Below, piece after piece: positions 1 to 64,000 of a stretch of DNA of 64,000 nucleotides. Within the stretch, counting starts at the first letter, position 1; every line of letters starts with the position of its first letter. The stretch is from an uncultured Elusimicrobia bacterium. Lineage in GTDB: Bacteria > Elusimicrobiota > Elusimicrobia > 2-01-FULL-59-12. A model generated the notes under the pieces. The model was not told where the DNA came from. It saw nothing but the letters and a program-made list of their open reading frames with translations, and ran no database searches. Both the position numbers and the translations under genes were made by a program. The DNA lies in contig CAYTWA010000002.1 in the NCBI GenBank assembly GCA_964441955.1, positions 9,894-73,893 on the forward strand. The letters are read 5' to 3'.

Positions 1-3000
1 GCGGCGCGCTGCAAAGCGTTCATAGCCTGCAGGATTTAAACGCCCGGTTAAAAGGCGAAATTCAAGATTACCTTCACCGGGAAAAAGCGCTGAACGAGCG
101 CATGATCCGCCTTCAGCAGGAGCTTAACGACAGTTATTCCCGGCTTGACCAGCACACCTCCATTGACCGCGACCGCGAAGCCGCCGCGCGCGAAGCCCTC
201 CGGCAAGAAATCATCCTTGAACAAAATGCCAAGTGGCAAACCGAAATCGATGCGCTTCGTCAGTCGGTTCAAAACTGGAACGAGGTGCGCCGCCAGAAAG
301 AAACCGAACTGCGGATGATCAAAGAAGCCCTGCTACAAAAAGAAGCGGAAGTCTTCGCCCTGCAGAAAGAAAAAATCAGCAGCGAAGAAAAAGCTCATCG
401 CGATTTGGTTGAAGCCATCAGCAAAGCCCGCTCCGGCGTCCAAATGGCGATCGACGAAGTGGTTCGTTCCAAAGACCACGACATTCAAAACCTTAAAAAT
501 GAATTGGCCCAAGGCCCTATTGAGCTTGATCGCCGGCTGCAGCAAATCGAGCAGGACTACCGGAGAAAGGAACAAAATCTCCTCCATCAATTTCGCGAGC
601 GCCAGCAAGCGCTCGAACTCGATTGGACGCAGCGGGAAAAAGAACTCTGGGAACAAGTCTCCCGCTCCCGGCAAACCTTGGAGGCGGAGCTTAAGAAACA
701 ATGGGAAAACCGAACCCAGGAGTTAGAACGCAGTTTTGACCAGCGCCGTTCTTTCCTGGAAAACCAAACCCAGCAAAAAGAACATTTGATGGACCAGCGC
801 CTATCCGCGCGGGAGAATGAGCTCCTTTCGGTCTGGGCGGCCAAAGAATCGGCTCTGGTGCAGGATTGGGCCCGCAAGGAAAAAGCGCTGGCCGAACAAT
901 TCCAAAAAGCACTGGATGAAGAACGTCAAAGCGCGATGGCAGAAATTGCCCGCGTTAAAAAAGAATCCGAAACCTGGCGCGCGGCGCAGGAAGAAACGTG
1001 GCATTCCCGGGAAATCGAATTTAAGAAAGCCCAAAGCGAAACAGAGGACATGCTCCGGGACTCCTTCCGGCACCGTGAGGAAGACCTTCTAGCCAAGCAC
1101 CAAGACGCCTTAGGGAAGTCGCAAAAGCAAATCAGCGATTTATTGGCCCGCGCCAGTGAAAAAGACACCCAAGCCCGTGTGGCCATGGAAAAGCTGGCGA
1201 TGGTGGTAAAAGAACGCGACGCGCTTTCGGAAAGGCTTGAATCCACCACGCGCGACTCCCAGCAGCGCCTCATGATGGTTGAGCAGCAGCTTAAAACCCG
1301 TGAACGTGAGCTCCAGCAGCTGACCCAGCGCCTCGCATCGGAAGTGGAGGTTCGCGAGGCGCACATCCAGAATTTAACGCGCAAAAACACCGCTCAGGAA
1401 TCAGACGTGAAAGTGCTTCAGGAAAAAATTGAGCGCGCCGAAATCGACCGGGACGCAAGCCAGAAAAAGGCGGTGGAGCTTGAGACCGATTTCATGGCAC
1501 GCCGCCAGTCTTTGGAGCAGGCCTATCAAACAGAGATGTCTTCACTTCGGGAACGCTTAACCGTTCTATCTCAAACGACTTCGCAAAAAGAACAGACGTA
1601 TCAGCGCCGGGTGGCCGAACTTGAAACGGATTTATTGGAACGCGTCTCTCAGGCGCAAACGCTTTCCGACCAGCTTTCCGTGGCCCGGACAGATTTTCAG
1701 GAGCTGCTTCAAACGTCTACGACTCGCGACGACCGTCTGGCGAGTATCGAGCGGGAGTTGGCCAACGCCCTGGAAGAGGTCCGAAGTCTAACCCATCATT
1801 TAAAGCGCCAAGAAGAAGTTCGCGATGAACTCCAATCGAAGAATGAAGCGCTACAAGGCCAGCTTCGCGAAGAAACCCAACGATTTGAAGAACGTTTAGC
1901 CCACGCCGGCCACGAGGCCGACATGATGCGCGGCCGTCTGGAGCAACGTGTTGTTGAGCTCGAGGGATTGTTCCGCCAAAAAAGCACCGATGCCCAGACG
2001 CTGCAAATACGCTTAAACGAAGCGATGCAAGCGTTTAAAACGCTGGAAAGTGTTTCGAGCGAACGACAAACGGAACTCTCAGCTCGCCTTCAAGCTTTGG
2101 AACAGGCCTCGAACGCCGAAAAAGAGGCCTTTGACGTGCAGCTTCAGGGCCTGCGCCAAAAAGATCTAGCTCTCCAGCAATCTTTGGAGGCGCGTATTCG
2201 CGAACTTGAAACCGATATTGCCCGTCGCGCAGCCGTTCAAGCCGACTTGCAGGGACAAGTCCAAAGCTTGCAAGAAACCCGCCAAGATATCAGCGAGCGC
2301 TCGGCAGCGCGGGAAGCCCAGCTTTTGGACGAAGTTCACGATCTTAAAAACAAGATTCAGGTCCAAAAAGAGCAGCTCACCTCTCGCGTCTTGGGGCTGG
2401 AGCGCGAACGTCATCAAACCGAAGAGGCGCTTCATGCGAAAGCCCTCGAGTTGGAGCAGCGGCTAGGACAAAAGAGCACCACGCTAAAAACAGTTCAAGA
2501 TGAATTGAGCAAAGCCCATGAAACGACTGAGCAATTAGGGAAACGATTGACGACGGTTGAAGCCCATCTCCAGCGCGCGGAAGGGCAGCTTAAAGCCAAA
2601 GAGACGGAACTTCACGCTCTCATAAACGCTTCCCACAAACAAGCCGCGGAAACTCAAGAAACCTACCAGCGGCGTTTGCTTGATCTGCAAAATCAAAAAC
2701 TCAAGCTCGAAACTGATTTAAAGGGCGTCCAGGATCTGTTGGCGCGAACGGAAAGCGCCCGGGTGGCCATTGAAAAAGACGCCGCGCTTCTTGAGACGCA
2801 GCGGCTCAGCCAAGTGCAAAAGTTGGAAGAACGTTTGGTCGCGCAAGAGCGAGCCCATGAAGAGCGCTTCGCCCATGCCGATCAAGCCGCGCAAACCATG
2901 CGCGGCCAGTTGGAAAAAAGGATTTTGGATGTGGAAGGCCAGCTGCGTCAGAAAATGACCGATTTGCAAACGCTCGAAAGCCGCCTTAAAGAGGCTGTGG

Positions 3001-6000
3001 ACGAACGAAAATCCTTTGAAACGGCTTCGGACACCCGTAAAACCCAGCTTTCGAAGGAAGTCGATGAGCTTAAAGAGAAGGTCAAATTTCAAAAAGAGCA
3101 ACTCGCTTCCCGCGTCATGGGGCTTGAACGAGAACGCCATCAGATCGAAGACGCGTTACAGGCCAAAATTTTAGAACTCGAGCAAAGCGGCAGTCAGAAA
3201 ACAACCGCGATCAAAACCCTTCAAGAACAGCTCACCAAGGCGCGCGAACGCAGCGAACAGATGGAAAAGCGTCTGTCCACAGTGGAGGCCCACCTGCAGC
3301 GCGCGGAGGGGCAGCTAAAGGCCAAAGAAACGGAACTTCATTCCCTAATAAGCAGCTCGCACAAGGAATTAAACGAGTCCCAGGAGACGTATCAGCGGCG
3401 CATCTTGGAGCTGCAAAACAACAAACTCAAACTGGAGACCGACTTAAAAAGCCTTCAAGAATCGCTGGCGCGCGCCGATGGCTTGCGTGCGTCCCTTGAA
3501 AAAGAAGCCGCACAGCGTGAACGGACATGGCGCGCCGCGGAGGGTGAATGGAAGGGTGCCGCTGAAGCCAAGCAAAAGGAGGCAGGCCTCCAGCAGACGG
3601 CGCTGACGAAACGCATCGATGAATTAGAGAATCAAGTCCGCCAAAAAACGGTGGAACTCCAGACTTTCGAAGCGCGCCTTTCGGTCGCCGAAGACCAGCG
3701 AACGGCTTTTGAGAAAGACGTGCAAGCCGGCCGCAGCCAGATCGTTGCGATGCAAAAACAAATTTTGGATTTAAAGACCGGCCTTCAGGAACGTGAATCG
3801 GAGCTAAAAGAAAACCATCAGTCGCTCCTTTCGCTGCAAAAAGAACGGCAAACGCTATTGGACTCACTTGAGGCCGAGCGCAAAGGTGTTGCCTTGGAAC
3901 GCCAGGCCTGGGAATTCACCGCGGCACAAACCGATCAAGCGCGTCAGAAAGAAAACGCGGCCTTTGAGGACCGGCTGCTCGCGCTCCAGCAGGAACGCGC
4001 CCAGGTGGAACGGACACTTCAAAAACAGGTTACCGATCTTCAGGAAACGCTCACGCTTCGCGTCGCGGACCTTGAAGATGCCAAACAACAACTTCAAACC
4101 ACTCTCCAGGAGCGCCTGGCGTTTGACAAGGCGGTGGGGGTCAGGACGTCCGAGGCCCTCCAGCGGCACGATGAATTGGAAAAGCGCTATTTTGCAGAGC
4201 GCGACAAAGCGCAACTTGCCGAAACCACGCTGGCCGCGCAAGTCTCGGAACTTCAGTCCCTGCAAGCGGAGCTATCGGCCATCCGCGAAGAGCGCCAAAC
4301 GCTTATTTCCCAACTGGCCAGTGAAAGGCAGAAATCGCAGACGGATTTGCGCGCCGCGGCGAATGACCACGTGGAGCGTGCCGAAGCGCTTCAGAAGCGT
4401 ATCCAAAACCTCGAAATTAACCTTGGTGCGGAGCGCAGCCAATTTGAGCAGCGGATGGCCGCCGTGCAAAAAGACCGCGCCGAGAAAGAGGAAACCCTGC
4501 ATCGTCGCCTCTTAGAGCTTCAGGATGTGGCCTCAGGCCGCGCCGCGGAAATCCAGGGGCTTAAACAGAGGCTTCATGAAGCCGAACAAGCCCGTTTTTC
4601 TTTGGAGAAAACAACGGGCGAACAGCTTGGGAAAGCCCAGCAGAGCCAAACCGATCTCGAGAAGCGGTTTTTTGCCGAACGCGGCCGCGCAGAGCAGGCC
4701 GAGAGCCAATTAGCCGCTCAATTGTCTGAAATCAAAGAATTAAAGGAGGCTGTAGCCTCGGCGCGGCAAGACAGAGAGACGCTGCTTAAAACTCTCTCTG
4801 AGCAGCGCGAGAAAGCGATGTCGGATTTAAGCGCCCTCCAAAAGGCGGCCCAGACCTCCGAACAAGAGGCGCGCCGGCAGATGCATGTGCTTGAGAAGGA
4901 GTGGCGTGACCGGCTGAATGCGGCCGCCGCGCAATCCGCGGAGCGGGTTGCCACTTTACAATCCCAAGTGACGGTGCTTGAAAAGGCTCAAGTCGCCGAA
5001 AAGGCCGATTTTGAAAAGCGTTTGGCTCTTTTTGTGGAAGAACGCGCCCGCGCTGAAGAAGCGCTGCAGACCCGATTGATCAGCCTCCAAGAAGGGCTGG
5101 CGCGCCAGCAGACCTTGGCTACCGAATTGACCCAAAAATTAGACGCCTCCGAAAAAACTCGCGACATTCTTGAAAAGCTTTCGCGTCAAACAGGTGAGGA
5201 ATGGAAAGCCGATCGCCAGGCGCTCGCGCAGCAATTAAATGCGCAGCGCGAACAAATCGTGCGGCTTGAAAAACAGCTGTCGGCCCGTGAAGAAAACGTT
5301 CAAGACATCCAACAAGCGCTGGCGCAGGCCCAAAAAGACCGCCAAGCTTTGACCGAGTCGCTACAGCACGCAAAAGTCAGTTTTGATTTGGAACGAACCG
5401 GTCTAGAGTCACATTTTGAACGCTCCAGTGAAACGCTCCGCTTCAAGTTCATGGAAGCCCAAAAGCAGACTGCCGCTCAAGCTTTGATGCTCGAAGAGCA
5501 GCGGGCGCGTCTTATGCAGCTCGAGGAGCGTCTTAAAGACTCCGAACAGCGTCGCTCAATGATGGAAAAAGCAGGGACCCTTCAGTCCACGGAAGCTGAG
5601 AACCGTCGCCTCGATTTGGAAACGCATCTTCGGGCGGAACGTGAGCGGTCGGGTCATATGGAAACTCGCTTGACGGCCCAAGTCTCGGAGCTTAAGGAAC
5701 TTAAAGAAGCTCTCGCCGCTGCCCGGCAGGAACGCGAAAGCGTGCTAGTGACCCTCGCTAGTCAGCGGGACAAAGCCTCTCAGGATCTGGCCGATCAGCA
5801 AAAGGCGCTGCAGACGTCGGAGGCCGATTCCCGTCGACAAATTCAAGCGCTAGAGAAAGAATGGAAAGAGCGCTTAAGCGCAGCGTCCACGCATGCCTCA
5901 GAGCGTATCGACGCACTTCAAGCCCAGGTCGCGCAGCTCGAACAAACATTGTCCCGTGAAAGGCATGATTATGAAGTGCGCTTGGCGGGCTTGGTGGATG

Positions 6001-9000
6001 AGCGTGCGCGAGCCGAAGCAGCGCTTCAAGCCCGACTAAGCCAGATCCAAGATCAGTTGGCGCGCCAGCAGACGCTCGCGCAGGAGATGACGCTCCAAAT
6101 AGCCGCCTCTGAGAAAGAGCGCGAAAGTTTGGAAAAAGCGTCGCGCCAAAACGGGTCCAATTGGAAAGCGCAGCAGGCCGCTATTCAGACGCAACTGGAC
6201 GCCTACCGCGAACAGATTCGGGGGCTTGAAACGGAGCTTGCGGCCCGCCAAACAGATTTAAAGGATGTCCATGCGTCCTTAGCCGCCGCGCAAGCGGACC
6301 GGCAAGCGTTAATCGAGTCGCTCCAAACGCACAAGCAAGGGTTTAGTCTCGAGCGAAGCGCTCTCGAATCGCTCATGGAAAAGACCGTCACCGATTCTAC
6401 TCACGCCATGGACGTCTTACGTGCAAGGCTGGTAGAGGCGGAGAAGCAGGTGGCCGTTCACCTGAATGCGCTAGATGACCAGCGCTCACGCGTCGTGCAG
6501 TTGGAAGCGCGGCTTAAGGAATCTGAACAACGCCGTGTCTCTATAGAACAATTGGGAGCGACCCAGTTGGCCGAAGCCGAAAAATGCCGCCGCGATCTTG
6601 AAACGCGACTGAGCGCGGAACGCGACCGCGCCGGCCTCATGGAGACGAAACACGCAACTCAAGTGTCGGAGTTGAAAGAATTGCACAACGCGCTCGCCTC
6701 CGCGCGCCAGGAGCGCGAAACGCTTCTTGAAACATTGTCGGCTCAGCGTGAAAAAGCGACTGCCGACTTGATGGCTCAGCAAAAAATGCTTCAGACTGCG
6801 GAGTCCGAAGCGCGTCGGCAGACGCAGGCCCTTGAAAAAGAATGGCGGGATCGTTTAGCGGCGGCCTCCGCTCAATCCACGGATCGGATTACGGCGCTTC
6901 AAGCGCAGGTCACGCAACTTGAGCAAACATTGACCCAAGAGAGACACCAGGTCGAAAAACGGCTTGCGGCTCTGGTGGAGGAACGATATCAAGCCGAAGC
7001 AGCCCTCCAGGACCGCTTAACGGCCTTAAGCGAAAATTTAGCGCGTCAGCAAACGATGGCTCAAGAAATGGCGCTTAAACTAGCGGCCTCCGAGAAGGAG
7101 CGAGAAAGTCAGGAAAAAGCCGCCCGCATGGCGGGGTCCGATTGGAAAACACAACAAACCGCATTCCAAACGCAATTGGAAGGTCAACGCGACCACGTTC
7201 GGCAATTGGAAAAACAGCTGACGTCGCGTGAACACGATTTAAAAGAAGTTCAAGCCGCGTTGTCGGCGGTTCAAAAAGACCGTCAAATTCTAACGGAAAA
7301 GCTCGAATCGCAAAGACAAGGATTTGAGCTAGAACGGGCGGCCTTGGAAGTGAAGTTGGCGGAAGGACAAAAAGCCGCCAGCCAAGCCATCGCCAAACTC
7401 GAATCGCAGTGGCGCCAAAGGCTCGATACGGCCGCGGAGGAATCCACCCAAACGGTGGAAGCGCTGCGCCAACGAATCGTGGAAATTGAGCAGAAATGGG
7501 GCGAGCGGAATGCGGCGCTGGAAAAAGATTGGCGCGAGCGCTTAAGCGCCTCGGGCGTCCAATACACCGAACGCCTTGCCGGTCTTCGCTCGCAAATGGC
7601 TTCCTTAGAGGCGGCGCACCGAGACCAAACAGCCTCCTTAGAACAGGCGCTGGCAGCTCAGAAAGCCGATTTTGAAAAACGCATCACCGTTTTCCAGCAA
7701 GAGCGCACTAAAGAAGAATCGATTCTTCGGGAGCGTTTAATGTCGCTGCAAGACAAGGCCGGCCATAAAGAGGCGGACTTGTCCGCGCTGGCGAAGGATC
7801 TCGAAGGAGAGCTTGCAGCCGCCCGCCAGGAACGGGATGCATTGGCCAGTGAGCTTACGCTTCAGAGGGAAGAATCCGTCAAAGCCCTTCGTGCGGCCGA
7901 GGGCACCGCCAAAACTCTCGAAAGCCAGTGGCGCTCTCGTTTGGACGCCTTGGACAAATCGGCTCAAGAACGGGTCGCGCGCGTCACGACCGAAGCGGCT
8001 GAACGGCTGGAGGCCTTTGAAGCGCGCGTGGAAGAATTAGAAAAGCGTCTTGCCTCCGAGCGCAGTGATTTTCAAAAACGTTTAGAAGCCCAAACCGCTC
8101 AAGCCGAACGTGTCCAAGCCCCCCTGCAGCAGCGGTTGATCGAATTGGAGCGCGCCGTGGCCGAGCGCTCGGGCTCTCTTAAGGCCGTCCAAGAAAAGCT
8201 GTCGCGCTTAGAAGAGGCCAAGGCGCGCCTTGAAAAGACCGCGGCGACCGACGCCGCTCAGGCCGCCCGGACCTACCGGCAGATGGAAGAGCGTTTGGCC
8301 GCCGAAGGCGGTCGTGCGGAAGCGTTGGTCGGCCAGATTCAGGCGCATCAGCTGCAAATCAAGGAATTAGACGCCGTTTTATCCGCGGTGCGTGAAGAGC
8401 GTCAAGCCTTAAGTGAATCGCTCGAAGCGCAGCGCCAGAAATTTATGGCTGATATGAAGGACCAAGGGCAATCCCTCAGCCAGCGTGAGCGCATGGTCGC
8501 TCAGCAAATCCATGAATTGGAGAAGGAATACACTCAGCGCTTGAGCCAGCAGGAAAAAGATTTCAAATCGCAAAGCGAAGCGCTTCATGAACGGGCCCGT
8601 GCGCTGGAAGCGGACTTGGCCCGCCGGGAATCGGCCGCGCAAGCGATCGAAAAACAATTGCGCCGGGAATACGAAGCGCGCCTCCATGAAGAACGGGAAA
8701 AAGCGCGCAAACTTCAGACCGACTTGGCCGCGCTTAGTTCTTCCGTGAGCGACTTGGAAAGCCGCTGTGCCACTCTTCAGGGCCAGAAGGAAACCAACGA
8801 CGACCATTTCGAGCAGGAACGATTTCGATTTGCCGATCAAATAAAAGGTCTCGAAACGCGCCTTAAGGAACAAAAAGCGGAATCCAAACGGACAGTAGAG
8901 GCGTTGGAACTTGAACTTCGTTCCCAATCCGCGGGTGTTTCAAAGGAATCGGTCGACCGTCTGGAAAATGTCCAGCGCCGGGTGCGCGAGTTGGAGCAGC

Positions 9001-10028
9001 TTATGGACCGAAAGGATACTGAAATCGGCGTGCTTCGGGAACAAATGGACCATTTAGAAAAAGCCTCGGCTCATCGTGAGAAGGAAATGGTTCGTACTCA
9101 TGCGAAGGAATTAGAAGAAATGCAAAGCCGCTTCCTAGGCAAGATGAAAGAGATCCGCGCGGAGTCCGAGGAAGCCTTACGCCGCGTGCAAAATGAGTAT
9201 TTATCGCAAGAGTCTGTGGCAAGCCCGGATTTGCGTGGAATGGAAGAACGCCGAGTTTTAGAAGCAAAGCTTCGGGAGGCTCAAGCGGAACTGGAACAAG
9301 CGAAAGTCCGCGAGCCCGCACGCCTAGCGGATGCCGGAGTGTCCAAATCCTTGATGGAAGAATGGGTGTTTGGTTTTGCCCATCAAGTCCGCAACCCCCT
9401 AGGCATTATCCGAAGTGTTGCCGAATCGTTGAAATGCCAGGTGGCGCTCAGCCGCGGTGGTGGTGAGGCCATCGACGCCATTTTGAAGGCGGTCGATGGG
9501 TTAAATGGACGCCTTAAAGAATTTATCGAATTCTCCAAACCGGTTAAACCCTTCTGCCAAGCCTTGGATGTACGAACCACGGTGGAAAAAGCCTCTTCCG
9601 GGCTGCGCGAGCGAATGAAGCGGCAGCGGGTGGACTTCAAAATGGACATTCCACACAATTGTCCGACTCTGCCTTTGGACCCCGATCACATGCAAACGAT
9701 TTTGGTCAATTTGATGAGCAATGCCTTGGATGCCATGCCCGATGGCGGTAAACTGCGCGTGGAAGCGCGTTACGCGCCCTCAGGCGGAAAGCTGGAGCTG
9801 CGCGTTCAAGACACAGGCCGGGGAATTCCCAAAGAACATATGAAGGAAGTGGGTCGTCCGTTTTTCTCCACGAAACCGGGTGCCGTCGGTTTGGGGCTTG
9901 CTCTCGTCAAACGCCTGCTTCGCGCTTATCACGGCGACGTGGTGGTCGAAAGCAAACCTAACCAAGGCACGACGGTCCTATGCCGGCTCCAGGTTCTTGA
10001 TAAAGGAGAAACCGCATGGGCCGCGTAA
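1..10028 (+). CDS. Giant coiled-coil sensor histidine kinase (5' partial; >3,340 aa). About 3,100 aa of heptad-rich, SMC/myosin-tail-like coiled coil followed by HisKA (H-box FAHQVRNPL) and HATPase_c (N-box LVNLMSNALDA, G1 DTGRGIP, G2 GLGLALV)
   Basis: ORF 102..10028 continues in frame without a stop to base 3 (translated by hand upstream of the first ATG), so it is 5'-truncated. The C-terminal ~230 aa show canonical histidine-kinase motifs. The rest is E/Q/R/K/L/A-rich repeats with no TM segment. Confidence 0.85.
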   Translation, partial: GALQSVHSLQDLNARLKGEIQDYLHREKALNERMIRLQQELNDSYSRLDQHTSIDRDREAAAREALRQEIILEQNAKWQTEIDALRQSVQNWNEVRRQKETELRMIKEALLQKEAEVFALQKEKISSEEKAHRDLVEAISKARSGVQMAIDEVVRSKDHDIQNLKNELAQGPIELDRRLQQIEQDYRRKEQNLLHQFRERQQALELDWTQREKELWEQVSRSRQTLEAELKKQWENRTQELERSFDQRRSFLENQTQQKEHLMDQRLSARENELLSVWAAKESALVQDWARKEKALAEQFQKALDEERQSAMAEIARVKKESETWRAAQEETWHSREIEFKKAQSETEDMLRDSFRHREEDLLAKHQDALGKSQKQISDLLARASEKDTQARVAMEKLAMVVKERDALSERLESTTRDSQQRLMMVEQQLKTRERELQQLTQRLASEVEVREAHIQNLTRKNTAQESDVKVLQEKIERAEIDRDASQKKAVELETDFMARRQSLEQAYQTEMSSLRERLTVLSQTTSQKEQTYQRRVAELETDLLERVSQAQTLSDQLSVARTDFQELLQTSTTRDDRLASIERELANALEEVRSLTHHLKRQEEVRDELQSKNEALQGQLREETQRFEERLAHAGHEADMMRGRLEQRVVELEGLFRQKSTDAQTLQIRLNEAMQAFKTLESVSSERQTELSARLQALEQASNAEKEAFDVQLQGLRQKDLALQQSLEARIRELETDIARRAAVQADLQGQVQSLQETRQDISERSAAREAQLLDEVHDLKNKIQVQKEQLTSRVLGLERERHQTEEALHAKALELEQRLGQKSTTLKTVQDELSKAHETTEQLGKRLTTVEAHLQRAEGQLKAKETELHALINASHKQAAETQETYQRRLLDLQNQKLKLETDLKGVQDLLARTESARVAIEKDAALLETQRLSQVQKLEERLVAQERAHEERFAHADQAAQTMRGQLEKRILDVEGQLRQKMTDLQTLESRLKEAVDERKSFETASDTRKTQLSKEVDELKEKVKFQKEQLASRVMGLERERHQIEDALQAKILELEQSGSQKTTAIKTLQEQLTKARERSEQMEKRLSTVEAHLQRAEGQLKAKETELHSLISSSHKELNESQETYQRRILELQNNKLKLETDLKSLQESLARADGLRASLEKEAAQRERTWRAAEGEWKGAAEAKQKEAGLQQTALTKRIDELENQVRQKTVELQTFEARLSVAEDQRTAFEKDVQAGRSQIVAMQKQILDLKTGLQERESELKENHQSLLSLQKERQTLLDSLEAERKGVALERQAWEFTAAQTDQARQKENAAFEDRLLALQQERAQVERTLQKQVTDLQETLTLRVADLEDAKQQLQTTLQERLAFDKAVGVRTSEALQRHDELEKRYFAERDKAQLAETTLAAQVSELQSLQAELSAIREERQTLISQLASERQKSQTDLRAAANDHVERAEALQKRIQNLEINLGAERSQFEQRMAAVQKDRAEKEETLHRRLLELQDVASGRAAEIQGLKQRLHEAEQARFSLEKTTGEQLGKAQQSQTDLEKRFFAERGRAEQAESQLAAQLSEIKELKEAVASARQDRETLLKTLSEQREKAMSDLSALQKAAQTSEQEARRQMHVLEKEWRDRLNAAAAQSAERVATLQSQVTVLEKAQVAEKADFEKRLALFVEERARAEEALQTRLISLQEGLARQQTLATELTQKLDASEKTRDILEKLSRQTGEEWKADRQALAQQLNAQREQIVRLEKQLSAREENVQDIQQALAQAQKDRQALTESLQHAKVSFDLERTGLESHFERSSETLRFKFMEAQKQTAAQALMLEEQRARLMQLEERLKDSEQRRSMMEKAGTLQSTEAENRRLDLETHLRAERERSGHMETRLTAQVSELKELKEALAAARQERESVLVTLASQRDKASQDLADQQKALQTSEADSRRQIQALEKEWKERLSAASTHASERIDALQAQVAQLEQTLSRERHDYEVRLAGLVDERARAEAALQARLSQIQDQLARQQTLAQEMTLQIAASEKERESLEKASRQNGSNWKAQQAAIQTQLDAYREQIRGLETELAARQTDLKDVHASLAAAQADRQALIESLQTHKQGFSLERSALESLMEKTVTDSTHAMDVLRARLVEAEKQVAVHLNALDDQRSRVVQLEARLKESEQRRVSIEQLGATQLAEAEKCRRDLETRLSAERDRAGLMETKHATQVSELKELHNALASARQERETLLETLSAQREKATADLMAQQKMLQTAESEARRQTQALEKEWRDRLAAASAQSTDRITALQAQVTQLEQTLTQERHQVEKRLAALVEERYQAEAALQDRLTALSENLARQQTMAQEMALKLAASEKERESQEKAARMAGSDWKTQQTAFQTQLEGQRDHVRQLEKQLTSREHDLKEVQAALSAVQKDRQILTEKLESQRQGFELERAALEVKLAEGQKAASQAIAKLESQWRQRLDTAAEESTQTVEALRQRIVEIEQKWGERNAALEKDWRERLSASGVQYTERLAGLRSQMASLEAAHRDQTASLEQALAAQKADFEKRITVFQQERTKEESILRERLMSLQDKAGHKEADLSALAKDLEGELAAARQERDALASELTLQREESVKALRAAEGTAKTLESQWRSRLDALDKSAQERVARVTTEAAERLEAFEARVEELEKRLASERSDFQKRLEAQTAQAERVQAPLQQRLIELERAVAERSGSLKAVQEKLSRLEEAKARLEKTAATDAAQAARTYRQMEERLAAEGGRAEALVGQIQAHQLQIKELDAVLSAVREERQALSESLEAQRQKFMADMKDQGQSLSQRERMVAQQIHELEKEYTQRLSQQEKDFKSQSEALHERARALEADLARRESAAQAIEKQLRREYEARLHEEREKARKLQTDLAALSSSVSDLESRCATLQGQKETNDDHFEQERFRFADQIKGLETRLKEQKAESKRTVEALELELRSQSAGVSKESVDRLENVQRRVRELEQLMDRKDTEIGVLREQMDHLEKASAHREKEMVRTHAKELEEMQSRFLGKMKEIRAESEEALRRVQNEYLSQESVASPDLRGMEERRVLEAKLREAQAELEQAKVREPARLADAGVSKSLMEEWVFGFAHQVRNPLGIIRSVAESLKCQVALSRGGGEAIDAILKAVDGLNGRLKEFIEFSKPVKPFCQALDVRTTVEKASSGLRERMKRQRVDFKMDIPHNCPTLPLDPDHMQTILVNLMSNALDAMPDGGKLRVEARYAPSGGKLELRVQDTGRGIPKEHMKEVGRPFFSTKPGAVGLGLALVKRLLRAYHGDVVVESKPNQGTTVLCRLQVLDKGETAWAA
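1880..3500 (+). repeat. Second intragenic repeat pair (~410-nt conserved block QKEQL.SRV.GLERERHQ.E.AL.AK.LELEQ...TVEAHLQRAEGQLKAKETELH..I..SHK...E.QETYQRR.L.LQN.KLKLETDLK) at ~2350-2760 and ~3080-3490. A weaker ERF..HA..MRG.LE match lies at ~1880 and ~2860.
   Basis: Near-identical peptide blocks read in the translation of the giant ORF. Confidence 0.55.
4640..7380 (+). repeat. Three tandem intragenic repeats of ~960-980 nt (~325 aa). Conserved blocks LTAQVSELKELKEAL...ASQRDKAS.DL..QQK.LQTSE...RRQ.QALEKEW..RL.AAS...ER..ALQAQV.QLEQTL..ER
   Basis: Protein-level self-similarity read directly from the translation. Copies start near nt 4670, 5630 and 6610, with ~60-70% aa identity. Confidence 0.7.
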
Positions 10029-11182
10029 TGGTGGTGGACGATGAGGCCGACATGCGCATGGCGCTGCGACTCTTTCTTCAAAATAGCGGCCACGAAGTCG
10101 AAGAAGCGGAAAACGGCGAAGCCGCTTTGGCGAACCTTTCAAACGGTGCTTCTTACGATTTAGTTCTCATGGACATGCGCATGCCCGGGATGGACGGGCT
10201 CCAAACGCTGACGAAGCTGCGCGAAACGAAAAAAGATTTACCGGTGATCATGGTGACCGGCTACGGCAGCGTTGACCAAACAGCCGAAGTGCTCGAAAAA
10301 GGCGCCAACGGCTACATCACCAAGCCTTTCCAACACCAGGAATTGCAGGATGCCATGAGCCGAGTGGGCCTGGTATCGCAAGGAAGCGATGAAGCGAGTA
10401 AGCGTGTCAGCACAGACGGGACTAACTCGCCTAATCGCTCACTTGCTCACTCGCGCCGTTGGATAACGCTTGGCTCCGTCGCTCTTGCGATCATTGGTTT
10501 TAGCTGGCAGCGCGGATGGCTGACCAATGACGATTTTAAGCTGGCCTATTCCAACCCCGTCGACATGACCTGGAATGCAGGAAAACTCTGGGTGGGGGAT
10601 TGGTTTACACAATCCATTTATATTCACGACATCGCCAAATCGGGCGCACCCATTGTTAAAACCTATTATTTGCCCGATGTGCATGTGACTGGCGTGGCGG
10701 TGGCGGGGGATCGCCTCTACACCTCGGACTCCTGGGATAAGAAAATCCGCCGGCATAAAATGGACGAATACTTAACGATTGAGGCTGTCCTTCCCGCCCC
10801 GGGTCAAAATCCGACGAGCCTCTTTTTTGATGGGAAATATCTGTGGTCGATGGACTCGAAGGCCGCCCGAATTTATCAGCATCGCCTGGATGAAAAACTG
10901 ACTGTTGTGGCCGATTATAAAGCCCCGGGATCGGCGCCGGTCGGGTTTTTCAAAGATGAAAAGTTTGCCTGGGTGTCCGACAGTCAAACCCGCCGGCTTT
11001 ATAAGCTGCGTCTGGATGACCAATTAACGACACTCGAGTCCTATACGATTTCCGATCTGGAAGCTCGCCGCGAACCCCTGTCTTGTTTCCGCTGGATTAA
11101 CGGCAACCTTTGGTTTGCCCGCGACCGGCTCGGAACAATGTTCAAGCGAACCCCTCGCAGCCTAAAGCTAGCCGCGAAGTAA
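10016..11182 (+). CDS. Response regulator with N-terminal REC domain (D-D-...-K motifs: VVDDEADM, LVLMDMRMPGMDG, ITKPF), one predicted TM helix (WITLGSVALAIIGFSW) and a C-terminal ~230-aa domain of four to five ~42-aa repeats (..SDSWDKKIRRHKMD / ..MDSKAARIYQHRLD / ..SDSQTRRLYKLRLD) resembling beta-propeller blades
   Basis: Start ATG overlaps the stop of the giant kinase by 13 nt (translational coupling). The CheY-like receiver motifs are clear. The repeat periodicity was read from the sequence. Confidence 0.8.
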   Translation: MGRVMVVDDEADMRMALRLFLQNSGHEVEEAENGEAALANLSNGASYDLVLMDMRMPGMDGLQTLTKLRETKKDLPVIMVTGYGSVDQTAEVLEKGANGYITKPFQHQELQDAMSRVGLVSQGSDEASKRVSTDGTNSPNRSLAHSRRWITLGSVALAIIGFSWQRGWLTNDDFKLAYSNPVDMTWNAGKLWVGDWFTQSIYIHDIAKSGAPIVKTYYLPDVHVTGVAVAGDRLYTSDSWDKKIRRHKMDEYLTIEAVLPAPGQNPTSLFFDGKYLWSMDSKAARIYQHRLDEKLTVVADYKAPGSAPVGFFKDEKFAWVSDSQTRRLYKLRLDDQLTTLESYTISDLEARREPLSCFRWINGNLWFARDRLGTMFKRTPRSLKLAAK

Positions 11183-11267
11183 AGGCAAGACCCTTGCGTC
11201 ACTATTCCCATAAATACACACCCAAATAGCCCAGTGATTTACCGTTAGAGATGGAATAAACTATCGC

Positions 11268-14200
11268 ATGCGCGCTGTTTGCAATATAGGAATTATTTTT
11301 TGCTTGTTTGTTCAAGCCATCGATGGCGCACCTGGCGACTTCCGGTCGCCGGTCCGGCGTGATCCAACGGCTCTCCCCGCTTGGACCGTTCAAGCTCTGG
11401 CCTTAGAAAGCATCGCGGGCTTTTTTGGGCGTCTATTACCCCGAACGCCGCGTTACGTCCTATTAAAAGGACTTAGGCCAAACCCAGACCTGTTGCCCGT
11501 CATCGAAGGCCCGGGTCGCTTACACCCCGAGGCGCTAACAAAAGCGTTTGAAGAATATGCGAGGAATGTAGAGGAGGTCGGGTCGGACGCTTCGAATGCG
11601 TTTCCTCAAACCGCGTCCGCGCCGTCGAGCGCATTTTACGGGGTCATGCATTTCTTGAATAATCCACAACCCTTCAAAGACGAACAAGCCCGCTTTTTAG
11701 CGGCGCTTCACACGATCATCCAAGCCGACATGGGTGGCCATCCAAATTTCGACGGCATTTGGAAGGACGTAAAGTCTCATCTTATCGCGGTGCCCCCGGA
11801 AGGCTTGCACGTGACGCTGGCCGCACTGGCTAACGGGAAGAGCGATTTTCGCTCCATGAAATACTGGGTTTACCGTTACCAAATTGGGCAGTGGCTAAAT
11901 CGCCTGGGACCCTTTTTCCCGGAAAGCCATTGGCATTATGCCGGGGATATAAAGTTTTTTGATGCCTCCATCCCAGCTGTAGCCGCTGTCTTACGCCCGA
12001 ATTCGCCCGAGGATTTATTTACATTTCGTTCATTGGGAACAGCTATCGCTGGAAAATTATCACTCCGGTCCCATCTTGTCCATGTGACTCTATATTATGT
12101 GGACTATTCTTTACCCACGCCGAGCCATGCGAAGGAGTGGAGTGAGCAGCAGTTAAGACTTTGGATCAACGCGGCGGTTTTGAAATGCTCTGGCGACACA
12201 GTTAGCCCTGCCGCATTGGCCATCGATTCCATCACGCCAACAGCCTCCACAGCCCTAAATCAACTTCATCCTGACAAGCCAATCAAACTGAAAGATCGTC
12301 AAACCTTCGAAGATGCCGTTGCTAAAGGGAAAGCCGCCCTCGCTCGCGCGCTCATGCCTGGCGATTACCCGCAGGCGCTAGTGGCCGTGCTGGGGCTTTT
12401 TTACCAATACCATTTAAGCGACTTAAACGCCTTATTTATCGCCGTGGCGGAGGGGAAAATACCCATTTGGCGTATCGAACGACTTTTGTCAAGCCGTAAA
12501 ATGCTCGGTGTTGAGCTCCGGGAATGGAAGCCGTTGACAGGCACGGCGACAGCGAAAATTCGGGTGCGTCACGACCACCCGGGGCTATCGCTGGCCATTT
12601 CGCATACGATAGACCAGTCTCACGGTGTCGTGTCCCGTATGGGTAACGGAAAACAATTTGAAATTGTAATCGATCAAATTCAGGACGAGAATGAACTTCG
12701 GCAGCTAATGGCAGCGTTGAGCCAAATCCCGGACGTCGGCGTCCGGTTTTTCTGGCAATGGCCGATCTTGCACCGGATCCGAAATGCTCTCCATGGGACG
12801 ACAAGCGTTCGATTGACTGCGCTGCTCCCCACCCACCAAAAAGAAGCAGGGCAAATGAGTCAAAAAACTCGGTTATTACAGGCTCTGCTGGCGTTGGATC
12901 CAAATGCCAATTTAACGCATTTAGAGGTGGAGCGTCGCCCGCCTCTGGGGACTCAGCTTGAAATGAGCATCGATATTCGATCAGCCGTTGCGCCCTTTCT
13001 CGAAGAAACCTTGAACCGGGCTCTTGGCATCAAGGCGGTCCAATCCGTGCAAACGAATCACGATCGGCGCGGCCTGTCATCTCAATTGTCAGATTGGATC
13101 TGGTCCGATGGCTATGCGCTAATTCTTTTTAGCAGTTTGGCTTTGGCATTGCTGAGCAGCTTATGGGTTTTCGCCGCGTTTGGCCCAGACGGGATATTCG
13201 CGTATGGGAGTTTGTTGTTAAGCCCAATTTTGGCGCACCTCTACGTTTATGCGAATTTGCTGCAGCTAAAAATTTATCCTTCGGACAATTTGTCTCCTGG
13301 CCGCCTGGAAGATGCCCGGTTACCAGCCGTATGGCGGCAATGGGGATGGTCCGATCATGCCGCCTTATCCGTATCTTTCTTTTGTCTTCCATGGGTGGGT
13401 TACCTCGTAGCCGCCATTCCTTTTTTTCTCCACTTTCCAACCTGGCCCGGCGCCGCGATGGCGGTTGGACTACTAAGTTCTCTGGCTTTTCCTTTATGGA
13501 TTGGAGACTCGCTCCATCGAAGCGCCGTTTGGGCCATGTATTATGAAAAAGATCAAATCTTGGGGCGACTTAAGCGGTCAAGCCCGATTCGTGTCGGCGA
13601 CTTGTTGATCTTGGACGCCTCCCATCCCCTTAAACCCTCCGTCGTAGTGCTCCTGCCGCTCGATGGAGTACGCGTGCAGGACGATGACTCAAACAAGTTT
13701 TACGAGATCCGGGTTTGCTTTATGCCGAACAACTTCGTCCCATGGGAGCTTAAAGTTTACGAGGGTAAGAAGTGTATTCAAAGAATTGATTTGGAATTGG
13801 ATTACGAAAAGGAGCAGCTCTTGGTTCGGGGTTGGTTTAAGCTCGAAGACGATAAGGATTTCTCCAGCATGATTTTAAAAGTCCTTCATGAAAAAATGCC
13901 GGAGGGTTTTCGACTTTCGGGACCTTGGGAATACAGGCGAAAGGGCGCTTCCAACCCATCATCATCGTCATGGTTGGAGTCCTGGTGGCGTGCTCGTCCA
14001 TGGATGGGTCCCGAAGGGCTTATTTTTATCGACGAAAGTGCGCGGTTGGTACGAATAGACCATTCAAGAGATTTGACCGAGGAAGATATTTGCCGGATCG
14101 AAACCACCTTCTTCAGAGGGTACTTTCAAGAGGTGGGCGACGAGGCACCGCGATCCGTTAAACTATTGACGAGCTTGTGGTTGCGGCTTGGGCTGGTGGA

Positions 14201-14774
14201 CGAAGTGTCTTTGACGGATTACTTATTTAGTCTCGCCTCAACAAAACCCTCGAACGCAAATAAAGACACGTTTATCCGATTTATGAACGGCCAACACTTC
14301 ATCACGGGATTCAGACAAGGAAAACGCGACGTCGATCCCGCCACATTGACGTCGGACCCATCGTTGTTAAAAGAATTGGCCGCCCTCCAACCGGTCCAAC
14401 GTTATTGGCTCAGAACGCTCCTCGAGCGCGACGGTGTTGACCCGCGTGTAGCCGTTGGTTGGTTAACGCCGTCCATTTTTTTACATATGAATGAGCACAT
14501 TGAAATTATTCAGAAGGATGGTCGTTACCTTTTGAGATTATTGGGATTTATTTCGGGGGACGAGGGGAAATTCGCTCAAGCACTCTATGCGGGACATATC
14601 GAAGACAAGCCTCTCAACCTAAGAAAAGTGTCCGAGCGAAGGCGCTTCTTTCAACGTGTGAAACCAGATCAAATATCCACAGAAGCCCTTGCTTTATGGG
14701 CCGACGTCCTTCGTTGGATAAACCAATACGGATTTAAACCCGTTTCCTACTGGAAAACGACCACGGCCGCCTAA
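11268..14774 (+). CDS. Orphan 1,168-aa protein with a possible N-terminal signal/anchor (IGIIFCLFVQAI), a central cluster of 4-5 TM helices (aa ~610-760) and a ~400-aa C-terminal soluble region. The gene is markedly lower in GC (~45%) than its flanks.
   Basis: Long uninterrupted ORF. The GC drop is visible by eye (e.g. 12000-12120, 13700-13900). I recognise no domain signatures. Confidence 0.6.
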   Translation: MRAVCNIGIIFCLFVQAIDGAPGDFRSPVRRDPTALPAWTVQALALESIAGFFGRLLPRTPRYVLLKGLRPNPDLLPVIEGPGRLHPEALTKAFEEYARNVEEVGSDASNAFPQTASAPSSAFYGVMHFLNNPQPFKDEQARFLAALHTIIQADMGGHPNFDGIWKDVKSHLIAVPPEGLHVTLAALANGKSDFRSMKYWVYRYQIGQWLNRLGPFFPESHWHYAGDIKFFDASIPAVAAVLRPNSPEDLFTFRSLGTAIAGKLSLRSHLVHVTLYYVDYSLPTPSHAKEWSEQQLRLWINAAVLKCSGDTVSPAALAIDSITPTASTALNQLHPDKPIKLKDRQTFEDAVAKGKAALARALMPGDYPQALVAVLGLFYQYHLSDLNALFIAVAEGKIPIWRIERLLSSRKMLGVELREWKPLTGTATAKIRVRHDHPGLSLAISHTIDQSHGVVSRMGNGKQFEIVIDQIQDENELRQLMAALSQIPDVGVRFFWQWPILHRIRNALHGTTSVRLTALLPTHQKEAGQMSQKTRLLQALLALDPNANLTHLEVERRPPLGTQLEMSIDIRSAVAPFLEETLNRALGIKAVQSVQTNHDRRGLSSQLSDWIWSDGYALILFSSLALALLSSLWVFAAFGPDGIFAYGSLLLSPILAHLYVYANLLQLKIYPSDNLSPGRLEDARLPAVWRQWGWSDHAALSVSFFCLPWVGYLVAAIPFFLHFPTWPGAAMAVGLLSSLAFPLWIGDSLHRSAVWAMYYEKDQILGRLKRSSPIRVGDLLILDASHPLKPSVVVLLPLDGVRVQDDDSNKFYEIRVCFMPNNFVPWELKVYEGKKCIQRIDLELDYEKEQLLVRGWFKLEDDKDFSSMILKVLHEKMPEGFRLSGPWEYRRKGASNPSSSSWLESWWRARPWMGPEGLIFIDESARLVRIDHSRDLTEEDICRIETTFFRGYFQEVGDEAPRSVKLLTSLWLRLGLVDEVSLTDYLFSLASTKPSNANKDTFIRFMNGQHFITGFRQGKRDVDPATLTSDPSLLKELAALQPVQRYWLRTLLERDGVDPRVAVGWLTPSIFLHMNEHIEIIQKDGRYLLRLLGFISGDEGKFAQALYAGHIEDKPLNLRKVSERRRFFQRVKPDQISTEALALWADVLRWINQYGFKPVSYWKTTTAA

Positions 14775-14849
14775 GCCGTCTTCACTCCATGCGAGAGATT
14801 CGCGGATGACGACAAGGCGTTTAAGTAAGTTTTGTCTAACAGGCAGAAC

Positions 14850-15641
14850 TTAGGAAGGATTCGAAATTTCGGCGTCGGATAACGACGGGAAGGTGAGGGT
14901 GACGGTGGTTCCTATTTTGGGGATGCTTTGGAACTGGGTTTGCGCGTGGTGCTGTTCGATGATGCGTGCGGCGAAGAAAAGCCCGAGGCCCACCCCGCCT
15001 GGTTTTGTGGTTTTAAAAAGGGTTTTCCCGGGCTTTGGGAGTTTAAGGCCCGGCCCGGTATCCCTAATGAGAATTTGGACGGACCCCTTATTCGTCACCT
15101 GCGTCGACAACGTCAGTGTTCCGCCGGGAGTCATGGCCTCGATGGCGTTGACCGCGTAATTAAGGACCGCCTGTTCTAAGAGCTCCGCTTGAAAGAAAAC
15201 GTCCGGGAGTTTGGCTTCTTGGTGTTTTTCAAAGTGCAGACCTTTACGTTTGCAAAGTTCCTCCGCGTAGTCGGCCGCCGCGTTGACCACCGGGTTGATG
15301 GATCCGCAGTTCATCGGCGGTTGTTCCCCTTTGGCATAAAGCAGTAAATGGCTGACGATGCGCGAAAGCTTTCCGGCGCTTCGTTCAATCAAATCCAACG
15401 GCTGACGCTGCTCCGGGAGCAGTCCTTTTTGCCCCCGCAGTAATTCGGTGGTCGTTTGAATGGTTTGAAGCGGGGAGCGGAATTGGTGAACGAAGCCAGC
15501 CACCATCCGCCCGAGTGTCTTCCATTTTTCAACTTCAAGAGCAGCGGCAGAGGGAGTGAGAGTCAAGGTAGATTTCTTTTTAAAAAAAATTCCTTGACAC
15601 CCTCTCCCTCTGCCCTTGCTCTTCACGGTGTGATTGCCCAT
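14850..15641 (-). CDS. Soluble, sensorless histidine kinase: HisKA (FVHQFRSPL) + HATPase_c (N-box AVNAIEAMTPGG, G1 IRDTGPGL, G2 GGVGLGLFFA). The N-terminus contains an in-frame palindromic element.
   Basis: Motifs are present in the translation. The start ATG at 15639-15641 overlaps the stop of the upstream cNMP-patatin gene by 1 nt. Confidence 0.8.
   Translation of the reverse strand: MGNHTVKSKGRGRGCQGIFFKKKSTLTLTPSAAALEVEKWKTLGRMVAGFVHQFRSPLQTIQTTTELLRGQKGLLPEQRQPLDLIERSAGKLSRIVSHLLLYAKGEQPPMNCGSINPVVNAAADYAEELCKRKGLHFEKHQEAKLPDVFFQAELLEQAVLNYAVNAIEAMTPGGTLTLSTQVTNKGSVQILIRDTGPGLKLPKPGKTLFKTTKPGGVGLGLFFAARIIEQHHAQTQFQSIPKIGTTVTLTFPSLSDAEISNPS
15547..15613. repeat. Palindromic element copy A: arms GCAGAGGGAGTGAGAGTCAAGG / CCTTGACACCCTCTCCCTCTGC, core TTTCTTTTTAAAAAAAA. 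Lies in-frame within the 5' end of the small HK gene on the - strand (encodes KSKGRGRGCQGIFFKKKSTLTLTPSAAA).
   Basis: 22-bp imperfect inverted repeat. No stop codons in the HK frame. Confidence 0.75.
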
Positions 15642-17641
15642 TAGTACGCCCGCAGCGAGATGCCCAGCGGTACTTTGCAGTGGTCCGAAAAAAACGGCAG
15701 CAGGCTCTTGATTTTAGGCAGCGCTTCTTCCGCGGCGACGATGCCGGACTTTAAAATGTCATCCGAGCGGTGAAACTCCGTCCAGTTGTAGTCGCGTAAA
15801 TCCGGGGCAATTACGATGTGGGCAATTTCGACGCGCGCCTGGGCGATTTCGTATTGCATGGTGTAGAGCATCTTGAAAAACACTTCGGCCATATTCGGCG
15901 CCTCGGGTACGAGCGGCAGTATTTTCCGGCGCCCGGGAATTTTGCGAAGGGATGGCTTGGCCGTGAGATTGACTGAAATCAAAATGTCTGCGCCCATGTT
16001 GGACACAATGGAGGTAGGAACCGGGTTGACGAGCCCGCCATCCACCAAATAACGATCCCCGTATTTAAAGGGTTGGAAAAGAATCGGCAAGGATGTCGAC
16101 GCGCGCACGGCGTCGGCCACGCGGCCTTCGCGTAAAACCACCTCCTGTCCCGTGCGAATGTCGGTCGCTACGGTGGCAAAGGGGATGCGGAGTTGGTCGA
16201 ATTCAACGGTGCCTAAAACGCTGCGCAAAAATCCCGAAAGCGTCTGGCCGGCCATAAACCCCGAGTGGGGAAATGTGAGATCCCCAAACATGTTTTTTAA
16301 AAGCCATTTTTTCGTAATGCTGCGTGAGATGTCTTCAATTTTTGAGGGGGAATGGCCGGCGCAAAAAAAAGATCCTAGGAGTGCGCCCATGGACGTCCCG
16401 GCAACCACATCGATGGGAATGCCTTCCCGTTCAAAAATTTTGAGAATCCCCACGAGCGTATAACCAAACGCGGCCCCCGACCCCATGGCCAGGCCGACTC
16501 GCAGTTTGCCGAGTGCGCGCGCCACGCGTTCCAAGGCTTCAATGGCGGAGCCGCCCTGGTCGTGGGTTAAGTAGGGGGTCCCGGTGGCACGAAAAGGCTG
16601 ATGAAACGCTTCGCTCCAGGGGACGCGAAAATTGGCTTTAAAAGCGTTGCGGGACGAGGGATGGTGCAGATAAACCGTCGTAAACGGCACGGTTTCGTTA
16701 TCGGCCAACATACGCAGACGAGGCAAAGAAGTGTCCGCCAGCTCAATGGCTTGGTCCCATACGATGCCTAACGCCCGGTCGGATTCGCGCATCAAGATTG
16801 GAATCAAATCGTCTTCTTCCGTGGGGCTAACCAAGAGGGCAAAATCGTAATGGTCCTTAAGCAAACCCAAGAGCGAGGGAACAACGCCCAGCAAATGCTC
16901 TTTGACCAATTTGGGGTGAAGCGACAGCACTTCAAGTCCGCTGGGATGAACGGTGATCACCTGCCTAAGCGCGTGGATGTCGAGGAAATCTTGCTCACGA
17001 AGCATCGCATCCATCGACATCGGAGGGTTTAAGCCCAACGAGCGCGCCATATCCCCGCTGCGTGCGGTCAAGTCGACCAAAATCACTTTGCGGCGCGTTT
17101 GCTCGACGAGGGCCATCGCCAAATTGACGGTGGACAGAATCAGCGCCTCGTGCGGAAGTGCGGGAAACACCATGATGCGCTGCGGTTCTTTCGGTTTGTC
17201 GTGCGGCGGATGAAAGGATACCGCCAGGCGTTTGGACAGGGCGCGCGAAAGGTGAATGCCCACCAGCGGATGCGCTTCCAAAATTTGATCGAACTCGGAT
17301 TTTCCCAACGTCAATAGTTCGCAGGCGGTATCGGCCACCGCGCTAAAAGGATAGGGCTCTCCCGTTAAAAGCGAAAGTTCTCCCACGGCATCGCCTCGCC
17401 CTAAATACGCCACGGTGTTTTCTCCTTCCTTGCCAAACTGCGACGTGATACGGATGCGTCCAGACTTGATTAGAAAGAGCGCTTGGCCGGGGTCTCCTTC
17501 GCGCAAGATGGTGGCGCTGCGGTCGATTGTCAAGGACTGAAGCTTGCCGACGAGTTCCATGAGCACATCGTCCCCTAGAGGACTAAAGAGGGGGTTGCGT
17601 TTTAGAAAATACAATCCATCGCTGCGGTTCTGGCTATCCAC
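15641..17641 (-). CDS. Cyclic-nucleotide-binding domain (..GELSLLTGEPYPFSAVA) fused to a patatin-like phospholipase (GTSMG nucleophile elbow, DGG catalytic Asp motif YLVDGGLVNPVP). Bacterial NTE-like lipase.
   Basis: cNMP-binding and patatin GxSxG/DGG signatures read in the translation. Confidence 0.85.
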   Translation of the reverse strand: MDSQNRSDGLYFLKRNPLFSPLGDDVLMELVGKLQSLTIDRSATILREGDPGQALFLIKSGRIRITSQFGKEGENTVAYLGRGDAVGELSLLTGEPYPFSAVADTACELLTLGKSEFDQILEAHPLVGIHLSRALSKRLAVSFHPPHDKPKEPQRIMVFPALPHEALILSTVNLAMALVEQTRRKVILVDLTARSGDMARSLGLNPPMSMDAMLREQDFLDIHALRQVITVHPSGLEVLSLHPKLVKEHLLGVVPSLLGLLKDHYDFALLVSPTEEDDLIPILMRESDRALGIVWDQAIELADTSLPRLRMLADNETVPFTTVYLHHPSSRNAFKANFRVPWSEAFHQPFRATGTPYLTHDQGGSAIEALERVARALGKLRVGLAMGSGAAFGYTLVGILKIFEREGIPIDVVAGTSMGALLGSFFCAGHSPSKIEDISRSITKKWLLKNMFGDLTFPHSGFMAGQTLSGFLRSVLGTVEFDQLRIPFATVATDIRTGQEVVLREGRVADAVRASTSLPILFQPFKYGDRYLVDGGLVNPVPTSIVSNMGADILISVNLTAKPSLRKIPGRRKILPLVPEAPNMAEVFFKMLYTMQYEIAQARVEIAHIVIAPDLRDYNWTEFHRSDDILKSGIVAAEEALPKIKSLLPFFSDHCKVPLGISLRAY

Positions 17642-17666
17642 GGGGGGCCTCGCTATAATCCGCCGG

Positions 17667-18965
17667 ATGAAATTTCAATCGATCCGCGGCACCAAAGACA
17701 TGCTGCCCGCCTTTGCCTTGGGGGCTGCGGCCGGCGGTCCCTCCGACGCCGAGGCCGCTCAGCGATTGGAAAGCGGCGCGCGCGAAGTCTTTCGCCGTTT
17801 TGGTTTTCATGAAATTCGCACACCCACGTTTGAAGCTCTCGAATTGTTCCAGCGCTCGCTGGGCGAAACCACCGATGTCGTGCAAAAAGAAATGTATGCG
17901 TTTGAGGACCGCGGGGGCCGAAAACTAGCCCTGCGACCTGAAGGTACGGCGGGAGTCGTACGCGCTTTCATCGAGCATCATTTATCTCAAACGGCTCCAT
18001 TTTGCAAGCTGTTTTACATAGGCGCTATGTTTCGAGCCGAGCGCCCGCAAGCGGGTCGCTACCGAGAGTTTTGGCAGGTGGGGGCGGAAGCTTTCGGCAA
18101 CGCCGCCCCGGCAGCTGACGCCGAAATGCTCTTGATGCTGCAATCGCTGTTTGAGGCCTTGGGGCTTCAAAACATAGTTTTAAAAATCAACAGTTTGGGC
18201 GACAGTGCCTGTCGGCCGCAGTACCTTGAGGCGCTCAAGATCTATCTGCAAAGCAAAGCCTCCAGTCTCTGTGACGATTGTCAGCGCCGTATCGATAAAA
18301 ACCCGTTGCGCGCGTTAGACTGCAAAGTCGATGGGCAGAAGCTGCTCGACGCCCCTTTGATCGACCACTTCTGGTGTGAGCCGTGCCGCGCGCACTTCGA
18401 CCGAGTTAAAACCTATTTGGATGAGTCGAGGGGGCGCTATGAGGTGGTCCCTCGTCTGGTGCGGGGTCTTGATTATTATTCGCGGACCGTTTTTGAAGTC
18501 ACGTCTTCCGATTTGGGGGCTCAAGACGCTTTAGCGGCGGGGGGGCGTTACGATAAGCTCGTCAAAAATCTGGGTGGTCCGGATGTGCCGGCGATTGGTT
18601 TTGCGATGGGGTTGGAACGGGCGCTTGAAGCGATTAAAAAGTCAGGATCGGTGTCGGGACCAGAACCAAGGCACAAGGTGTTTGTCTGGGTGGCTGCGAT
18701 GGGTGAACGTCCGTCGGCCAAAGCGTTTGGGGTGCTGCAAGCGTTGCGCCGCGAGGGGGTTTCCGCCGATGGGGGATTCTTTGAAAAAAAGCTTGGGGCG
18801 CAGCTTCAAATCGCCGATAAAATCGGCGCGACCCACTGCGTCATTATCGGGGACGATGAAGTCAGTAAAGATGCCGCTACCGTTCGCTCCCTTAAAACCA
18901 GCACTCAAGAAAGTGTGGATTTTTCAAAGCTTTCAGGATATTTCCAGACCCTGTTGAATGCTTAA
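17667..18965 (+). CDS. hisS: Histidyl-tRNA synthetase
   Basis: Class II aaRS HisRS motifs (MKFQSIRGTKDMLP..., ...LRPEGTAGVVRAF..., GGGRYD). The start was moved to the ATG at 17667, because the track ORF from 17544 is an N-terminal over-extension. Confidence 0.9.
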   Translation: MKFQSIRGTKDMLPAFALGAAAGGPSDAEAAQRLESGAREVFRRFGFHEIRTPTFEALELFQRSLGETTDVVQKEMYAFEDRGGRKLALRPEGTAGVVRAFIEHHLSQTAPFCKLFYIGAMFRAERPQAGRYREFWQVGAEAFGNAAPAADAEMLLMLQSLFEALGLQNIVLKINSLGDSACRPQYLEALKIYLQSKASSLCDDCQRRIDKNPLRALDCKVDGQKLLDAPLIDHFWCEPCRAHFDRVKTYLDESRGRYEVVPRLVRGLDYYSRTVFEVTSSDLGAQDALAAGGRYDKLVKNLGGPDVPAIGFAMGLERALEAIKKSGSVSGPEPRHKVFVWVAAMGERPSAKAFGVLQALRREGVSADGGFFEKKLGAQLQIADKIGATHCVIIGDDEVSKDAATVRSLKTSTQESVDFSKLSGYFQTLLNA

Positions 18966-20997
18966 AACTCACTGGATCAGCCTCGCGCTCGCATTGATGG
19001 TTGGCGGCGCGCTGGCCGGCATGGAGTATCAACGCAACGCGGTGTATGTCGATCGCCGTGTTCATTCCACCGCCAAAATTTCGACTTTGGCTGAAACCAT
19101 GCAGCGTCTGGAATGGGCCGCGCTGGATGGACGTTTTAAAATCCGCGGTGCGCGTCAACCGCATCCCGACGTTGTGATCATCGGGATCGATGAGGGGTCG
19201 TTAGAAGAGGTTGGCGAATGGCCTTGGCCGCGCAGCATTCATGCCCGCCTGATTGATGTTCTAAAAAAAGAACCCCCGAAAGCTCTCCTCTTCGACATAT
19301 TGTTTTTAGAACCCTTTACGGCTCATCTCGAAGGGGATAAAGCGCTGATTCGTGCCACGAAAGAAAACCCCTGGGTGGTTCACAGCATGTTTTTAAACGT
19401 GAGCGATTCGGGGGTTCAAGGCGGCAAACTACCCATGAAAGCCTTGGCCGAGGCCGCTGGCCGAATTGGTTCCGTCAATGCGTTTCCTGACGATGACGGC
19501 GTGCTGCGCAGTGCGCCGCCTTGGATCAAACTAGACGATGTAGAAGTGCCTTTGTTATCTCTCGAGGGAGCAGCGCTTTACGGGGGCCTTACCCCCGCCC
19601 AAGTGGTCGATCGGATGCCCTTGGACGGGCGCGGCGAGCTTTTGGTTCAGTACGCGGGGCCCGAACATTCGTTTCGCTATTTGCCGTATTCCGATGTGCT
19701 CCGCGGCCAGGTGTCGGCCGAAGCGTGGCGCAACAAAGTGGTGTTGGTGGGCTCGCGTGCCACGGGGACGTACGATCACTACCCCACACCGCTTTCCAAA
19801 AACATGCCGGGGGTGGAGTTTCACGCCAACATAATTGACAACCTAATCAGCCGGTCGGCGCTGCGCTACCGGGGGGGTGCATGGACGACGGGAATCATCT
19901 TAGGGTTGTGCCTCTTTTCGGGAATTCTATTCGCTCGAGTCAAGCCGCTCTCCGGGGCGGTGGGGGTGCTCCTCTCTGGAGCGCTTTATTTTGGAGTGAC
20001 GCAGGTGCTTTTTACAAAACAGTTCATCGTTTTGGATTTGGCCGGGCCGGAAATGGCGCTTGGGTTGTCGTACCTGGTGATTGTCATCTACCGGTTTTTT
20101 GCCGAAGAGCGCGAAAAGCGGTGGGTCAAAGCCGCCTTCGGCCAGTACGTGTCGCCCAAAGTGCTGGATGTCTTGATGGCAAACCCCGAGGGACTCCATT
20201 TAGGGGGTGAACGTCATGACATGACGGTTTTTTTCTCCGATGTCGCGGGGTTCACGTCGATTTCAGAGCGGATGACTCCCGATGCGCTGGTGGTGCTACT
20301 CAACCGCTATTTGTCGGCTATGACCGAAGTAGTCTTTAAATACGACGGCTATTTAAACAAGTACATGGGCGATGGCATTATGGCGTTTTGGAACGCGCCC
20401 GTGAAACAGGCCGACCACGCCGAGCGGGCCTGTCGCTGCGCGCTCGAAAGTCGCACGGCTTTAGAGACCCTCAACCGGGAATTGGTGTCCCAGGGGTTTG
20501 TGCCCTTGGCGGCTCGCATTGGAATTAATTCCGGCACGATGGCTGTAGGAAACATGGGGTCACGCCAAAAATCAGACTACACCGTCATGGGTGACAACGT
20601 GAACTTGGCATCTCGCTTGGAGGGCGCCAACAAAGCCTACGGCAGTTCCATCATGATCAGCGAATTTACCTATGAAATGGTGCAGGACAAGTTTGAGGCC
20701 CGCTACCTGGACCGTTTGCGCGTTCCCGGGAAAGCCAAACCCGTGCGCACGTACGAGCTTTTGGCCGAAAAAGGCGCGTTAACGGCCGATTGGCAAAAAG
20801 CCATGGGGATATACCACGAAGCCATTCTGGCGTATGCCGAACGCGACTTCGAAAAAGCCCGTAATAAATTCCTTGAAGTTCAGCACATTTTGCCTCAGGA
20901 TAAACCCAGTGCCGTTTACGTGGCGCGGTGTGAGGCCTTTTTGGCTCACCCCCCGGAAAAAGATTGGGATGGCGTTTTCGAGGTAAAGTCGAAATAA
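18958..20997 (+). CDS. CHASE2 sensor domain (WPWPR signature) + TM region + class III adenylate/guanylate cyclase (FSDVAGFTSISE...YMGDGIMAFWNAP) + C-terminal TPR-like tail
   Basis: Domain signatures in the translation. Overlaps the hisS stop by 8 nt. Confidence 0.85.
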   Translation: MLKTHWISLALALMVGGALAGMEYQRNAVYVDRRVHSTAKISTLAETMQRLEWAALDGRFKIRGARQPHPDVVIIGIDEGSLEEVGEWPWPRSIHARLIDVLKKEPPKALLFDILFLEPFTAHLEGDKALIRATKENPWVVHSMFLNVSDSGVQGGKLPMKALAEAAGRIGSVNAFPDDDGVLRSAPPWIKLDDVEVPLLSLEGAALYGGLTPAQVVDRMPLDGRGELLVQYAGPEHSFRYLPYSDVLRGQVSAEAWRNKVVLVGSRATGTYDHYPTPLSKNMPGVEFHANIIDNLISRSALRYRGGAWTTGIILGLCLFSGILFARVKPLSGAVGVLLSGALYFGVTQVLFTKQFIVLDLAGPEMALGLSYLVIVIYRFFAEEREKRWVKAAFGQYVSPKVLDVLMANPEGLHLGGERHDMTVFFSDVAGFTSISERMTPDALVVLLNRYLSAMTEVVFKYDGYLNKYMGDGIMAFWNAPVKQADHAERACRCALESRTALETLNRELVSQGFVPLAARIGINSGTMAVGNMGSRQKSDYTVMGDNVNLASRLEGANKAYGSSIMISEFTYEMVQDKFEARYLDRLRVPGKAKPVRTYELLAEKGALTADWQKAMGIYHEAILAYAERDFEKARNKFLEVQHILPQDKPSAVYVARCEAFLAHPPEKDWDGVFEVKSK

Positions 20998-21004
20998 AAC
21001 GAAT

Positions 21005-21694
21005 ATGACGATTTTCTGGCGTTTAATTCTTGCGCATTTCATCGCAGACTTCACGCTGCAGACGAACAAGGTCGCGGAGTGGAAGCGTGTCAGCCAAATG
21101 GGCATGGGCGTGCATGTGATCGCCCATCCGCTCATGTCGATGCTGCTCGCGTGGCCCTTTTTGGGGGACATCTGGGTCACCCTCGGGCAGACGCCGCTTA
21201 CGGGCTGGGCGTGTGTTGGGATCATCACCTTGATCCACTGGGTGGAAGATGAATTTCGAATTTGGGCGATCCGAAAAGAAATTGTGGCGGACGGCAGCGC
21301 TTTTTTAGCCTGGGATCAAGCGGTGCATTTAGGAAGCATTTATTTGTTTTCCCCCGCGCGGTCCGGGGGGCCAGGCGAGGTGTGGGTGCTCGTGGCACTC
21401 TGCGCGGTGCTTTTAACCCATGTAACGTCGGTCGTCATTTATTTCTTGGAGACAGATTCCGGGACGGAATCCGCCGTTTTAGGTCCGGGCAAATACCGCT
21501 TGATGGCGGAGCGCTTAATGGGGGGTATTTTGGTGTCTTTGCCCGGCTATTTCACGACTTTTGGATTCGTTTGGGTGGCCGCCCAACTCTACCGCCAAAC
21601 CACCCGCCGCTCACCCCGCACCTGGGTACACACTCTAACCACCTGCACAGCGGTTCTCGTCTTAGGCCTTATCGCTCGAAAAATCCTTTTTTAA
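21005..21694 (+). CDS. Polytopic membrane protein, DUF3307-like (N-terminal LAHFIADFTLQ motif)
   Basis: Hydrophobic ORF with an HxxxDFxLQ N-terminal motif. Weak family assignment from memory. Confidence 0.5.
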   Translation: MTIFWRLILAHFIADFTLQTNKVAEWKRVSQMGMGVHVIAHPLMSMLLAWPFLGDIWVTLGQTPLTGWACVGIITLIHWVEDEFRIWAIRKEIVADGSAFLAWDQAVHLGSIYLFSPARSGGPGEVWVLVALCAVLLTHVTSVVIYFLETDSGTESAVLGPGKYRLMAERLMGGILVSLPGYFTTFGFVWVAAQLYRQTTRRSPRTWVHTLTTCTAVLVLGLIARKILF

Positions 21695-21732
21695 GTTAAA
21701 ATCACGGCGCGTCAATAATCCCCTCTTATTTC

Positions 21733-21807
21733 GGGCCCTTCGTTCAATGGATAGGACGCCGCCCTGCGAAGGCGGCAATGGCAGTTCGACTCTGCCAGGG
21801 CCCACCA
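21733..21807 (+). tRNA. tRNA, 75 nt with encoded CCA. Cloverleaf folds cleanly (acceptor GGGCCCU/AGGGCCC, T-arm GGCAG-UUCGACU-CUGCC). The anticodon loop CUGCGAA gives anticodon GCG (Arg, decoding CGC/CGU).
   Basis: Hand-folded from the sequence. All four stems pair (D-stem GUUC/GGAC, anticodon stem CCGCC/GGCGG), with U33 and A37 present. Confidence 0.7.
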
Positions 21808-21822
21808 CTTTCTCGTCGATTT

Positions 21823-22189
21823 GGGGCTGAATAGGATCGACAGGGTTGGACAGAATGGACGGTCGCAAGCCGTGGTTGGTCGGACCCACGCTAAAAATCG
21901 GCTAAATCATAACTGGCGAACCTCTCGCCCTCGCTGCCTAAACCGTAGCGAGTCCGGGCCTTTGGCCCGGCGTTCTCCCCGACCTCACCGGTGGGCGGGT
22001 CAAGAGCGTCATCATGCCGGTTAGGACGTCCGAGCGCGCCTTCGTGCGGACGTGCGAACCGCTTCAAGGCTCGTCCTTATGAAAGGGGTCTGCAGCTGAA
22101 ATAAGGACTAAAACCAATAGCAGACTACGCTTGTAGTGACGCTGTTCGGCTAACTTTGGACCCGGGTGCAATTCCCGGCAGCTCCACCA
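21823..22189 (+). ncRNA. ssrA: tmRNA (SsrA), ~367 nt. 5' GGGGCUGAAUAGGAUCGACAGGG..., 3' ...GGACCCGGGUGCAAUUCCCGGCAGCUCCACCA. The internal tag reading frame ends ...GEPLALAA-UAA.
   Basis: Conserved tmRNA 5' and 3' tRNA-like ends with encoded CCA, and a tag ORF ending in the canonical ALAA stop. Confidence 0.85.
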
Positions 22190-22199
22190 AATAAAAATA

Positions 22200-22226
22200 C
22201 CCAGCTTTGGCTGGGTTTTTTATTTT
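22200..22226 (+). terminator. Rho-independent terminator after ssrA (CCCAGCUUUGGCUGGG + U-tract)
   Basis: GC stem-loop followed by TTTTTTATTTT. Confidence 0.7.
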
Positions 22227-22246
22227 AGAGAGCTCTCTTTTGCATA

Positions 22247-22630
22247 ATGGCCCCCATGCGTTGGTTTATGGGTTTTGTTTTGGCGGTGGCGGTGGGGGTG
22301 GCTCTTTACACGTGGAGCACACTCAACTACGTTTACGCCCAAGGCGAGCGGGCTGGGTATGTGCAGAAGTTTTCAAAGAAGGGCTGGATCTTTAAAACCT
22401 GGGAGGGGGAATTGGCCATGGCCAACTTGCCTGGGGCCATGCCCGAGATTTTTAAGTTCTCGGTTCGAAACGCCGGTGCCGTTCAGCAAATACAAAATGC
22501 CTTAGGCCAACGCGTGGTGCTGCACTATAACCAGCACCGCGGCATTCCTACCAACGCGTTTGGGGAAACCTCCTATTTCGCAACGTCCGTTCAGCCAGTG
22601 CAAGACACCTCTCCTACGCCTCGCTCCTAA
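22247..22630 (+). CDS. Small hypothetical protein with an N-terminal TM/signal segment
   Basis: ORF only. Confidence 0.4.
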   Translation: MAPMRWFMGFVLAVAVGVALYTWSTLNYVYAQGERAGYVQKFSKKGWIFKTWEGELAMANLPGAMPEIFKFSVRNAGAVQQIQNALGQRVVLHYNQHRGIPTNAFGETSYFATSVQPVQDTSPTPRS

Positions 22631-22631
22631 T

Positions 22632-23405
22632 ATGTGCCGAATGATCGCCATGATTGGGCAGCCGCCCCTCCCCACCGCCGCCGCGCTCGAGGCTTTTTAC
22701 CCGCTGTGCCAAAAAGGAAAATGTGCGTCGGGGGATACCTCGGGGCATGGGGACGGATGGGGGCTTTCCGGCTATAACGGCACGCGCGCCGTTTATTTTG
22801 GTCGCCAGGCTGCCGATGCCGCCAAAAACCGCGCGGCGTACACGGAAAATGTGGCGCTAGCCGCCAAATCGAAGTCGCCCGTGGTTGTGGGGCATCTTCG
22901 TAAATCGTCGGGAACACCAGCGGCTATCGGCAACACTCATCCCTTCCATTACCGCGACTGGGTTTTTGCACATAACGGCACTATCTTTAACGCGAACCAA
23001 GTGCTGGCCTTACAAGGAAGCTCGCCGCAGGGCGAAACGGACAGCGAACGATTGGGGTTGTGGGTGATTGAGCGAGTTGTCCATGCGATGGATCCTACCG
23101 CCGAATTAATCCGAGCGATTCAAACTTTAAGGGAAAAAGCATCTTTTAGTTCGCTAACCTTTTTTTTAAGCAACGGAAAAACGTTATGGGCTTACCGGGA
23201 GTATGGAGAGTCTCACTTTGAAAAAGGAGAGTCCATTGAACTTCGGGATGCGTACTTTACGCTGGTATGGGCGCCGGTTGGAAAATCGTGGGTCGTGTGT
23301 TCGGAGCCTTTGGCGGAACTGGGAAACTTATGGAAGGCCCTCCCCCAGCGCACGCTCGCCGTTTTTACCCCCGCTGAGGCCGCGCCAGAGATCCTTCCGC
23401 TTTAG
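22632..23405 (+). CDS. Class II (Ntn-type) glutamine amidotransferase-domain protein (Met-Cys N-terminus MCRMIAMIG...)
   Basis: Start reassigned to ATG 22632 so that Cys2 is the N-terminal nucleophile. GATase-2-like motifs. Confidence 0.7.
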   Translation: MCRMIAMIGQPPLPTAAALEAFYPLCQKGKCASGDTSGHGDGWGLSGYNGTRAVYFGRQAADAAKNRAAYTENVALAAKSKSPVVVGHLRKSSGTPAAIGNTHPFHYRDWVFAHNGTIFNANQVLALQGSSPQGETDSERLGLWVIERVVHAMDPTAELIRAIQTLREKASFSSLTFFLSNGKTLWAYREYGESHFEKGESIELRDAYFTLVWAPVGKSWVVCSEPLAELGNLWKALPQRTLAVFTPAEAAPEILPL

Positions 23406-24181
23406 TCCAAATCCAAATCGCGAATGGGTTTTTGCCCCGGGCCTTCCGTTTTGGCTTTTTCCACGCTTTGTTTAAACAGCCGCTCGGCTTGTTCTTTCTT
23501 TCGGGCTTGTTCGGCGGCGGCTTTTTCGAAAAGTGTTTTACGGCCCTCTTTTTCCTGATCCAACTTTTTAAGAGTCACATCCATGCGGTCTTTGGCGGCG
23601 CTCGCCCCTTGGCTTAACGTCGCTCCGTCTGTTTCGCTGTACGTCCAACCGATTTCCGTCCCAGCACCTTGCACGTTCATCCAGCGGGCGAGCACGAACA
23701 AGAAATCCGACAAACGGTTTAGGTATGGAAGAGCGTCTTTGTCGACCCGTTCCTGGGCGGCAAGCCCCACGAGGCGCCGTTCCGCTCGACGCGCCGTGGC
23801 GCGGGCGGCGTGTGCGAAAGCGGCCGCGGGGACACCTTGCGGCAAAATGAAATGGTTTAAGGGGGAGAGGATTTCCTCCATGGCATCGATGCGCCGTTCT
23901 AAATCCACGACCCGGTCTAAAGGGAGCACCGCGCGTCGCTTGGGATCCGACGGCGGTGTCGCCAGTTGTGCACCCAGAATAAAAAGGTCGCTTTGGATTT
24001 TGTCGAGCCAGGCCCGGGCGTCGGAGGCGGAAGGCGGCAAGTGCGCCACGATTAAGCCGATCTGGGCGTTTAATTCATCCACCGCGCCGGTGACTTCCAA
24101 GCGTGGAATGTCTTTTCGGACCCGGACATTGCCTAGGAGTCCTGTGGAACCGTCATCGCCGGCGCGTGTGTAGATTTTCAT
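23402..24181 (-). CDS. ATP:cob(I)alamin adenosyltransferase, PduO/MMAB type (MKIYTRAGDDGSTGL...), with a ~70-aa charged C-terminal tail
   Basis: Characteristic PduO-type N-terminal motif. Confidence 0.8.
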   Translation of the reverse strand: MKIYTRAGDDGSTGLLGNVRVRKDIPRLEVTGAVDELNAQIGLIVAHLPPSASDARAWLDKIQSDLFILGAQLATPPSDPKRRAVLPLDRVVDLERRIDAMEEILSPLNHFILPQGVPAAAFAHAARATARRAERRLVGLAAQERVDKDALPYLNRLSDFLFVLARWMNVQGAGTEIGWTYSETDGATLSQGASAAKDRMDVTLKKLDQEKEGRKTLFEKAAAEQARKKEQAERLFKQSVEKAKTEGPGQKPIRDLDLD

Positions 24182-24453
24182 GGTTCATTCCCCTGGTAGA
24201 ATGCGCTCATGTTTCGCAAAGGGGTTTGGATCATCGCTGGCCTCACCCTCATCATGGGCGCCCCCTTCCCTAGCTTTTGGTACTCGCTGGCGCGGCTTGT
24301 GGCGAACCCCTTCGAGCGCCTCTTCGGGATCAAAAGCCCAGAAGCGCGTCTGTTGGTAAGTGAGCCCGCCGCGACGAGCCCCGTCCAATCCGCTACGCGG
24401 CGGTTGATGCAGCCTTTGGGCGCCGTGCGGCTTCTGCGGCGAATGGACGAATC

Positions 24454-25134
24454 TCAGCGCTGAACCAGCGCAAAAAAGCGGTCTTCGTATTCCTTAAAGT
24501 ACCCCGATTGATGCAAATATTCCCCTAAACGAGACACGGCGCTCGGGTCGCTTTGCGCCTGGGCAAAGCGTTTTTCAATTTCCCGCTTGGTCGCCGCTTG
24601 GGCGCGGCCCTCGGGGTCAAAGAGCCCGCGTTCTTCAAGTTCCCTCACATTTCCTTGGAATGACCTCATGCTGGTTTCCACAATAAATTTCATGACCGCA
24701 AGCCCCCACGCTTGGTCGGGGCCTTCTAATAAAGCCTTGCGAGGGGCGTTTTCCTTTTCCATTTGGTTGCGGGTGCGCTCGATCATCTCGGCGGGGGTCG
24801 TATGCTCAAGCGATGTATTGGAGAGGTCATTTCGAAAGGTATATTCAAGGCTTCTTAAGCCCTCCCCATAGGCCCGTTCCATGAGTTCACGGTAAGCGTC
24901 CATGTCCTCCCCGAACCCTTCAAAGCGCTGGCGAAACACGTCGGGGGTAATAATTTGCGGCCGTTGCGCCACAACCGACCCCTCGCGCAAACGGCAGACG
25001 TTTGGTTCATTAGGGATCGGGGAAAGCAGCACATAGGAAAGCGTGGTGGTGCCAAAGGTCGCTAAGGCATGCTTCGGAGGTTTTAGGATACGCGCTTGAC
25101 GAAGCGAATCGAAAAATCGATGGCTATTGTTCAT
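24454..25134 (-). CDS. Hypothetical protein
   Basis: ORF only. Confidence 0.45.
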   Translation of the reverse strand: MNNSHRFFDSLRQARILKPPKHALATFGTTTLSYVLLSPIPNEPNVCRLREGSVVAQRPQIITPDVFRQRFEGFGEDMDAYRELMERAYGEGLRSLEYTFRNDLSNTSLEHTTPAEMIERTRNQMEKENAPRKALLEGPDQAWGLAVMKFIVETSMRSFQGNVRELEERGLFDPEGRAQAATKREIEKRFAQAQSDPSAVSRLGEYLHQSGYFKEYEDRFFALVQR

Positions 25135-25276
25135 GGGGTTATTTTAACTTATGAAAATCACTTGACCGAACCCCCGCCGAATCTGCTATTTTTACTTCAC
25201 ACGACGTCGTGTAAGGAGGGCCAATGGAGGCGATCGCCAAAGCGGCGGTCGCTTTTTTTATGTCTGGACATGATCG

Positions 25277-25594
25277 ATGAAAAAAATTGAGTGCTACATT
25301 CGAGAATCCGATGTGCAGGCCGTCGTGGATGCCCTGGCGAAAACGGGCATCGGCGGCATGTCGGTTTATCCCATTCAAGGGTTTGGCCGTCAGCGCGGGA
25401 AAGGGGAAGGCGCGCTGATGCCTAAAATGAAGGTCGAAGTCTTTGCGCTCGATATTGAAACGGATTTTGTTTTGGGGACCATTTTAGAGATCACTAGAAA
25501 GGGGGGGTTTGGCGACGGTAAAATCGCCATTCTTCCAGTCGATGATGTGATACGGATCCGAACAGGGGAAAAAGGGGCTAAAGCCGTCTTTTAA
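25277..25594 (+). CDS. P-II (GlnB-like) family signal-transduction protein with a shortened T-loop (GFGRQRGKGEG..., GDGKIAILPVDDVIRIRTGE)
   Basis: P-II signature blocks GFGRQ, GDGKI and IRIRTGE. Strong SD AAGGAGG upstream of the next gene. Confidence 0.75.
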   Translation: MKKIECYIRESDVQAVVDALAKTGIGGMSVYPIQGFGRQRGKGEGALMPKMKVEVFALDIETDFVLGTILEITRKGGFGDGKIAILPVDDVIRIRTGEKGAKAVF

Positions 25595-25633
25595 AAGCGG
25601 TTAGCTTTTTTTCAATAAAAAAGGAGGACACAC

Positions 25634-26743
25634 ATGAGAAGCATGTCAAAAATAAGCATGGCGGCGATGGTGGCCGTTGCAGGGACGTTCGCGCTCTCCG
25701 CCACGGCCAAGGCCGACGGGCCGACGCTGGGCGGTTATGTGCAAGGTTCCTACCAAAAGAATCTCAATAAGCCAAAAACCTCAGCCGGTGCCCCAACGGG
25801 GAATCAGCTGCGGGTGTTCGACCAGAATCAATCCGATGATTTTGGTTTAAACGCGGTTCAACTGAAACTGAGCAAATCCATCGGGGACGAAAACTACGGG
25901 TACGGGGTAAAGTTGTTGGCGGGCGATGATGCGCGCATTCTAAACGGCAACGGAACCTACTCCACATCGAATGACCAGTTCTACGTGGAAGAGGCGTACG
26001 GAATGTTTTCGCTTTCCAATCTCAAAGCCTTGACCGTTACCGGCGGCCGGTTTGTCACGGCGGAAGGGGTGGAAGTCATCGAGTCTCCGCTCAACATGAA
26101 CATCTCCGAAGGCTTGTTGTTTGGATATGCGGAGCCGTTTACGCACACGGGCGTTAAGGCCAACTATGTGGTAAGCGACATGGCCAACGTGACCGCAGGC
26201 ATCGTCAATGGGTGGGACAATTCCAATACCTACTTAGACAACAACCGCGGCAAAACGATCATCTACCAGGTGGCGACGACACCGGCCAAAGGGTTGATTG
26301 CCAACCTCTCAGGCACGTACGGTCCCGAAGCCTCCAATCAAACGCACCAAAAGCGTACCTCCGTCGATTTGGTGTTAGGCTATACGGGCATTGAAAAACT
26401 CACCATCAACGGTCAATTGAACTGGGGCCAAGACAAACAGAAGAATACTTCAACCAATGTGTGGAAGGGTGCGGGTCTTTGGTTGGGTTATGCGGTGAGC
26501 GACTGGATCAACCCGGCCGTTCGCTACGAAGTGTTCAGTGACCAGCATGGGGGGAGTCGTACCGCCACCGCTCAGACGGTCAACAACTTCACCCTGACCA
26601 ACAAGTTCCAAGTGGCCAAAAACATGTTCCTTCGTGCCGAGTACCGACACGACTGGTCGAACATGCCCGCCTTCCAGAACAAGGTCGGCAATGCCGTTCG
26701 AGTGCAAAACACCATTGGCGCAGACTGGGTCGTGACGTTCTAA
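25634..26743 (+). CDS. Outer-membrane beta-barrel porin (signal peptide ...ALSATAKA, alternating amphipathic strands, C-terminal ...DWVVTF)
   Basis: Signal peptide and C-terminal aromatic residue typical of OMPs. Confidence 0.65.
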   Translation: MRSMSKISMAAMVAVAGTFALSATAKADGPTLGGYVQGSYQKNLNKPKTSAGAPTGNQLRVFDQNQSDDFGLNAVQLKLSKSIGDENYGYGVKLLAGDDARILNGNGTYSTSNDQFYVEEAYGMFSLSNLKALTVTGGRFVTAEGVEVIESPLNMNISEGLLFGYAEPFTHTGVKANYVVSDMANVTAGIVNGWDNSNTYLDNNRGKTIIYQVATTPAKGLIANLSGTYGPEASNQTHQKRTSVDLVLGYTGIEKLTINGQLNWGQDKQKNTSTNVWKGAGLWLGYAVSDWINPAVRYEVFSDQHGGSRTATAQTVNNFTLTNKFQVAKNMFLRAEYRHDWSNMPAFQNKVGNAVRVQNTIGADWVVTF

Positions 26744-26764
26744 GAAGCCGTTCGCAAAAATATG

Positions 26765-26801
26765 AGCGGGCGGTCTCCCCTTTGACCGCCCGCTCTTTTT
26801 T
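26765..26801 (+). terminator. Rho-independent terminator (AGCGGGCGGUC...GACCGCCCGCU + UUUUUU)
   Basis: Perfect 11-bp stem plus T-tract. Confidence 0.8.
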
Positions 26802-26848
26802 GCTCTAAAAATGGACACGTTCGTGCTTATTAGTTAAACTCCGCGCAG

Positions 26849-28894
26849 ATGATTGCCTTCGATAAGGATACGTGTACCGATTTCGAAACGGCGCAATCCA
26901 AAGAGTGGCTTGAAACTAACGGCCTGGGGGGTTTCGCCTCTTCTACCGTTATTAATTGCAACACCCGCCGTTACCACGGCCTGCTCATCGCGGCCACGCA
27001 GCCTCCCGCCGGGCGCACCGTGATGGTCAACGCTCTCGAAGAATGGGTTACATTAAATGACGTGCGATACGATTTGTCCTGCCATCAATACCCCGGCGTT
27101 TTGCATCCTCAAGGCCATAAAAATTTAATCGGATTTCGTTTAGACCCCTGGCCGATTTGGACGTATCGTTTGGGACCGCTGATTCTTGAAAAATCTCTCA
27201 CGATGATTCACGGTCAAAACACCGTGATTGTGACGTACAAGATGCGCAAGGAATGCCAAGGCGCGACCCTCATGGTGCGGCCTTTTATGACGGGCCGGGA
27301 GTTTCATGCGCTGCATAAAGAAAATCCGGCTTTATGCTCCGACGCCAAAGTTCAAGCCGGCGTGGTAACTCTTGCTCCCTACGACGGCTTGCCGCCGCTT
27401 TATTTCCATCACAGCGGCCGGTTTGTTCCGGGGTTTAACTGGTACCGCGAAATGGAATACACCCGCGAAGAGGAGCGAGGGCTGGATGCGCATGAGGATT
27501 GCTGGGCGGCCGGTGAATTTCAGTTTCCGCTTCAAGAGGGGCACGACGCGGTGTTCATTGCCACGAGTGAAGGATCCGGCTATTTCGACGCGCAATTTTT
27601 GTTGAACGCCGAGCGCAACCGCCGCCGGGCGCTACTGTCGGGGTGGGAAGCCACGGATGATGTGACGCACCACCTGGTTTTAGCCGCGGACCAATTTTTG
27701 GTGGGACCTGCCGCGAAGACGCCGGAGGTCCAAACGTCTCAAAACATTATCGCCGGCTATCCGTGGTTCGAAGAATGGGGACGGGATACCTTTATCGCGC
27801 TTCCAGGCCTGCTGTTAGCCACCAGCCGGTTTGAAGAAGCCCGCCAAATCCTTAAGTCCTATGCGCACTGGCTTAACGAGGGCATGGTGCCTAACCGCTT
27901 TCCGGAACACGGAGGCCAACCCGAATACAACTCGGTGGACGCGAGCCTGTGGTATCTGGTGGCCATCTTTCATTACCTTCGCTATACGAAAGATTTTGAT
28001 TTCGTCGCCCAACACCTGTGGCCGGTGATGAAAGACATCATTGCCGCCTACCAAAACGGCACGCGCTACCAGATCCACATGGATTTGGACGGCCTGCTCT
28101 TTGCGGGGCAACCCGGGGTGCAGCTAACGTGGATGGACGCACGCATCGGGGACTGGGAGGTGACCCCTCGCATCGGCAAGCCGGTGGAGATCCAGGCGCT
28201 TTGGTACAACGCGCTTCGCATCATGGAACAAGTGGCCGCTAAGCTTGAAGAAAAGGACGCCTCGCGGAAATGGGGCAGTTTGGCAGAAAAAGTGTGGGCC
28301 TCGTTTAATAAACAATTTTGGAACGAAGAGACCGGCACCCTCTGCGACGTCGTCCATGGGTCGGAGCGCGACGTGCTGATACGGCCGAACCAAATTTTTG
28401 CCATCAGCTTGCCGTTCGATACGCTTTCACCGGAGCGGGCGCTTCGCGTGGTGAATGCGGTTGAAGAAAAACTTTTAACCCCCTTTGGCCTTCGCACGCT
28501 CGATCCGCATGATTCCCATTACGCTTCGCGATACCAAGGAGATACCCGTACCCGAGACAGCGCATACCACCAAGGGACTGTGTGGCCGTGGCTCATGGGG
28601 CCTTTCTTGACGGCGTATCAAAAGGTGCACGGGAAATCGGCAAAGACCCAGTCGCAAATGCGCGCTCACTTAGCCCTTCTTCTCACGCATTTGTGGGAAG
28701 CGGGGCTTGGAACGATTTCTGAAATATTTGATGGGGATATGCCTCATGAGCCTCGCGGCTGCATCGCGCAGGCCTGGTCGGTGGGTGAAATTCTGCGCGT
28801 TCTGCGTGAAGAATTGGGTGTTACGTCTTCCTCCACCGCCATACGGCCGTCCTCTGAAAAGCCCACCACGCCCAGCGCACCGCTGCGCCGCTAA
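26849..28894 (+). CDS. Glycogen debranching enzyme / amylo-alpha-1,6-glucosidase family (GDE_N_bis + GDE_C six-hairpin)
   Basis: N-terminal ...WLETNGLGGFASSTV..RRYHGLL.. and C-terminal GDE_C-like region. Confidence 0.7.
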   Translation: MIAFDKDTCTDFETAQSKEWLETNGLGGFASSTVINCNTRRYHGLLIAATQPPAGRTVMVNALEEWVTLNDVRYDLSCHQYPGVLHPQGHKNLIGFRLDPWPIWTYRLGPLILEKSLTMIHGQNTVIVTYKMRKECQGATLMVRPFMTGREFHALHKENPALCSDAKVQAGVVTLAPYDGLPPLYFHHSGRFVPGFNWYREMEYTREEERGLDAHEDCWAAGEFQFPLQEGHDAVFIATSEGSGYFDAQFLLNAERNRRRALLSGWEATDDVTHHLVLAADQFLVGPAAKTPEVQTSQNIIAGYPWFEEWGRDTFIALPGLLLATSRFEEARQILKSYAHWLNEGMVPNRFPEHGGQPEYNSVDASLWYLVAIFHYLRYTKDFDFVAQHLWPVMKDIIAAYQNGTRYQIHMDLDGLLFAGQPGVQLTWMDARIGDWEVTPRIGKPVEIQALWYNALRIMEQVAAKLEEKDASRKWGSLAEKVWASFNKQFWNEETGTLCDVVHGSERDVLIRPNQIFAISLPFDTLSPERALRVVNAVEEKLLTPFGLRTLDPHDSHYASRYQGDTRTRDSAYHQGTVWPWLMGPFLTAYQKVHGKSAKTQSQMRAHLALLLTHLWEAGLGTISEIFDGDMPHEPRGCIAQAWSVGEILRVLREELGVTSSSTAIRPSSEKPTTPSAPLRR

Positions 28895-29478
28895 TGGCGC
28901 TGGAGACAACGGCCGCCCTCCTTCAAAATCTTCGCGCGCACGATGCCGCTACCTTGCGCGACATTATTGACACCTACACCGATCCTCTGCTCGGTGCGGC
29001 ATGGGGGCTTGGTTGGGTCGGCCCCGATGCGGAAGATTTGGTGCAAGACACCTTCGTCACCTTCCTTCAAAACCCAGGCCAATTTGAGGGTCGTTCGACG
29101 CTTAAAACCTATTTAACCGGCATCCTCTACCACAAATCGATGGAAAAACGGCGCGAAAATGCGCGCGAAACCCCCACCGACCCCGTGGACGACGTGTTTG
29201 AGCGCCGCTTCGGGTTGGGAGGCCTATGGCGTACATTCCCGCGCGGACCGGAGGATGAAGCACTCGCCAAAGACATCATGGAATTAGTTGAGCGTTGTGC
29301 CGAATCGCTCAGCGACGCGCAGCGAATGGCGTTCTATTTGCGGGAAGTCGACCATTCGACGACCGAGTCGGCCTGTAATATTCTTGGCGTCAGCGCCACT
29401 CATTTAGGCGTGCTGATCTTTCGAGCGCGTAATAAAATTCGAGAGTGCGTGGAGCGTCAATGGACGGCCCCATCCTAA
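28894..29478 (+). CDS. ECF-family RNA polymerase sigma factor (sigma-70 regions 2 and 4)
   Basis: DLVQDTFV..., ...LSDAQRMAFYLREVDHSTTESACNILGVS... Confidence 0.85.
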   Translation: MALETTAALLQNLRAHDAATLRDIIDTYTDPLLGAAWGLGWVGPDAEDLVQDTFVTFLQNPGQFEGRSTLKTYLTGILYHKSMEKRRENARETPTDPVDDVFERRFGLGGLWRTFPRGPEDEALAKDIMELVERCAESLSDAQRMAFYLREVDHSTTESACNILGVSATHLGVLIFRARNKIRECVERQWTAPS

Positions 29479-29714
29479 ACCCATTTAAGTGCCGTGAAAT
29501 CACGACCCAAATCGCTTTGGGGGGTATAGAGCGCGCGTCCTGGACGCGCCGCGCGGCGATTCGTTTTCATCTGGTTATTTGCTGGTTGTGCCGGAAATAC
29601 GAACGCCAGCTTCGGGTGATTTCCAAATCCTTTGCCTTAAATGAGCAAGCCTTTCGCCGGCGCTATCCGTCCACCGCCTTAAAAACTCGGCTGTACGATG
29701 CTTTCCATCTTTAG
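29445..29714 (+). CDS. Anti-sigma factor, ZAS-type (HLVICWLC = HxxxCxxC zinc motif), short (~85 aa)
   Basis: Overlaps the sigma gene's 3' end. A GTG start at 29445 or ATG at 29460 are both possible. Confidence 0.6.
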   Translation: MRGASMDGPILNPFKCREITTQIALGGIERASWTRRAAIRFHLVICWLCRKYERQLRVISKSFALNEQAFRRRYPSTALKTRLYDAFHL

Positions 29715-30813
29715 AGCCTTTCCTTTTTTGTGGCTGGCCCTTTCCTCGTTGACGCTTGGGCGAGCGCCGGCCAAACCATTATGGTACGTTCAACTGCTCG
29801 TCACCGAATGGCCGTTGGCCTTGACGGCCATAGGCTTCCTTTTTTGGTTCCTGTTGTCGCGTCGCGGGTCCTGGACAGGCCACGCGGCGTTTCTTTTAGC
29901 CCAGGCACTGCTTTTGGCGCCGGGGGTTCGCGCTTACGAACGCTCCAAAACACTGCCCGCCGAGCTAGCCCGTGCCTTTGCGCATGCAGTGCCCCCTGAT
30001 GAGCGCGCGTTTGCGTGGATGCCTTCTAAACCTGCCGTCGAGGCCGAGAAGCTCGACACACTGACCTTTTCATCCGGGGGACAAATGCTTTCCATCGACT
30101 ACTGGCGGCCGAAGGGATCAAAAGAAATTTTGCCGCTCGTCTTGATCGTCCATAGCGGGTCATGGCAAAGTGGACGGCGAGATGAACTGGGAGCTTTTCA
30201 GGGCCGCGTCGCCTCCAGGGGGTATGCCGTGGCCTCAACGGACTACCGATTCGCGCCTTCCCATCCATTTCCCGCTGCCCGGCAAGACGTTTTGGCGGCG
30301 GTCGCTTTTTTACGCGGTCGCTGGAAAGAGCTGGGGTTTGACCCGGCCAAAATCGTGCTGCTGGGGCGCTCGGCGGGCGGACAAATCGCCGTTTCGGCGG
30401 CGTACGCCGCAGGGGATCCAGGCATTAAAGGGGTGGTCTCCTTTTACGGCCCCATGGATTTAATGTGGGCCTACGCCAACCCCAGCAACCCACTCATTAT
30501 GGATTCACAAAAAGTTCTTTCCGATTATCTTGGCGGTGCGCCGCGCGAGAACCCCGGTGTTTATGAAAGCGCTTCTCCCGTTTTACACATCGGCCCGCGG
30601 ACCCCTGCGACGCTGCTTGTGCACGGCGGGATCGATTCGCTAGTCTGGCCGCACCACAGCCGTAAAATGAAACAGGCGCTGACGAAAGCCGGGCGAGCGC
30701 ATTTTTATCTTGAACTTCCCTGGGCGACTCATGCCTGTGAAGCGCATGTGGACGGTCCAAGCGGCCAACTGATGATGTATACGTTGGACTATTTTTTAAG
30801 GGGGGTCTTATGA
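29698..30813 (+). CDS. Alpha/beta-hydrolase (esterase/lipase fold; HSGSW oxyanion region, GRSAGG nucleophile elbow) with an N-terminal TM anchor
   Basis: GxSxG and catalytic-triad spacing. Confidence 0.75.
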   Translation: MLSIFRAFPFLWLALSSLTLGRAPAKPLWYVQLLVTEWPLALTAIGFLFWFLLSRRGSWTGHAAFLLAQALLLAPGVRAYERSKTLPAELARAFAHAVPPDERAFAWMPSKPAVEAEKLDTLTFSSGGQMLSIDYWRPKGSKEILPLVLIVHSGSWQSGRRDELGAFQGRVASRGYAVASTDYRFAPSHPFPAARQDVLAAVAFLRGRWKELGFDPAKIVLLGRSAGGQIAVSAAYAAGDPGIKGVVSFYGPMDLMWAYANPSNPLIMDSQKVLSDYLGGAPRENPGVYESASPVLHIGPRTPATLLVHGGIDSLVWPHHSRKMKQALTKAGRAHFYLELPWATHACEAHVDGPSGQLMMYTLDYFLRGVL

Positions 30814-31145
30814 GCAAGCGAGTGGCCTTGATGACGTGCATGGTAGCCATGTCGATGTACATGACGTATGTCGTGATCACAACCAGCTTAAAGAGTAACT
30901 TGTTCACCGAATGGTCCACCCTGGCGCAGATCCCCTGGATGACCGCCACCGTGAAAGATTTTTACCAAAACCTATTCATTCTTTGTTTATGGGTTCTTTA
31001 TAAGGAAGGCCGCGTACGCGGGATGCTTTGGAGTGTCTGTTTTGTTTTCTTGGGCAGCGTGGTCACGCCGCTTTATGTGCTTAAGGAACTCTGGGCATTA
31101 AAACCCGGTGAACCCCTAAGCCGCATTCTGGTTCGCAGGGCCTAG
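30810..31145 (+). CDS. Small polytopic membrane protein (DUF1475-like)
   Basis: ORF, hydrophobic. Confidence 0.45.
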   Translation: MSKRVALMTCMVAMSMYMTYVVITTSLKSNLFTEWSTLAQIPWMTATVKDFYQNLFILCLWVLYKEGRVRGMLWSVCFVFLGSVVTPLYVLKELWALKPGEPLSRILVRRA

Positions 31146-31148
31146 CGC

Positions 31149-31943
31149 GTGTTTTGGGAAATGGTGTTGGCACAGCTAACGAATGGCCTCATTTTGATGG
31201 GTCTGTGGATGACGCTTCTATGGCTGATCCAGCTTAAGACGCATAACGCCGCGATTGTGGATGTCGGCTGGGCCGTTTCTTTTTTGGCGTTAACCTTGTT
31301 GTATGTCGGGGTCATGCCGTCTCACCCGCGGCGTCATGCGGTGCTCTTGGCGATGGTTGGAATCTGGAGTTTACGCCTAGCCTTTCACTTGTGGATTGAC
31401 CGGGTTTGGAGAAAGCCCGAGGACCCGCGTTATCACGCGCTTCGGATAAAATGGACGACCCGCCGGCCGCTTAAATTCTTTATTTTGTTTCAATTCCAGG
31501 CGGGGCTAGCCGTTTTGGTCTCACTGCCGTTTCTTTTGACGGCGATGAACAGCCAGCGTTCGCTGAGCGCTTGGGAATGGCTCGGGGCAAGCCTGTGGCT
31601 TGTCGCCTTGATCGGGGAGTCCGTGGCGGATGCCCAGCTCAAACGGTTTAAGGCCGACGCCTCCCATCAAGGCCAAACGTGCCGGGTGGGGCTTTGGAAT
31701 TACTCGCGTCACCCCAATTATTTTTTTGAGTGGCTCGTATGGGTGGCCTTTGCCGTGTTCGCCTTGGGCGGCCCCTGGGGATGGACCGCGGCGGCCTCAC
31801 CGGCGATTATGCTCTTTCTCCTTCTAAATTTAAGCGGCATCCCTTTGACGGAAGCACAGGCAATGAAGTCCCGTGGGGACGACTACCGGCACTACCAACA
31901 AACCACCTCGATGTTTATCCCCTGGTTTAAAAAAACGGCATGA
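31149..31943 (+). CDS. DUF1295 / steroid-5-alpha-reductase-like membrane protein (NYSRHPNYFFEW motif)
   Basis: Motif read in the translation. Confidence 0.7.
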   Translation: MFWEMVLAQLTNGLILMGLWMTLLWLIQLKTHNAAIVDVGWAVSFLALTLLYVGVMPSHPRRHAVLLAMVGIWSLRLAFHLWIDRVWRKPEDPRYHALRIKWTTRRPLKFFILFQFQAGLAVLVSLPFLLTAMNSQRSLSAWEWLGASLWLVALIGESVADAQLKRFKADASHQGQTCRVGLWNYSRHPNYFFEWLVWVAFAVFALGGPWGWTAAASPAIMLFLLLNLSGIPLTEAQAMKSRGDDYRHYQQTTSMFIPWFKKTA

Positions 31944-32962
31944 TTTCCGCGCTTCTTGAGCAAGACCTTTTGCCGGACTGGTTGATTCGTATCGGCATCC
32001 GCCGCCTCTTGGCCAGGCGCCTGCGGGATGAAGACCAAGGATCGCCGCAGGCGCAGAATGCTCACGAAAAAGCTTTGGTCGAAACGCTAAGCGGCGGGCC
32101 GCTAGCGGTCGACACCCGCTCGGCCAACGAACAGCATTACGAAGTCCCCACCGAATTTTTTCAGCACATTCTTGGAAAACATATGAAATACAGCTGTGGG
32201 TTGTGGAGCGAGGATGGGCTGCTCGACCTTTCCGAAGAACGGATGTTGGAATTGACCTGCGAGCGTGCGGAATTATCCGATGGGCAGCGTATTCTCGAGT
32301 TGGGGTGCGGCTGGGGCTCTTTGTCGTTATGGATGGCGCAGCGCTACCCCAAAAGCCGCATTACCGCCGTTTCCAATTCCAGAAGTCAGCGCGCCTTTAT
32401 CGATGGCCAGGCCATTCAGCGCGGTTGTAAAAATTTAGAAGTCGTCACGGCCGACATCAATTTTTTCGAAGCCTCCGGCACGTATGACCGCGTGGTGTCG
32501 GTTGAGATGTTTGAACATCTGCGCAACCATGAGTTGCTGTTTTCCCGCATCGCCTCGTGGCTTAAACCCGGCGGCAAACTGTTTGCCCACGTGTTCACGC
32601 ACCGGCAATTCACGTATCTCTTCGAGGTCAAAGACGCGAGCGATTGGATGTCGCGTCACTTTTTTTCAGGCGGCATGATGCCCTCGCAGGCCTACCTTAC
32701 GCGCTTTCAACGCGACCTTCAACTGGAAAAGCAGTGGACCGTGGAAGGCACGCATTACCAGCGTACCGCGGAAGCGTGGCTCGCGCGCATGGATCAAAAC
32801 CGTGAGAAACTCACCCCCGTTTTGGAAGCGGTTTACGGCAAAAGCCGCGTTCGCCAATGGCGTGCGTATTGGCGCGTGTTTTTTATGTCCTGCGCGGAGC
32901 TTTGGGGGTATCGAAATGGGACCGAGTGGCTCGTAAGCCACTACCGTTTTCGGAAACCATGA
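31940..32962 (+). CDS. SAM-dependent methyltransferase of the cyclopropane-fatty-acyl-phospholipid synthase family (ILELGCGWGSL)
   Basis: SAM-binding motif I and CFA-family C-terminus. Confidence 0.8.
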   Translation: MISALLEQDLLPDWLIRIGIRRLLARRLRDEDQGSPQAQNAHEKALVETLSGGPLAVDTRSANEQHYEVPTEFFQHILGKHMKYSCGLWSEDGLLDLSEERMLELTCERAELSDGQRILELGCGWGSLSLWMAQRYPKSRITAVSNSRSQRAFIDGQAIQRGCKNLEVVTADINFFEASGTYDRVVSVEMFEHLRNHELLFSRIASWLKPGGKLFAHVFTHRQFTYLFEVKDASDWMSRHFFSGGMMPSQAYLTRFQRDLQLEKQWTVEGTHYQRTAEAWLARMDQNREKLTPVLEAVYGKSRVRQWRAYWRVFFMSCAELWGYRNGTEWLVSHYRFRKP

Positions 32963-34191
32963 AATCCTTGGCGATTATCGGCACAGGCATCGCGGGGATG
33001 TATTGCGGGTATGCCCTTCACACGCGCTATCGACTAACCGTTTACGAAAAAAACGATTACGCCGGGGGTCATACTCATACCGTGGACGTCCCCGAGGGGG
33101 ACCGCCCGCTTTCTATGGATACCGGGTTTATGGTGTTTAACGAGGTGACGTACCCGAACCTGGTTCGATTATTTCAGGAGCTTCACGTCAAGGTGAAGGC
33201 GGCGCCCATGTCGTTTAGCGTTCAGCATCGGCCGACGGGTCTCGAGTTTTGCGGGTCAGGCTGGAACGGGCTTTTCGCCCAACGGCGCAATTTGTTTCGC
33301 TGGACGTATTGGCTGCTTTTGTCGGAGATCGGACGCTTTAACCGAACCGCCCTGGAAGTGCTGGGAGACCCGCGCTTTGCCGGGATGACGCTTGCGCAAT
33401 ACGCCCGCCAACGCGGTTACTCCGCCGATTTTTTAAATTTCTACTTGGTGCCGATGAGCTCGGCGGTCTGGTCCACGCCGCCGGATGTGATGCTTGAGTT
33501 TCCGGTGGCGACACTTGTTCAGTTTTTCAAAAACCATGGGTTTTTAGGGCTTTACACCCAGCATCCATGGCTCACGGTGGAGGGGGGAAGCCGCGTTTAC
33601 CGAGACAAAATCATCGCGCCGTACCGCGACCGTATTCGCCTCTCCTGCCGCGCCCTTCGCGTGGCCCGCCGAGATGGGCGGGTGTGGGTGACGGACACCT
33701 CGGGGAAAACGGATTCTTTCGATGTCGTGATTATGGCCTCCCATGCCGATGAAACGCTTCAGATGCTCGAAAACCCCACGCCGCGGGAAGCAAAACTTTT
33801 ATCGCCCTTTGCCTATCAACTCAACCGCGCGACGGTTCACACCGATGATCGTGTGATGCCCCGCACCCCTGGCTGCTGGTCGTCTTGGAATTACGCACAG
33901 ACCACAAGCGGCGCTTATACGGTCTATTGGATGAACCGCTTACAGGGCGTTTCGAAGAACAAGAACTACTTTGTTTCGATCAACGACCCCGATTTGGTGC
34001 GCCCAGAGCATGTGCTGCGTCAAATCGATTACACGCACCCCATTTTTTCTCCCCGGGCCATCGCGGCCCAGATCGATTTACCGCTTTTAAACGAAGAAGG
34101 CCCGGTGTATTTTTGCGGGAGCTACTTTCGTTATGGGTTTCACGAAGATGCGCTGACGTCGGCGGTGGATGTGGTGGCCAAACTCGTATGA
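32959..34191 (+). CDS. FAD/NAD(P)-binding amine-oxidase-like oxidoreductase (GxGxxG: IIGTGIAG)
   Basis: Start at ATG 32959 (ATGA overlap with the upstream stop). Rossmann motif. Confidence 0.8.
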   Translation: MKSLAIIGTGIAGMYCGYALHTRYRLTVYEKNDYAGGHTHTVDVPEGDRPLSMDTGFMVFNEVTYPNLVRLFQELHVKVKAAPMSFSVQHRPTGLEFCGSGWNGLFAQRRNLFRWTYWLLLSEIGRFNRTALEVLGDPRFAGMTLAQYARQRGYSADFLNFYLVPMSSAVWSTPPDVMLEFPVATLVQFFKNHGFLGLYTQHPWLTVEGGSRVYRDKIIAPYRDRIRLSCRALRVARRDGRVWVTDTSGKTDSFDVVIMASHADETLQMLENPTPREAKLLSPFAYQLNRATVHTDDRVMPRTPGCWSSWNYAQTTSGAYTVYWMNRLQGVSKNKNYFVSINDPDLVRPEHVLRQIDYTHPIFSPRAIAAQIDLPLLNEEGPVYFCGSYFRYGFHEDALTSAVDVVAKLV

Positions 34192-34955
34192 ACTCCTGTC
34201 TTTATCGCTGCGACGTGATGCATGAGCGCTTAAGCCCCATTCGGCGGCGCTTTGACTACCGCGTCTTCATGTGGGCTCTGGATGTGGACGAACTGGACGC
34301 GTTAGCCGAAAAATTATGGTTGATGAGCCGAAATCGGTGGAATATTTTTAGTTTTTGGGACCGCGACCACATTCCTCGTTCAGGCGGGCAGGTCAAAGAG
34401 AATGTGATAGCTTTTTTGAAAGAAAAAGGCCTCACGAGTGAAATATCCAAGGTGGTTTTAGTCACTCATTTGCGAACCATGGGATATCTGTTTAACCCAA
34501 TTTCCTTCTATTTCTGCTTCGGCCCGGACGGGGGGCCGGTCTGTGCCGTGGCCGAAGTGGGCAATACCTTTGGGGAAATGAAGCCGTTTCTACTGGGGCC
34601 TTCGACATTAAAGGAGAATACGTTTCAAGGCCGTCAAACGAAATATTTTTACGTCTCGCCTTTTCTAGACCACGACCTGCAATTCGATTTTCGCTTGAGC
34701 GTTCCAGGGGAACGGTTAAACGAAGCGGTCCATACCTTAAAGCACGATCAGCCGGTGCTGGTCGCCGTGATGACCGGCATGCGCCGCCAATTGACCAATG
34801 CCCGGCTGCTAGGCTACGCGCTTCGTTTTCCGCTGATGCCGCTTCAGGTGATGTTTCTGATTCAGTGGCAGGCGCTTAAACTGTTTTTAAAACGTCTGCC
34901 GTATCACAAAAAAACATCAAATCCGCATCTTCAACGGGGGACTTACCATGCCTGA
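34188..34955 (+). CDS. DUF1365 family protein
   Basis: Start at ATG 34188 (ATGA overlap). Conserved position between the FAD oxidoreductase and cfa. Confidence 0.65.
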   Translation: MNSCLYRCDVMHERLSPIRRRFDYRVFMWALDVDELDALAEKLWLMSRNRWNIFSFWDRDHIPRSGGQVKENVIAFLKEKGLTSEISKVVLVTHLRTMGYLFNPISFYFCFGPDGGPVCAVAEVGNTFGEMKPFLLGPSTLKENTFQGRQTKYFYVSPFLDHDLQFDFRLSVPGERLNEAVHTLKHDQPVLVAVMTGMRRQLTNARLLGYALRFPLMPLQVMFLIQWQALKLFLKRLPYHKKTSNPHLQRGTYHA

Positions 34956-36210
34956 GACATTGCTTTCTAATGAACAGACCACCACGAGCTATCGTCCTTA
35001 CAATCGTTTCTTTGAAACGCTGGTGCAGCGTTCACTTCAAGGAATGAATAAAGGTTTTCTGCGGGTGACGCTTCCTGATGGGCGCCGATGGGTGTTCGGG
35101 GAACCGGGGACGGAAGTAGAAGCTTCGATCGTTATCCGAGACCCTGAACTTTTCCGCCAATGCGTGCTTTTCGGCGATGTGGGGTTCGGAGAATCCTTTG
35201 TGGATGGCCATTGGGAGACAGACCAATTAACCAACGTGATCCGTTGGATGATTTTAAACGTAGAGATGAACCCGTCGATGTCCGGGTCGCGTCGGCGGCT
35301 CTCCCCGGTCAATTGGCTACAAAGCATCAACCGCTTGCTGCATACGTTCCGGTCCAACACCCGCCGCGGAAGCCGGAAAAATATCCGTGCACATTACGAT
35401 TTAAGCAATGAATTCTTTCAGCTGTTCCTCGACCCCTCCATGACCTATTCCGCGGGCCTGTTTGAACGTGCGGATGAGTCGCTTGAACGCGCTCAGTGGC
35501 GCAAGTACGACCGGCTTTGCCGGAAACTCCAACTTAAAAATACCGACCATGTGCTCGAAATCGGCTGTGGTTGGGGAGGATTTGCGCTTCATGCCGCGCG
35601 CCACTACGGATGCCGCGTCACGGGCATCACCGTGTCCACGGAGCAGCTGGAGTATGCCAAAGCCCGTGTTCAAAATGAAGGGTTGTCGGATCAAATCGAG
35701 ATTCGCTTCCAGGATTACCGCTCGCTCCAAGGGTCGTTCGACAAAATCGTTTCCATTGAGATGTTGGAGGCGGTGGGGCATGAGTTTTTACCGGTTTACT
35801 TCGCCAAGTGCCATGAGGTGCTCAAACCCCATGGTTTAGTCGGGCTTCAAGTGATCACCTGTCAAGACAGCCGCTATAACGAGTTGCGCCAAAGTGTGGA
35901 CTGGATTCAAAAACACATTTTTCCCGGGTCGCTTCTGCCTTCCGTGTCGGCGCTTAATGCCGCGGTCCACAAGACGGGGGACATGGTTCTGCATCATTTG
36001 GAAGATTTGGCGCCGCATTACGTCAAGACGCTGCGTACGTGGCGGGCCAATTTAAAAACACGAGCGGTGGATGTGCGCCGGTTGGGGTTTGATGAGAGGT
36101 TCGAGCGCAAGTGGGAGTATTACTTCAGCTACTGCGAGGCGGCCTTTGCGATGCGCAACATTGCCGTGCTGCAGATGGTTTATACTCGCCCCAACAATTG
36201 GACGCTTTAA
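34948..36210 (+). CDS. cfa: Cyclopropane-fatty-acyl-phospholipid synthase
   Basis: VLEIGCGWGGFALHAARHYGCRVTGITVS..., full-length CFA synthase architecture. Confidence 0.85.
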   Translation: MPETLLSNEQTTTSYRPYNRFFETLVQRSLQGMNKGFLRVTLPDGRRWVFGEPGTEVEASIVIRDPELFRQCVLFGDVGFGESFVDGHWETDQLTNVIRWMILNVEMNPSMSGSRRRLSPVNWLQSINRLLHTFRSNTRRGSRKNIRAHYDLSNEFFQLFLDPSMTYSAGLFERADESLERAQWRKYDRLCRKLQLKNTDHVLEIGCGWGGFALHAARHYGCRVTGITVSTEQLEYAKARVQNEGLSDQIEIRFQDYRSLQGSFDKIVSIEMLEAVGHEFLPVYFAKCHEVLKPHGLVGLQVITCQDSRYNELRQSVDWIQKHIFPGSLLPSVSALNAAVHKTGDMVLHHLEDLAPHYVKTLRTWRANLKTRAVDVRRLGFDERFERKWEYYFSYCEAAFAMRNIAVLQMVYTRPNNWTL

Positions 36211-36653
36211 AGCAAAAAATTTCGGCTTTTTTAAAACAGGGGCTTTCTCCCGAGAAGCTGGCGTTGTGCGTGGCGCTCGGCGTCATGATTGGCGTGATCC
36301 CGATGTTAGGGACTACGATCCTCTTATCCTGTCTTGTCGCCTGGCTGCTTCGACTTAATCAGCCGGCGATCCAAGCCGCGCATTGGGTCGTCTACCCCTT
36401 TCAATTCGTCCTGCTTATTCCCTGGTACCGCGCCGGGGAATGGTTGTTTAACGACCCCCGGCTCGATGTTTCCCTGGCCACGGTCAAGGCGTTTTATGAG
36501 CAGGGGTGGGCGTTTATGTTTCATGAACTCTGGACCACCACCTGGCATGCCACCGTGGCGTGGCTCATCGCCCTTCCTTTTGTGGTCGGGCTTCTTTATT
36601 TGATCCTTCTGCCGCTTTTTCGCCACCTGTCGATCCGCTTTGAACTTCATTAG
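36198..36653 (+). CDS. DUF2062 family membrane protein
   Basis: ...LSPEKLALCVALGVMIGVIPMLGTT... The start is uncertain (TTG at 36198 overlapping the cfa stop, or an upstream GTG). Confidence 0.5.
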   Translation: MDALKQKISAFLKQGLSPEKLALCVALGVMIGVIPMLGTTILLSCLVAWLLRLNQPAIQAAHWVVYPFQFVLLIPWYRAGEWLFNDPRLDVSLATVKAFYEQGWAFMFHELWTTTWHATVAWLIALPFVVGLLYLILLPLFRHLSIRFELH

Positions 36654-36966
36654 AAAAAGATCAGCGGCGGGTGGCCAGCGAGGCGGGAATGGCCAGTACG
36701 GCCGCGTTAGGAACTCTGTTTAAATAAATCACCATTCGCCGTCGTTTTGGCCATTCCCGCCGTATGGGTCCCCCGCTTTTGACGGCCGTGACCATGATCG
36801 TTTTGGAACTCTTTAGAGGGACGGGCCCGCAGGAACCCTGCTTGAATTGAGCAACCATTGCCGTTTGAGGGTTTACGGCGTGGTCGTGATCCAAGCGTTT
36901 GATCATCGAAAGTGGAACCTAGGGAAAATATTCCCGGGGACTGGGTCTGATAAAATAGCGGCCTGG

Positions 36967-39900
36967 ATGAAACCGAAATTCCACCTTAAACACGATGCAT
37001 TTGTGATTGAAAATTATCACGCGTCCCGGCCGTTTGCGGGGTTTTTGCCGGGGATTGCAGGCGAGTACGGCAAGCCGATGTGGGTGTTTACGACGAACCG
37101 CGGTCAGGGCATCTCCAGCTTTGGAATTCGCAACAAAAACGCGGCGATGCTCGAGTTTTACCCCGCCAACAAAGCCTATACCATGACGCCGATCACCGGT
37201 TTTCGCACTTTCGTTCGGCTTCAGGAAGGCAAAAAAGTGTCTATTAACGAACCTTTTCGCCCGCATGCCCTAGAAAGCGTGCGGCAGGTCATGCGTGTGC
37301 GGCCCCATGAGTTAGAAATCGAAGAAGTCAATCACGCGAACCGAATCGAGATTCGCGTCGTCTACTTTACAGCGCCCAATGAAACACTCCCGCTTTTGGT
37401 GCGGCGCGTGACGGTCAAAAACCTCGCGTCTAAAACCCGCCGCATGGATATCCTCGATGGTTTGCCGCAGGTCGTGCCGTTTGGGCTGAGCGAATTTTTG
37501 CTTAAAAGCATGTCGCGGACGATGGAGGCCTTTTCCGAAACCCTTCATACGGATGAGCATTTGCCTTTTTTCAAAATGAAGGTGGAGCCTTCCGATCGTC
37601 CGGAAATGGAACGTATTGATGGCGGTTTTTTTGCCTTTACGCTCCAAAACCGGCAACCCATTCGGCTGGCGGTGGACGCCCAAGGTGTCTTCGGCGCGGA
37701 CACGAGCTTCGGGTATCCCTCCGTGTGGGCCGCTTCGGGCCGCCTGTCGCGTCACGAGCAAACCGAATCCACCACCGCCTGTGCTTTTGCCTGTCTTTCG
37801 TTTGCGCTGCCCGCCCAAGGCGAGCAAACGTTCACGTCGTATTTTGGCCAGGCGAATCATTGGGAAGAAGCTTTGGCGCTTCGCCGCCGGGTTCAAGAGT
37901 CCGCGGCATACGCCGAAACAAAACGCGCCGAAAACGCCGCCACCCTCCAACAATTAACCGACCCATTTGCCATCCATTCTTCCCAGAAACGCTTAGACCC
38001 TTATTCCCGCCAAGCGTTTTTAGATAACACGCTGCGTGGCGGACAACCGCGCGTCGACAAAACCCATGGTCATGCCAGCGTGTTTCACTATTACACCCGC
38101 AAACACGGGGACATGGAGCGCGATTACAACGCATTCGAGGTGGCCCCCACTTATTTTTCGCAGGGAAACGGCAATTTTCGTGATGTGAACCAAAATCGTC
38201 GCTGCGAACCTTTTTTGTTTCCAGGGGTGGGCGCCGACAGCCTGCAGACATTTTTTAACTTAATCCAGTTGGACGGTTTTAATCCGCTCGTCATCCAATA
38301 CGAGACGTTTGTGGTGCGGCCGGAAAAATTAAACAGCCTGAAAACGCTGCTCGACCACTTGGGGTGGGACTCTTGGAAATTGTTTCTCACGCAGCCTTTT
38401 AAACCCGGCGTCCTCTATGAACGGTTATGGACGGGGCATGGGCAAGTTCAGGAATCGGCCCAGGAGAGTTTCGAACGGATCCTCACTGTCGCGGAGAAAA
38501 CGCAAGAAGCCGCCCATGGGGAAGGCTTTTGGGTGGACCACTGGATTTATAACCTCGACTTGTTGGAATCCTTTGCCGCTGTTTACCCCGATCAACTGAA
38601 GGCCGTTTTAACCGAGGCCCACTCCTCCACCTATTTCGATAACGACCACGTGGTGCAGCCGCGCCAGCGTAAAACCATTCTTCGTCACGATGGGCGGGTG
38701 CGGCAGATGAACGCCGTGATTCGCGATACCGAAAAAGCATCCCTCCTTAAAGCACGTAAAACCGACCCTTTTAAAGTGCGAACCCAATACGGCGAGGGGG
38801 AAATTTATCGGACCTCGCTTTTGGCCAAACTGGTTGGTTTGTTTGCGGTAAAAGCAGCTTCCTTAGATCCCTTTGGTGTCGGGTTGGAAATGGAAGCGGA
38901 TAAGCCCGGGTGGTGTGATGCGCTAAACGGTCTTCCGGGGCTTTTTGGTTCTTCCGTCAACGAAGCCTTGGCGCTGCGCCGCGGGGTTGGCTTTCTCCAA
39001 GAGCGTCTCCCTTCCCTCTTAAGCGACAGGGAGACGCTCCAACTTCCCGTGGAAGTGGCCGATTTTGTTCGTGATGTGAAAGATGCTTTAAGTGGGGCAA
39101 GCGGCCCTCTTTTTTATCGCACTTGGGATGCTTTGTCGTCCCGTAAGGAAGCGTTTCGTGAACGCACGCGGCTCGGGGTAAGCGGCGAGGAAGCAGTCTT
39201 ATCGCTCAAAGACCTGCAGGCGTTTTTAGGCAGCGTCCAGCAAACGCTCGACCGGGGGCTTTTGCATGCCGTGACAAAAGACGGGCTCGTCACCACGTAT
39301 TACATAAACGAAGTGGATGAGTACGAAAAGCTGCCGCCCATTCACTCCGACGCGAGTGGAACCGAGGCCAAATCCCTGCAGGCGGTACGCGCCATGCGCT
39401 TTAAGCAAACGCCCGTGGTCCCTTTTTTGGAGGGGCCCATGCACGCCCTGCGCTTGGCTTCGCCCCAAGAGGCGCGCGCGCTTTATTCCGCGGTTCGGGG
39501 CTCTTCTCTTTACGACAAAAAGTTGGGCATGTATCGCCTCAATACGCCCTTAGACAGCGAAAGTTTTGAAATCGGCCGGGCCAAAATTTTTACGCCGGGA
39601 TGGCTTGAAAACGAATCGATATTTCTGCACATGCACTACAAATTTTTGCTTGAAACGCTTCGCAGCGGTCTGCACGCCGAATTTTTCAAGGACTTTAAAA
39701 AAGGGCTCGTGGCCTTTCAAGACCCGGCGGTGTACGGCCGTTCCGTTTACGAAAACAGCTCTTTTATTGCCTCGAGTCGTTTTCCGGATGCGCGGCTGCA
39801 CGGCAATGGGTTTGTCGCGCGGTTAAGCGGTGCGACGGCCGAGTGGATTTCGATGGTGATCTACATGGGCCTTGGGGCCAAACCCTTTGAATGGGTTAAA

Positions 39901-40197
39901 GGAGAGCTTCGATTTTCTCCGGCGCCCGTTTTAGCCGGATGGTTGTTTGAGGCAAAGCCTGTCGATGGGTTTGAAAAAGACACCTTCGGATTCAAAGTGT
40001 TCGGCGGAACATGGATCGTGTACCGAAACCCAGGCCGGCGCGACACCTATGCGGGAAAAGGGCTGGCTCCTAGCAGCTACCGGTTAGTCGCGCGGGATGG
40101 CCGAGAAGAGGTTGTCGAAGGCCGCTTTTTAAACGGCCGTTTGGCGCACGATTTGCGCGAGGGCCGGCTGGCGCGTGTCACCATTCATTTGGCATGA
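36967..40197 (+). CDS. Large (~1,076 aa) uncharacterised cytoplasmic protein. Possibly a six-hairpin glycoside hydrolase/phosphorylase-like enzyme (low-confidence guess).
   Basis: Start reassigned to ATG 36967 (the track ORF from 36847 spans a 300-nt leader). No motif was recognised with confidence. Confidence 0.5.
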   Translation: MKPKFHLKHDAFVIENYHASRPFAGFLPGIAGEYGKPMWVFTTNRGQGISSFGIRNKNAAMLEFYPANKAYTMTPITGFRTFVRLQEGKKVSINEPFRPHALESVRQVMRVRPHELEIEEVNHANRIEIRVVYFTAPNETLPLLVRRVTVKNLASKTRRMDILDGLPQVVPFGLSEFLLKSMSRTMEAFSETLHTDEHLPFFKMKVEPSDRPEMERIDGGFFAFTLQNRQPIRLAVDAQGVFGADTSFGYPSVWAASGRLSRHEQTESTTACAFACLSFALPAQGEQTFTSYFGQANHWEEALALRRRVQESAAYAETKRAENAATLQQLTDPFAIHSSQKRLDPYSRQAFLDNTLRGGQPRVDKTHGHASVFHYYTRKHGDMERDYNAFEVAPTYFSQGNGNFRDVNQNRRCEPFLFPGVGADSLQTFFNLIQLDGFNPLVIQYETFVVRPEKLNSLKTLLDHLGWDSWKLFLTQPFKPGVLYERLWTGHGQVQESAQESFERILTVAEKTQEAAHGEGFWVDHWIYNLDLLESFAAVYPDQLKAVLTEAHSSTYFDNDHVVQPRQRKTILRHDGRVRQMNAVIRDTEKASLLKARKTDPFKVRTQYGEGEIYRTSLLAKLVGLFAVKAASLDPFGVGLEMEADKPGWCDALNGLPGLFGSSVNEALALRRGVGFLQERLPSLLSDRETLQLPVEVADFVRDVKDALSGASGPLFYRTWDALSSRKEAFRERTRLGVSGEEAVLSLKDLQAFLGSVQQTLDRGLLHAVTKDGLVTTYYINEVDEYEKLPPIHSDASGTEAKSLQAVRAMRFKQTPVVPFLEGPMHALRLASPQEARALYSAVRGSSLYDKKLGMYRLNTPLDSESFEIGRAKIFTPGWLENESIFLHMHYKFLLETLRSGLHAEFFKDFKKGLVAFQDPAVYGRSVYENSSFIASSRFPDARLHGNGFVARLSGATAEWISMVIYMGLGAKPFEWVKGELRFSPAPVLAGWLFEAKPVDGFEKDTFGFKVFGGTWIVYRNPGRRDTYAGKGLAPSSYRLVARDGREEVVEGRFLNGRLAHDLREGRLARVTIHLA

Positions 40198-41354
40198 GGC
40201 GGTGGCAGCGTTTCGGTATTCTTTTTTTGCCCCTTTTTTTTCCGCTTGCTTTGCTTCAGGCGCAAAAAGAGGTTCCTGTTTTGCGTGCGTATTATGAAGA
40301 AACCCTCTATATCGCGATTGCCCAAGCGGCTCGGCTCCTGAAAGGGGCCGTGTCATGGCGGGCGACGTCGGAGCAGGTGGAACTTCGCGTGCGCGGCCAT
40401 TCTTTTCGTTTTTTTTATGATTCCCCGCTCGTGTTGGTGGATGGAAAGCGAAAAATGCTGGAACGTCAAACGATTAATAATGCAGAAGGCTTTTGGGTTC
40501 CGGCACGCTTTTTTGCGGATGACGCGTTTTTTGCGCTGACCCATGCGAGGCTGGAGTTGCCTACAAAAGCAGTGGGAGAGGGAGTGGGAGTTAAGGAAGT
40601 CTTTATTAAAAAAGGAAATACCTCGACTGCCACTCCCTCTCCCTCTGCCGTGTCTTCACGCGCGATTCGCCGCATCGTCATTGACCCCGGCCATGGGGGA
40701 AAAGACCCGGGCGCCGAAGGGCCGCGCGGAGTGTTCGAAAAAAGTATCACCTTGGCGTTAAGCCAAGAAACCGCCGAGTTGCTTCGCGAAAAAGGCGATT
40801 ACGAAGTACTCATGACGCGCATGGACGACACCTTTGTCCCGCTCGCCGAGCGCGCCCGTTTAGCCAACCGTCACGAGGCGGATTTGTTTATTTCCATTCA
40901 TTGCAACGCGTCCACGTCGTCAAAACTTCAAGGGTTTGAGGTGTATTTCCTCTCCGAAAAAGCTTCCGACCCGCGCGCGGACGCCGCCGCGCGTTTTGAA
41001 AACGCGCCGCTTGCCTTGGAAGGACAAAGCGTCCCCGCCCCGAACCCGCTCAATCGCGTGCTTCGCTCATTAGTGAAAACAGCTAACATCAACGAATCAT
41101 CGGAGATGGGCGCTCTCCTGCATCAAAAATTAAGCCGTCAAATTTCGAGTGAAGCACTTGGCGTCAAGCAGGCGTCGTTTTATGTGCTGCGCGGCGCAGA
41201 AATGCCATCGGTGTTAATTGAGGTCGGATTTTTGACGAACCCCCGCGAAGAAAAAATGCTGACCAAGCCGGCTTACCGGCACAAAATTGCCCAAGGCATC
41301 TTCGAAGCGGTTCAAGCGTATGACTTACGCAAACAAAAGGCGCGCGGCCGATGA
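40194..41354 (+). CDS. N-acetylmuramoyl-L-alanine amidase, AmiC-like (N-terminal AMIN domain + Amidase_3 catalytic domain: IDPGHGG...EADLFISIHCNA). The linker carries an in-frame palindromic element.
   Basis: Amidase_3 motifs present. ATGA overlap with the upstream gene. Confidence 0.8.
   Translation: MRRWQRFGILFLPLFFPLALLQAQKEVPVLRAYYEETLYIAIAQAARLLKGAVSWRATSEQVELRVRGHSFRFFYDSPLVLVDGKRKMLERQTINNAEGFWVPARFFADDAFFALTHARLELPTKAVGEGVGVKEVFIKKGNTSTATPSPSAVSSRAIRRIVIDPGHGGKDPGAEGPRGVFEKSITLALSQETAELLREKGDYEVLMTRMDDTFVPLAERARLANRHEADLFISIHCNASTSSKLQGFEVYFLSEKASDPRADAAARFENAPLALEGQSVPAPNPLNRVLRSLVKTANINESSEMGALLHQKLSRQISSEALGVKQASFYVLRGAEMPSVLIEVGFLTNPREEKMLTKPAYRHKIAQGIFEAVQAYDLRKQKARGR
40569..40648. 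repeat. Palindromic element copy B: arms GCAGTGGGAGAGGGAGTGGGAGT / ACTGCCACTCCCTCTCCCTCTGC, core TTTATTAAAAAA. Lies in-frame inside the amidase ORF (encodes AVGEGVGVKEVFIKKGNTSTATPSPSA).
   Basis: 23-bp near-perfect inverted repeat. Translated in the frame of ORF 40194..41354 without stops. Confidence 0.8.
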
Positions 41355-42166
41355 GCGATCCGCGTCCCATTGGGTTGTTTGATTCCGGCGTAGGCGGCTT
41401 GACTGTGCTGCGCGAAGTCATCTGCCAACTTCCCTTCGAATCCACAACCTATTTTGGCGATACCGCGCGCGTGCCGTATGGGTCCAAATCGCGTGATGTT
41501 ATCGAACGGTTTTCGCTTGAAATCGGTCAATTCCTTTTGAAACAAGACGTCAAAATGATCGTCGTGGCCTGCAACACCGCCAGCGCCTTTGCTTTGCCGG
41601 CGCTTAAAAACCGTTTTTCCGTCCCCATCATTGGTGTGATCGAGCCCGGCGCGCGCGCCGCATTGGGCGCCACGCGCAGTGGACGCATCGGTGTGATTGG
41701 AACCGAGGGCACCATCGAAAGCCAGGCGTATACGGAAGCCCTTCACCGGCTAAAAAAGGATGTTCAGGTGATGGGGCAGGCTTGCCCGCTCATCGTTCCC
41801 CTGGTGGAAGAAGGCTGGATTGAAAAAGCGGTCGCGGTCGATATCGTGCGCGAATATTTAGTGTCGCTCCTAGAGCAAAATATCGATACGCTGGTCCTGG
41901 GATGTACGCATTACCCGCTTCTTAAAACCGTTTTGTCTAAAGTGGCGGGCCCCCATGTCCGGTTGATTGATTCGGCCGAAGAAACAGCGCGTTCAGTGGG
42001 CGCCTCTTTAATGGAGCTGAAGCTTGCTTCGGACCCTAATAACACCAATCGCCATCGACATTATTTCGTCAGCGACTCGCCGGCTAAGTTTCAAAAGGTG
42101 GGGGAACGCTTTTTGGGCCATTCCATTAGCGAAGTCAAAACCGTCGATATAGGCCATTGGTTATGA
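41351..42166 (+). CDS. murI: Glutamate racemase
   Basis: IGLFDSGVGGLTVL..., two catalytic Cys regions (VVACNTAS, LGCTHYP). Confidence 0.9.
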   Translation: MSDPRPIGLFDSGVGGLTVLREVICQLPFESTTYFGDTARVPYGSKSRDVIERFSLEIGQFLLKQDVKMIVVACNTASAFALPALKNRFSVPIIGVIEPGARAALGATRSGRIGVIGTEGTIESQAYTEALHRLKKDVQVMGQACPLIVPLVEEGWIEKAVAVDIVREYLVSLLEQNIDTLVLGCTHYPLLKTVLSKVAGPHVRLIDSAEETARSVGASLMELKLASDPNNTNRHRHYFVSDSPAKFQKVGERFLGHSISEVKTVDIGHWL

Positions 42167-42540
42167 GCACGTACGAAGTCTTAGTCCAGGATACGTTTTG
42201 CAGCGCGCACGCTTTGCGTCATTATTACGGCCAAACCGAGCCTTTGCATGGCCACAACTACCGCGTCGAGGTCGTCGTCCGATCTAAAAGACTTCAAAAC
42301 AAAGTAAAATATGTCACCGATTTTGTTGCGCTCAAGGCCGCTTTACGCGGCATTATTCAGCCCATGGACCATGTCAATTTAAACGAACTCCCGCCTTTTG
42401 ACCGGGACAATCCCAGCGCGGAGAATGTGGCGCGATTTATAGGCATGGAATTGAAAAAGCGCTGGAAAGAACCGGGAGTTCGCATCAGTTCCGTGACCGT
42501 CTGGGAAACCGACGAAACGGGCGCGCGCTACATTCCGTGA
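42157..42540 (+). CDS. queD: 6-carboxy-5,6,7,8-tetrahydropterin synthase
   Basis: CSAHALRHYYGQTEPLHGHNY motif (PTPS family Cys/His). Confidence 0.85.
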   Translation: MVMSTYEVLVQDTFCSAHALRHYYGQTEPLHGHNYRVEVVVRSKRLQNKVKYVTDFVALKAALRGIIQPMDHVNLNELPPFDRDNPSAENVARFIGMELKKRWKEPGVRISSVTVWETDETGARYIP

Positions 42541-43226
42541 TAGCCTCCGTTTTGGAGGTTTTCCGCAGCCGGCAAGGCGAGGGAATTCTAGTCGGCGACC
42601 CGATGATTTTTGTCCGTTTCGGCGGGTGTAACTTGGTCTGTGATTACTGCGATACGCCGGAGAGCATCCCGGCTAAATCAGGCCGAAAAATAGAGCTGAA
42701 TGATTTGCTAGCACAGGTCGATGCGCTGCGGCAAAGCGGCCCGCCGCTCCCGGTTTCAATTACGGGGGGGGAACCGCTCCTGCAAGCGGAGTTTCTTTTG
42801 GCGTTGCTGCCGGCCTTAAAAGCACGCGGGCACCGCATCTATTTGGAAACAAACGGCACCTTGCCTCAAGCCTTGGCAAAAGTGCTGGATCACTGCGATT
42901 GGGTGGCGATGGACATCAAGCCGCCCAGCGCCGTAAAACGAGAGCTTTGGGAGGCACAGCAATGGTTTCTGGAAACGGGAGCAAAAAAGATCTTCCTAAA
43001 GATGGTTCTCACAGCGGACACAACCGACGCGGAAGTGAAGCGCGCCGTCGCTTTGATCAGTGGCGTGCGTCGCAGCGTGCCGCTGGTGCTGCAGCCGGTC
43101 ACGCCGGTGGGGGCGGTCATGGGCGTGCCCATGGCGCGTCTGGCGGCGTGGTGGGCGGAAGCGGCGCAGACGCTTTTGGACGTACGGGTGCTGCCCCAGG
43201 TGCATCCGGTGTGGCAAATACCGTAA
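42537..43226 (+). CDS. queE: 7-carboxy-7-deazaguanine synthase (radical SAM)
   Basis: CNLVCDYCDT radical-SAM cluster motif. Translationally coupled to queD. Confidence 0.85.
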   Translation: MIASVLEVFRSRQGEGILVGDPMIFVRFGGCNLVCDYCDTPESIPAKSGRKIELNDLLAQVDALRQSGPPLPVSITGGEPLLQAEFLLALLPALKARGHRIYLETNGTLPQALAKVLDHCDWVAMDIKPPSAVKRELWEAQQWFLETGAKKIFLKMVLTADTTDAEVKRAVALISGVRRSVPLVLQPVTPVGAVMGVPMARLAAWWAEAAQTLLDVRVLPQVHPVWQIP

Positions 43227-43744
43227 CCCGGTTTCTATTCGTGGTTGGTTCCCCCGGTGTAGGCAAAACCAAGATGATTCGCGATTTGACCGTCTCCAGG
43301 CGCGATCACATCGGCGGGTTTTATACCGAGCCGATCATGGCCGGCCGCATCCGTCGCGGGGTGCGCATTTTTACCTTTGACGGCCAGGAGAGAATGCTGG
43401 CCCAAAAGGGCCTTAAAAGCAATCTTTTCCTAGGCAAATTCGGACTCGACCTAAACGCGCTCGAAAACGTGGGCGTGCCCGCGTTAAAGCTGGGTCTTAT
43501 GACCAAACAGCTCATGGTGATTGACGAAGTGGGGATGCTCGAGTCGATGTCGGAACGCTTCAAAGATACTGTTCAAGAGGTTCTTGACTCCGACAAGCCC
43601 GTGCTCGCCACGCTGCGTCCCGGCGCCAAACCGCATTCCGACATGATCAAAAAGTTAGGGGATTGCCGAATCCTGACGCTTTCCAGCTCCAACTACGCCG
43701 CCATTAAGCAGCAGGTGCGCAAGTGGCTGGATGCGCATATTTAA
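43211..43744 (+). CDS. P-loop NTPase of the THEP1/NTPase-1 family (FLFVVGSPGVGKTK Walker A, LMVIDEVG Walker B)
   Basis: The track ORF 42899..43744 is over-extended into queE. The likely GTG start at 43211 overlaps the queE 3' end. Confidence 0.6.
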   Translation: MANTVTRFLFVVGSPGVGKTKMIRDLTVSRRDHIGGFYTEPIMAGRIRRGVRIFTFDGQERMLAQKGLKSNLFLGKFGLDLNALENVGVPALKLGLMTKQLMVIDEVGMLESMSERFKDTVQEVLDSDKPVLATLRPGAKPHSDMIKKLGDCRILTLSSSNYAAIKQQVRKWLDAHI

Positions 43745-44920
43745 TTGATCCCCAGTCTCACGCTAAAACCAAAAGAAGAAGGCCGGCTTTCCGGCGGTCA
43801 CCTCTGGGTGTTCTCCAACGAACTCGAAAAAATTCCAACCGATATCCCCGCCGGCGCAATTGCTGATCTCTATACCGCGAAGAAAACGTACGTAGGCCGC
43901 GGGTTTTTTAACCCAAATTCCTTGATCGCGTTTCGTTGTCTTACCACGGAACGAGAAGAGCTGACCGATTCCTTTTTCGAATCGCGTTTGGCGGATGCGC
44001 TGCTATTGCGCGAGAGCCTTTATCCCAATACTCGGGCGTATCGCTGGGTTCACGGGGAAAGCGACCGCCTGCCGGGGCTCGTGGTAGACCGGTTTGGCGA
44101 TTATCTTTCTGTGCAAGCGGTCTCGGCAGGCATGGATTGTTTGAAGGATCGCTTGGTGGCGCTCTTGGTAAGCCTTTCGCAGGCAAAAGGTGTGGTCTGG
44201 CGTACGGACTCCTCCCTGCGGCTGATGGAAAAACTTCCGCAAGAAAAACCCGAGATCGTTACCGGAAACCTGCCGGAAGACGTCCTCATCGAGAACGAAA
44301 ACGGCCGTTTCCGCGTCGATTTAATCGGTGGACAAAAAACCGGCTTCTATTTCGATCAACGCGATAATCGCCAAGTGTTTGCATCTCTTTGCAAAGGAAA
44401 GAAAGTCTTGGACGCCTACTGCTACTCGGGTGGATTTGGTATCGCGGCGGCTCGCGCGGGAGCACGCGAAGTGGTGTTCAACGACAGCTCGGAAACGGCG
44501 TTGGGTTTGGCCGAAGAGAACGTTCAGTTAAACGGCTTAACGCTTCCCACCGCCTTTGTGGAAGGCGACAGCGAAAAACTTTTAGAGCGTGTGCCCCCGG
44601 GCGGGGCGTTTGAAGCCATTTCGATCGACCCGCCCGCCTTCGCCAAATCCAAGAAACATCTGCCGATGGCGCTGAAAGCCTATGAACGGTTGAACGCGTT
44701 GGCGATGACGGCGGTGGCCAAGAACGGGTTGCTGGCCACCTCCTCTTGCTCACATCATGTGACGCGCGACCTTTTCTTAGAGGTGTTGCGCCGCGCCGCC
44801 CGCAAAGCTCGCCGCCACGTTCGACTGCTCGACTTACGCTCGCAAGCCAAAGACCACCCGGTTTTGCTGGCGATGCCCGAGACTGACTATTTGAAATGTG
44901 CCATACTTCGCGTGAGTTAA
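43745..44920 (+). CDS. rlmI: 23S rRNA (cytosine-C5) methyltransferase RlmI-like (PUA + class I SAM MTase; LDAYCYSGGFG)
   Basis: Domain order and SAM motif. Confidence 0.75.
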   Translation: MIPSLTLKPKEEGRLSGGHLWVFSNELEKIPTDIPAGAIADLYTAKKTYVGRGFFNPNSLIAFRCLTTEREELTDSFFESRLADALLLRESLYPNTRAYRWVHGESDRLPGLVVDRFGDYLSVQAVSAGMDCLKDRLVALLVSLSQAKGVVWRTDSSLRLMEKLPQEKPEIVTGNLPEDVLIENENGRFRVDLIGGQKTGFYFDQRDNRQVFASLCKGKKVLDAYCYSGGFGIAAARAGAREVVFNDSSETALGLAEENVQLNGLTLPTAFVEGDSEKLLERVPPGGAFEAISIDPPAFAKSKKHLPMALKAYERLNALAMTAVAKNGLLATSSCSHHVTRDLFLEVLRRAARKARRHVRLLDLRSQAKDHPVLLAMPETDYLKCAILRVS

Positions 44921-46305
44921 TGTTCAAGAAAATTCAGCACATCCATTTCGTTGGGATTGGCGGGTCCGGGATGTCGGGCATCGCGGAAGTGCTGCTGAGT
45001 TTAGGTTATAAAGTGTCCGGTTCCGATTTGAAAGGCAGTCCCGTCACCGAACGCTTGGCCAAGTTGGGTGCCCGGATCTGCGCCGGGCATAAAGCGGAGA
45101 ATGTTCAAGAGGCGCAGGTGGTCGTAACCTCCACCGCGGTTTCTCCAGATAACCCCGAAGTGATTCAAGCCCGGAAGTCCGGTGTTCCTGTTATTCCTCG
45201 CATTGAGATGCTGGCGGAAATTGCCCGGCTTAAATACACCGTGGCTGTCGCCGGTACCCACGGTAAAACCACGACCACGTCGATGGTGGCAAGCGTCCTG
45301 CAGTCGGGGGGACTTGATCCCACGGTGGTCGTGGGCGGAAAGCTTAAACATTTGGAGTCGGGGGCCCACTTGGGGAAAGGGGATTTTCTAGTCGCCGAAG
45401 CGGATGAGTCCGACGGGTCATTCCTTAAGCTTTCTCCGGCCATTGAAATCATCACCAATATCGATAACGACCATCTGGATTACTACGGCACGTTCAACAA
45501 TATCGTTGAAGCGTTCGTGCAGTATTCGGGGCGCGTGCCCTTTTATGGCTGCGTGATCGCCTGTCTCGATGACCCCCATGTGAAAAGCATCCTCTCGCGG
45601 ATGACGCGGCGCGTGTTGACCTATGGTTTTGACTCAGGCGCTCAGATTCGCGCCGACTCGCTGAAAACGGATGAGAGCGGATCCTCGTTTGAGGTGTTCG
45701 CGGGGGCAGCGCCTTTAGGCCCGGTTCGGCTTCAAGTGGCGGGGCGGCACAACGTATTGAATGCGTTGGCGTCGGTGGGTGTCGGGCTTGAGATTGGGAT
45801 TTCATTTACCAAGATCGCCGAAGGGCTGGCCGCCTTTGAAGGTGTCGGCCGCCGGATGGAAATAAAAGGTGAGACGGGGGGTGTCACGGTCGTGGACGAT
45901 TACGGCCACCATCCCACCGAGATCAAAGCCACGCTCGCGGCCCTTCGCGCGCGATACGCCGGACGACGAATTGTGGCCCTATTTCAGCCGCATCGTTTTA
46001 GTCGAACGCAGTCGTTATGGAAAGAGTTTTCCGAAAGCTTTAAAGAGGCGGACGTCGTTTATTTGCTGGATGTGTACCCGGCCGGGGAAGCGCCTATGGC
46101 GGGGGTAAGTTCCGCATTAATTTTAGAGCCGCTTAAGAAAAATCACCTTTCGGCCCACGCGTTGCCCTCGCCGCTTAATTTGTCTTCCGTGCAAAAAAAC
46201 CTTCGCCAAGGCGACGTAGTGATCACCTTGGGCGCGGGCGACGTGTGGAAGTGCGGCGATTTACTTCTGGCGAGTAAGAGAATAAGAGATGAAGTGAGGA
46301 AGTAA
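44920..46305 (+). CDS. murC: UDP-N-acetylmuramate--L-alanine ligase
   Basis: FVGIGGSGMSGIA..., GTHGKTTTTSM. Confidence 0.9.
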   Translation: MFKKIQHIHFVGIGGSGMSGIAEVLLSLGYKVSGSDLKGSPVTERLAKLGARICAGHKAENVQEAQVVVTSTAVSPDNPEVIQARKSGVPVIPRIEMLAEIARLKYTVAVAGTHGKTTTTSMVASVLQSGGLDPTVVVGGKLKHLESGAHLGKGDFLVAEADESDGSFLKLSPAIEIITNIDNDHLDYYGTFNNIVEAFVQYSGRVPFYGCVIACLDDPHVKSILSRMTRRVLTYGFDSGAQIRADSLKTDESGSSFEVFAGAAPLGPVRLQVAGRHNVLNALASVGVGLEIGISFTKIAEGLAAFEGVGRRMEIKGETGGVTVVDDYGHHPTEIKATLAALRARYAGRRIVALFQPHRFSRTQSLWKEFSESFKEADVVYLLDVYPAGEAPMAGVSSALILEPLKKNHLSAHALPSPLNLSSVQKNLRQGDVVITLGAGDVWKCGDLLLASKRIRDEVRK

Positions 46306-47225
46306 TGGTTCCTCCCACTCCATCTCCTCATCACTTACTCTTTCACTCTCTAAAAAGCGCCTGTCCTGGCGTGCGCGAACAAGAACCGCTCGCCAAGCGC
46401 ACCACGCTTCAAATCGGCGGCCCCGCCGATTTTTTTGCCGATGTCCAAACCGTTTCGGAACTAACCGCGCTGCGCCACGTGGTCGAAGCAAGTCTATTAC
46501 CCGTGTTTTTTTTGGGCGCGGGCTCTAATTTGCTTATTTCGGACAAAGGCATTCGCGGGCTTGTCCTTCATCTGGGGGGGGATTTTAAACGGGTGGACTT
46601 CCAGGAGTCGACACTCTCCGCCGGGGCTGGCGCCTTGATGCCGACGCTCGCCCGTCAAGCCGCGCAGCGAGGCCTTTCCGGCGTGGAATCACTGATCGGC
46701 GTGCCCGGCACCGTGGGCGGCGGTTTAGTGATGAATGCAGGCACGCGCGAAGGCTGGATCGGGGATGTGACGACCGAGATCGAAGCGCTTGCGGCCGGCG
46801 GCAAAATTCACACGATCAGCCGGGAGGACTGGGGCTTTTCCTACCGGCACTCGAAACTGGAAGGCCTTTGGATTACGGGCGCTACGCTCACGCTCAAAAA
46901 AGAAGACCCTATCGCGGTGCAAAAGAAAGTCGACGACCTTCTAGCCTATCGAACCAAAACCCAGCCGCTAACCACCTCCAATTGCGGTTCTGTCTTTAAA
47001 AATCCACCCGAAGGCGCGGCGGCTAAGTTTGTCGAAGAATGCGGCATGAAGGGGCAAGCCGTCGGTCGTGCGCGCGTATCCAACCGCCATGCCAATTTTA
47101 TTCTCAATGAAGGCGGCGCCACGGCGGCGGAGGTTCGCTCGCTGATCGATACGATCCAGATGAAAGTTCAAAAACAGTTCAACGTTTGCCTCGAACCCGA
47201 GGTGAAATTCGCAGGCGAGTGGTGA
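46305..47225 (+). CDS. murB: UDP-N-acetylenolpyruvoylglucosamine reductase
   Basis: FAD-binding ...TTLQIGGPADFF..GAGSNLL... Confidence 0.9.
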   Translation: MVPPTPSPHHLLFHSLKSACPGVREQEPLAKRTTLQIGGPADFFADVQTVSELTALRHVVEASLLPVFFLGAGSNLLISDKGIRGLVLHLGGDFKRVDFQESTLSAGAGALMPTLARQAAQRGLSGVESLIGVPGTVGGGLVMNAGTREGWIGDVTTEIEALAAGGKIHTISREDWGFSYRHSKLEGLWITGATLTLKKEDPIAVQKKVDDLLAYRTKTQPLTTSNCGSVFKNPPEGAAAKFVEECGMKGQAVGRARVSNRHANFILNEGGATAAEVRSLIDTIQMKVQKQFNVCLEPEVKFAGEW

Positions 47226-47283
47226 TGGGTAGTAGAATCGGACGCGTCGTGTACGATCGGCGGCGGACGCTCCTTTAAAACAA

Positions 47284-48225
47284 ATGAATCTCCTTAAAAA
47301 CGAAAAAATTGGCGTGTTGATGGGCGGGCGTTCCGCGGAACGTTCGATCTCAATAAAAACGGGGCAAGCGATTCTAGCGTCCCTTAAACGCCAGGGCTTT
47401 GCGGCGGTGGCGATTGATCCCCATCAAGACTTGCCCAAACAGCTGCGCTCACAAAAAATAGATTTTGCCTATATCGCGCTTCATGGCCCTGGCGGAGAAG
47501 ATGGAAAAGTGCAAGGGCTTCTCGACTGGATGCAAATCCCTTACACCGGAAGCGGCGTGCTGGCGTCGGCGGTGGCGATGGATAAGGCGGTGTGCAAAAG
47601 TGTGCTTCAAAAAGCGGGTCTGCCGGTGGCCAAAGGTGTGGTTCTTACGAAAAAAGATACGCTTCCGCGTCTTTCATTCCCCGTGGTGGTCAAACCCGTC
47701 TCTCAGGGGTCGGCGGTGGGTGTATCGCTGGTGCGATCACCCAAAGATCTTAAGCCGGCTTTGCAAGCCGCGTTCCGGTATGACGAGCGCGTACTGGTCG
47801 AACATTTTTTGAGTGGACCGGAAGTCACGGTGGGTGTTTTAGGGGATGAAGCGCTTCCGGTGATCGAAATTGTACCCGCGGCCGAGCGTCCGTTCTACGA
47901 TTTTCAAGCGAAATATGCGCCTGGAGGCTCTCTCCATATTCTGCCCGCCCGTTTGACGTCGTCTGTGGCAGCAAAAATTCAGCGCTTAGCACTCGACGCC
48001 TGCCATGCGATTGGAGTGCGCGCGGTCGCCCGAGTGGATGGAATTGTGGATCGCCGGCTGGGGCCTGTGATATTAGAAATCAACACCATTCCGGGAATGA
48101 CGGAAACATCGCTTCTCCCCGAAGCGGCGCAGGCGGTGGGCCTATCGTTTGATGCACTCGTGCTTAAAATTGCCGAGCTGTCTTTGTCTGCCGGTCGTCC
48201 GACGGGCCTTCACACCAATGGCTAA
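47284..48225 (+). CDS. ddl: D-alanine--D-alanine ligase
   Basis: ATP-grasp motifs. Canonical position in the dcw cluster. Confidence 0.9.
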   Translation: MNLLKNEKIGVLMGGRSAERSISIKTGQAILASLKRQGFAAVAIDPHQDLPKQLRSQKIDFAYIALHGPGGEDGKVQGLLDWMQIPYTGSGVLASAVAMDKAVCKSVLQKAGLPVAKGVVLTKKDTLPRLSFPVVVKPVSQGSAVGVSLVRSPKDLKPALQAAFRYDERVLVEHFLSGPEVTVGVLGDEALPVIEIVPAAERPFYDFQAKYAPGGSLHILPARLTSSVAAKIQRLALDACHAIGVRAVARVDGIVDRRLGPVILEINTIPGMTETSLLPEAAQAVGLSFDALVLKIAELSLSAGRPTGLHTNG

Positions 48226-49006
48226 ACGCCGCCGTCCACGCGTCCAGCGGGTCGCCCTGCGAGAACGGCGCCGCGAGTGGATTCGCCGGCGTCTGGGCGG
48301 CATGGTGCGCCGCGGCGTCGTCGCGAGCGCGGCGGTCGGGCTTTCACTTGGGCTTCTTTCCCAAGGAGACGCCCTTTTGGCCTCACGCTTGGCGGAGTGG
48401 TCGCCGCGTGTAAGCGTAGACGCCCCAGCGGCTTTAACTGCCCTTCCCCTGGCCGCTGATTTTCCGTCCAATCGTTTGTGGCTTTGGACTCCTTGGGTCA
48501 CGGCGCGACTGGAGTCGCGTTGGAAGAAAAAATTTCCGGTGATACGAAAGGTGGAGTTTAACCGTCAGTTGGGAGAGCGCACGCTGCGAATTCAATTGCA
48601 GCCGCGCAAACCACTCGTGCGTTTAAACGAGACGACCGCGATGGATGAAGACGGAGTCCCCTTCGCGTATTCCACGCTGTCCCTCGGGCCTGCACTACCC
48701 AAATTAGAGCTGCAAAGCGTCGCCGCACGGCTTGAAACGGCACGCTGGCTTCAAGCGATGGCGCGTCAAAGTGTCTTGTGGGGCAAAATCGTTTCCATTC
48801 GGCAAGACCGGTTGGGTTTTTATAGTTTGGAACTTCAGTCCGGCACTAAAATCGTATGGGGGCCGCCGATTGAAGCCGAAGCAGGTCCAAAAGCCCAAGT
48901 CGCGCTTCGTGCGTTGTCGGACGCGCAGGATCATTTCAAAGGGACGTCACTGGCCGATTTGCGATTTTTCTCCGAGGGGCGTATCATAGTCACGCCGAAG
49001 CGGTAA
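48218..49006 (+). CDS. ftsQ: Cell division protein FtsQ/DivIB (TM + POTRA)
   Basis: Start at ATG 48218 (MAKRRRP...). Position between ddl and ftsA. Confidence 0.75.
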   Translation: MAKRRRPRVQRVALRERRREWIRRRLGGMVRRGVVASAAVGLSLGLLSQGDALLASRLAEWSPRVSVDAPAALTALPLAADFPSNRLWLWTPWVTARLESRWKKKFPVIRKVEFNRQLGERTLRIQLQPRKPLVRLNETTAMDEDGVPFAYSTLSLGPALPKLELQSVAARLETARWLQAMARQSVLWGKIVSIRQDRLGFYSLELQSGTKIVWGPPIEAEAGPKAQVALRALSDAQDHFKGTSLADLRFFSEGRIIVTPKR

Positions 49007-49031
49007 AAACTTTTGGGGTTACGAGGACATT

Positions 49032-50276
49032 ATGTCTAAACCAGACATCGTAGCGGGGCTGGATATTGGCAGCGCGCAAGTCGCCTGCGTCATTGGGCGC
49101 CGCGACGAGCAAACCGGCCAGGTTGAAATTTTAAGCGGTGCAAAAAGCGCGTGCCCCGGGGGCCTTAAGGGCGGCGTGGTCATCAATATCGATGAGACGG
49201 CTCGCGCGGTCACCCGTATCTGTGAAGAAGCGGAAGATGCGGCCAAAGAGATGGTAAAAGAGCTCACCATCGCCATCCGCGGCACTCACCTCCAAACGTT
49301 TAATAACCACGGCGCTTTAAACATCGCCCGCACGGACAAAGAAATTACGGCGGAGGATGTGGAGAAGGCCATCGAAAGCGCTCAAGCCGTGCACATGTCG
49401 CCGGACCGAGAGATCATCCACACCATTCCTCAAGGTTTTACGCTCGACCGCCAGCAGGGCGTGCCCAATCCCGTTGGAATGGAAGGGTCGCTCCTGGAAG
49501 TCGACGTGCATATCGTCACGGCGTCACGCTCGCACTTAAATAATATTTTTAAAGCGATCAATGCGGCTGGGTTTACGGTGACCGAGCCCGTGTATGGCTT
49601 GCTGGCCTCGGGCGATGTCGTCATGACGCAGGAAGAACGCGATTTAGGGTCGCTTTTGCTTGACATCGGCGGCCAAACGACCGACATGGCCGTCTACTTT
49701 GACGGCAGCGTTCACTTTACGGACAAATTGCCGCTGGGTGCCGATGCGATTACGCGAGATTTGGCTTACGGACTGCGCACATCATTATCCCAAGCCCAGC
49801 AAATCAAAGAAAATCACGGGGTCGCCTTAACCAGTCTTTTAGAGCAGGGGGAAAGTGAAATCAGTTTTACTGCCATGGACGGCCGCACGTTTCGAAAGGT
49901 CAGCCGTCGTTTTCTGATCGACATGGTGGAGCCTCGCGTGGAAGAGATTTTCACACTCGTTCAAGAAAAATTGCAGGATTCCGGGTATGCCGACCGAGTG
50001 GTGCCTGGAGGCGTGGTGTTAACCGGCGGCGGTTCACTGCTTAAAGGCATCGAACAAGCCGCGGAGCGCATCCTTCAACTTTCGTCTCGCGTGGGGCTGC
50101 CCCAGGGGATCATCGGCCGCAGCGAAATTATTAGCCACCCCAGTTACGCGACCGCCATCGGCCTTTTAGCCTTCCAAACACGAAGCCACTCGCCTTGGGC
50201 CGGCCCCGCACGCCGCCGCACTCGAACGGCCTCCGTCGCATCGCGTTTGCGCGAATGGGTTGAGGAGACATTTTGA
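49032..50276 (+). CDS. ftsA: Cell division protein FtsA
   Basis: Actin-like ATPase motifs (VAGLDIGS..., VVLTGGGS). Confidence 0.9.
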
Positions 50277-51445
50277 GCCGTTTTAAGCTCGCCGAGGACG
50301 TTCGCGAACAACCCGCTGTCATCCGCGTCATTGGCGTGGGTGGGGGCGGGGGAAATGCCATTAACCGCATGATTGAGTCTGGCTTGCGTCACGTGGAATT
50401 TTGTGCCGCCAATACCGACGCACAAGCGCTACGCCGCAGCAAAGCCCCGCTCATGATTCAGCTCGGCGAAAAGCTCACACGCGGTTTAGGCGCCGGCGGC
50501 AACCCCAACATGGGCCGCCAGGCGGCGGAAGAAAGCACGGAAAAAATTAAAGAGCTCTTGATGGGTTCGGACATGGTGTTTGTGACGGCCGGGATGGGGG
50601 GCGGAACCGGGACCGGTGCGGCGCCGCTTGTCGCGCGGATTGCCAAAGAAGAATGCAAAGCGTTAACCGTCGGTGTGGTCACGCGGCCCTTTCAGTTTGA
50701 AGGGCGCGTTAAGCTTGGCCAAGCCGAAACGGGTCTAAAAGAGCTTAAAGCCCACTGCGATACGCTAATTGTTATTCCCAACGACCGGTTGCTCTCTGTT
50801 GTAGAGCCAACCACGCGCTTTGAAGACGCCTTCCGCATCGCCGACGATGTGCTGCGCCAAGCGGTCCAAGCGATTTCCAACGTTATTACGCATCCTGGCG
50901 AAATCAACATGGACTTTGCCAACGTGCGCACCATCATGACCGGGGCCGGGGAGGCATTGATGGGCATCGGCGAGGCGCGAGGTCCAGACAGAGCCCTACG
51001 CGCAGCCCAGCTGGCTATTCAAAACCCGTTGCTTGAGGAAATCTCCATCGATGGCGCCAAAGGGGTGATTACCAACATCGTGGGAAGCCGCGATATCACC
51101 CTGCATGAAGTCGGTGAGGCGATGAATTTCATCTACAGCGCTTGCCCCGAGGCTCATGTGTTCTACGGCCATGCCTTTGATGAGACTTTGGAAGACCGTA
51201 TCCAGATCACCGTCATTGCCACAGGCTTTCCGGCCATCCGAGCGACTTCTGCGGCGATCAAAGGTCGGCAGCCTGCCCTCGCGTCCAAGTCCAAACCGGG
51301 GGTCGAGCGCCGTCAGTCGCTTCGTTCGAACGGGCTCCCGATAGACCCGGAAACGTCGGAGGCCGCTTTAAAGCGTAAAAACCAGGAAGACGAGCTCCAA
51401 AAACCCGCATTTCTCCGCTTGAAATCTTCCCGATTACGCCCATAA
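50273..51445 (+). CDS. ftsZ: Cell division GTPase FtsZ
   Basis: GVGGGGGNA tubulin signature. TTG start overlapping the ftsA stop. Confidence 0.95.
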
Positions 51446-51461
51446 TTAGTCCAGGTCGTTT

Positions 51462-52562
51462 ATGGATTTAAAACTACTCCTTCAGATGATGGTGGAAAAG
51501 GGCGCTTCCGACCTGCATCTTCGTTCCAACAAACAAGCGGTTTTCCGCGTGGACGGAAACCTCTCGTTTCGAAGCCCTCAGCCAATCCCGGGAGAGGTCA
51601 TCGATCAATGGATTAAAAGCATTCTCTCCGACCATCAAAGCCAAATTTTTCAGCAGCGTATGGAATGCGACTTGGCCATTACCGTGGATGGTCTCGGGCG
51701 GTTTCGCGTCAATGTGTATCGTCAGCGGGGGGTGGTCAATGTGGCCTTTCGCGTGGTGCCCACGAAAATTCCTACCTTTGAGGAGTTAAAGCTCCCGGCG
51801 GTCGTCAAAAAAATTGCCGATGAACCCCGGGGGCTCGTCCTCTTAACCGGGACCACTGGAAGCGGAAAATCGACCACCCTGGCGGCCATGATCGATTACA
51901 TCAACGCCACGCGAAGCCGTCACATTATCACGATAGAAGACCCCATCGAATACGTCCACGAAGACAAACAATCGATTGTGTCCCAGCGGGAACTGCAGTC
52001 GGATACGTTGGATTACACGGAAGCGCTTAAATACGTCGTCCGGCAGGACCCGGACGTTGTGCTACTCGGGGAAATGCGAAATTTGGAAACGATGTCGGCG
52101 GCGTTAACGGCCGCTCAAACGGGCCACTTGGTCCTTTCAACCATTCATACGATCGATGCCATCCAGACGGTCAACCGCATCATTGACGTTTTTCCGCCTC
52201 ATCAGCAAAACCAAGTGCGCTACATGCTGGCGGATACGCTGCGCGGCGTGATTTCCCAGCGCCTCCTTCCGCATGCCTCCGGAACCGGGCGGGTCCCCGC
52301 CGTAGAAGTGATGGTGGTCACCCCGATTATTCGCAAATATATGTTCGACAACACCTTGGGCGAAATTTCAGAAGTGATGAAGCAGGGCCAGTATTACGGC
52401 ATGCAGACGTTCCAGCAGTCGTTCATCGATTTAATTAAACGCGACGAAATTACCCTGGAAACAGCTCTTGAAGCCTCCTCCAACCCCGAAGAAGTCATGA
52501 TGGCGATACGAGGCGTCCAAACCGGGACCGACAGCAGCACTGGCTTCTTCCAACAACACTAA
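51462..52562 (+). CDS. pilT: Type IV pilus retraction ATPase PilT
   Basis: GTTGSGKSTT Walker A, Asp box, His box. Confidence 0.9.
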   Translation: MDLKLLLQMMVEKGASDLHLRSNKQAVFRVDGNLSFRSPQPIPGEVIDQWIKSILSDHQSQIFQQRMECDLAITVDGLGRFRVNVYRQRGVVNVAFRVVPTKIPTFEELKLPAVVKKIADEPRGLVLLTGTTGSGKSTTLAAMIDYINATRSRHIITIEDPIEYVHEDKQSIVSQRELQSDTLDYTEALKYVVRQDPDVVLLGEMRNLETMSAALTAAQTGHLVLSTIHTIDAIQTVNRIIDVFPPHQQNQVRYMLADTLRGVISQRLLPHASGTGRVPAVEVMVVTPIIRKYMFDNTLGEISEVMKQGQYYGMQTFQQSFIDLIKRDEITLETALEASSNPEEVMMAIRGVQTGTDSSTGFFQQH

Positions 52563-52567
52563 ATCCC

Positions 52568-53185
52568 TTGCGTGTTCTTTGGACTTTTCTTTTTTGGGCC
52601 TCCATCGCCTATGCCAAGAGCAGTTCCTCATCACCCATCGTTCGTTCGCAAAATGGTACCGAAAGCATTGGTTGGAGCGAGGCCGGGTGCGCGTGGGAAG
52701 TTTCGAGCACCGGGCCATCCAACTTAAAAGTCAGTGTTCAGTCCGAAGCCTGCGATCCCGCCGCGGCGGACGTTCAAGGGGCCTTGGTTCAAAACGTCTA
52801 TCGATTGATGGGCAAACGGGTGGGAAAAGCGGGACTGACTTTCGATATTTATTTACCGCACAGCCCGACACTTTTAACGCGGTGGGGGGTTATCCTCAAG
52901 AGTTCCGACGAATGGGAAAAAAGACGAACCTCCCCTCAATCGTCGGTCATTTCGGATAACGAATTCTTCTCAAAACTCATGGATCAAGGCCAGCTCTTTG
53001 GCGCGTATCAGTCGCTTTTTGACAAACTGGGAGGCCTCTATGAAACAGTTGAGATTGACAAGGTCGTCTACCCGCCCGCCGGTGATTTTTCCTTTTACGA
53101 GACGGCGCTTAAAATTCGCGGCTATGGGCCTCAGGACGCCTTTCCCATCCCTTTGGTAACCCATATCAAACTTATTTCGCGCTAA
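52568..53185 (+). CDS. Secreted hypothetical protein (signal peptide MRVLWTFLFWASIAYA)
   Basis: ORF plus signal peptide. 5 nt downstream of pilT. Confidence 0.5.
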   Translation: MRVLWTFLFWASIAYAKSSSSSPIVRSQNGTESIGWSEAGCAWEVSSTGPSNLKVSVQSEACDPAAADVQGALVQNVYRLMGKRVGKAGLTFDIYLPHSPTLLTRWGVILKSSDEWEKRRTSPQSSVISDNEFFSKLMDQGQLFGAYQSLFDKLGGLYETVEIDKVVYPPAGDFSFYETALKIRGYGPQDAFPIPLVTHIKLISR

Positions 53186-53290
53186 AACCGCATGGAAAGG
53201 CACTTTTGTTTACAATCGCGCCATGTCCCGTAACTCCATGAAATCAATTCGGCGGGACATACCGGATATGAAATTGAAAAAAGGAACCGT

Positions 53291-54691
53291 ATGACTTTAA
53301 TTCATCGCACCAAAATTATCGGGACATTAGGCCCGGCAACCGAACAGCCGGGCGTATTAGAAAAGCTTTTGGAAGCCGGCATGGATGTAGTCCGCATCAA
53401 TGCCGCGCACGGCAATGAAGCGATCCATGGCGCCCGATTGGCGAAGGCCCGTGAAGCCGCCCAGCGGATGGGCGTTCCACTGGCAGCCCTCCTTGACCTT
53501 CCTGGCCCCAAACATCGCCTGGGGGTCTTGCGTGAACCCTCGCTGCGAATGCGTGCCGGGGATGAAATTTCCCTTGGAGGGTCTTCCGAAGGGGCCCTTC
53601 CATTAGAAGAGCCCCATTTGGTCAAAGACCTGCGCCCGAAAGAACCGATTTATTTAGCCGACGGCAGCGTGCGCCTTATCGTGCTGCGCGTGTCGGGTTC
53701 CCAGGCGCTCTGTCGGGTGGACATTGGCGGCATCGTGCGCTCGCACTCAGGGTTAAATTTGCCGGAGTCCCAACTGTCGCTTCGCCTTCCGACACTGGAA
53801 GACCGGCGGTGGATTCAATTTGGTTGCGAGCAGCGCATCGACTGGTTTGGAATTTCTTTTGTTCGAAACGCCGAAGACGTGGTCCGCGTGCGCAAGGCGC
53901 TGACCCCCATGTCGGACCCTCCCTTGCTCATGGCCAAAATTGAAAAGCGCGATGCCCTGACGAATTTAGGCGCCGTGATCGCGGCCGCCGATGGCGTCAT
54001 GGTGGCGCGCGGCGATTTAGGAGTGGAAACGCCGCTTGAGCAAGTGCCGCTCGCACAAAAAAGGATCATCGCGGAAGCCACTCGCCAAGGAAAACCCGTC
54101 GTGACCGCGACTCAGATGCTGGAATCAATGGTCGAAAACCCATCCCCGACCCGCGCGGAGGTGACCGATATTGCCAACGCTATATTGGATGGGACGGATG
54201 CGATCATGCTTTCGGCGGAAACGGCGATTGGCAAAAACGGCCCACGGGCGGTTAAAACCATGACCGCCATTATTGGCGCCACGGAAGCCCAATACCCGCA
54301 TGCCAAAATGCTGGAGCGTCTTTCAAAAACCTCTTGGGGTTCTACCGCGGATGCGCTAAGTTTGTCGATTGCCCGGCTTTCATTTGATCTAGGAAAACAT
54401 AGTGTCATTGTGGTGTCGGCAGAGGCGGCCACAAGCGCCTATCGCATTGCGCGGTTTCGCCCCAGCGCTCCGATCTATGTGCTAAGCCCCAATCCACGTC
54501 ATGCCCAACGGTTTAATTTGGTTTGGAACGTGCGCCCGCTCGTGATGACGAATGCCTCAGACCCCGTGGCCGTTCGCCGAAAGCTCAAATCTTTGGGCGA
54601 AATCAAAGCCGGGTCGCCGATCATTTTCATTTCCACCAACCCCCGCCAAAGCGCCGATACCACCGATACGCTGCGAATATTGCGTTTATAG
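53291..54691 (+). CDS. pyk: Pyruvate kinase
   Basis: TKIIGTLGPA..., MVARGDLG. Confidence 0.9.
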   Translation: MTLIHRTKIIGTLGPATEQPGVLEKLLEAGMDVVRINAAHGNEAIHGARLAKAREAAQRMGVPLAALLDLPGPKHRLGVLREPSLRMRAGDEISLGGSSEGALPLEEPHLVKDLRPKEPIYLADGSVRLIVLRVSGSQALCRVDIGGIVRSHSGLNLPESQLSLRLPTLEDRRWIQFGCEQRIDWFGISFVRNAEDVVRVRKALTPMSDPPLLMAKIEKRDALTNLGAVIAAADGVMVARGDLGVETPLEQVPLAQKRIIAEATRQGKPVVTATQMLESMVENPSPTRAEVTDIANAILDGTDAIMLSAETAIGKNGPRAVKTMTAIIGATEAQYPHAKMLERLSKTSWGSTADALSLSIARLSFDLGKHSVIVVSAEAATSAYRIARFRPSAPIYVLSPNPRHAQRFNLVWNVRPLVMTNASDPVAVRRKLKSLGEIKAGSPIIFISTNPRQSADTTDTLRILRL

Positions 54692-54699
54692 GATTTAAA

Positions 54700-54741
54700 A
54701 TAGTTATTGACTTAGTCCATATTCAAGACTAGACTAAGTCC
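54700..54741 (+). promoter_or_regulatory. Putative vapBC promoter/operator: TTGACT -17 bp- TAGACT with overlapping ACTTAGTCCA / ACTAAGTCCA repeat and GACTAG palindrome
   Basis: Read in the intergenic sequence 5' of the antitoxin gene. Confidence 0.35.
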
Positions 54742-54975
54742 ATGAAAGTGAATATTCATGAAGCCAAAACCCACTTTTCCAAGCTGATTGAAAAAGTCGA
54801 AGGTGGAGAAGAGATTATTATCGCTCGGGGCGGGAAACCAGTGGCCAAATTAGTGGGGCTAGGGGGTGCCAAAGCGTTGCGACAGCCCGGAACCGCTCGG
54901 CATGATTCGGTCTTTGTGTCGGAGGATTTTGATGCCCCGCTTCCAGATGATGTACTTCGTGATTTTCATTCGTGA
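54742..54975 (+). CDS. vapB: Type II antitoxin (Phd/YefM or VapB-like)
   Basis: 77 aa, MKVNIHEAKTHFSKLIEKVEGGEEIII.. antitoxin-like N-terminus. Overlaps the toxin by 4 nt. Confidence 0.75.
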   Translation: MKVNIHEAKTHFSKLIEKVEGGEEIIIARGGKPVAKLVGLGGAKALRQPGTARHDSVFVSEDFDAPLPDDVLRDFHS

Positions 54976-55361
54976 ATTATCTTCTTGATACCCATGTTTT
55001 TATCTGGTGGATCACTGGCGAATCTCGGCTTCCCCAGACCGTGCAAAAAGTCTTAAGTGAAGCGGCCGGGTCCGTCTGGGTTAGCGCCGCCAGCCTTTGG
55101 GAAATGGCCTTAAAAATAAAGCTCGGAAAACTCAAAATGCCCGAGCCGTTCGACACGTATGTTTTGCGACAGATTCAGATCAACCGAATGGAAGTCCTGC
55201 CTATCCATGCGCCCCACGTGCTTGAAACGATGAAGCTCCCAGCCCACCACCGCGATCCTTTCGACCGACTCTTGGTCGCCCAAGCACGCCGGGAAGAGCT
55301 AACTCTTATTAGCGGCGACTCAGCCATGCGTTCATATGATGTAGCGATCTTATGGGGCTGA
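54972..55361 (+). CDS. vapC: PIN-domain ribonuclease toxin VapC
   Basis: LLDTHVFIWW (first acidic residue) and other PIN motifs. Confidence 0.85.
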   Translation: MNYLLDTHVFIWWITGESRLPQTVQKVLSEAAGSVWVSAASLWEMALKIKLGKLKMPEPFDTYVLRQIQINRMEVLPIHAPHVLETMKLPAHHRDPFDRLLVAQARREELTLISGDSAMRSYDVAILWG

Positions 55362-55362
55362 T

Positions 55363-56007
55363 ATGGCTATTCGATGGTTTGTGACCGACCGGCGGCATGG
55401 CAATGCGCGTGCGCGGGGCGCCCTTTATAAACTTCTTAAGAAACGAAAATGGCCGCATGCGGCGGCCATCGGTGAGCAAGTTCATGGCGATCGGATCGCC
55501 ATCATCCAGAGTCCGCGCGATCGTCGGCTTTGGAAAGGAGTCGACGGGTTTTTAACAGACCAGCCGGACATTCCGCTCGGGATTTATACAGCCGATTGTC
55601 TTTCTGTTTTTGTTACGAGCCGCGATGAGCGTGTGGTTGGGGTGCTTCATGCAGGGTGGAGAGGGCTGGCGGCGGGAATTTTAGGGAAGGCCGCGCGGCT
55701 GATGCGCCAAAAATGGGGAATTGCGGCTTCTCAGGTTCGTGTGTGGGCAGGCCCCGCCATTGGACCTTGTTGTTTCGAGGTAGGGTGGGACGTGGCACGG
55801 GTTTTTCCTTTGACGCGGCGCCGAAAAGGCGTCAAATGGCATGTGGATTTACGCCGCGAGCTTCAGGCCCAGGTCAAAAAACGCGGGCTGCAGTGGATGC
55901 GTCACAGCGATATTGCGCACTGCACCCATCACCAAAAACGCTATCATTCGTTCCGGCGCGATGGCACGAGCCACCGCCAAGTCTCAGTTATCCTAAAAAC
56001 ACGATAA
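55363..56007 (+). CDS. pgeF: Peptidoglycan editing factor PgeF / YfiH (DUF152, laccase-domain purine nucleoside phosphorylase)
   Basis: YTADCLSVF, HAGWRG motifs. Confidence 0.85.
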   Translation: MAIRWFVTDRRHGNARARGALYKLLKKRKWPHAAAIGEQVHGDRIAIIQSPRDRRLWKGVDGFLTDQPDIPLGIYTADCLSVFVTSRDERVVGVLHAGWRGLAAGILGKAARLMRQKWGIAASQVRVWAGPAIGPCCFEVGWDVARVFPLTRRRKGVKWHVDLRRELQAQVKKRGLQWMRHSDIAHCTHHQKRYHSFRRDGTSHRQVSVILKTR

Positions 56008-56009
56008 AT

Positions 56010-57086
56010 ATGGCTTCTTTAGAACATTTACGTCGTCAAATTGACCGCCTGGATGGCGCGCTTTTGGAACTATTAAACAAGCGCGGCCGCCTGGTCCAGC
56101 AAGTCGGCGCCGAAAAGGCGCGCAGGAACCAGTCCGTTTTCGCTCCCGGACGTGAACGGGATCTTCTCAGGCGGCTGAAAGATTTAAACCACGGGCCGCT
56201 GACCGCCGAGGCGGTCGATGCGGTGTTTCGCGAAGTCGTTTATGCCTGCCGCGCGCTTCAGAAAGATTTTAAGATCGCCTATTTCGGCCCGGAAGCGACC
56301 TTCACGCACCAAGCCGCCCTTCGGCAGTTCGGCCGCCGGGCGCACCTCGTGGCTTGCCGTACGATTTCCGATGTCTTTGTGGAAGTGGAAAAAGACCGGG
56401 CCGATTACGGGGTTGTCCCCATCGAAAATTCCACGGAAGGCATCGTGAACCACACGCTTGATATGTTTGTCGATTCGCGTTTGTCGATCTCAGCCGAGTT
56501 GGAGATGCCGATTCACCACTATCTCCTGGGCCGCGCCGTAGGCTACAAGAAAGGCCGCGGGGTTCGAACCCTTTATGTTTTTCCACAGGCCCTGGCCCAG
56601 TGCCGCGCCTGGGTCGAAGCTCATGTGCCTCACGCCAATGTTGTGGAAGCCTCTTCGACCGCCGAATCGGCACGCCTGGCGTCGAAAACACGGGGTGCGG
56701 CGGCGATTGCCTCGCGACTGGCGGCCGAGATGTACGGGTTAGATGTTTTAGAGTCGCGTATCGAAGATGTGTCCAGCAATTTCACGCGTTTCTTGGTGAT
56801 TGGAAAAAGCGAGCCGGCGCCTACCGGGCGTGATAAAACCACGGTGATGTTCTCCGTCAAAGATCGCGTGGGCGCCCTGCACGATATTTTGGTGCCGTTT
56901 AAGAAGTTGCGCTTAAACCTCACCAAAATCGAATCGCGTCCGACCCGGCAGCGCGCTTGGGAATACGTTTTCTTCGTTGACATCCTCGGCCACCGGGCCG
57001 AGCCGCGCATGCAAAAGGCTTTAGCGGAACTTGAGCGTTACTGCAGCTTTCTTAAAATTTTAGGGTCTTACCCTCGGACAGAATAG
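56010..57086 (+). CDS. pheA: Bifunctional chorismate mutase / prephenate dehydratase (CM_2 + PDT + ACT)
   Basis: Start at ATG 56010 (the track ORF 55656.. is over-extended across pgeF). ESRP and TRF motifs. Confidence 0.9.
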   Translation: MASLEHLRRQIDRLDGALLELLNKRGRLVQQVGAEKARRNQSVFAPGRERDLLRRLKDLNHGPLTAEAVDAVFREVVYACRALQKDFKIAYFGPEATFTHQAALRQFGRRAHLVACRTISDVFVEVEKDRADYGVVPIENSTEGIVNHTLDMFVDSRLSISAELEMPIHHYLLGRAVGYKKGRGVRTLYVFPQALAQCRAWVEAHVPHANVVEASSTAESARLASKTRGAAAIASRLAAEMYGLDVLESRIEDVSSNFTRFLVIGKSEPAPTGRDKTTVMFSVKDRVGALHDILVPFKKLRLNLTKIESRPTRQRAWEYVFFVDILGHRAEPRMQKALAELERYCSFLKILGSYPRTE

Positions 57087-57160
57087 AGAGGGGAAGGGAG
57101 TGGGAGTTCAGGAAATTTTTATTAAAAAAACATTCCTCGACTCCCACTCCCTCTACCACT
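57087..57160. repeat. Palindromic element copy C (intergenic): arms AGGGAGTGGGAGT (57095-57107) / ACTCCCACTCCCT (57140-57152) around an AT-rich core TTTTTATTAAAAAAA, followed by TGTTTTTT. Terminator-like.
   Basis: Perfect 13-bp inverted repeat read in the sequence. Related copies at 15547-15613 and 40569-40648. Confidence 0.8.
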
Positions 57161-57167
57161 GTTTTTT

Positions 57168-58289
57168 ATGAACCCACTCGATAATCTCATCCGTCCCCAA
57201 GTGCGCGGTTTTGAGCCGTACTTGCCCGGACGCTCCATTGAAAGCGTGAAGCGTGAGCGCGGTTTAAAGCGCGTCATTAAATTGGCGTCCAATGAAAATG
57301 CGCTCGGGCCCTCGCCCCAAGCCATTCGCGCGATGAAGGCGACCGGCCCACAGCTTTTTCGCTATCCCGATGGCGCGAGCACGCGGCTGCGCGCGGCCCT
57401 AGCTCAGAACGCCAACGTGCCAGCGGAGCGGGTCATCATCGGCGCGGGGAGTGATGAGCTGATCGAAATTTTGGGAAAAACGTACCTCAACCCCACGGAT
57501 TCGATGGTTGTTTCCGCGCACGCCTTCACGCGCTACAAAATGGCGGGGGATTTGATGGGTTCCGAAGTGATCACTGTTCCCATGAAGGACTACCGCCACG
57601 ACCTTTCGGCGATGAGCAGGGCCATTCAAGCCAATACCAAACTGGTTTTCGTGGCCAATCCCAATAACCCCACCGGGACTTACAACACGGCGGCCGAATT
57701 GGAAACTTTTTTATCCCGTATCGCGACGATGGCCAATGCCCATCCACTGGTTGTCGTAGACGAGGCGTATTACGAGTACGCCAAAGCCTTTGCGCCGGAT
57801 TATCCGGATACGTTAGCACTTCAGAAGCGGTTTAACTTTCTTGTCACCTTGCGAACCTTTTCCAAAGCCCATGCGTTGGCGGGGCTTCGTATTGGGTACG
57901 GGTTTGCTGACCCGTCCGTCATTGAGGCGTTAGACCGAGTTCGCCCGCCGTTTAACGTCAGTGTGGCGGCCCAAGCGGCCGGTGTAGCCAGTTTGACGGA
58001 TACGACGCACATCCGCAAGAGCATTGCCTTGGTGGCTGCTGAGCGCAAGAAGATCCTCCGGGCGGTGACGGCTTTGGGCTACCGGGTACTGCCTTCGGTG
58101 GGTAATTTTTTCCTCATGGTGGTGGCTCCCAGGGGGGGAAAAGACGTAACGGAAGCTCTTCTTTCTCGTGGTATTATTGTCCGCTCGATGCAGGAATATG
58201 ACTTTCCGAACCACGTGCGGGTGACCTACGGGTTACCGGCCGAAAACGCGGCCTTTATCAAAGCCTTGACGGAGATTGCGAAGCGATGA
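57168..58289 (+). CDS. hisC: Histidinol-phosphate / aromatic aminotransferase (class II PLP)
   Basis: [12 protein letters not shown]..., PLP-lysine region ...[15 protein letters not shown]. Confidence 0.9.
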
Positions 58290-59302
58290 TCATCACCCTT
58301 AAAACCGACGCCACCAAAGCCCAGGTCGATGCGATTTTGCATAAAATCAAGGACCTCAAATTTACGCCGCATGCCACCCAGGGAAAAGAATTCAAAACCA
58401 TCGGCGTATTAGGCGAAAACGCCATCCAAACCCGCGACATTTTTGAGGCGATGGAAGGGGTTGAAAGTATCGCGGCCATCTCCAAGCCGTATAAACTCGT
58501 CAGCCGCGAATTTAAAAAAGAAAACACGATCGTCAAAGTGGGCAACGGTGTTGAAATCGGCGGTGAACGCATCGTGGTGATGGCGGGACCTTGTTCAGTG
58601 GACACCAAAGAGCGGCTGATGTTTACGGCCGAAGCCGTCAAAAATGCCGGGGCTTTAATATTGCGCGGCGGCGCTTTTAAACCCCGAACGTCGCCTTATG
58701 CCTTCCAAGGCCATGGAGAAAAAGCCCTCCGTTTCCTGGCGGATGCCCGGAAACAAACGGGCCTACCGGTCATTACGGAAGTGATGAATTTAAACGATGT
58801 CAAGCTCGTCGAAGAATATGCCGACATCATCCAAGTGGGTGCGCGCAATACGCAAAATTTCGATCTTTTAAAAGAAGTGGGCAAGGCTAAAAAGCCCGTG
58901 CTTCTGAAGCGCGGCTTGGCCACCACGATTCAAGAATGGCTGATGAGCGCGGAATACATCGTGATGAACGGCAACCACAATGTCATTCTCTGCGAACGCG
59001 GCATCCGCACGTTTGAAACGGCGACGCGCTTTACGCTCGACTTAAATGCCGTTCCCGTGCTGCGCCACTTAACACACCTGCCGATCATTGTGGATCCGTC
59101 GCATGGCGTGGGCATCCGCGATTTCATTCCGCCGATGGCTAAAGCCAGCATCGCCGCAGGGGCCGATGGCCTCATTTTGGAAGTTCACCCGAAGCCCGAA
59201 GAAGCCCTTTCCGATGGCCCTCAGTCGCTCCTCCCCGACCAGTTTTCTCACTTAATGGGAGAACTCCGAGCAGTGGCCTTGGCTGTAGGTCGTTCGCTCT
59301 AG
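58286..59302 (+). CDS. aroF: 3-deoxy-D-arabino-heptulosonate-7-phosphate synthase, type I-beta, with an N-terminal ferredoxin-like regulatory domain
   Basis: ...VMAGPCSVD..., KPRTSPY.FQG. The context with pheA/hisC favours DAHPS over KDO8PS. Confidence 0.75.
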
Positions 59303-59350
59303 GAGACATACCGCCTTTCACTCCTAGAGCTATAATGGGCTTGCACCCTC

Positions 59351-60007
59351 ATGAGCTCTGATCACCTTCATTCCGATACTGGTGAGCGCGAAAAATTCGA
59401 AGTCCACCAGGCTGAATTTTCACAGGGGACAGCCGTCCTCTTACCCGAAGAATATGGGGACGACCGTTTGGTGGCCATGGTGCGCGATCCCCGCTGCATG
59501 TTTGCTTACTGGGAGTTTACACCCGCCAATGCCGAGCGCTTGCGTCGCGAGGGCGGAGGCGATATTTGGGAAAATTCCGACTTTATTTTGCGCGTGTATG
59601 ACGATTTTGGCTCTTTTTTTGATGTGGGGGTTGCTCGAGAAGCGCGCCAAACTTATATCCATTTAGGCCGCGACGGAGGGGCGTACGTCGTGGATCTCGG
59701 GCTTCGTCGCCGCGACGGCGTTTTCTTCTCTCTCCTTCGGTCCAACCGGGTACAGCTGCCGGCGGGGCACGTGTCTCATGAAGTGGATTCGCAATTTGCC
59801 CGCCTTCACGTCTCGACCGTGGAAAACGGTGCCGGCCCAGAGGCGCTTTTGCAGGGATTCGAGCACATTGGCCGCGGCTCCGCGGAATTTTCAAAATCGA
59901 TGGCCCAGCGCTGGGAGTTTTTAAAGGCGGTTTTCTCCGGTTCTCCGTGGGGGGCGGTTTCCTCGCATTCCATTCCCAGTTCCAGCGCCTCTGGTAACAA
60001 GCCATGA
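59351..60007 (+). CDS. DUF4912 domain protein (characteristically encoded next to GH57 genes)
   Basis: ATGA overlap with the GH57 gene. A TATAAT-like box lies at 59331-59336. Confidence 0.6.
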   Translation: MSSDHLHSDTGEREKFEVHQAEFSQGTAVLLPEEYGDDRLVAMVRDPRCMFAYWEFTPANAERLRREGGGDIWENSDFILRVYDDFGSFFDVGVAREARQTYIHLGRDGGAYVVDLGLRRRDGVFFSLLRSNRVQLPAGHVSHEVDSQFARLHVSTVENGAGPEALLQGFEHIGRGSAEFSKSMAQRWEFLKAVFSGSPWGAVSSHSIPSSSASGNKP

Positions 60008-61620
60008 GCGAAAAGGGCTATCTGGCGCTCGTCCTCCATGCGCACTTGCCTTTTGTCCGGCATCCCGAATACGACGATTTTTTAGAAGAAGACTGGCTCT
60101 TCGAGGCGATAACCGAGACGTACTTACCTCTGTTGGACATGATGTCGCGTCTGGTATCGGAAAAAATCTATTTCCGGCTGGCGATGTCGCTGACCCCCCC
60201 GCTGTGCGCGATGCTGTCGGACCCTTTGCTTCAATCGCGTTACCGCCGCCACCTGTATAAGCTAATTGAACTCTCTAACCTTGAAGTTCATCGCACGCGT
60301 GATACTCCCTTTCAGGCCTCGGCGCTTATGTACCAGCGCAAACTCGCGCGCTGTCGTGAGCTCTATGACGACTGGTACCGGGGAAATCTCCTCCAAGCCT
60401 TTCGCCAATTGCAAGACGAGGGGGTGCTTGAAATCATCACGTGCGGCGCCACCCATGGTTATTTGCCGCTCATGAATCAGCGGCAAGCCGCGCGGGCCCA
60501 AATCCGCATGGCCGCCGATGACTATCAACGGAATTTTGGCCGCCGCGCGCGCGGCATCTGGCTTCCAGAGTGCGCTTACAACCCCGGAGATGACCAGCTG
60601 CTCCAGGAGTCGGGCATTCGATTTTTCTTTATGGAAGCGCACGGCCTTTTGTATGGACGGCCTCGCCCGCGTTACGGGGTCTATGCGCCCATCTATACGC
60701 CCAGCGGCGTCGCGGCCTTTGGCCGGGACATGGAGTCGGCGCACCAAGTGTGGTCTGGTGAGACCGGCTATCCCGGGGACCCTCGATACCGCGAGTTTTA
60801 CCGCGATGTGGGCTATGACGTAGACGATTACGACTACATCAAACCGTACCTCCATTCCGATGGGGTCCGCCGCAATGTGGGGCTTAAATATTTCCGCATC
60901 ACCGGGAAAGTGCCTTTAAACGCCAAACAACCCTATAACCCAGACGAAGCGCGGGATTTGGCAGCAAATCACGCGGGCAATTTCATCTTTAACCGGCAAA
61001 AACAAGCGGAGCACCTCGGCGGAGTTTTGGGCCGCAAACCTCTCGTCGTGTCCATGTATGACGCGGAGCTCTTTGGGCATTGGTGGTATGAAGGCCCTGA
61101 TTTTCTCGAATTCTTATTTCGAAAATTGCATAGTGATCAAAAAGAACTGCGAACGATTACGCCCAGTGAATACTTGGCCGAAAACCCTTCCCTTCAAATA
61201 CTTCAACCGGAAATGTCGTCATGGGGCGATAAGGGCTACCACGAGGTGTGGTTGAATGGCGCCAACGACTGGATCTACCGGCATCTCCATAAAGCCGCGG
61301 AACGGATGATCGAGTTGGCCAGAAAACACCCTTCGGCCCATGGTGTTCAGGAACGGGCCTTAAACCAAGCCGCCCGAGAACTGTACTTGGCGCAATCGTC
61401 CGATTGGGCATTTTTGATGACGGTGGGCACGGCAACGTCTTATGCCAACAAACGAACGCGCGACCATTTGTCTCGTTTCCAAACGCTGTACGACCAAATT
61501 CAATGCCATAGCGTCGATGAGGGGTTTTTGGCGGAAGTCGAGCGCCGCGATACGATTTTTCCGCATATCGATTACCGGATTTTTTTAGAACACGCCAACA
61601 CTCCGGCGTTGGTCGGTTAA
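60004..61620 (+). CDS. Glycoside hydrolase family 57 (alpha-amylase/branching-enzyme-like)
   Basis: LALVLHAHLPFVRHPEY... GH57 N-terminal signature. Confidence 0.85.
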   Translation: MSEKGYLALVLHAHLPFVRHPEYDDFLEEDWLFEAITETYLPLLDMMSRLVSEKIYFRLAMSLTPPLCAMLSDPLLQSRYRRHLYKLIELSNLEVHRTRDTPFQASALMYQRKLARCRELYDDWYRGNLLQAFRQLQDEGVLEIITCGATHGYLPLMNQRQAARAQIRMAADDYQRNFGRRARGIWLPECAYNPGDDQLLQESGIRFFFMEAHGLLYGRPRPRYGVYAPIYTPSGVAAFGRDMESAHQVWSGETGYPGDPRYREFYRDVGYDVDDYDYIKPYLHSDGVRRNVGLKYFRITGKVPLNAKQPYNPDEARDLAANHAGNFIFNRQKQAEHLGGVLGRKPLVVSMYDAELFGHWWYEGPDFLEFLFRKLHSDQKELRTITPSEYLAENPSLQILQPEMSSWGDKGYHEVWLNGANDWIYRHLHKAAERMIELARKHPSAHGVQERALNQAARELYLAQSSDWAFLMTVGTATSYANKRTRDHLSRFQTLYDQIQCHSVDEGFLAEVERRDTIFPHIDYRIFLEHANTPALVG

Positions 61621-61673
61621 GCCCGAGGGGTATATAATAGGGCCGTACGGGCAATGTAAATGGGAGGACCACT

Positions 61674-62099
61674 ATGGGCGTTACACCATCTACGCATATC
61701 GAGGCCGGTTCGGTTCTAGCCAACACCAAAAGCGTCAGGAGAAAAGCGACGGCAAAACCCTTGGCCGTTAAAAAAGTTTCCGCACCGGCGGAAATTCTCT
61801 TTGAGCAAGCTCCCAACCCGCTTCGCGAACCCGTGCCTCCCTATATTTGGATCGACTACCCGACCCAAAATGAACAGCTGAAAGCCCCCGCTTATGTGGT
61901 TCGCCTGGGGGTGGGTGGGGCGACATCGGTTGAAATCAAAATCAATAAAAGTACTTGGCAGCCTTGCCGTTTGACGTCTGGCTATTGGTGGTTTGACTGG
62001 GACGCCATACGCCCTGGGAAACACACTCTGACGGCACGGATGCGAACCGTGGATGGCCGAAGGTATCGCACGCCGCCCACACACTGCCAATACCGGTAG
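61674..62099 (+). CDS. Hypothetical protein (141 aa, basic, Trp-rich C-terminus)
   Basis: ORF with an upstream GGGAGG SD. Confidence 0.45.
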   Translation: MGVTPSTHIEAGSVLANTKSVRRKATAKPLAVKKVSAPAEILFEQAPNPLREPVPPYIWIDYPTQNEQLKAPAYVVRLGVGGATSVEIKINKSTWQPCRLTSGYWWFDWDAIRPGKHTLTARMRTVDGRRYRTPPTHCQYR

Positions 62100-62109
62100 T
62101 TCCAACCCG

Positions 62110-64000
62110 TTGAAAACCGCTGACATCCGTTCGGCTTTTCTGAATTTCTTTAAGGAAAGACAGCATTCCATTGTGGCGTCTGATTCCTTGATCCCTTCGA
62201 CGGATCCCACGCTCCTTTTTACCAGTGCAGGGATGGTGCAGTTTAAGCCCAATTTCCAAAACCCGGACACGAGCCCTTACAAGCGGGCGGCCACTTGCCA
62301 GAAATGTTTGCGAACCTCCGACATCGAGCGCGTGGGCCAGACGCTGCGCCACCTCACTTTCTTTGAGATGCTGGGGAATTTTTCGTTCGGCGATTACTTT
62401 AAAAATGATTCCATCCAATGGGGCTGGGAGTTTTTAACCCAAACCATGAAGCTGCCCAAAGACCGCTTGATCGTCTCGGTGTATAAAGAAGACGACGACG
62501 CCTTCCATATTTGGAAAAAAATAGTCCCGGAAAGCCGCATCGTCCGTTTAGGCGAAGACAGCAACTTCTGGACGATGGGGCCCACCGGCCCTTGCGGCCC
62601 TTGCTCGGAAATTTTATTCGACCGCGGCGACGCCTGGGGGCACGCCGGCGATTACGACGGTGATCGCTACCTCGAAATTTGGAACCACGTGTTCACCCAG
62701 TTCGATAAGCAAGCAGACGGCGTGCTCGTGGCCCTTCCGCGCAAAAACATCGACACAGGGATGGGGTTGGAACGTCTTTCACTTCTCTGCCAGGGCGTCG
62801 ACAGTGCTTTTGATACGGAGGGCTTTCAAACCCTTTTTGACGTCTTGGCCGAAGCCGCCAAACGCACAAAACCGCGCCCCATGGCGGCGGGAGCTGTCCC
62901 ATCGGCGGAGTTGGTGTCCTTCCGTCGCGTGGCGGATCACGCCCGCGCCGTCACGTTCATGATGGCTGACGGCATTTTGCCTTCCAACGAAGGCCGCGGC
63001 TATGTGCTGCGCCGTCTTCTGCGCCAAGCGGTGCGCGCGGGAAAAACCTTGGGTTTACAAGAGCCTTTCTTGTTTAGTCTGACGGGCACGGTGGTGGATT
63101 TGATGAAAGGGGCGTACCCGGAGCTCGTGCAGCGCCGCGACATTGTGGCCGCCATGGTCAAAGGGGAAGAGGAAAAGTTTTTGGAAACCCTGGGGACGGG
63201 AACCCGCCGTTTGGAAGAGCTCGTGACGACAGCCAAGGTCCAAAAAGCCCAAACGCTTTCCGGAAGAGACGTCTTTCAACTTTACGACACCTTTGGATTT
63301 CCCTACGAACTCACGAAGGAAATGGCCGAAGGCATGGGCTTTGGCGTGGAAGAAAAGGCTTTTAAGGAAGCGCAGCAAGCCGCCGTCGCGCTCGCCCGTC
63401 AAGGCTGGAAGGGCTCGGGCGTTCAAGAGGTGGAGCATTACCGATCATGGAAGGCGTCCGCCGGGGTTTCGACCGTCTTTAAAGGCTACGAAACGAAGGA
63501 CATGGATTCCGTGCTGGTCAAACCGTTCTATAAGAAAACGGAAAAGGGCTGGGTTGAAACCGACACCTTGTTGGCCGGGGATGAAGCCGAGGTGGTCTGC
63601 CAAGAAACCCCGTTTTTTGCCGAGCGAGGCGGCCAAATCGGCGATACGGGCTGGTTTGAAACAGGGGAGGGGAAAGCCGAAATTTTAGATACCCAGTGCC
63701 CCGTCCCCGATTTTAACGTGCACCGCTTGAAGGTCACAAGCGGCACATTGAAAGCAGGTGCCAAAGTTCGCCAAAAGGTGGATGCGCCGCGCCGAGAAGC
63801 GATCATGCGTCATCATACGGCCACCCACTTGCTGCATCAAACCCTGCGCGACCTCTTCGGCAAGCAGCTCACGCAGGCCGGCTCGTTGGTGGCCCCCGAC
63901 CGCTTACGTTTCGATTTTACGCACAACGCGCCGCTTACCAAAGAGGAGCGCCAGAAAGTGGAAGACTTAATCAATGAGCACATCATGAACGATATCCCCG
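62110..64000 (+). CDS. alaS: Alanyl-tRNA synthetase (3' partial)
   Basis: Hand translation ...LKTADIRSAFLNFFKERQHSIVASDSLIPSTDPTLLFTSAGMVQFKP... matches the AlaRS N-terminus. The start is either TTG 62110 or an upstream ATG at 62053. The frame continues to the window end. Confidence 0.85.
   Translation, partial: MKTADIRSAFLNFFKERQHSIVASDSLIPSTDPTLLFTSAGMVQFKPNFQNPDTSPYKRAATCQKCLRTSDIERVGQTLRHLTFFEMLGNFSFGDYFKNDSIQWGWEFLTQTMKLPKDRLIVSVYKEDDDAFHIWKKIVPESRIVRLGEDSNFWTMGPTGPCGPCSEILFDRGDAWGHAGDYDGDRYLEIWNHVFTQFDKQADGVLVALPRKNIDTGMGLERLSLLCQGVDSAFDTEGFQTLFDVLAEAAKRTKPRPMAAGAVPSAELVSFRRVADHARAVTFMMADGILPSNEGRGYVLRRLLRQAVRAGKTLGLQEPFLFSLTGTVVDLMKGAYPELVQRRDIVAAMVKGEEEKFLETLGTGTRRLEELVTTAKVQKAQTLSGRDVFQLYDTFGFPYELTKEMAEGMGFGVEEKAFKEAQQAAVALARQGWKGSGVQEVEHYRSWKASAGVSTVFKGYETKDMDSVLVKPFYKKTEKGWVETDTLLAGDEAEVVCQETPFFAERGGQIGDTGWFETGEGKAEILDTQCPVPDFNVHRLKVTSGTLKAGAKVRQKVDAPRREAIMRHHTATHLLHQTLRDLFGKQLTQAGSLVAPDRLRFDFTHNAPLTKEERQKVEDLINEHIMNDIP

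Follow-up and report, generated by a model that had tools for sequence, protein, structure and literature searches.

The window analyzed here, a 64,000-nt stretch of DNA (64 kb) from an uncultured Elusimicrobia bacterium, carries housekeeping genes, among them a mur/ddl/fts cluster, pheA-hisC-aroF, and tmRNA, and the homologues of the proteins flanking the elements described below were named as Elusimicrobia or Elusimicrobiota. The window also contains a giant ORF of 3308 residues (102-10028) and, at 21733-22189, a tRNA-Arg(GCG) gene followed directly by the tmRNA, which has the tag peptide GEPLALAA. Three related palindromic sequences, designated copies A, B, and C, were present where the original prediction had placed them. 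Copies A and B lie inside ORFs, as had been proposed for the copies other than C, and are in frame, and copy C lies between pheA and hisC. The elements and their host or neighboring genes are as follows:

14850-15641, minus strand: stand-alone histidine kinase of 263 residues (HisKA from residue 43, HATPase_c), the host gene of copy A
15530-15630, minus strand (the orientation that aligns best with B and C on the plus strand): copy A, with arms of 49 nt that are 76% complementary
40194-41354, plus strand: N-acetylmuramoyl-L-alanine amidase of 386 residues (Cu_amine_oxidN1-like N-domain, linker, Amidase_3), the host gene of copy B
40565-40652 (about), plus strand: copy B, from its inverted repeat, fold, and nhmmer profile
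56010-57086, plus strand: pheA (chorismate mutase / prephenate dehydratase / ACT), upstream neighbor of copy C
57080-57166, plus strand: copy C, from its inverted repeat, fold, and nhmmer profile
57168-58289, plus strand: hisC-like aminotransferase, the gene downstream of copy C

Sequence relationship and folding of the three copies

All three copies are elements of 85-100 bp, and their arms, which are 28-49 nt long and 74-86% complementary, reach the element ends. The intervals originally given for them (15547-15613, 40569-40648, and 57087-57160) were correct in position but too narrow at the ends, because the inverted repeats reach farther out. Each arm consists of approximately three tandem GGGAGN hexamers; the arms form a purine-rich and pyrimidine-rich inverted pair, and a single arm has no internal dyad and cannot pair with itself. 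The end sequence of the family is GCAGNGGNAGAGGGAG, and 8 nt directly outside the right arm (TCTTCACG) are common to A and B. Inside the arms, the inner stem (TYAAGGAA / TTCCTYGAC) and the AT-rich core are conserved along with the arms themselves. The GC content of the core is 15-23%, against 55% for the window, a background that had been put at 60%. The expectation that the arms flank a common AT-rich core was borne out, but not with one exact core sequence: TTTATTAAAAAA is confined to B and C, and the core of A is TTTCTTTTTAAAAAAAA. The pairwise identity of the copies was 71-78% over approximately 87 columns (with A on the minus strand) and 78-87% over the inner 70 columns, where the B-C pair accounted for the value of 87%. 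The reading frames that pass through the copies are those of the host ORFs only.

The arm motif AGGGAGTGGGAGT, with up to two mismatches allowed, was observed nine times in the window against 0.71 expected, and the full two-arm pattern (26 fixed bases) occurred three times in the window and in none of 100 shuffles. An nhmmer profile built from the three copies matched the A, B, and C sites with E-values of ~1e-24 and found no fourth site within the 64-kb window. As judged from these alignments and counts, A, B, and C are homologous members of one dispersed repeat family rather than independent GC hairpins, which agrees with the original view that they constitute one family and not a set of independent terminators.

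The RNA folds of the three copies had free energies of -41 to -54 kcal/mol and z-scores of -6.2 to -8.1, and none of 200 shuffled sequences was as stable, so that the folding check recommended with the prediction had a clear outcome. The values were -46.6 and -53.7 kcal/mol for A (z -6.6 and -7.8), -51.4 kcal/mol for B (z -8.1), and -40.9 kcal/mol for C (z -6.2). The stems comprise 30-40 bp and are AT-rich in their upper part, and the stem of A keeps the mismatches T-T, A-C, and A-A. A few outer-stem pairs vary on both sides across the copies, but three sequences are too few for a statistical test of covariation. A sliding-window scan gave other 90-nt stretches of high stability, which were rejected as further elements, as their stability was a composition effect (z 0 to -1.8). 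The sole other stretch that folded clearly below its shuffles (25650-25760, z -3.55) is the 5' end of an ORF at 25634-26743, directly after a P-II gene. Separately, an imperfect inverted repeat at 36667-36776, with 40-nt arms that are 73% complementary and contain GGCGGGAATGGCC / GGCCATTCCCGCC, lies between a DUF2062 gene and an ORF of 1116 residues and is unrelated to the A/B/C family.

Inverted hexamer arrays flanking an AT-rich core are an iteron- or operator-like layout, and the GGGAGN arrays, which are inverted around an AT-rich, bendable center, raise the question of whether a dimeric or multimeric DNA-binding protein recognizes the palindromes, which would then have an operator, nucleoid-organizing, or partition-like function. 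We regard this as highly improbable, given that two of the three copies are within coding sequence, the host genes are functionally unrelated, other sequences occupy the same sites in relatives (see below), and no candidate binding protein was found. An attC or CRISPR-like reading was dropped, as neither an integrase nor an array nor conserved R/L boxes were present.

To place the family more widely, GTDB representative genomes were scanned with the strict two-arm pattern, and JGI metagenomes and IMG/VR were scanned with a looser pattern (26 fixed bases). Four matches to the strict pattern in the GTDB representatives were unrelated GC hairpins without an AT core and were rejected; at the pattern stringency used, no copy of the A/B/C family was found in the GTDB representatives, the JGI metagenomes, or IMG/VR. 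When the three-copy nhmmer profile was run over 0.95 Mb of related loci, the sole matches were the copies of the window as present in other assemblies (L005, L006, and L008), and two low-coverage assemblies, ENA ERZ3430527 and Logan SRR7369924, contained copies A and C with the same profile scores as those of the window. A six-frame concatenated peptide search against 5.8 billion proteins returned only the window's own kinase; because even an identical 27-mer scores just 46 bits, this search has low power and is not evidence of absence. The matches listed in a metagenome scan seeded with the amidase alignment were mostly distant amidases. In Rfam, with the gathering and E-value thresholds, the elements had only sub-threshold matches to miRNA precursors, that is, to generic long hairpins. 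A full-text literature search for palindromic repeats in Elusimicrobia gave no paper on the subject, the matches listed being on other topics. We conclude that the A/B/C family is real and previously undescribed and that its behavior is like that of known in-frame palindromic elements.

Copies A and B in the reading frames of their host genes

Copy B encodes, in frame, residues ~126-152 of the amidase (AVGEGVGVKEVFIKKGNTSTATPSPSA), a peptide of approximately 27 residues that makes up nearly all of the short, family-variable interdomain linker. The N-terminal domain and Amidase_3 are in one frame, and both align with orthologues at 47-63% identity. On the evidence of these alignments, copy B is read through in frame from the conserved N-terminal domain into Amidase_3. 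In an AlphaFold2 model of the amidase, pLDDT values were 80-96 in the N-terminal domain and below 50 at residues 126-153, where no secondary structure was modeled; this was the sole such internal interdomain stretch. The peptide encoded by copy B is therefore predicted from the model to be a disordered linker segment, and the element occupies a structurally permissive position between two confidently folded domains.

Copy A encodes residues ~6-35 of the kinase ORF (VKSKGRGRGCQGIFFKKKSTLTLTPSAAAL). The product of this ORF is identical to a publicly called protein (P0121), which starts at the ATG at 15641, and this ATG shares nucleotides with the stop codon of the preceding patatin/cNMP-binding gene (TAATG). 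Translation could also begin in frame at a GTG (codon 6) or at a TTG (codon 26, within the element); with initiation at Met46, the HisKA helix would be shorter than in every homologue. Given these alternatives, what the element overlaps is either coding sequence or the region of translation initiation. The kinases of highest similarity (30-41% identity) are likewise short proteins, and their N-terminal tails differ in length and sequence. Copy A is thus in frame in a variable, permissive N-terminal tail, with the true start codon of the kinase uncertain. The peptides of A and B are in the same frame across the core and second arm, where they share the pattern (I/V)F(F/I)KK...T.T.TPS..A. The upstream ORF was considered as the sensor half of a split kinase, and this was ruled out by its identity as a patatin/cNMP-binding protein. 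Meanwhile, the N-terminal tail of the closest stand-alone kinase homologue, P0242 (NNRRRGGGRGRVFSTTSTTSSIS), is loosely like the copy A peptide GRGRGCQGIFFKKKSTLTLTPS, and it may be another element-derived tail.

Copy C and the corresponding sites in related genomes

The spacer between pheA and hisC is 81 nt long in the window and consists almost wholly of copy C. The pheA stop codon (TAG, 57084-57086) is part of the stem base of C, which extends to 2 nt upstream of the hisC ATG (57168). A T-tract is present at 57162-57167, and the ATG is at most 3 nt past it. The relatives lacking the insert, with which a comparison had been suggested, provided an informative contrast: the C-terminus of PheA is conserved (LKILGSYPRxE*), and hisC starts after 2 nt in L095 and after 0 nt in L096, so that the sites are empty and the gap is 0-2 nt. 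The aligned junctions show that copy C is an insertion relative to these two relatives.

Copy C had been described as lying directly after the pheA stop codon and as being followed by a T-tract, both of which are the case, and on this basis it had been considered a probable terminator. That role is doubtful. In intrinsic terminators, a short GC-rich stem-loop is followed directly by a U-tract at the end of a transcription unit; here, the stems are 30-40 bp long with an AT-rich upper part, a T-tract is present only at C, and C is located between pheA and hisC, with A and B inside ORFs. The terminator scan made no call at the copy C site. As pheA and hisC abut in the relatives, they are taken to form an operon, and as the hisC ATG is at most 3 nt past the T-tract, there is no space for a promoter. 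Transcripts presumably read through C rather than terminate there. The idea that hairpin C places a Shine-Dalgarno sequence beside the hisC ATG was likewise dropped, since only ~7 of 24 window genes have SD-like motifs.

In two further relatives, L092 (JGI Ga0183872_10867984) and L093 (Logan SRR29476932), the pheA-hisC junction is occupied by other palindromes. L092, with 71% identity in HisC, has a spacer of 104 nt that starts at the stop codon and contains a palindrome whose arms, GAGGTCGAGGGGGAAGTCGTGGTCGT and its complement, are 26 nt long and whose center is AT-rich (z -3.7). L093, with 72% identity in HisC, has a spacer of 109 nt with arms of GTGATTAG repeats (z -2.1), and the stop codon is within the stem base. 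The amidase linker showed a similar picture. The linker fold was -47.6 kcal/mol in L094 (z -5.35), the linkers of L009 (z -4.3) and L020 (z -2.9, with an A-rich core) also formed hairpins, and that of L011 contained the dyad GGGGTCCCATCAAC / GTTGATGGATCCCC, whereas in L012 the hairpin was lost (z -0.3). In all five orthologues tested, the linker was the most stable 90-nt window of the whole amidase gene. These sister-lineage palindromes at sites B and C can be aligned neither with the window family nor with one another. Every palindrome seen in the relatives was a singleton built on a short tandem unit of its own (GNGGTC, GTGATTAG, and TCGGA-type).

Palindromes of this kind were also present elsewhere in the same relatives. 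In L093, an in-frame palindrome at 4224-4317 (approximately -44 kcal/mol, with TCGGA-type repeat arms) lies in the conserved ParB N-domain and adds approximately 33 residues (AISDVGVGNSNLKERRQSTVHSNPRSEVRNPKF) between PIVVR and SYELISGERR. In L092, a palindrome at 21012-21104, with 34-nt arms and a free energy of -53.5 kcal/mol, spans the initial ~35 codons of a gene for an SBP_bac_5 solute-binding protein, and the palindrome is unrelated in sequence to the window family. No such elements were found in 21 kb each of the more distant relatives L095 and L096. The linker of one NCBI amidase orthologue, P0022, reads IPAKAGIHDAPKNVVMDPRLRGDDK, which we take to be the peptide typically encoded by another palindromic repeat, the widespread GGGAATG...CATTCCC type; if this assignment is right, the linker would be a further independent palindrome at the same place.

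The occurrence of unrelated palindromes at the same two sites in sister lineages suggests that the sites have long been occupied and that the sequence family of the window is young. Because B and C are 87% alike in the window, their common sequence would be much younger than the occupation of the sites, and a young sequence at old sites implies replacement, homogenization, or re-insertion. The picture of a simple one-off insertion is therefore incomplete. In HisC, the three genomes whose site C is occupied are most similar to one another (71-75%), which fits an old occupation of the site but is not decisive, as L095 is nearly as close (70% to L092 and L093). We suggest, tentatively and with low confidence, that a long hairpin was already present at the amidase linker and at the pheA/hisC junction when the lineages with ~72% identity in HisC split and has persisted there, and that the sequence of the hairpin is lineage-specific and, in the window genome, common to several loci. 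If this is true, either the hairpins have been overwritten or homogenized, by structure-targeted insertion or concerted evolution, or the fold itself is selected, for example because it keeps the stop and start codons adjacent; in either case, palindromes inside and between essential genes would be turning over in a way that has been little documented.

Selection of this kind would make the hairpins cis-regulatory elements retained for their shape, as an attenuator or terminator, an mRNA stabilizer, a processing site, or, at C, a bridge between stop and start codons for translational coupling. Hairpins do persist at two loci across lineages that are ~72% identical in HisC, with the sequence fully turned over. 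At the junction, the stop codon lies within the stem base of C, whose end is 2 nt upstream of the ATG, the stop codon of L093 is also in a stem base, and a T-tract follows C. The variation of a few outer-stem pairs on both sides among the copies points in the same direction, but with n=3 it has no power to establish covariation. However, no T-tract follows A or B, both of which are located within ORFs whose functions are unrelated, and no call was made at C by the terminator scan. A terminator at C, between two genes that adjoin directly in relatives, would also leave hisC and aroF cut off. The amidase linker of L012 has no hairpin, L095 and L096 need no spacer, and bridging through a Shine-Dalgarno sequence is unsupported, most window genes being without such motifs. 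Taken together, we judge a cis-regulatory function of the hairpins to be unlikely.

Origin of the family and comparison with known palindromic elements

We consider it probable that A, B, and C belong to a lineage-specific, non-autonomous palindromic repeat family, similar to RPEs (Rickettsia palindromic elements) or MITEs, that survives at permissive sites. Under this interpretation, copies would be spread or homogenized between loci by trans-acting transposition or gene conversion and would persist only where the harm is small: B would be kept as a disordered, in-frame peptide of approximately 27 residues in an interdomain linker, A in a variable N-terminal tail, and C as a fold-out spacer between two translationally adjacent genes. 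We infer that the family is mobile and that its status is selfish or neutral. Several observations stand against this interpretation. There are just three copies in the 64-kb window, the GTDB, JGI, and IMG/VR scans and the 0.95 Mb of related loci yielded none beyond the window's own, and no transposase or RAYT was found among the window ORFs scanned. The check for target-site duplications proposed with the prediction yielded none that were convincing; the best flanking direct repeats were 4-5 nt long, with inconsistent offsets and at chance level for the boundaries tried. Such duplications may have decayed if the insertions are old. Furthermore, the unrelated palindromes at sites B and C in sister lineages would imply selection for a hairpin or replacement by conversion, rather than simple insertion.

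Palindromes can also arise without transposition, as fold-back or template-switch replication errors (quasipalindrome correction) are a source of palindromes and a means of their upkeep. In this case, such errors would have created and re-perfected the palindromes in situ, at permissive sites or sites of low complexity, and the three of the window would then have been homogenized by ectopic gene conversion. The unrelated palindromes at the amidase linker in L094, L009, L011, and L020 and in the pheA-hisC spacer of L092 and L093 are consistent with this origin, as is the observation that the palindromes seen in the relatives are singletons, each with a different short tandem unit. The lack of target-site duplications, and of a transposase among the window ORFs scanned, would also be accounted for, and the TCTTCACG common to A and B beyond the right arm could be a co-converted flank. 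However, conversion between 90-bp tracts at unrelated loci requires prior similarity, the arms, inner stem, and loop are common to all three copies, for which copying from one source is the simplest explanation, and the T-T, A-C, and A-A mismatches in the stem of A have been left uncorrected. An origin in situ is thus rather unlikely in our estimation, and we retain a dispersed, non-autonomous repeat family as the preferred interpretation.

Among known systems, RPEs are the closest in behavior. Many of their copies are inserted in frame into housekeeping ORFs that have no relation to one another, and the extra peptide translated from them falls at structurally permissive positions (PMC10969869). 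Like RPEs, A, B, and C form a dispersed family of short palindromic repeats, with B in a disordered linker and A in a variable tail. They differ in host (Elusimicrobiota as opposed to Alphaproteobacteria), in size (85-100 bp as opposed to ~100-150 bp), in arms made of tandem GGGAGN hexamers, and in number, with three copies in the 64-kb window. Because of the different phylum and arm motif, homology to RPE families is unlikely; the likeness, which was assessed from published descriptions, would be one of behavior, and we propose that the elements work like RPEs, not that they are members of them.

Bacterial MITEs, including SPRITE of Streptococcus pneumoniae, fold into stable hairpins, are located in intergenic or 3' regions, and can resemble terminators (PMC10969869). 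A, B, and C resemble them in being small (below the limit of ~500 bp), multi-copy, and without a transposase of their own, and in having terminal inverted repeats; C with its T-tract is also terminator-like. Unlike in MITEs, the whole element is palindromic, as opposed to short terminal inverted repeats around unique DNA, and no target-site duplications and no parent IS or transposase were seen, the latter among the window ORFs scanned. In addition, unlike in MITEs such as SPRITE, two of the three copies are in ORFs, and A and B have no T-tract.

REP elements consist of a 5' GT(A/G)G tetranucleotide followed by their own short imperfect palindrome and are almost exclusively extragenic, and a REPIN is formed by two inverted units (PMC3686654). 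In related strains, orthologous contexts can hold REPs of different classes (PMC3686654; bioRxiv 10.1101/2024.10.14.618302), which parallels the lineage-specific palindromes at sites B and C, and REP/REPIN families are likewise genome-specific. In contrast, the arms of A, B, and C have no dyad of their own and do not constitute REP units, A and B are inside ORFs rather than extragenic, and no gene for a RAYT, the Y1 transposase associated with REPs, was found among the window ORFs scanned. PARCELs are coding DNA with dyad symmetry that encodes a peptide module of ~25 residues (PMC2996958), and the coding DNA of A and B shares the dyad symmetry and a similar peptide length. However, PARCELs are arranged in tandem within ORFs of unknown function for membrane or surface proteins and encode an amphipathic motif, whereas A, B, and C are single, dispersed, and located in housekeeping genes or between genes, and the peptide of B is predicted to be disordered.

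In-frame palindromic repeats are best documented in Rickettsia, and the same behavior is now seen in free-living, uncultivated Elusimicrobiota. This suggests that the evolution of linkers and tails and the creation of operon spacers by palindromes are broader than has been recognized, as exemplified by the amidase linker, the kinase tail, and the ParB N-domain in relatives. The occurrence of unrelated palindromes at the same two sites in sister lineages offers a testable case for distinguishing recurrent insertion, concerted evolution, and structural selection, and is the aspect most worth following up. Such repeats also have practical consequences in that they break short-read assemblies, distort gene calls, and inflate the "novel peptide" content of metagenomic protein catalogues.

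Two further features were noted in the comparison with relatives. Between a pilT-like ATPase gene and a Cu-oxidase_4 gene, the window shows a local synteny break (52568-55361) relative to L092, L095, and L096, with extra genes in the form of an unassigned 205-residue ORF and the genes for pyruvate kinase and a PIN-domain protein. In L093, a perfect 30-nt inverted repeat with a 1-nt loop (2723-2783; AGGGGACGTTGTTGCTTTGTTGCCTTTTTT and its complement) lies between convergent genes and is probably a bidirectional terminator.
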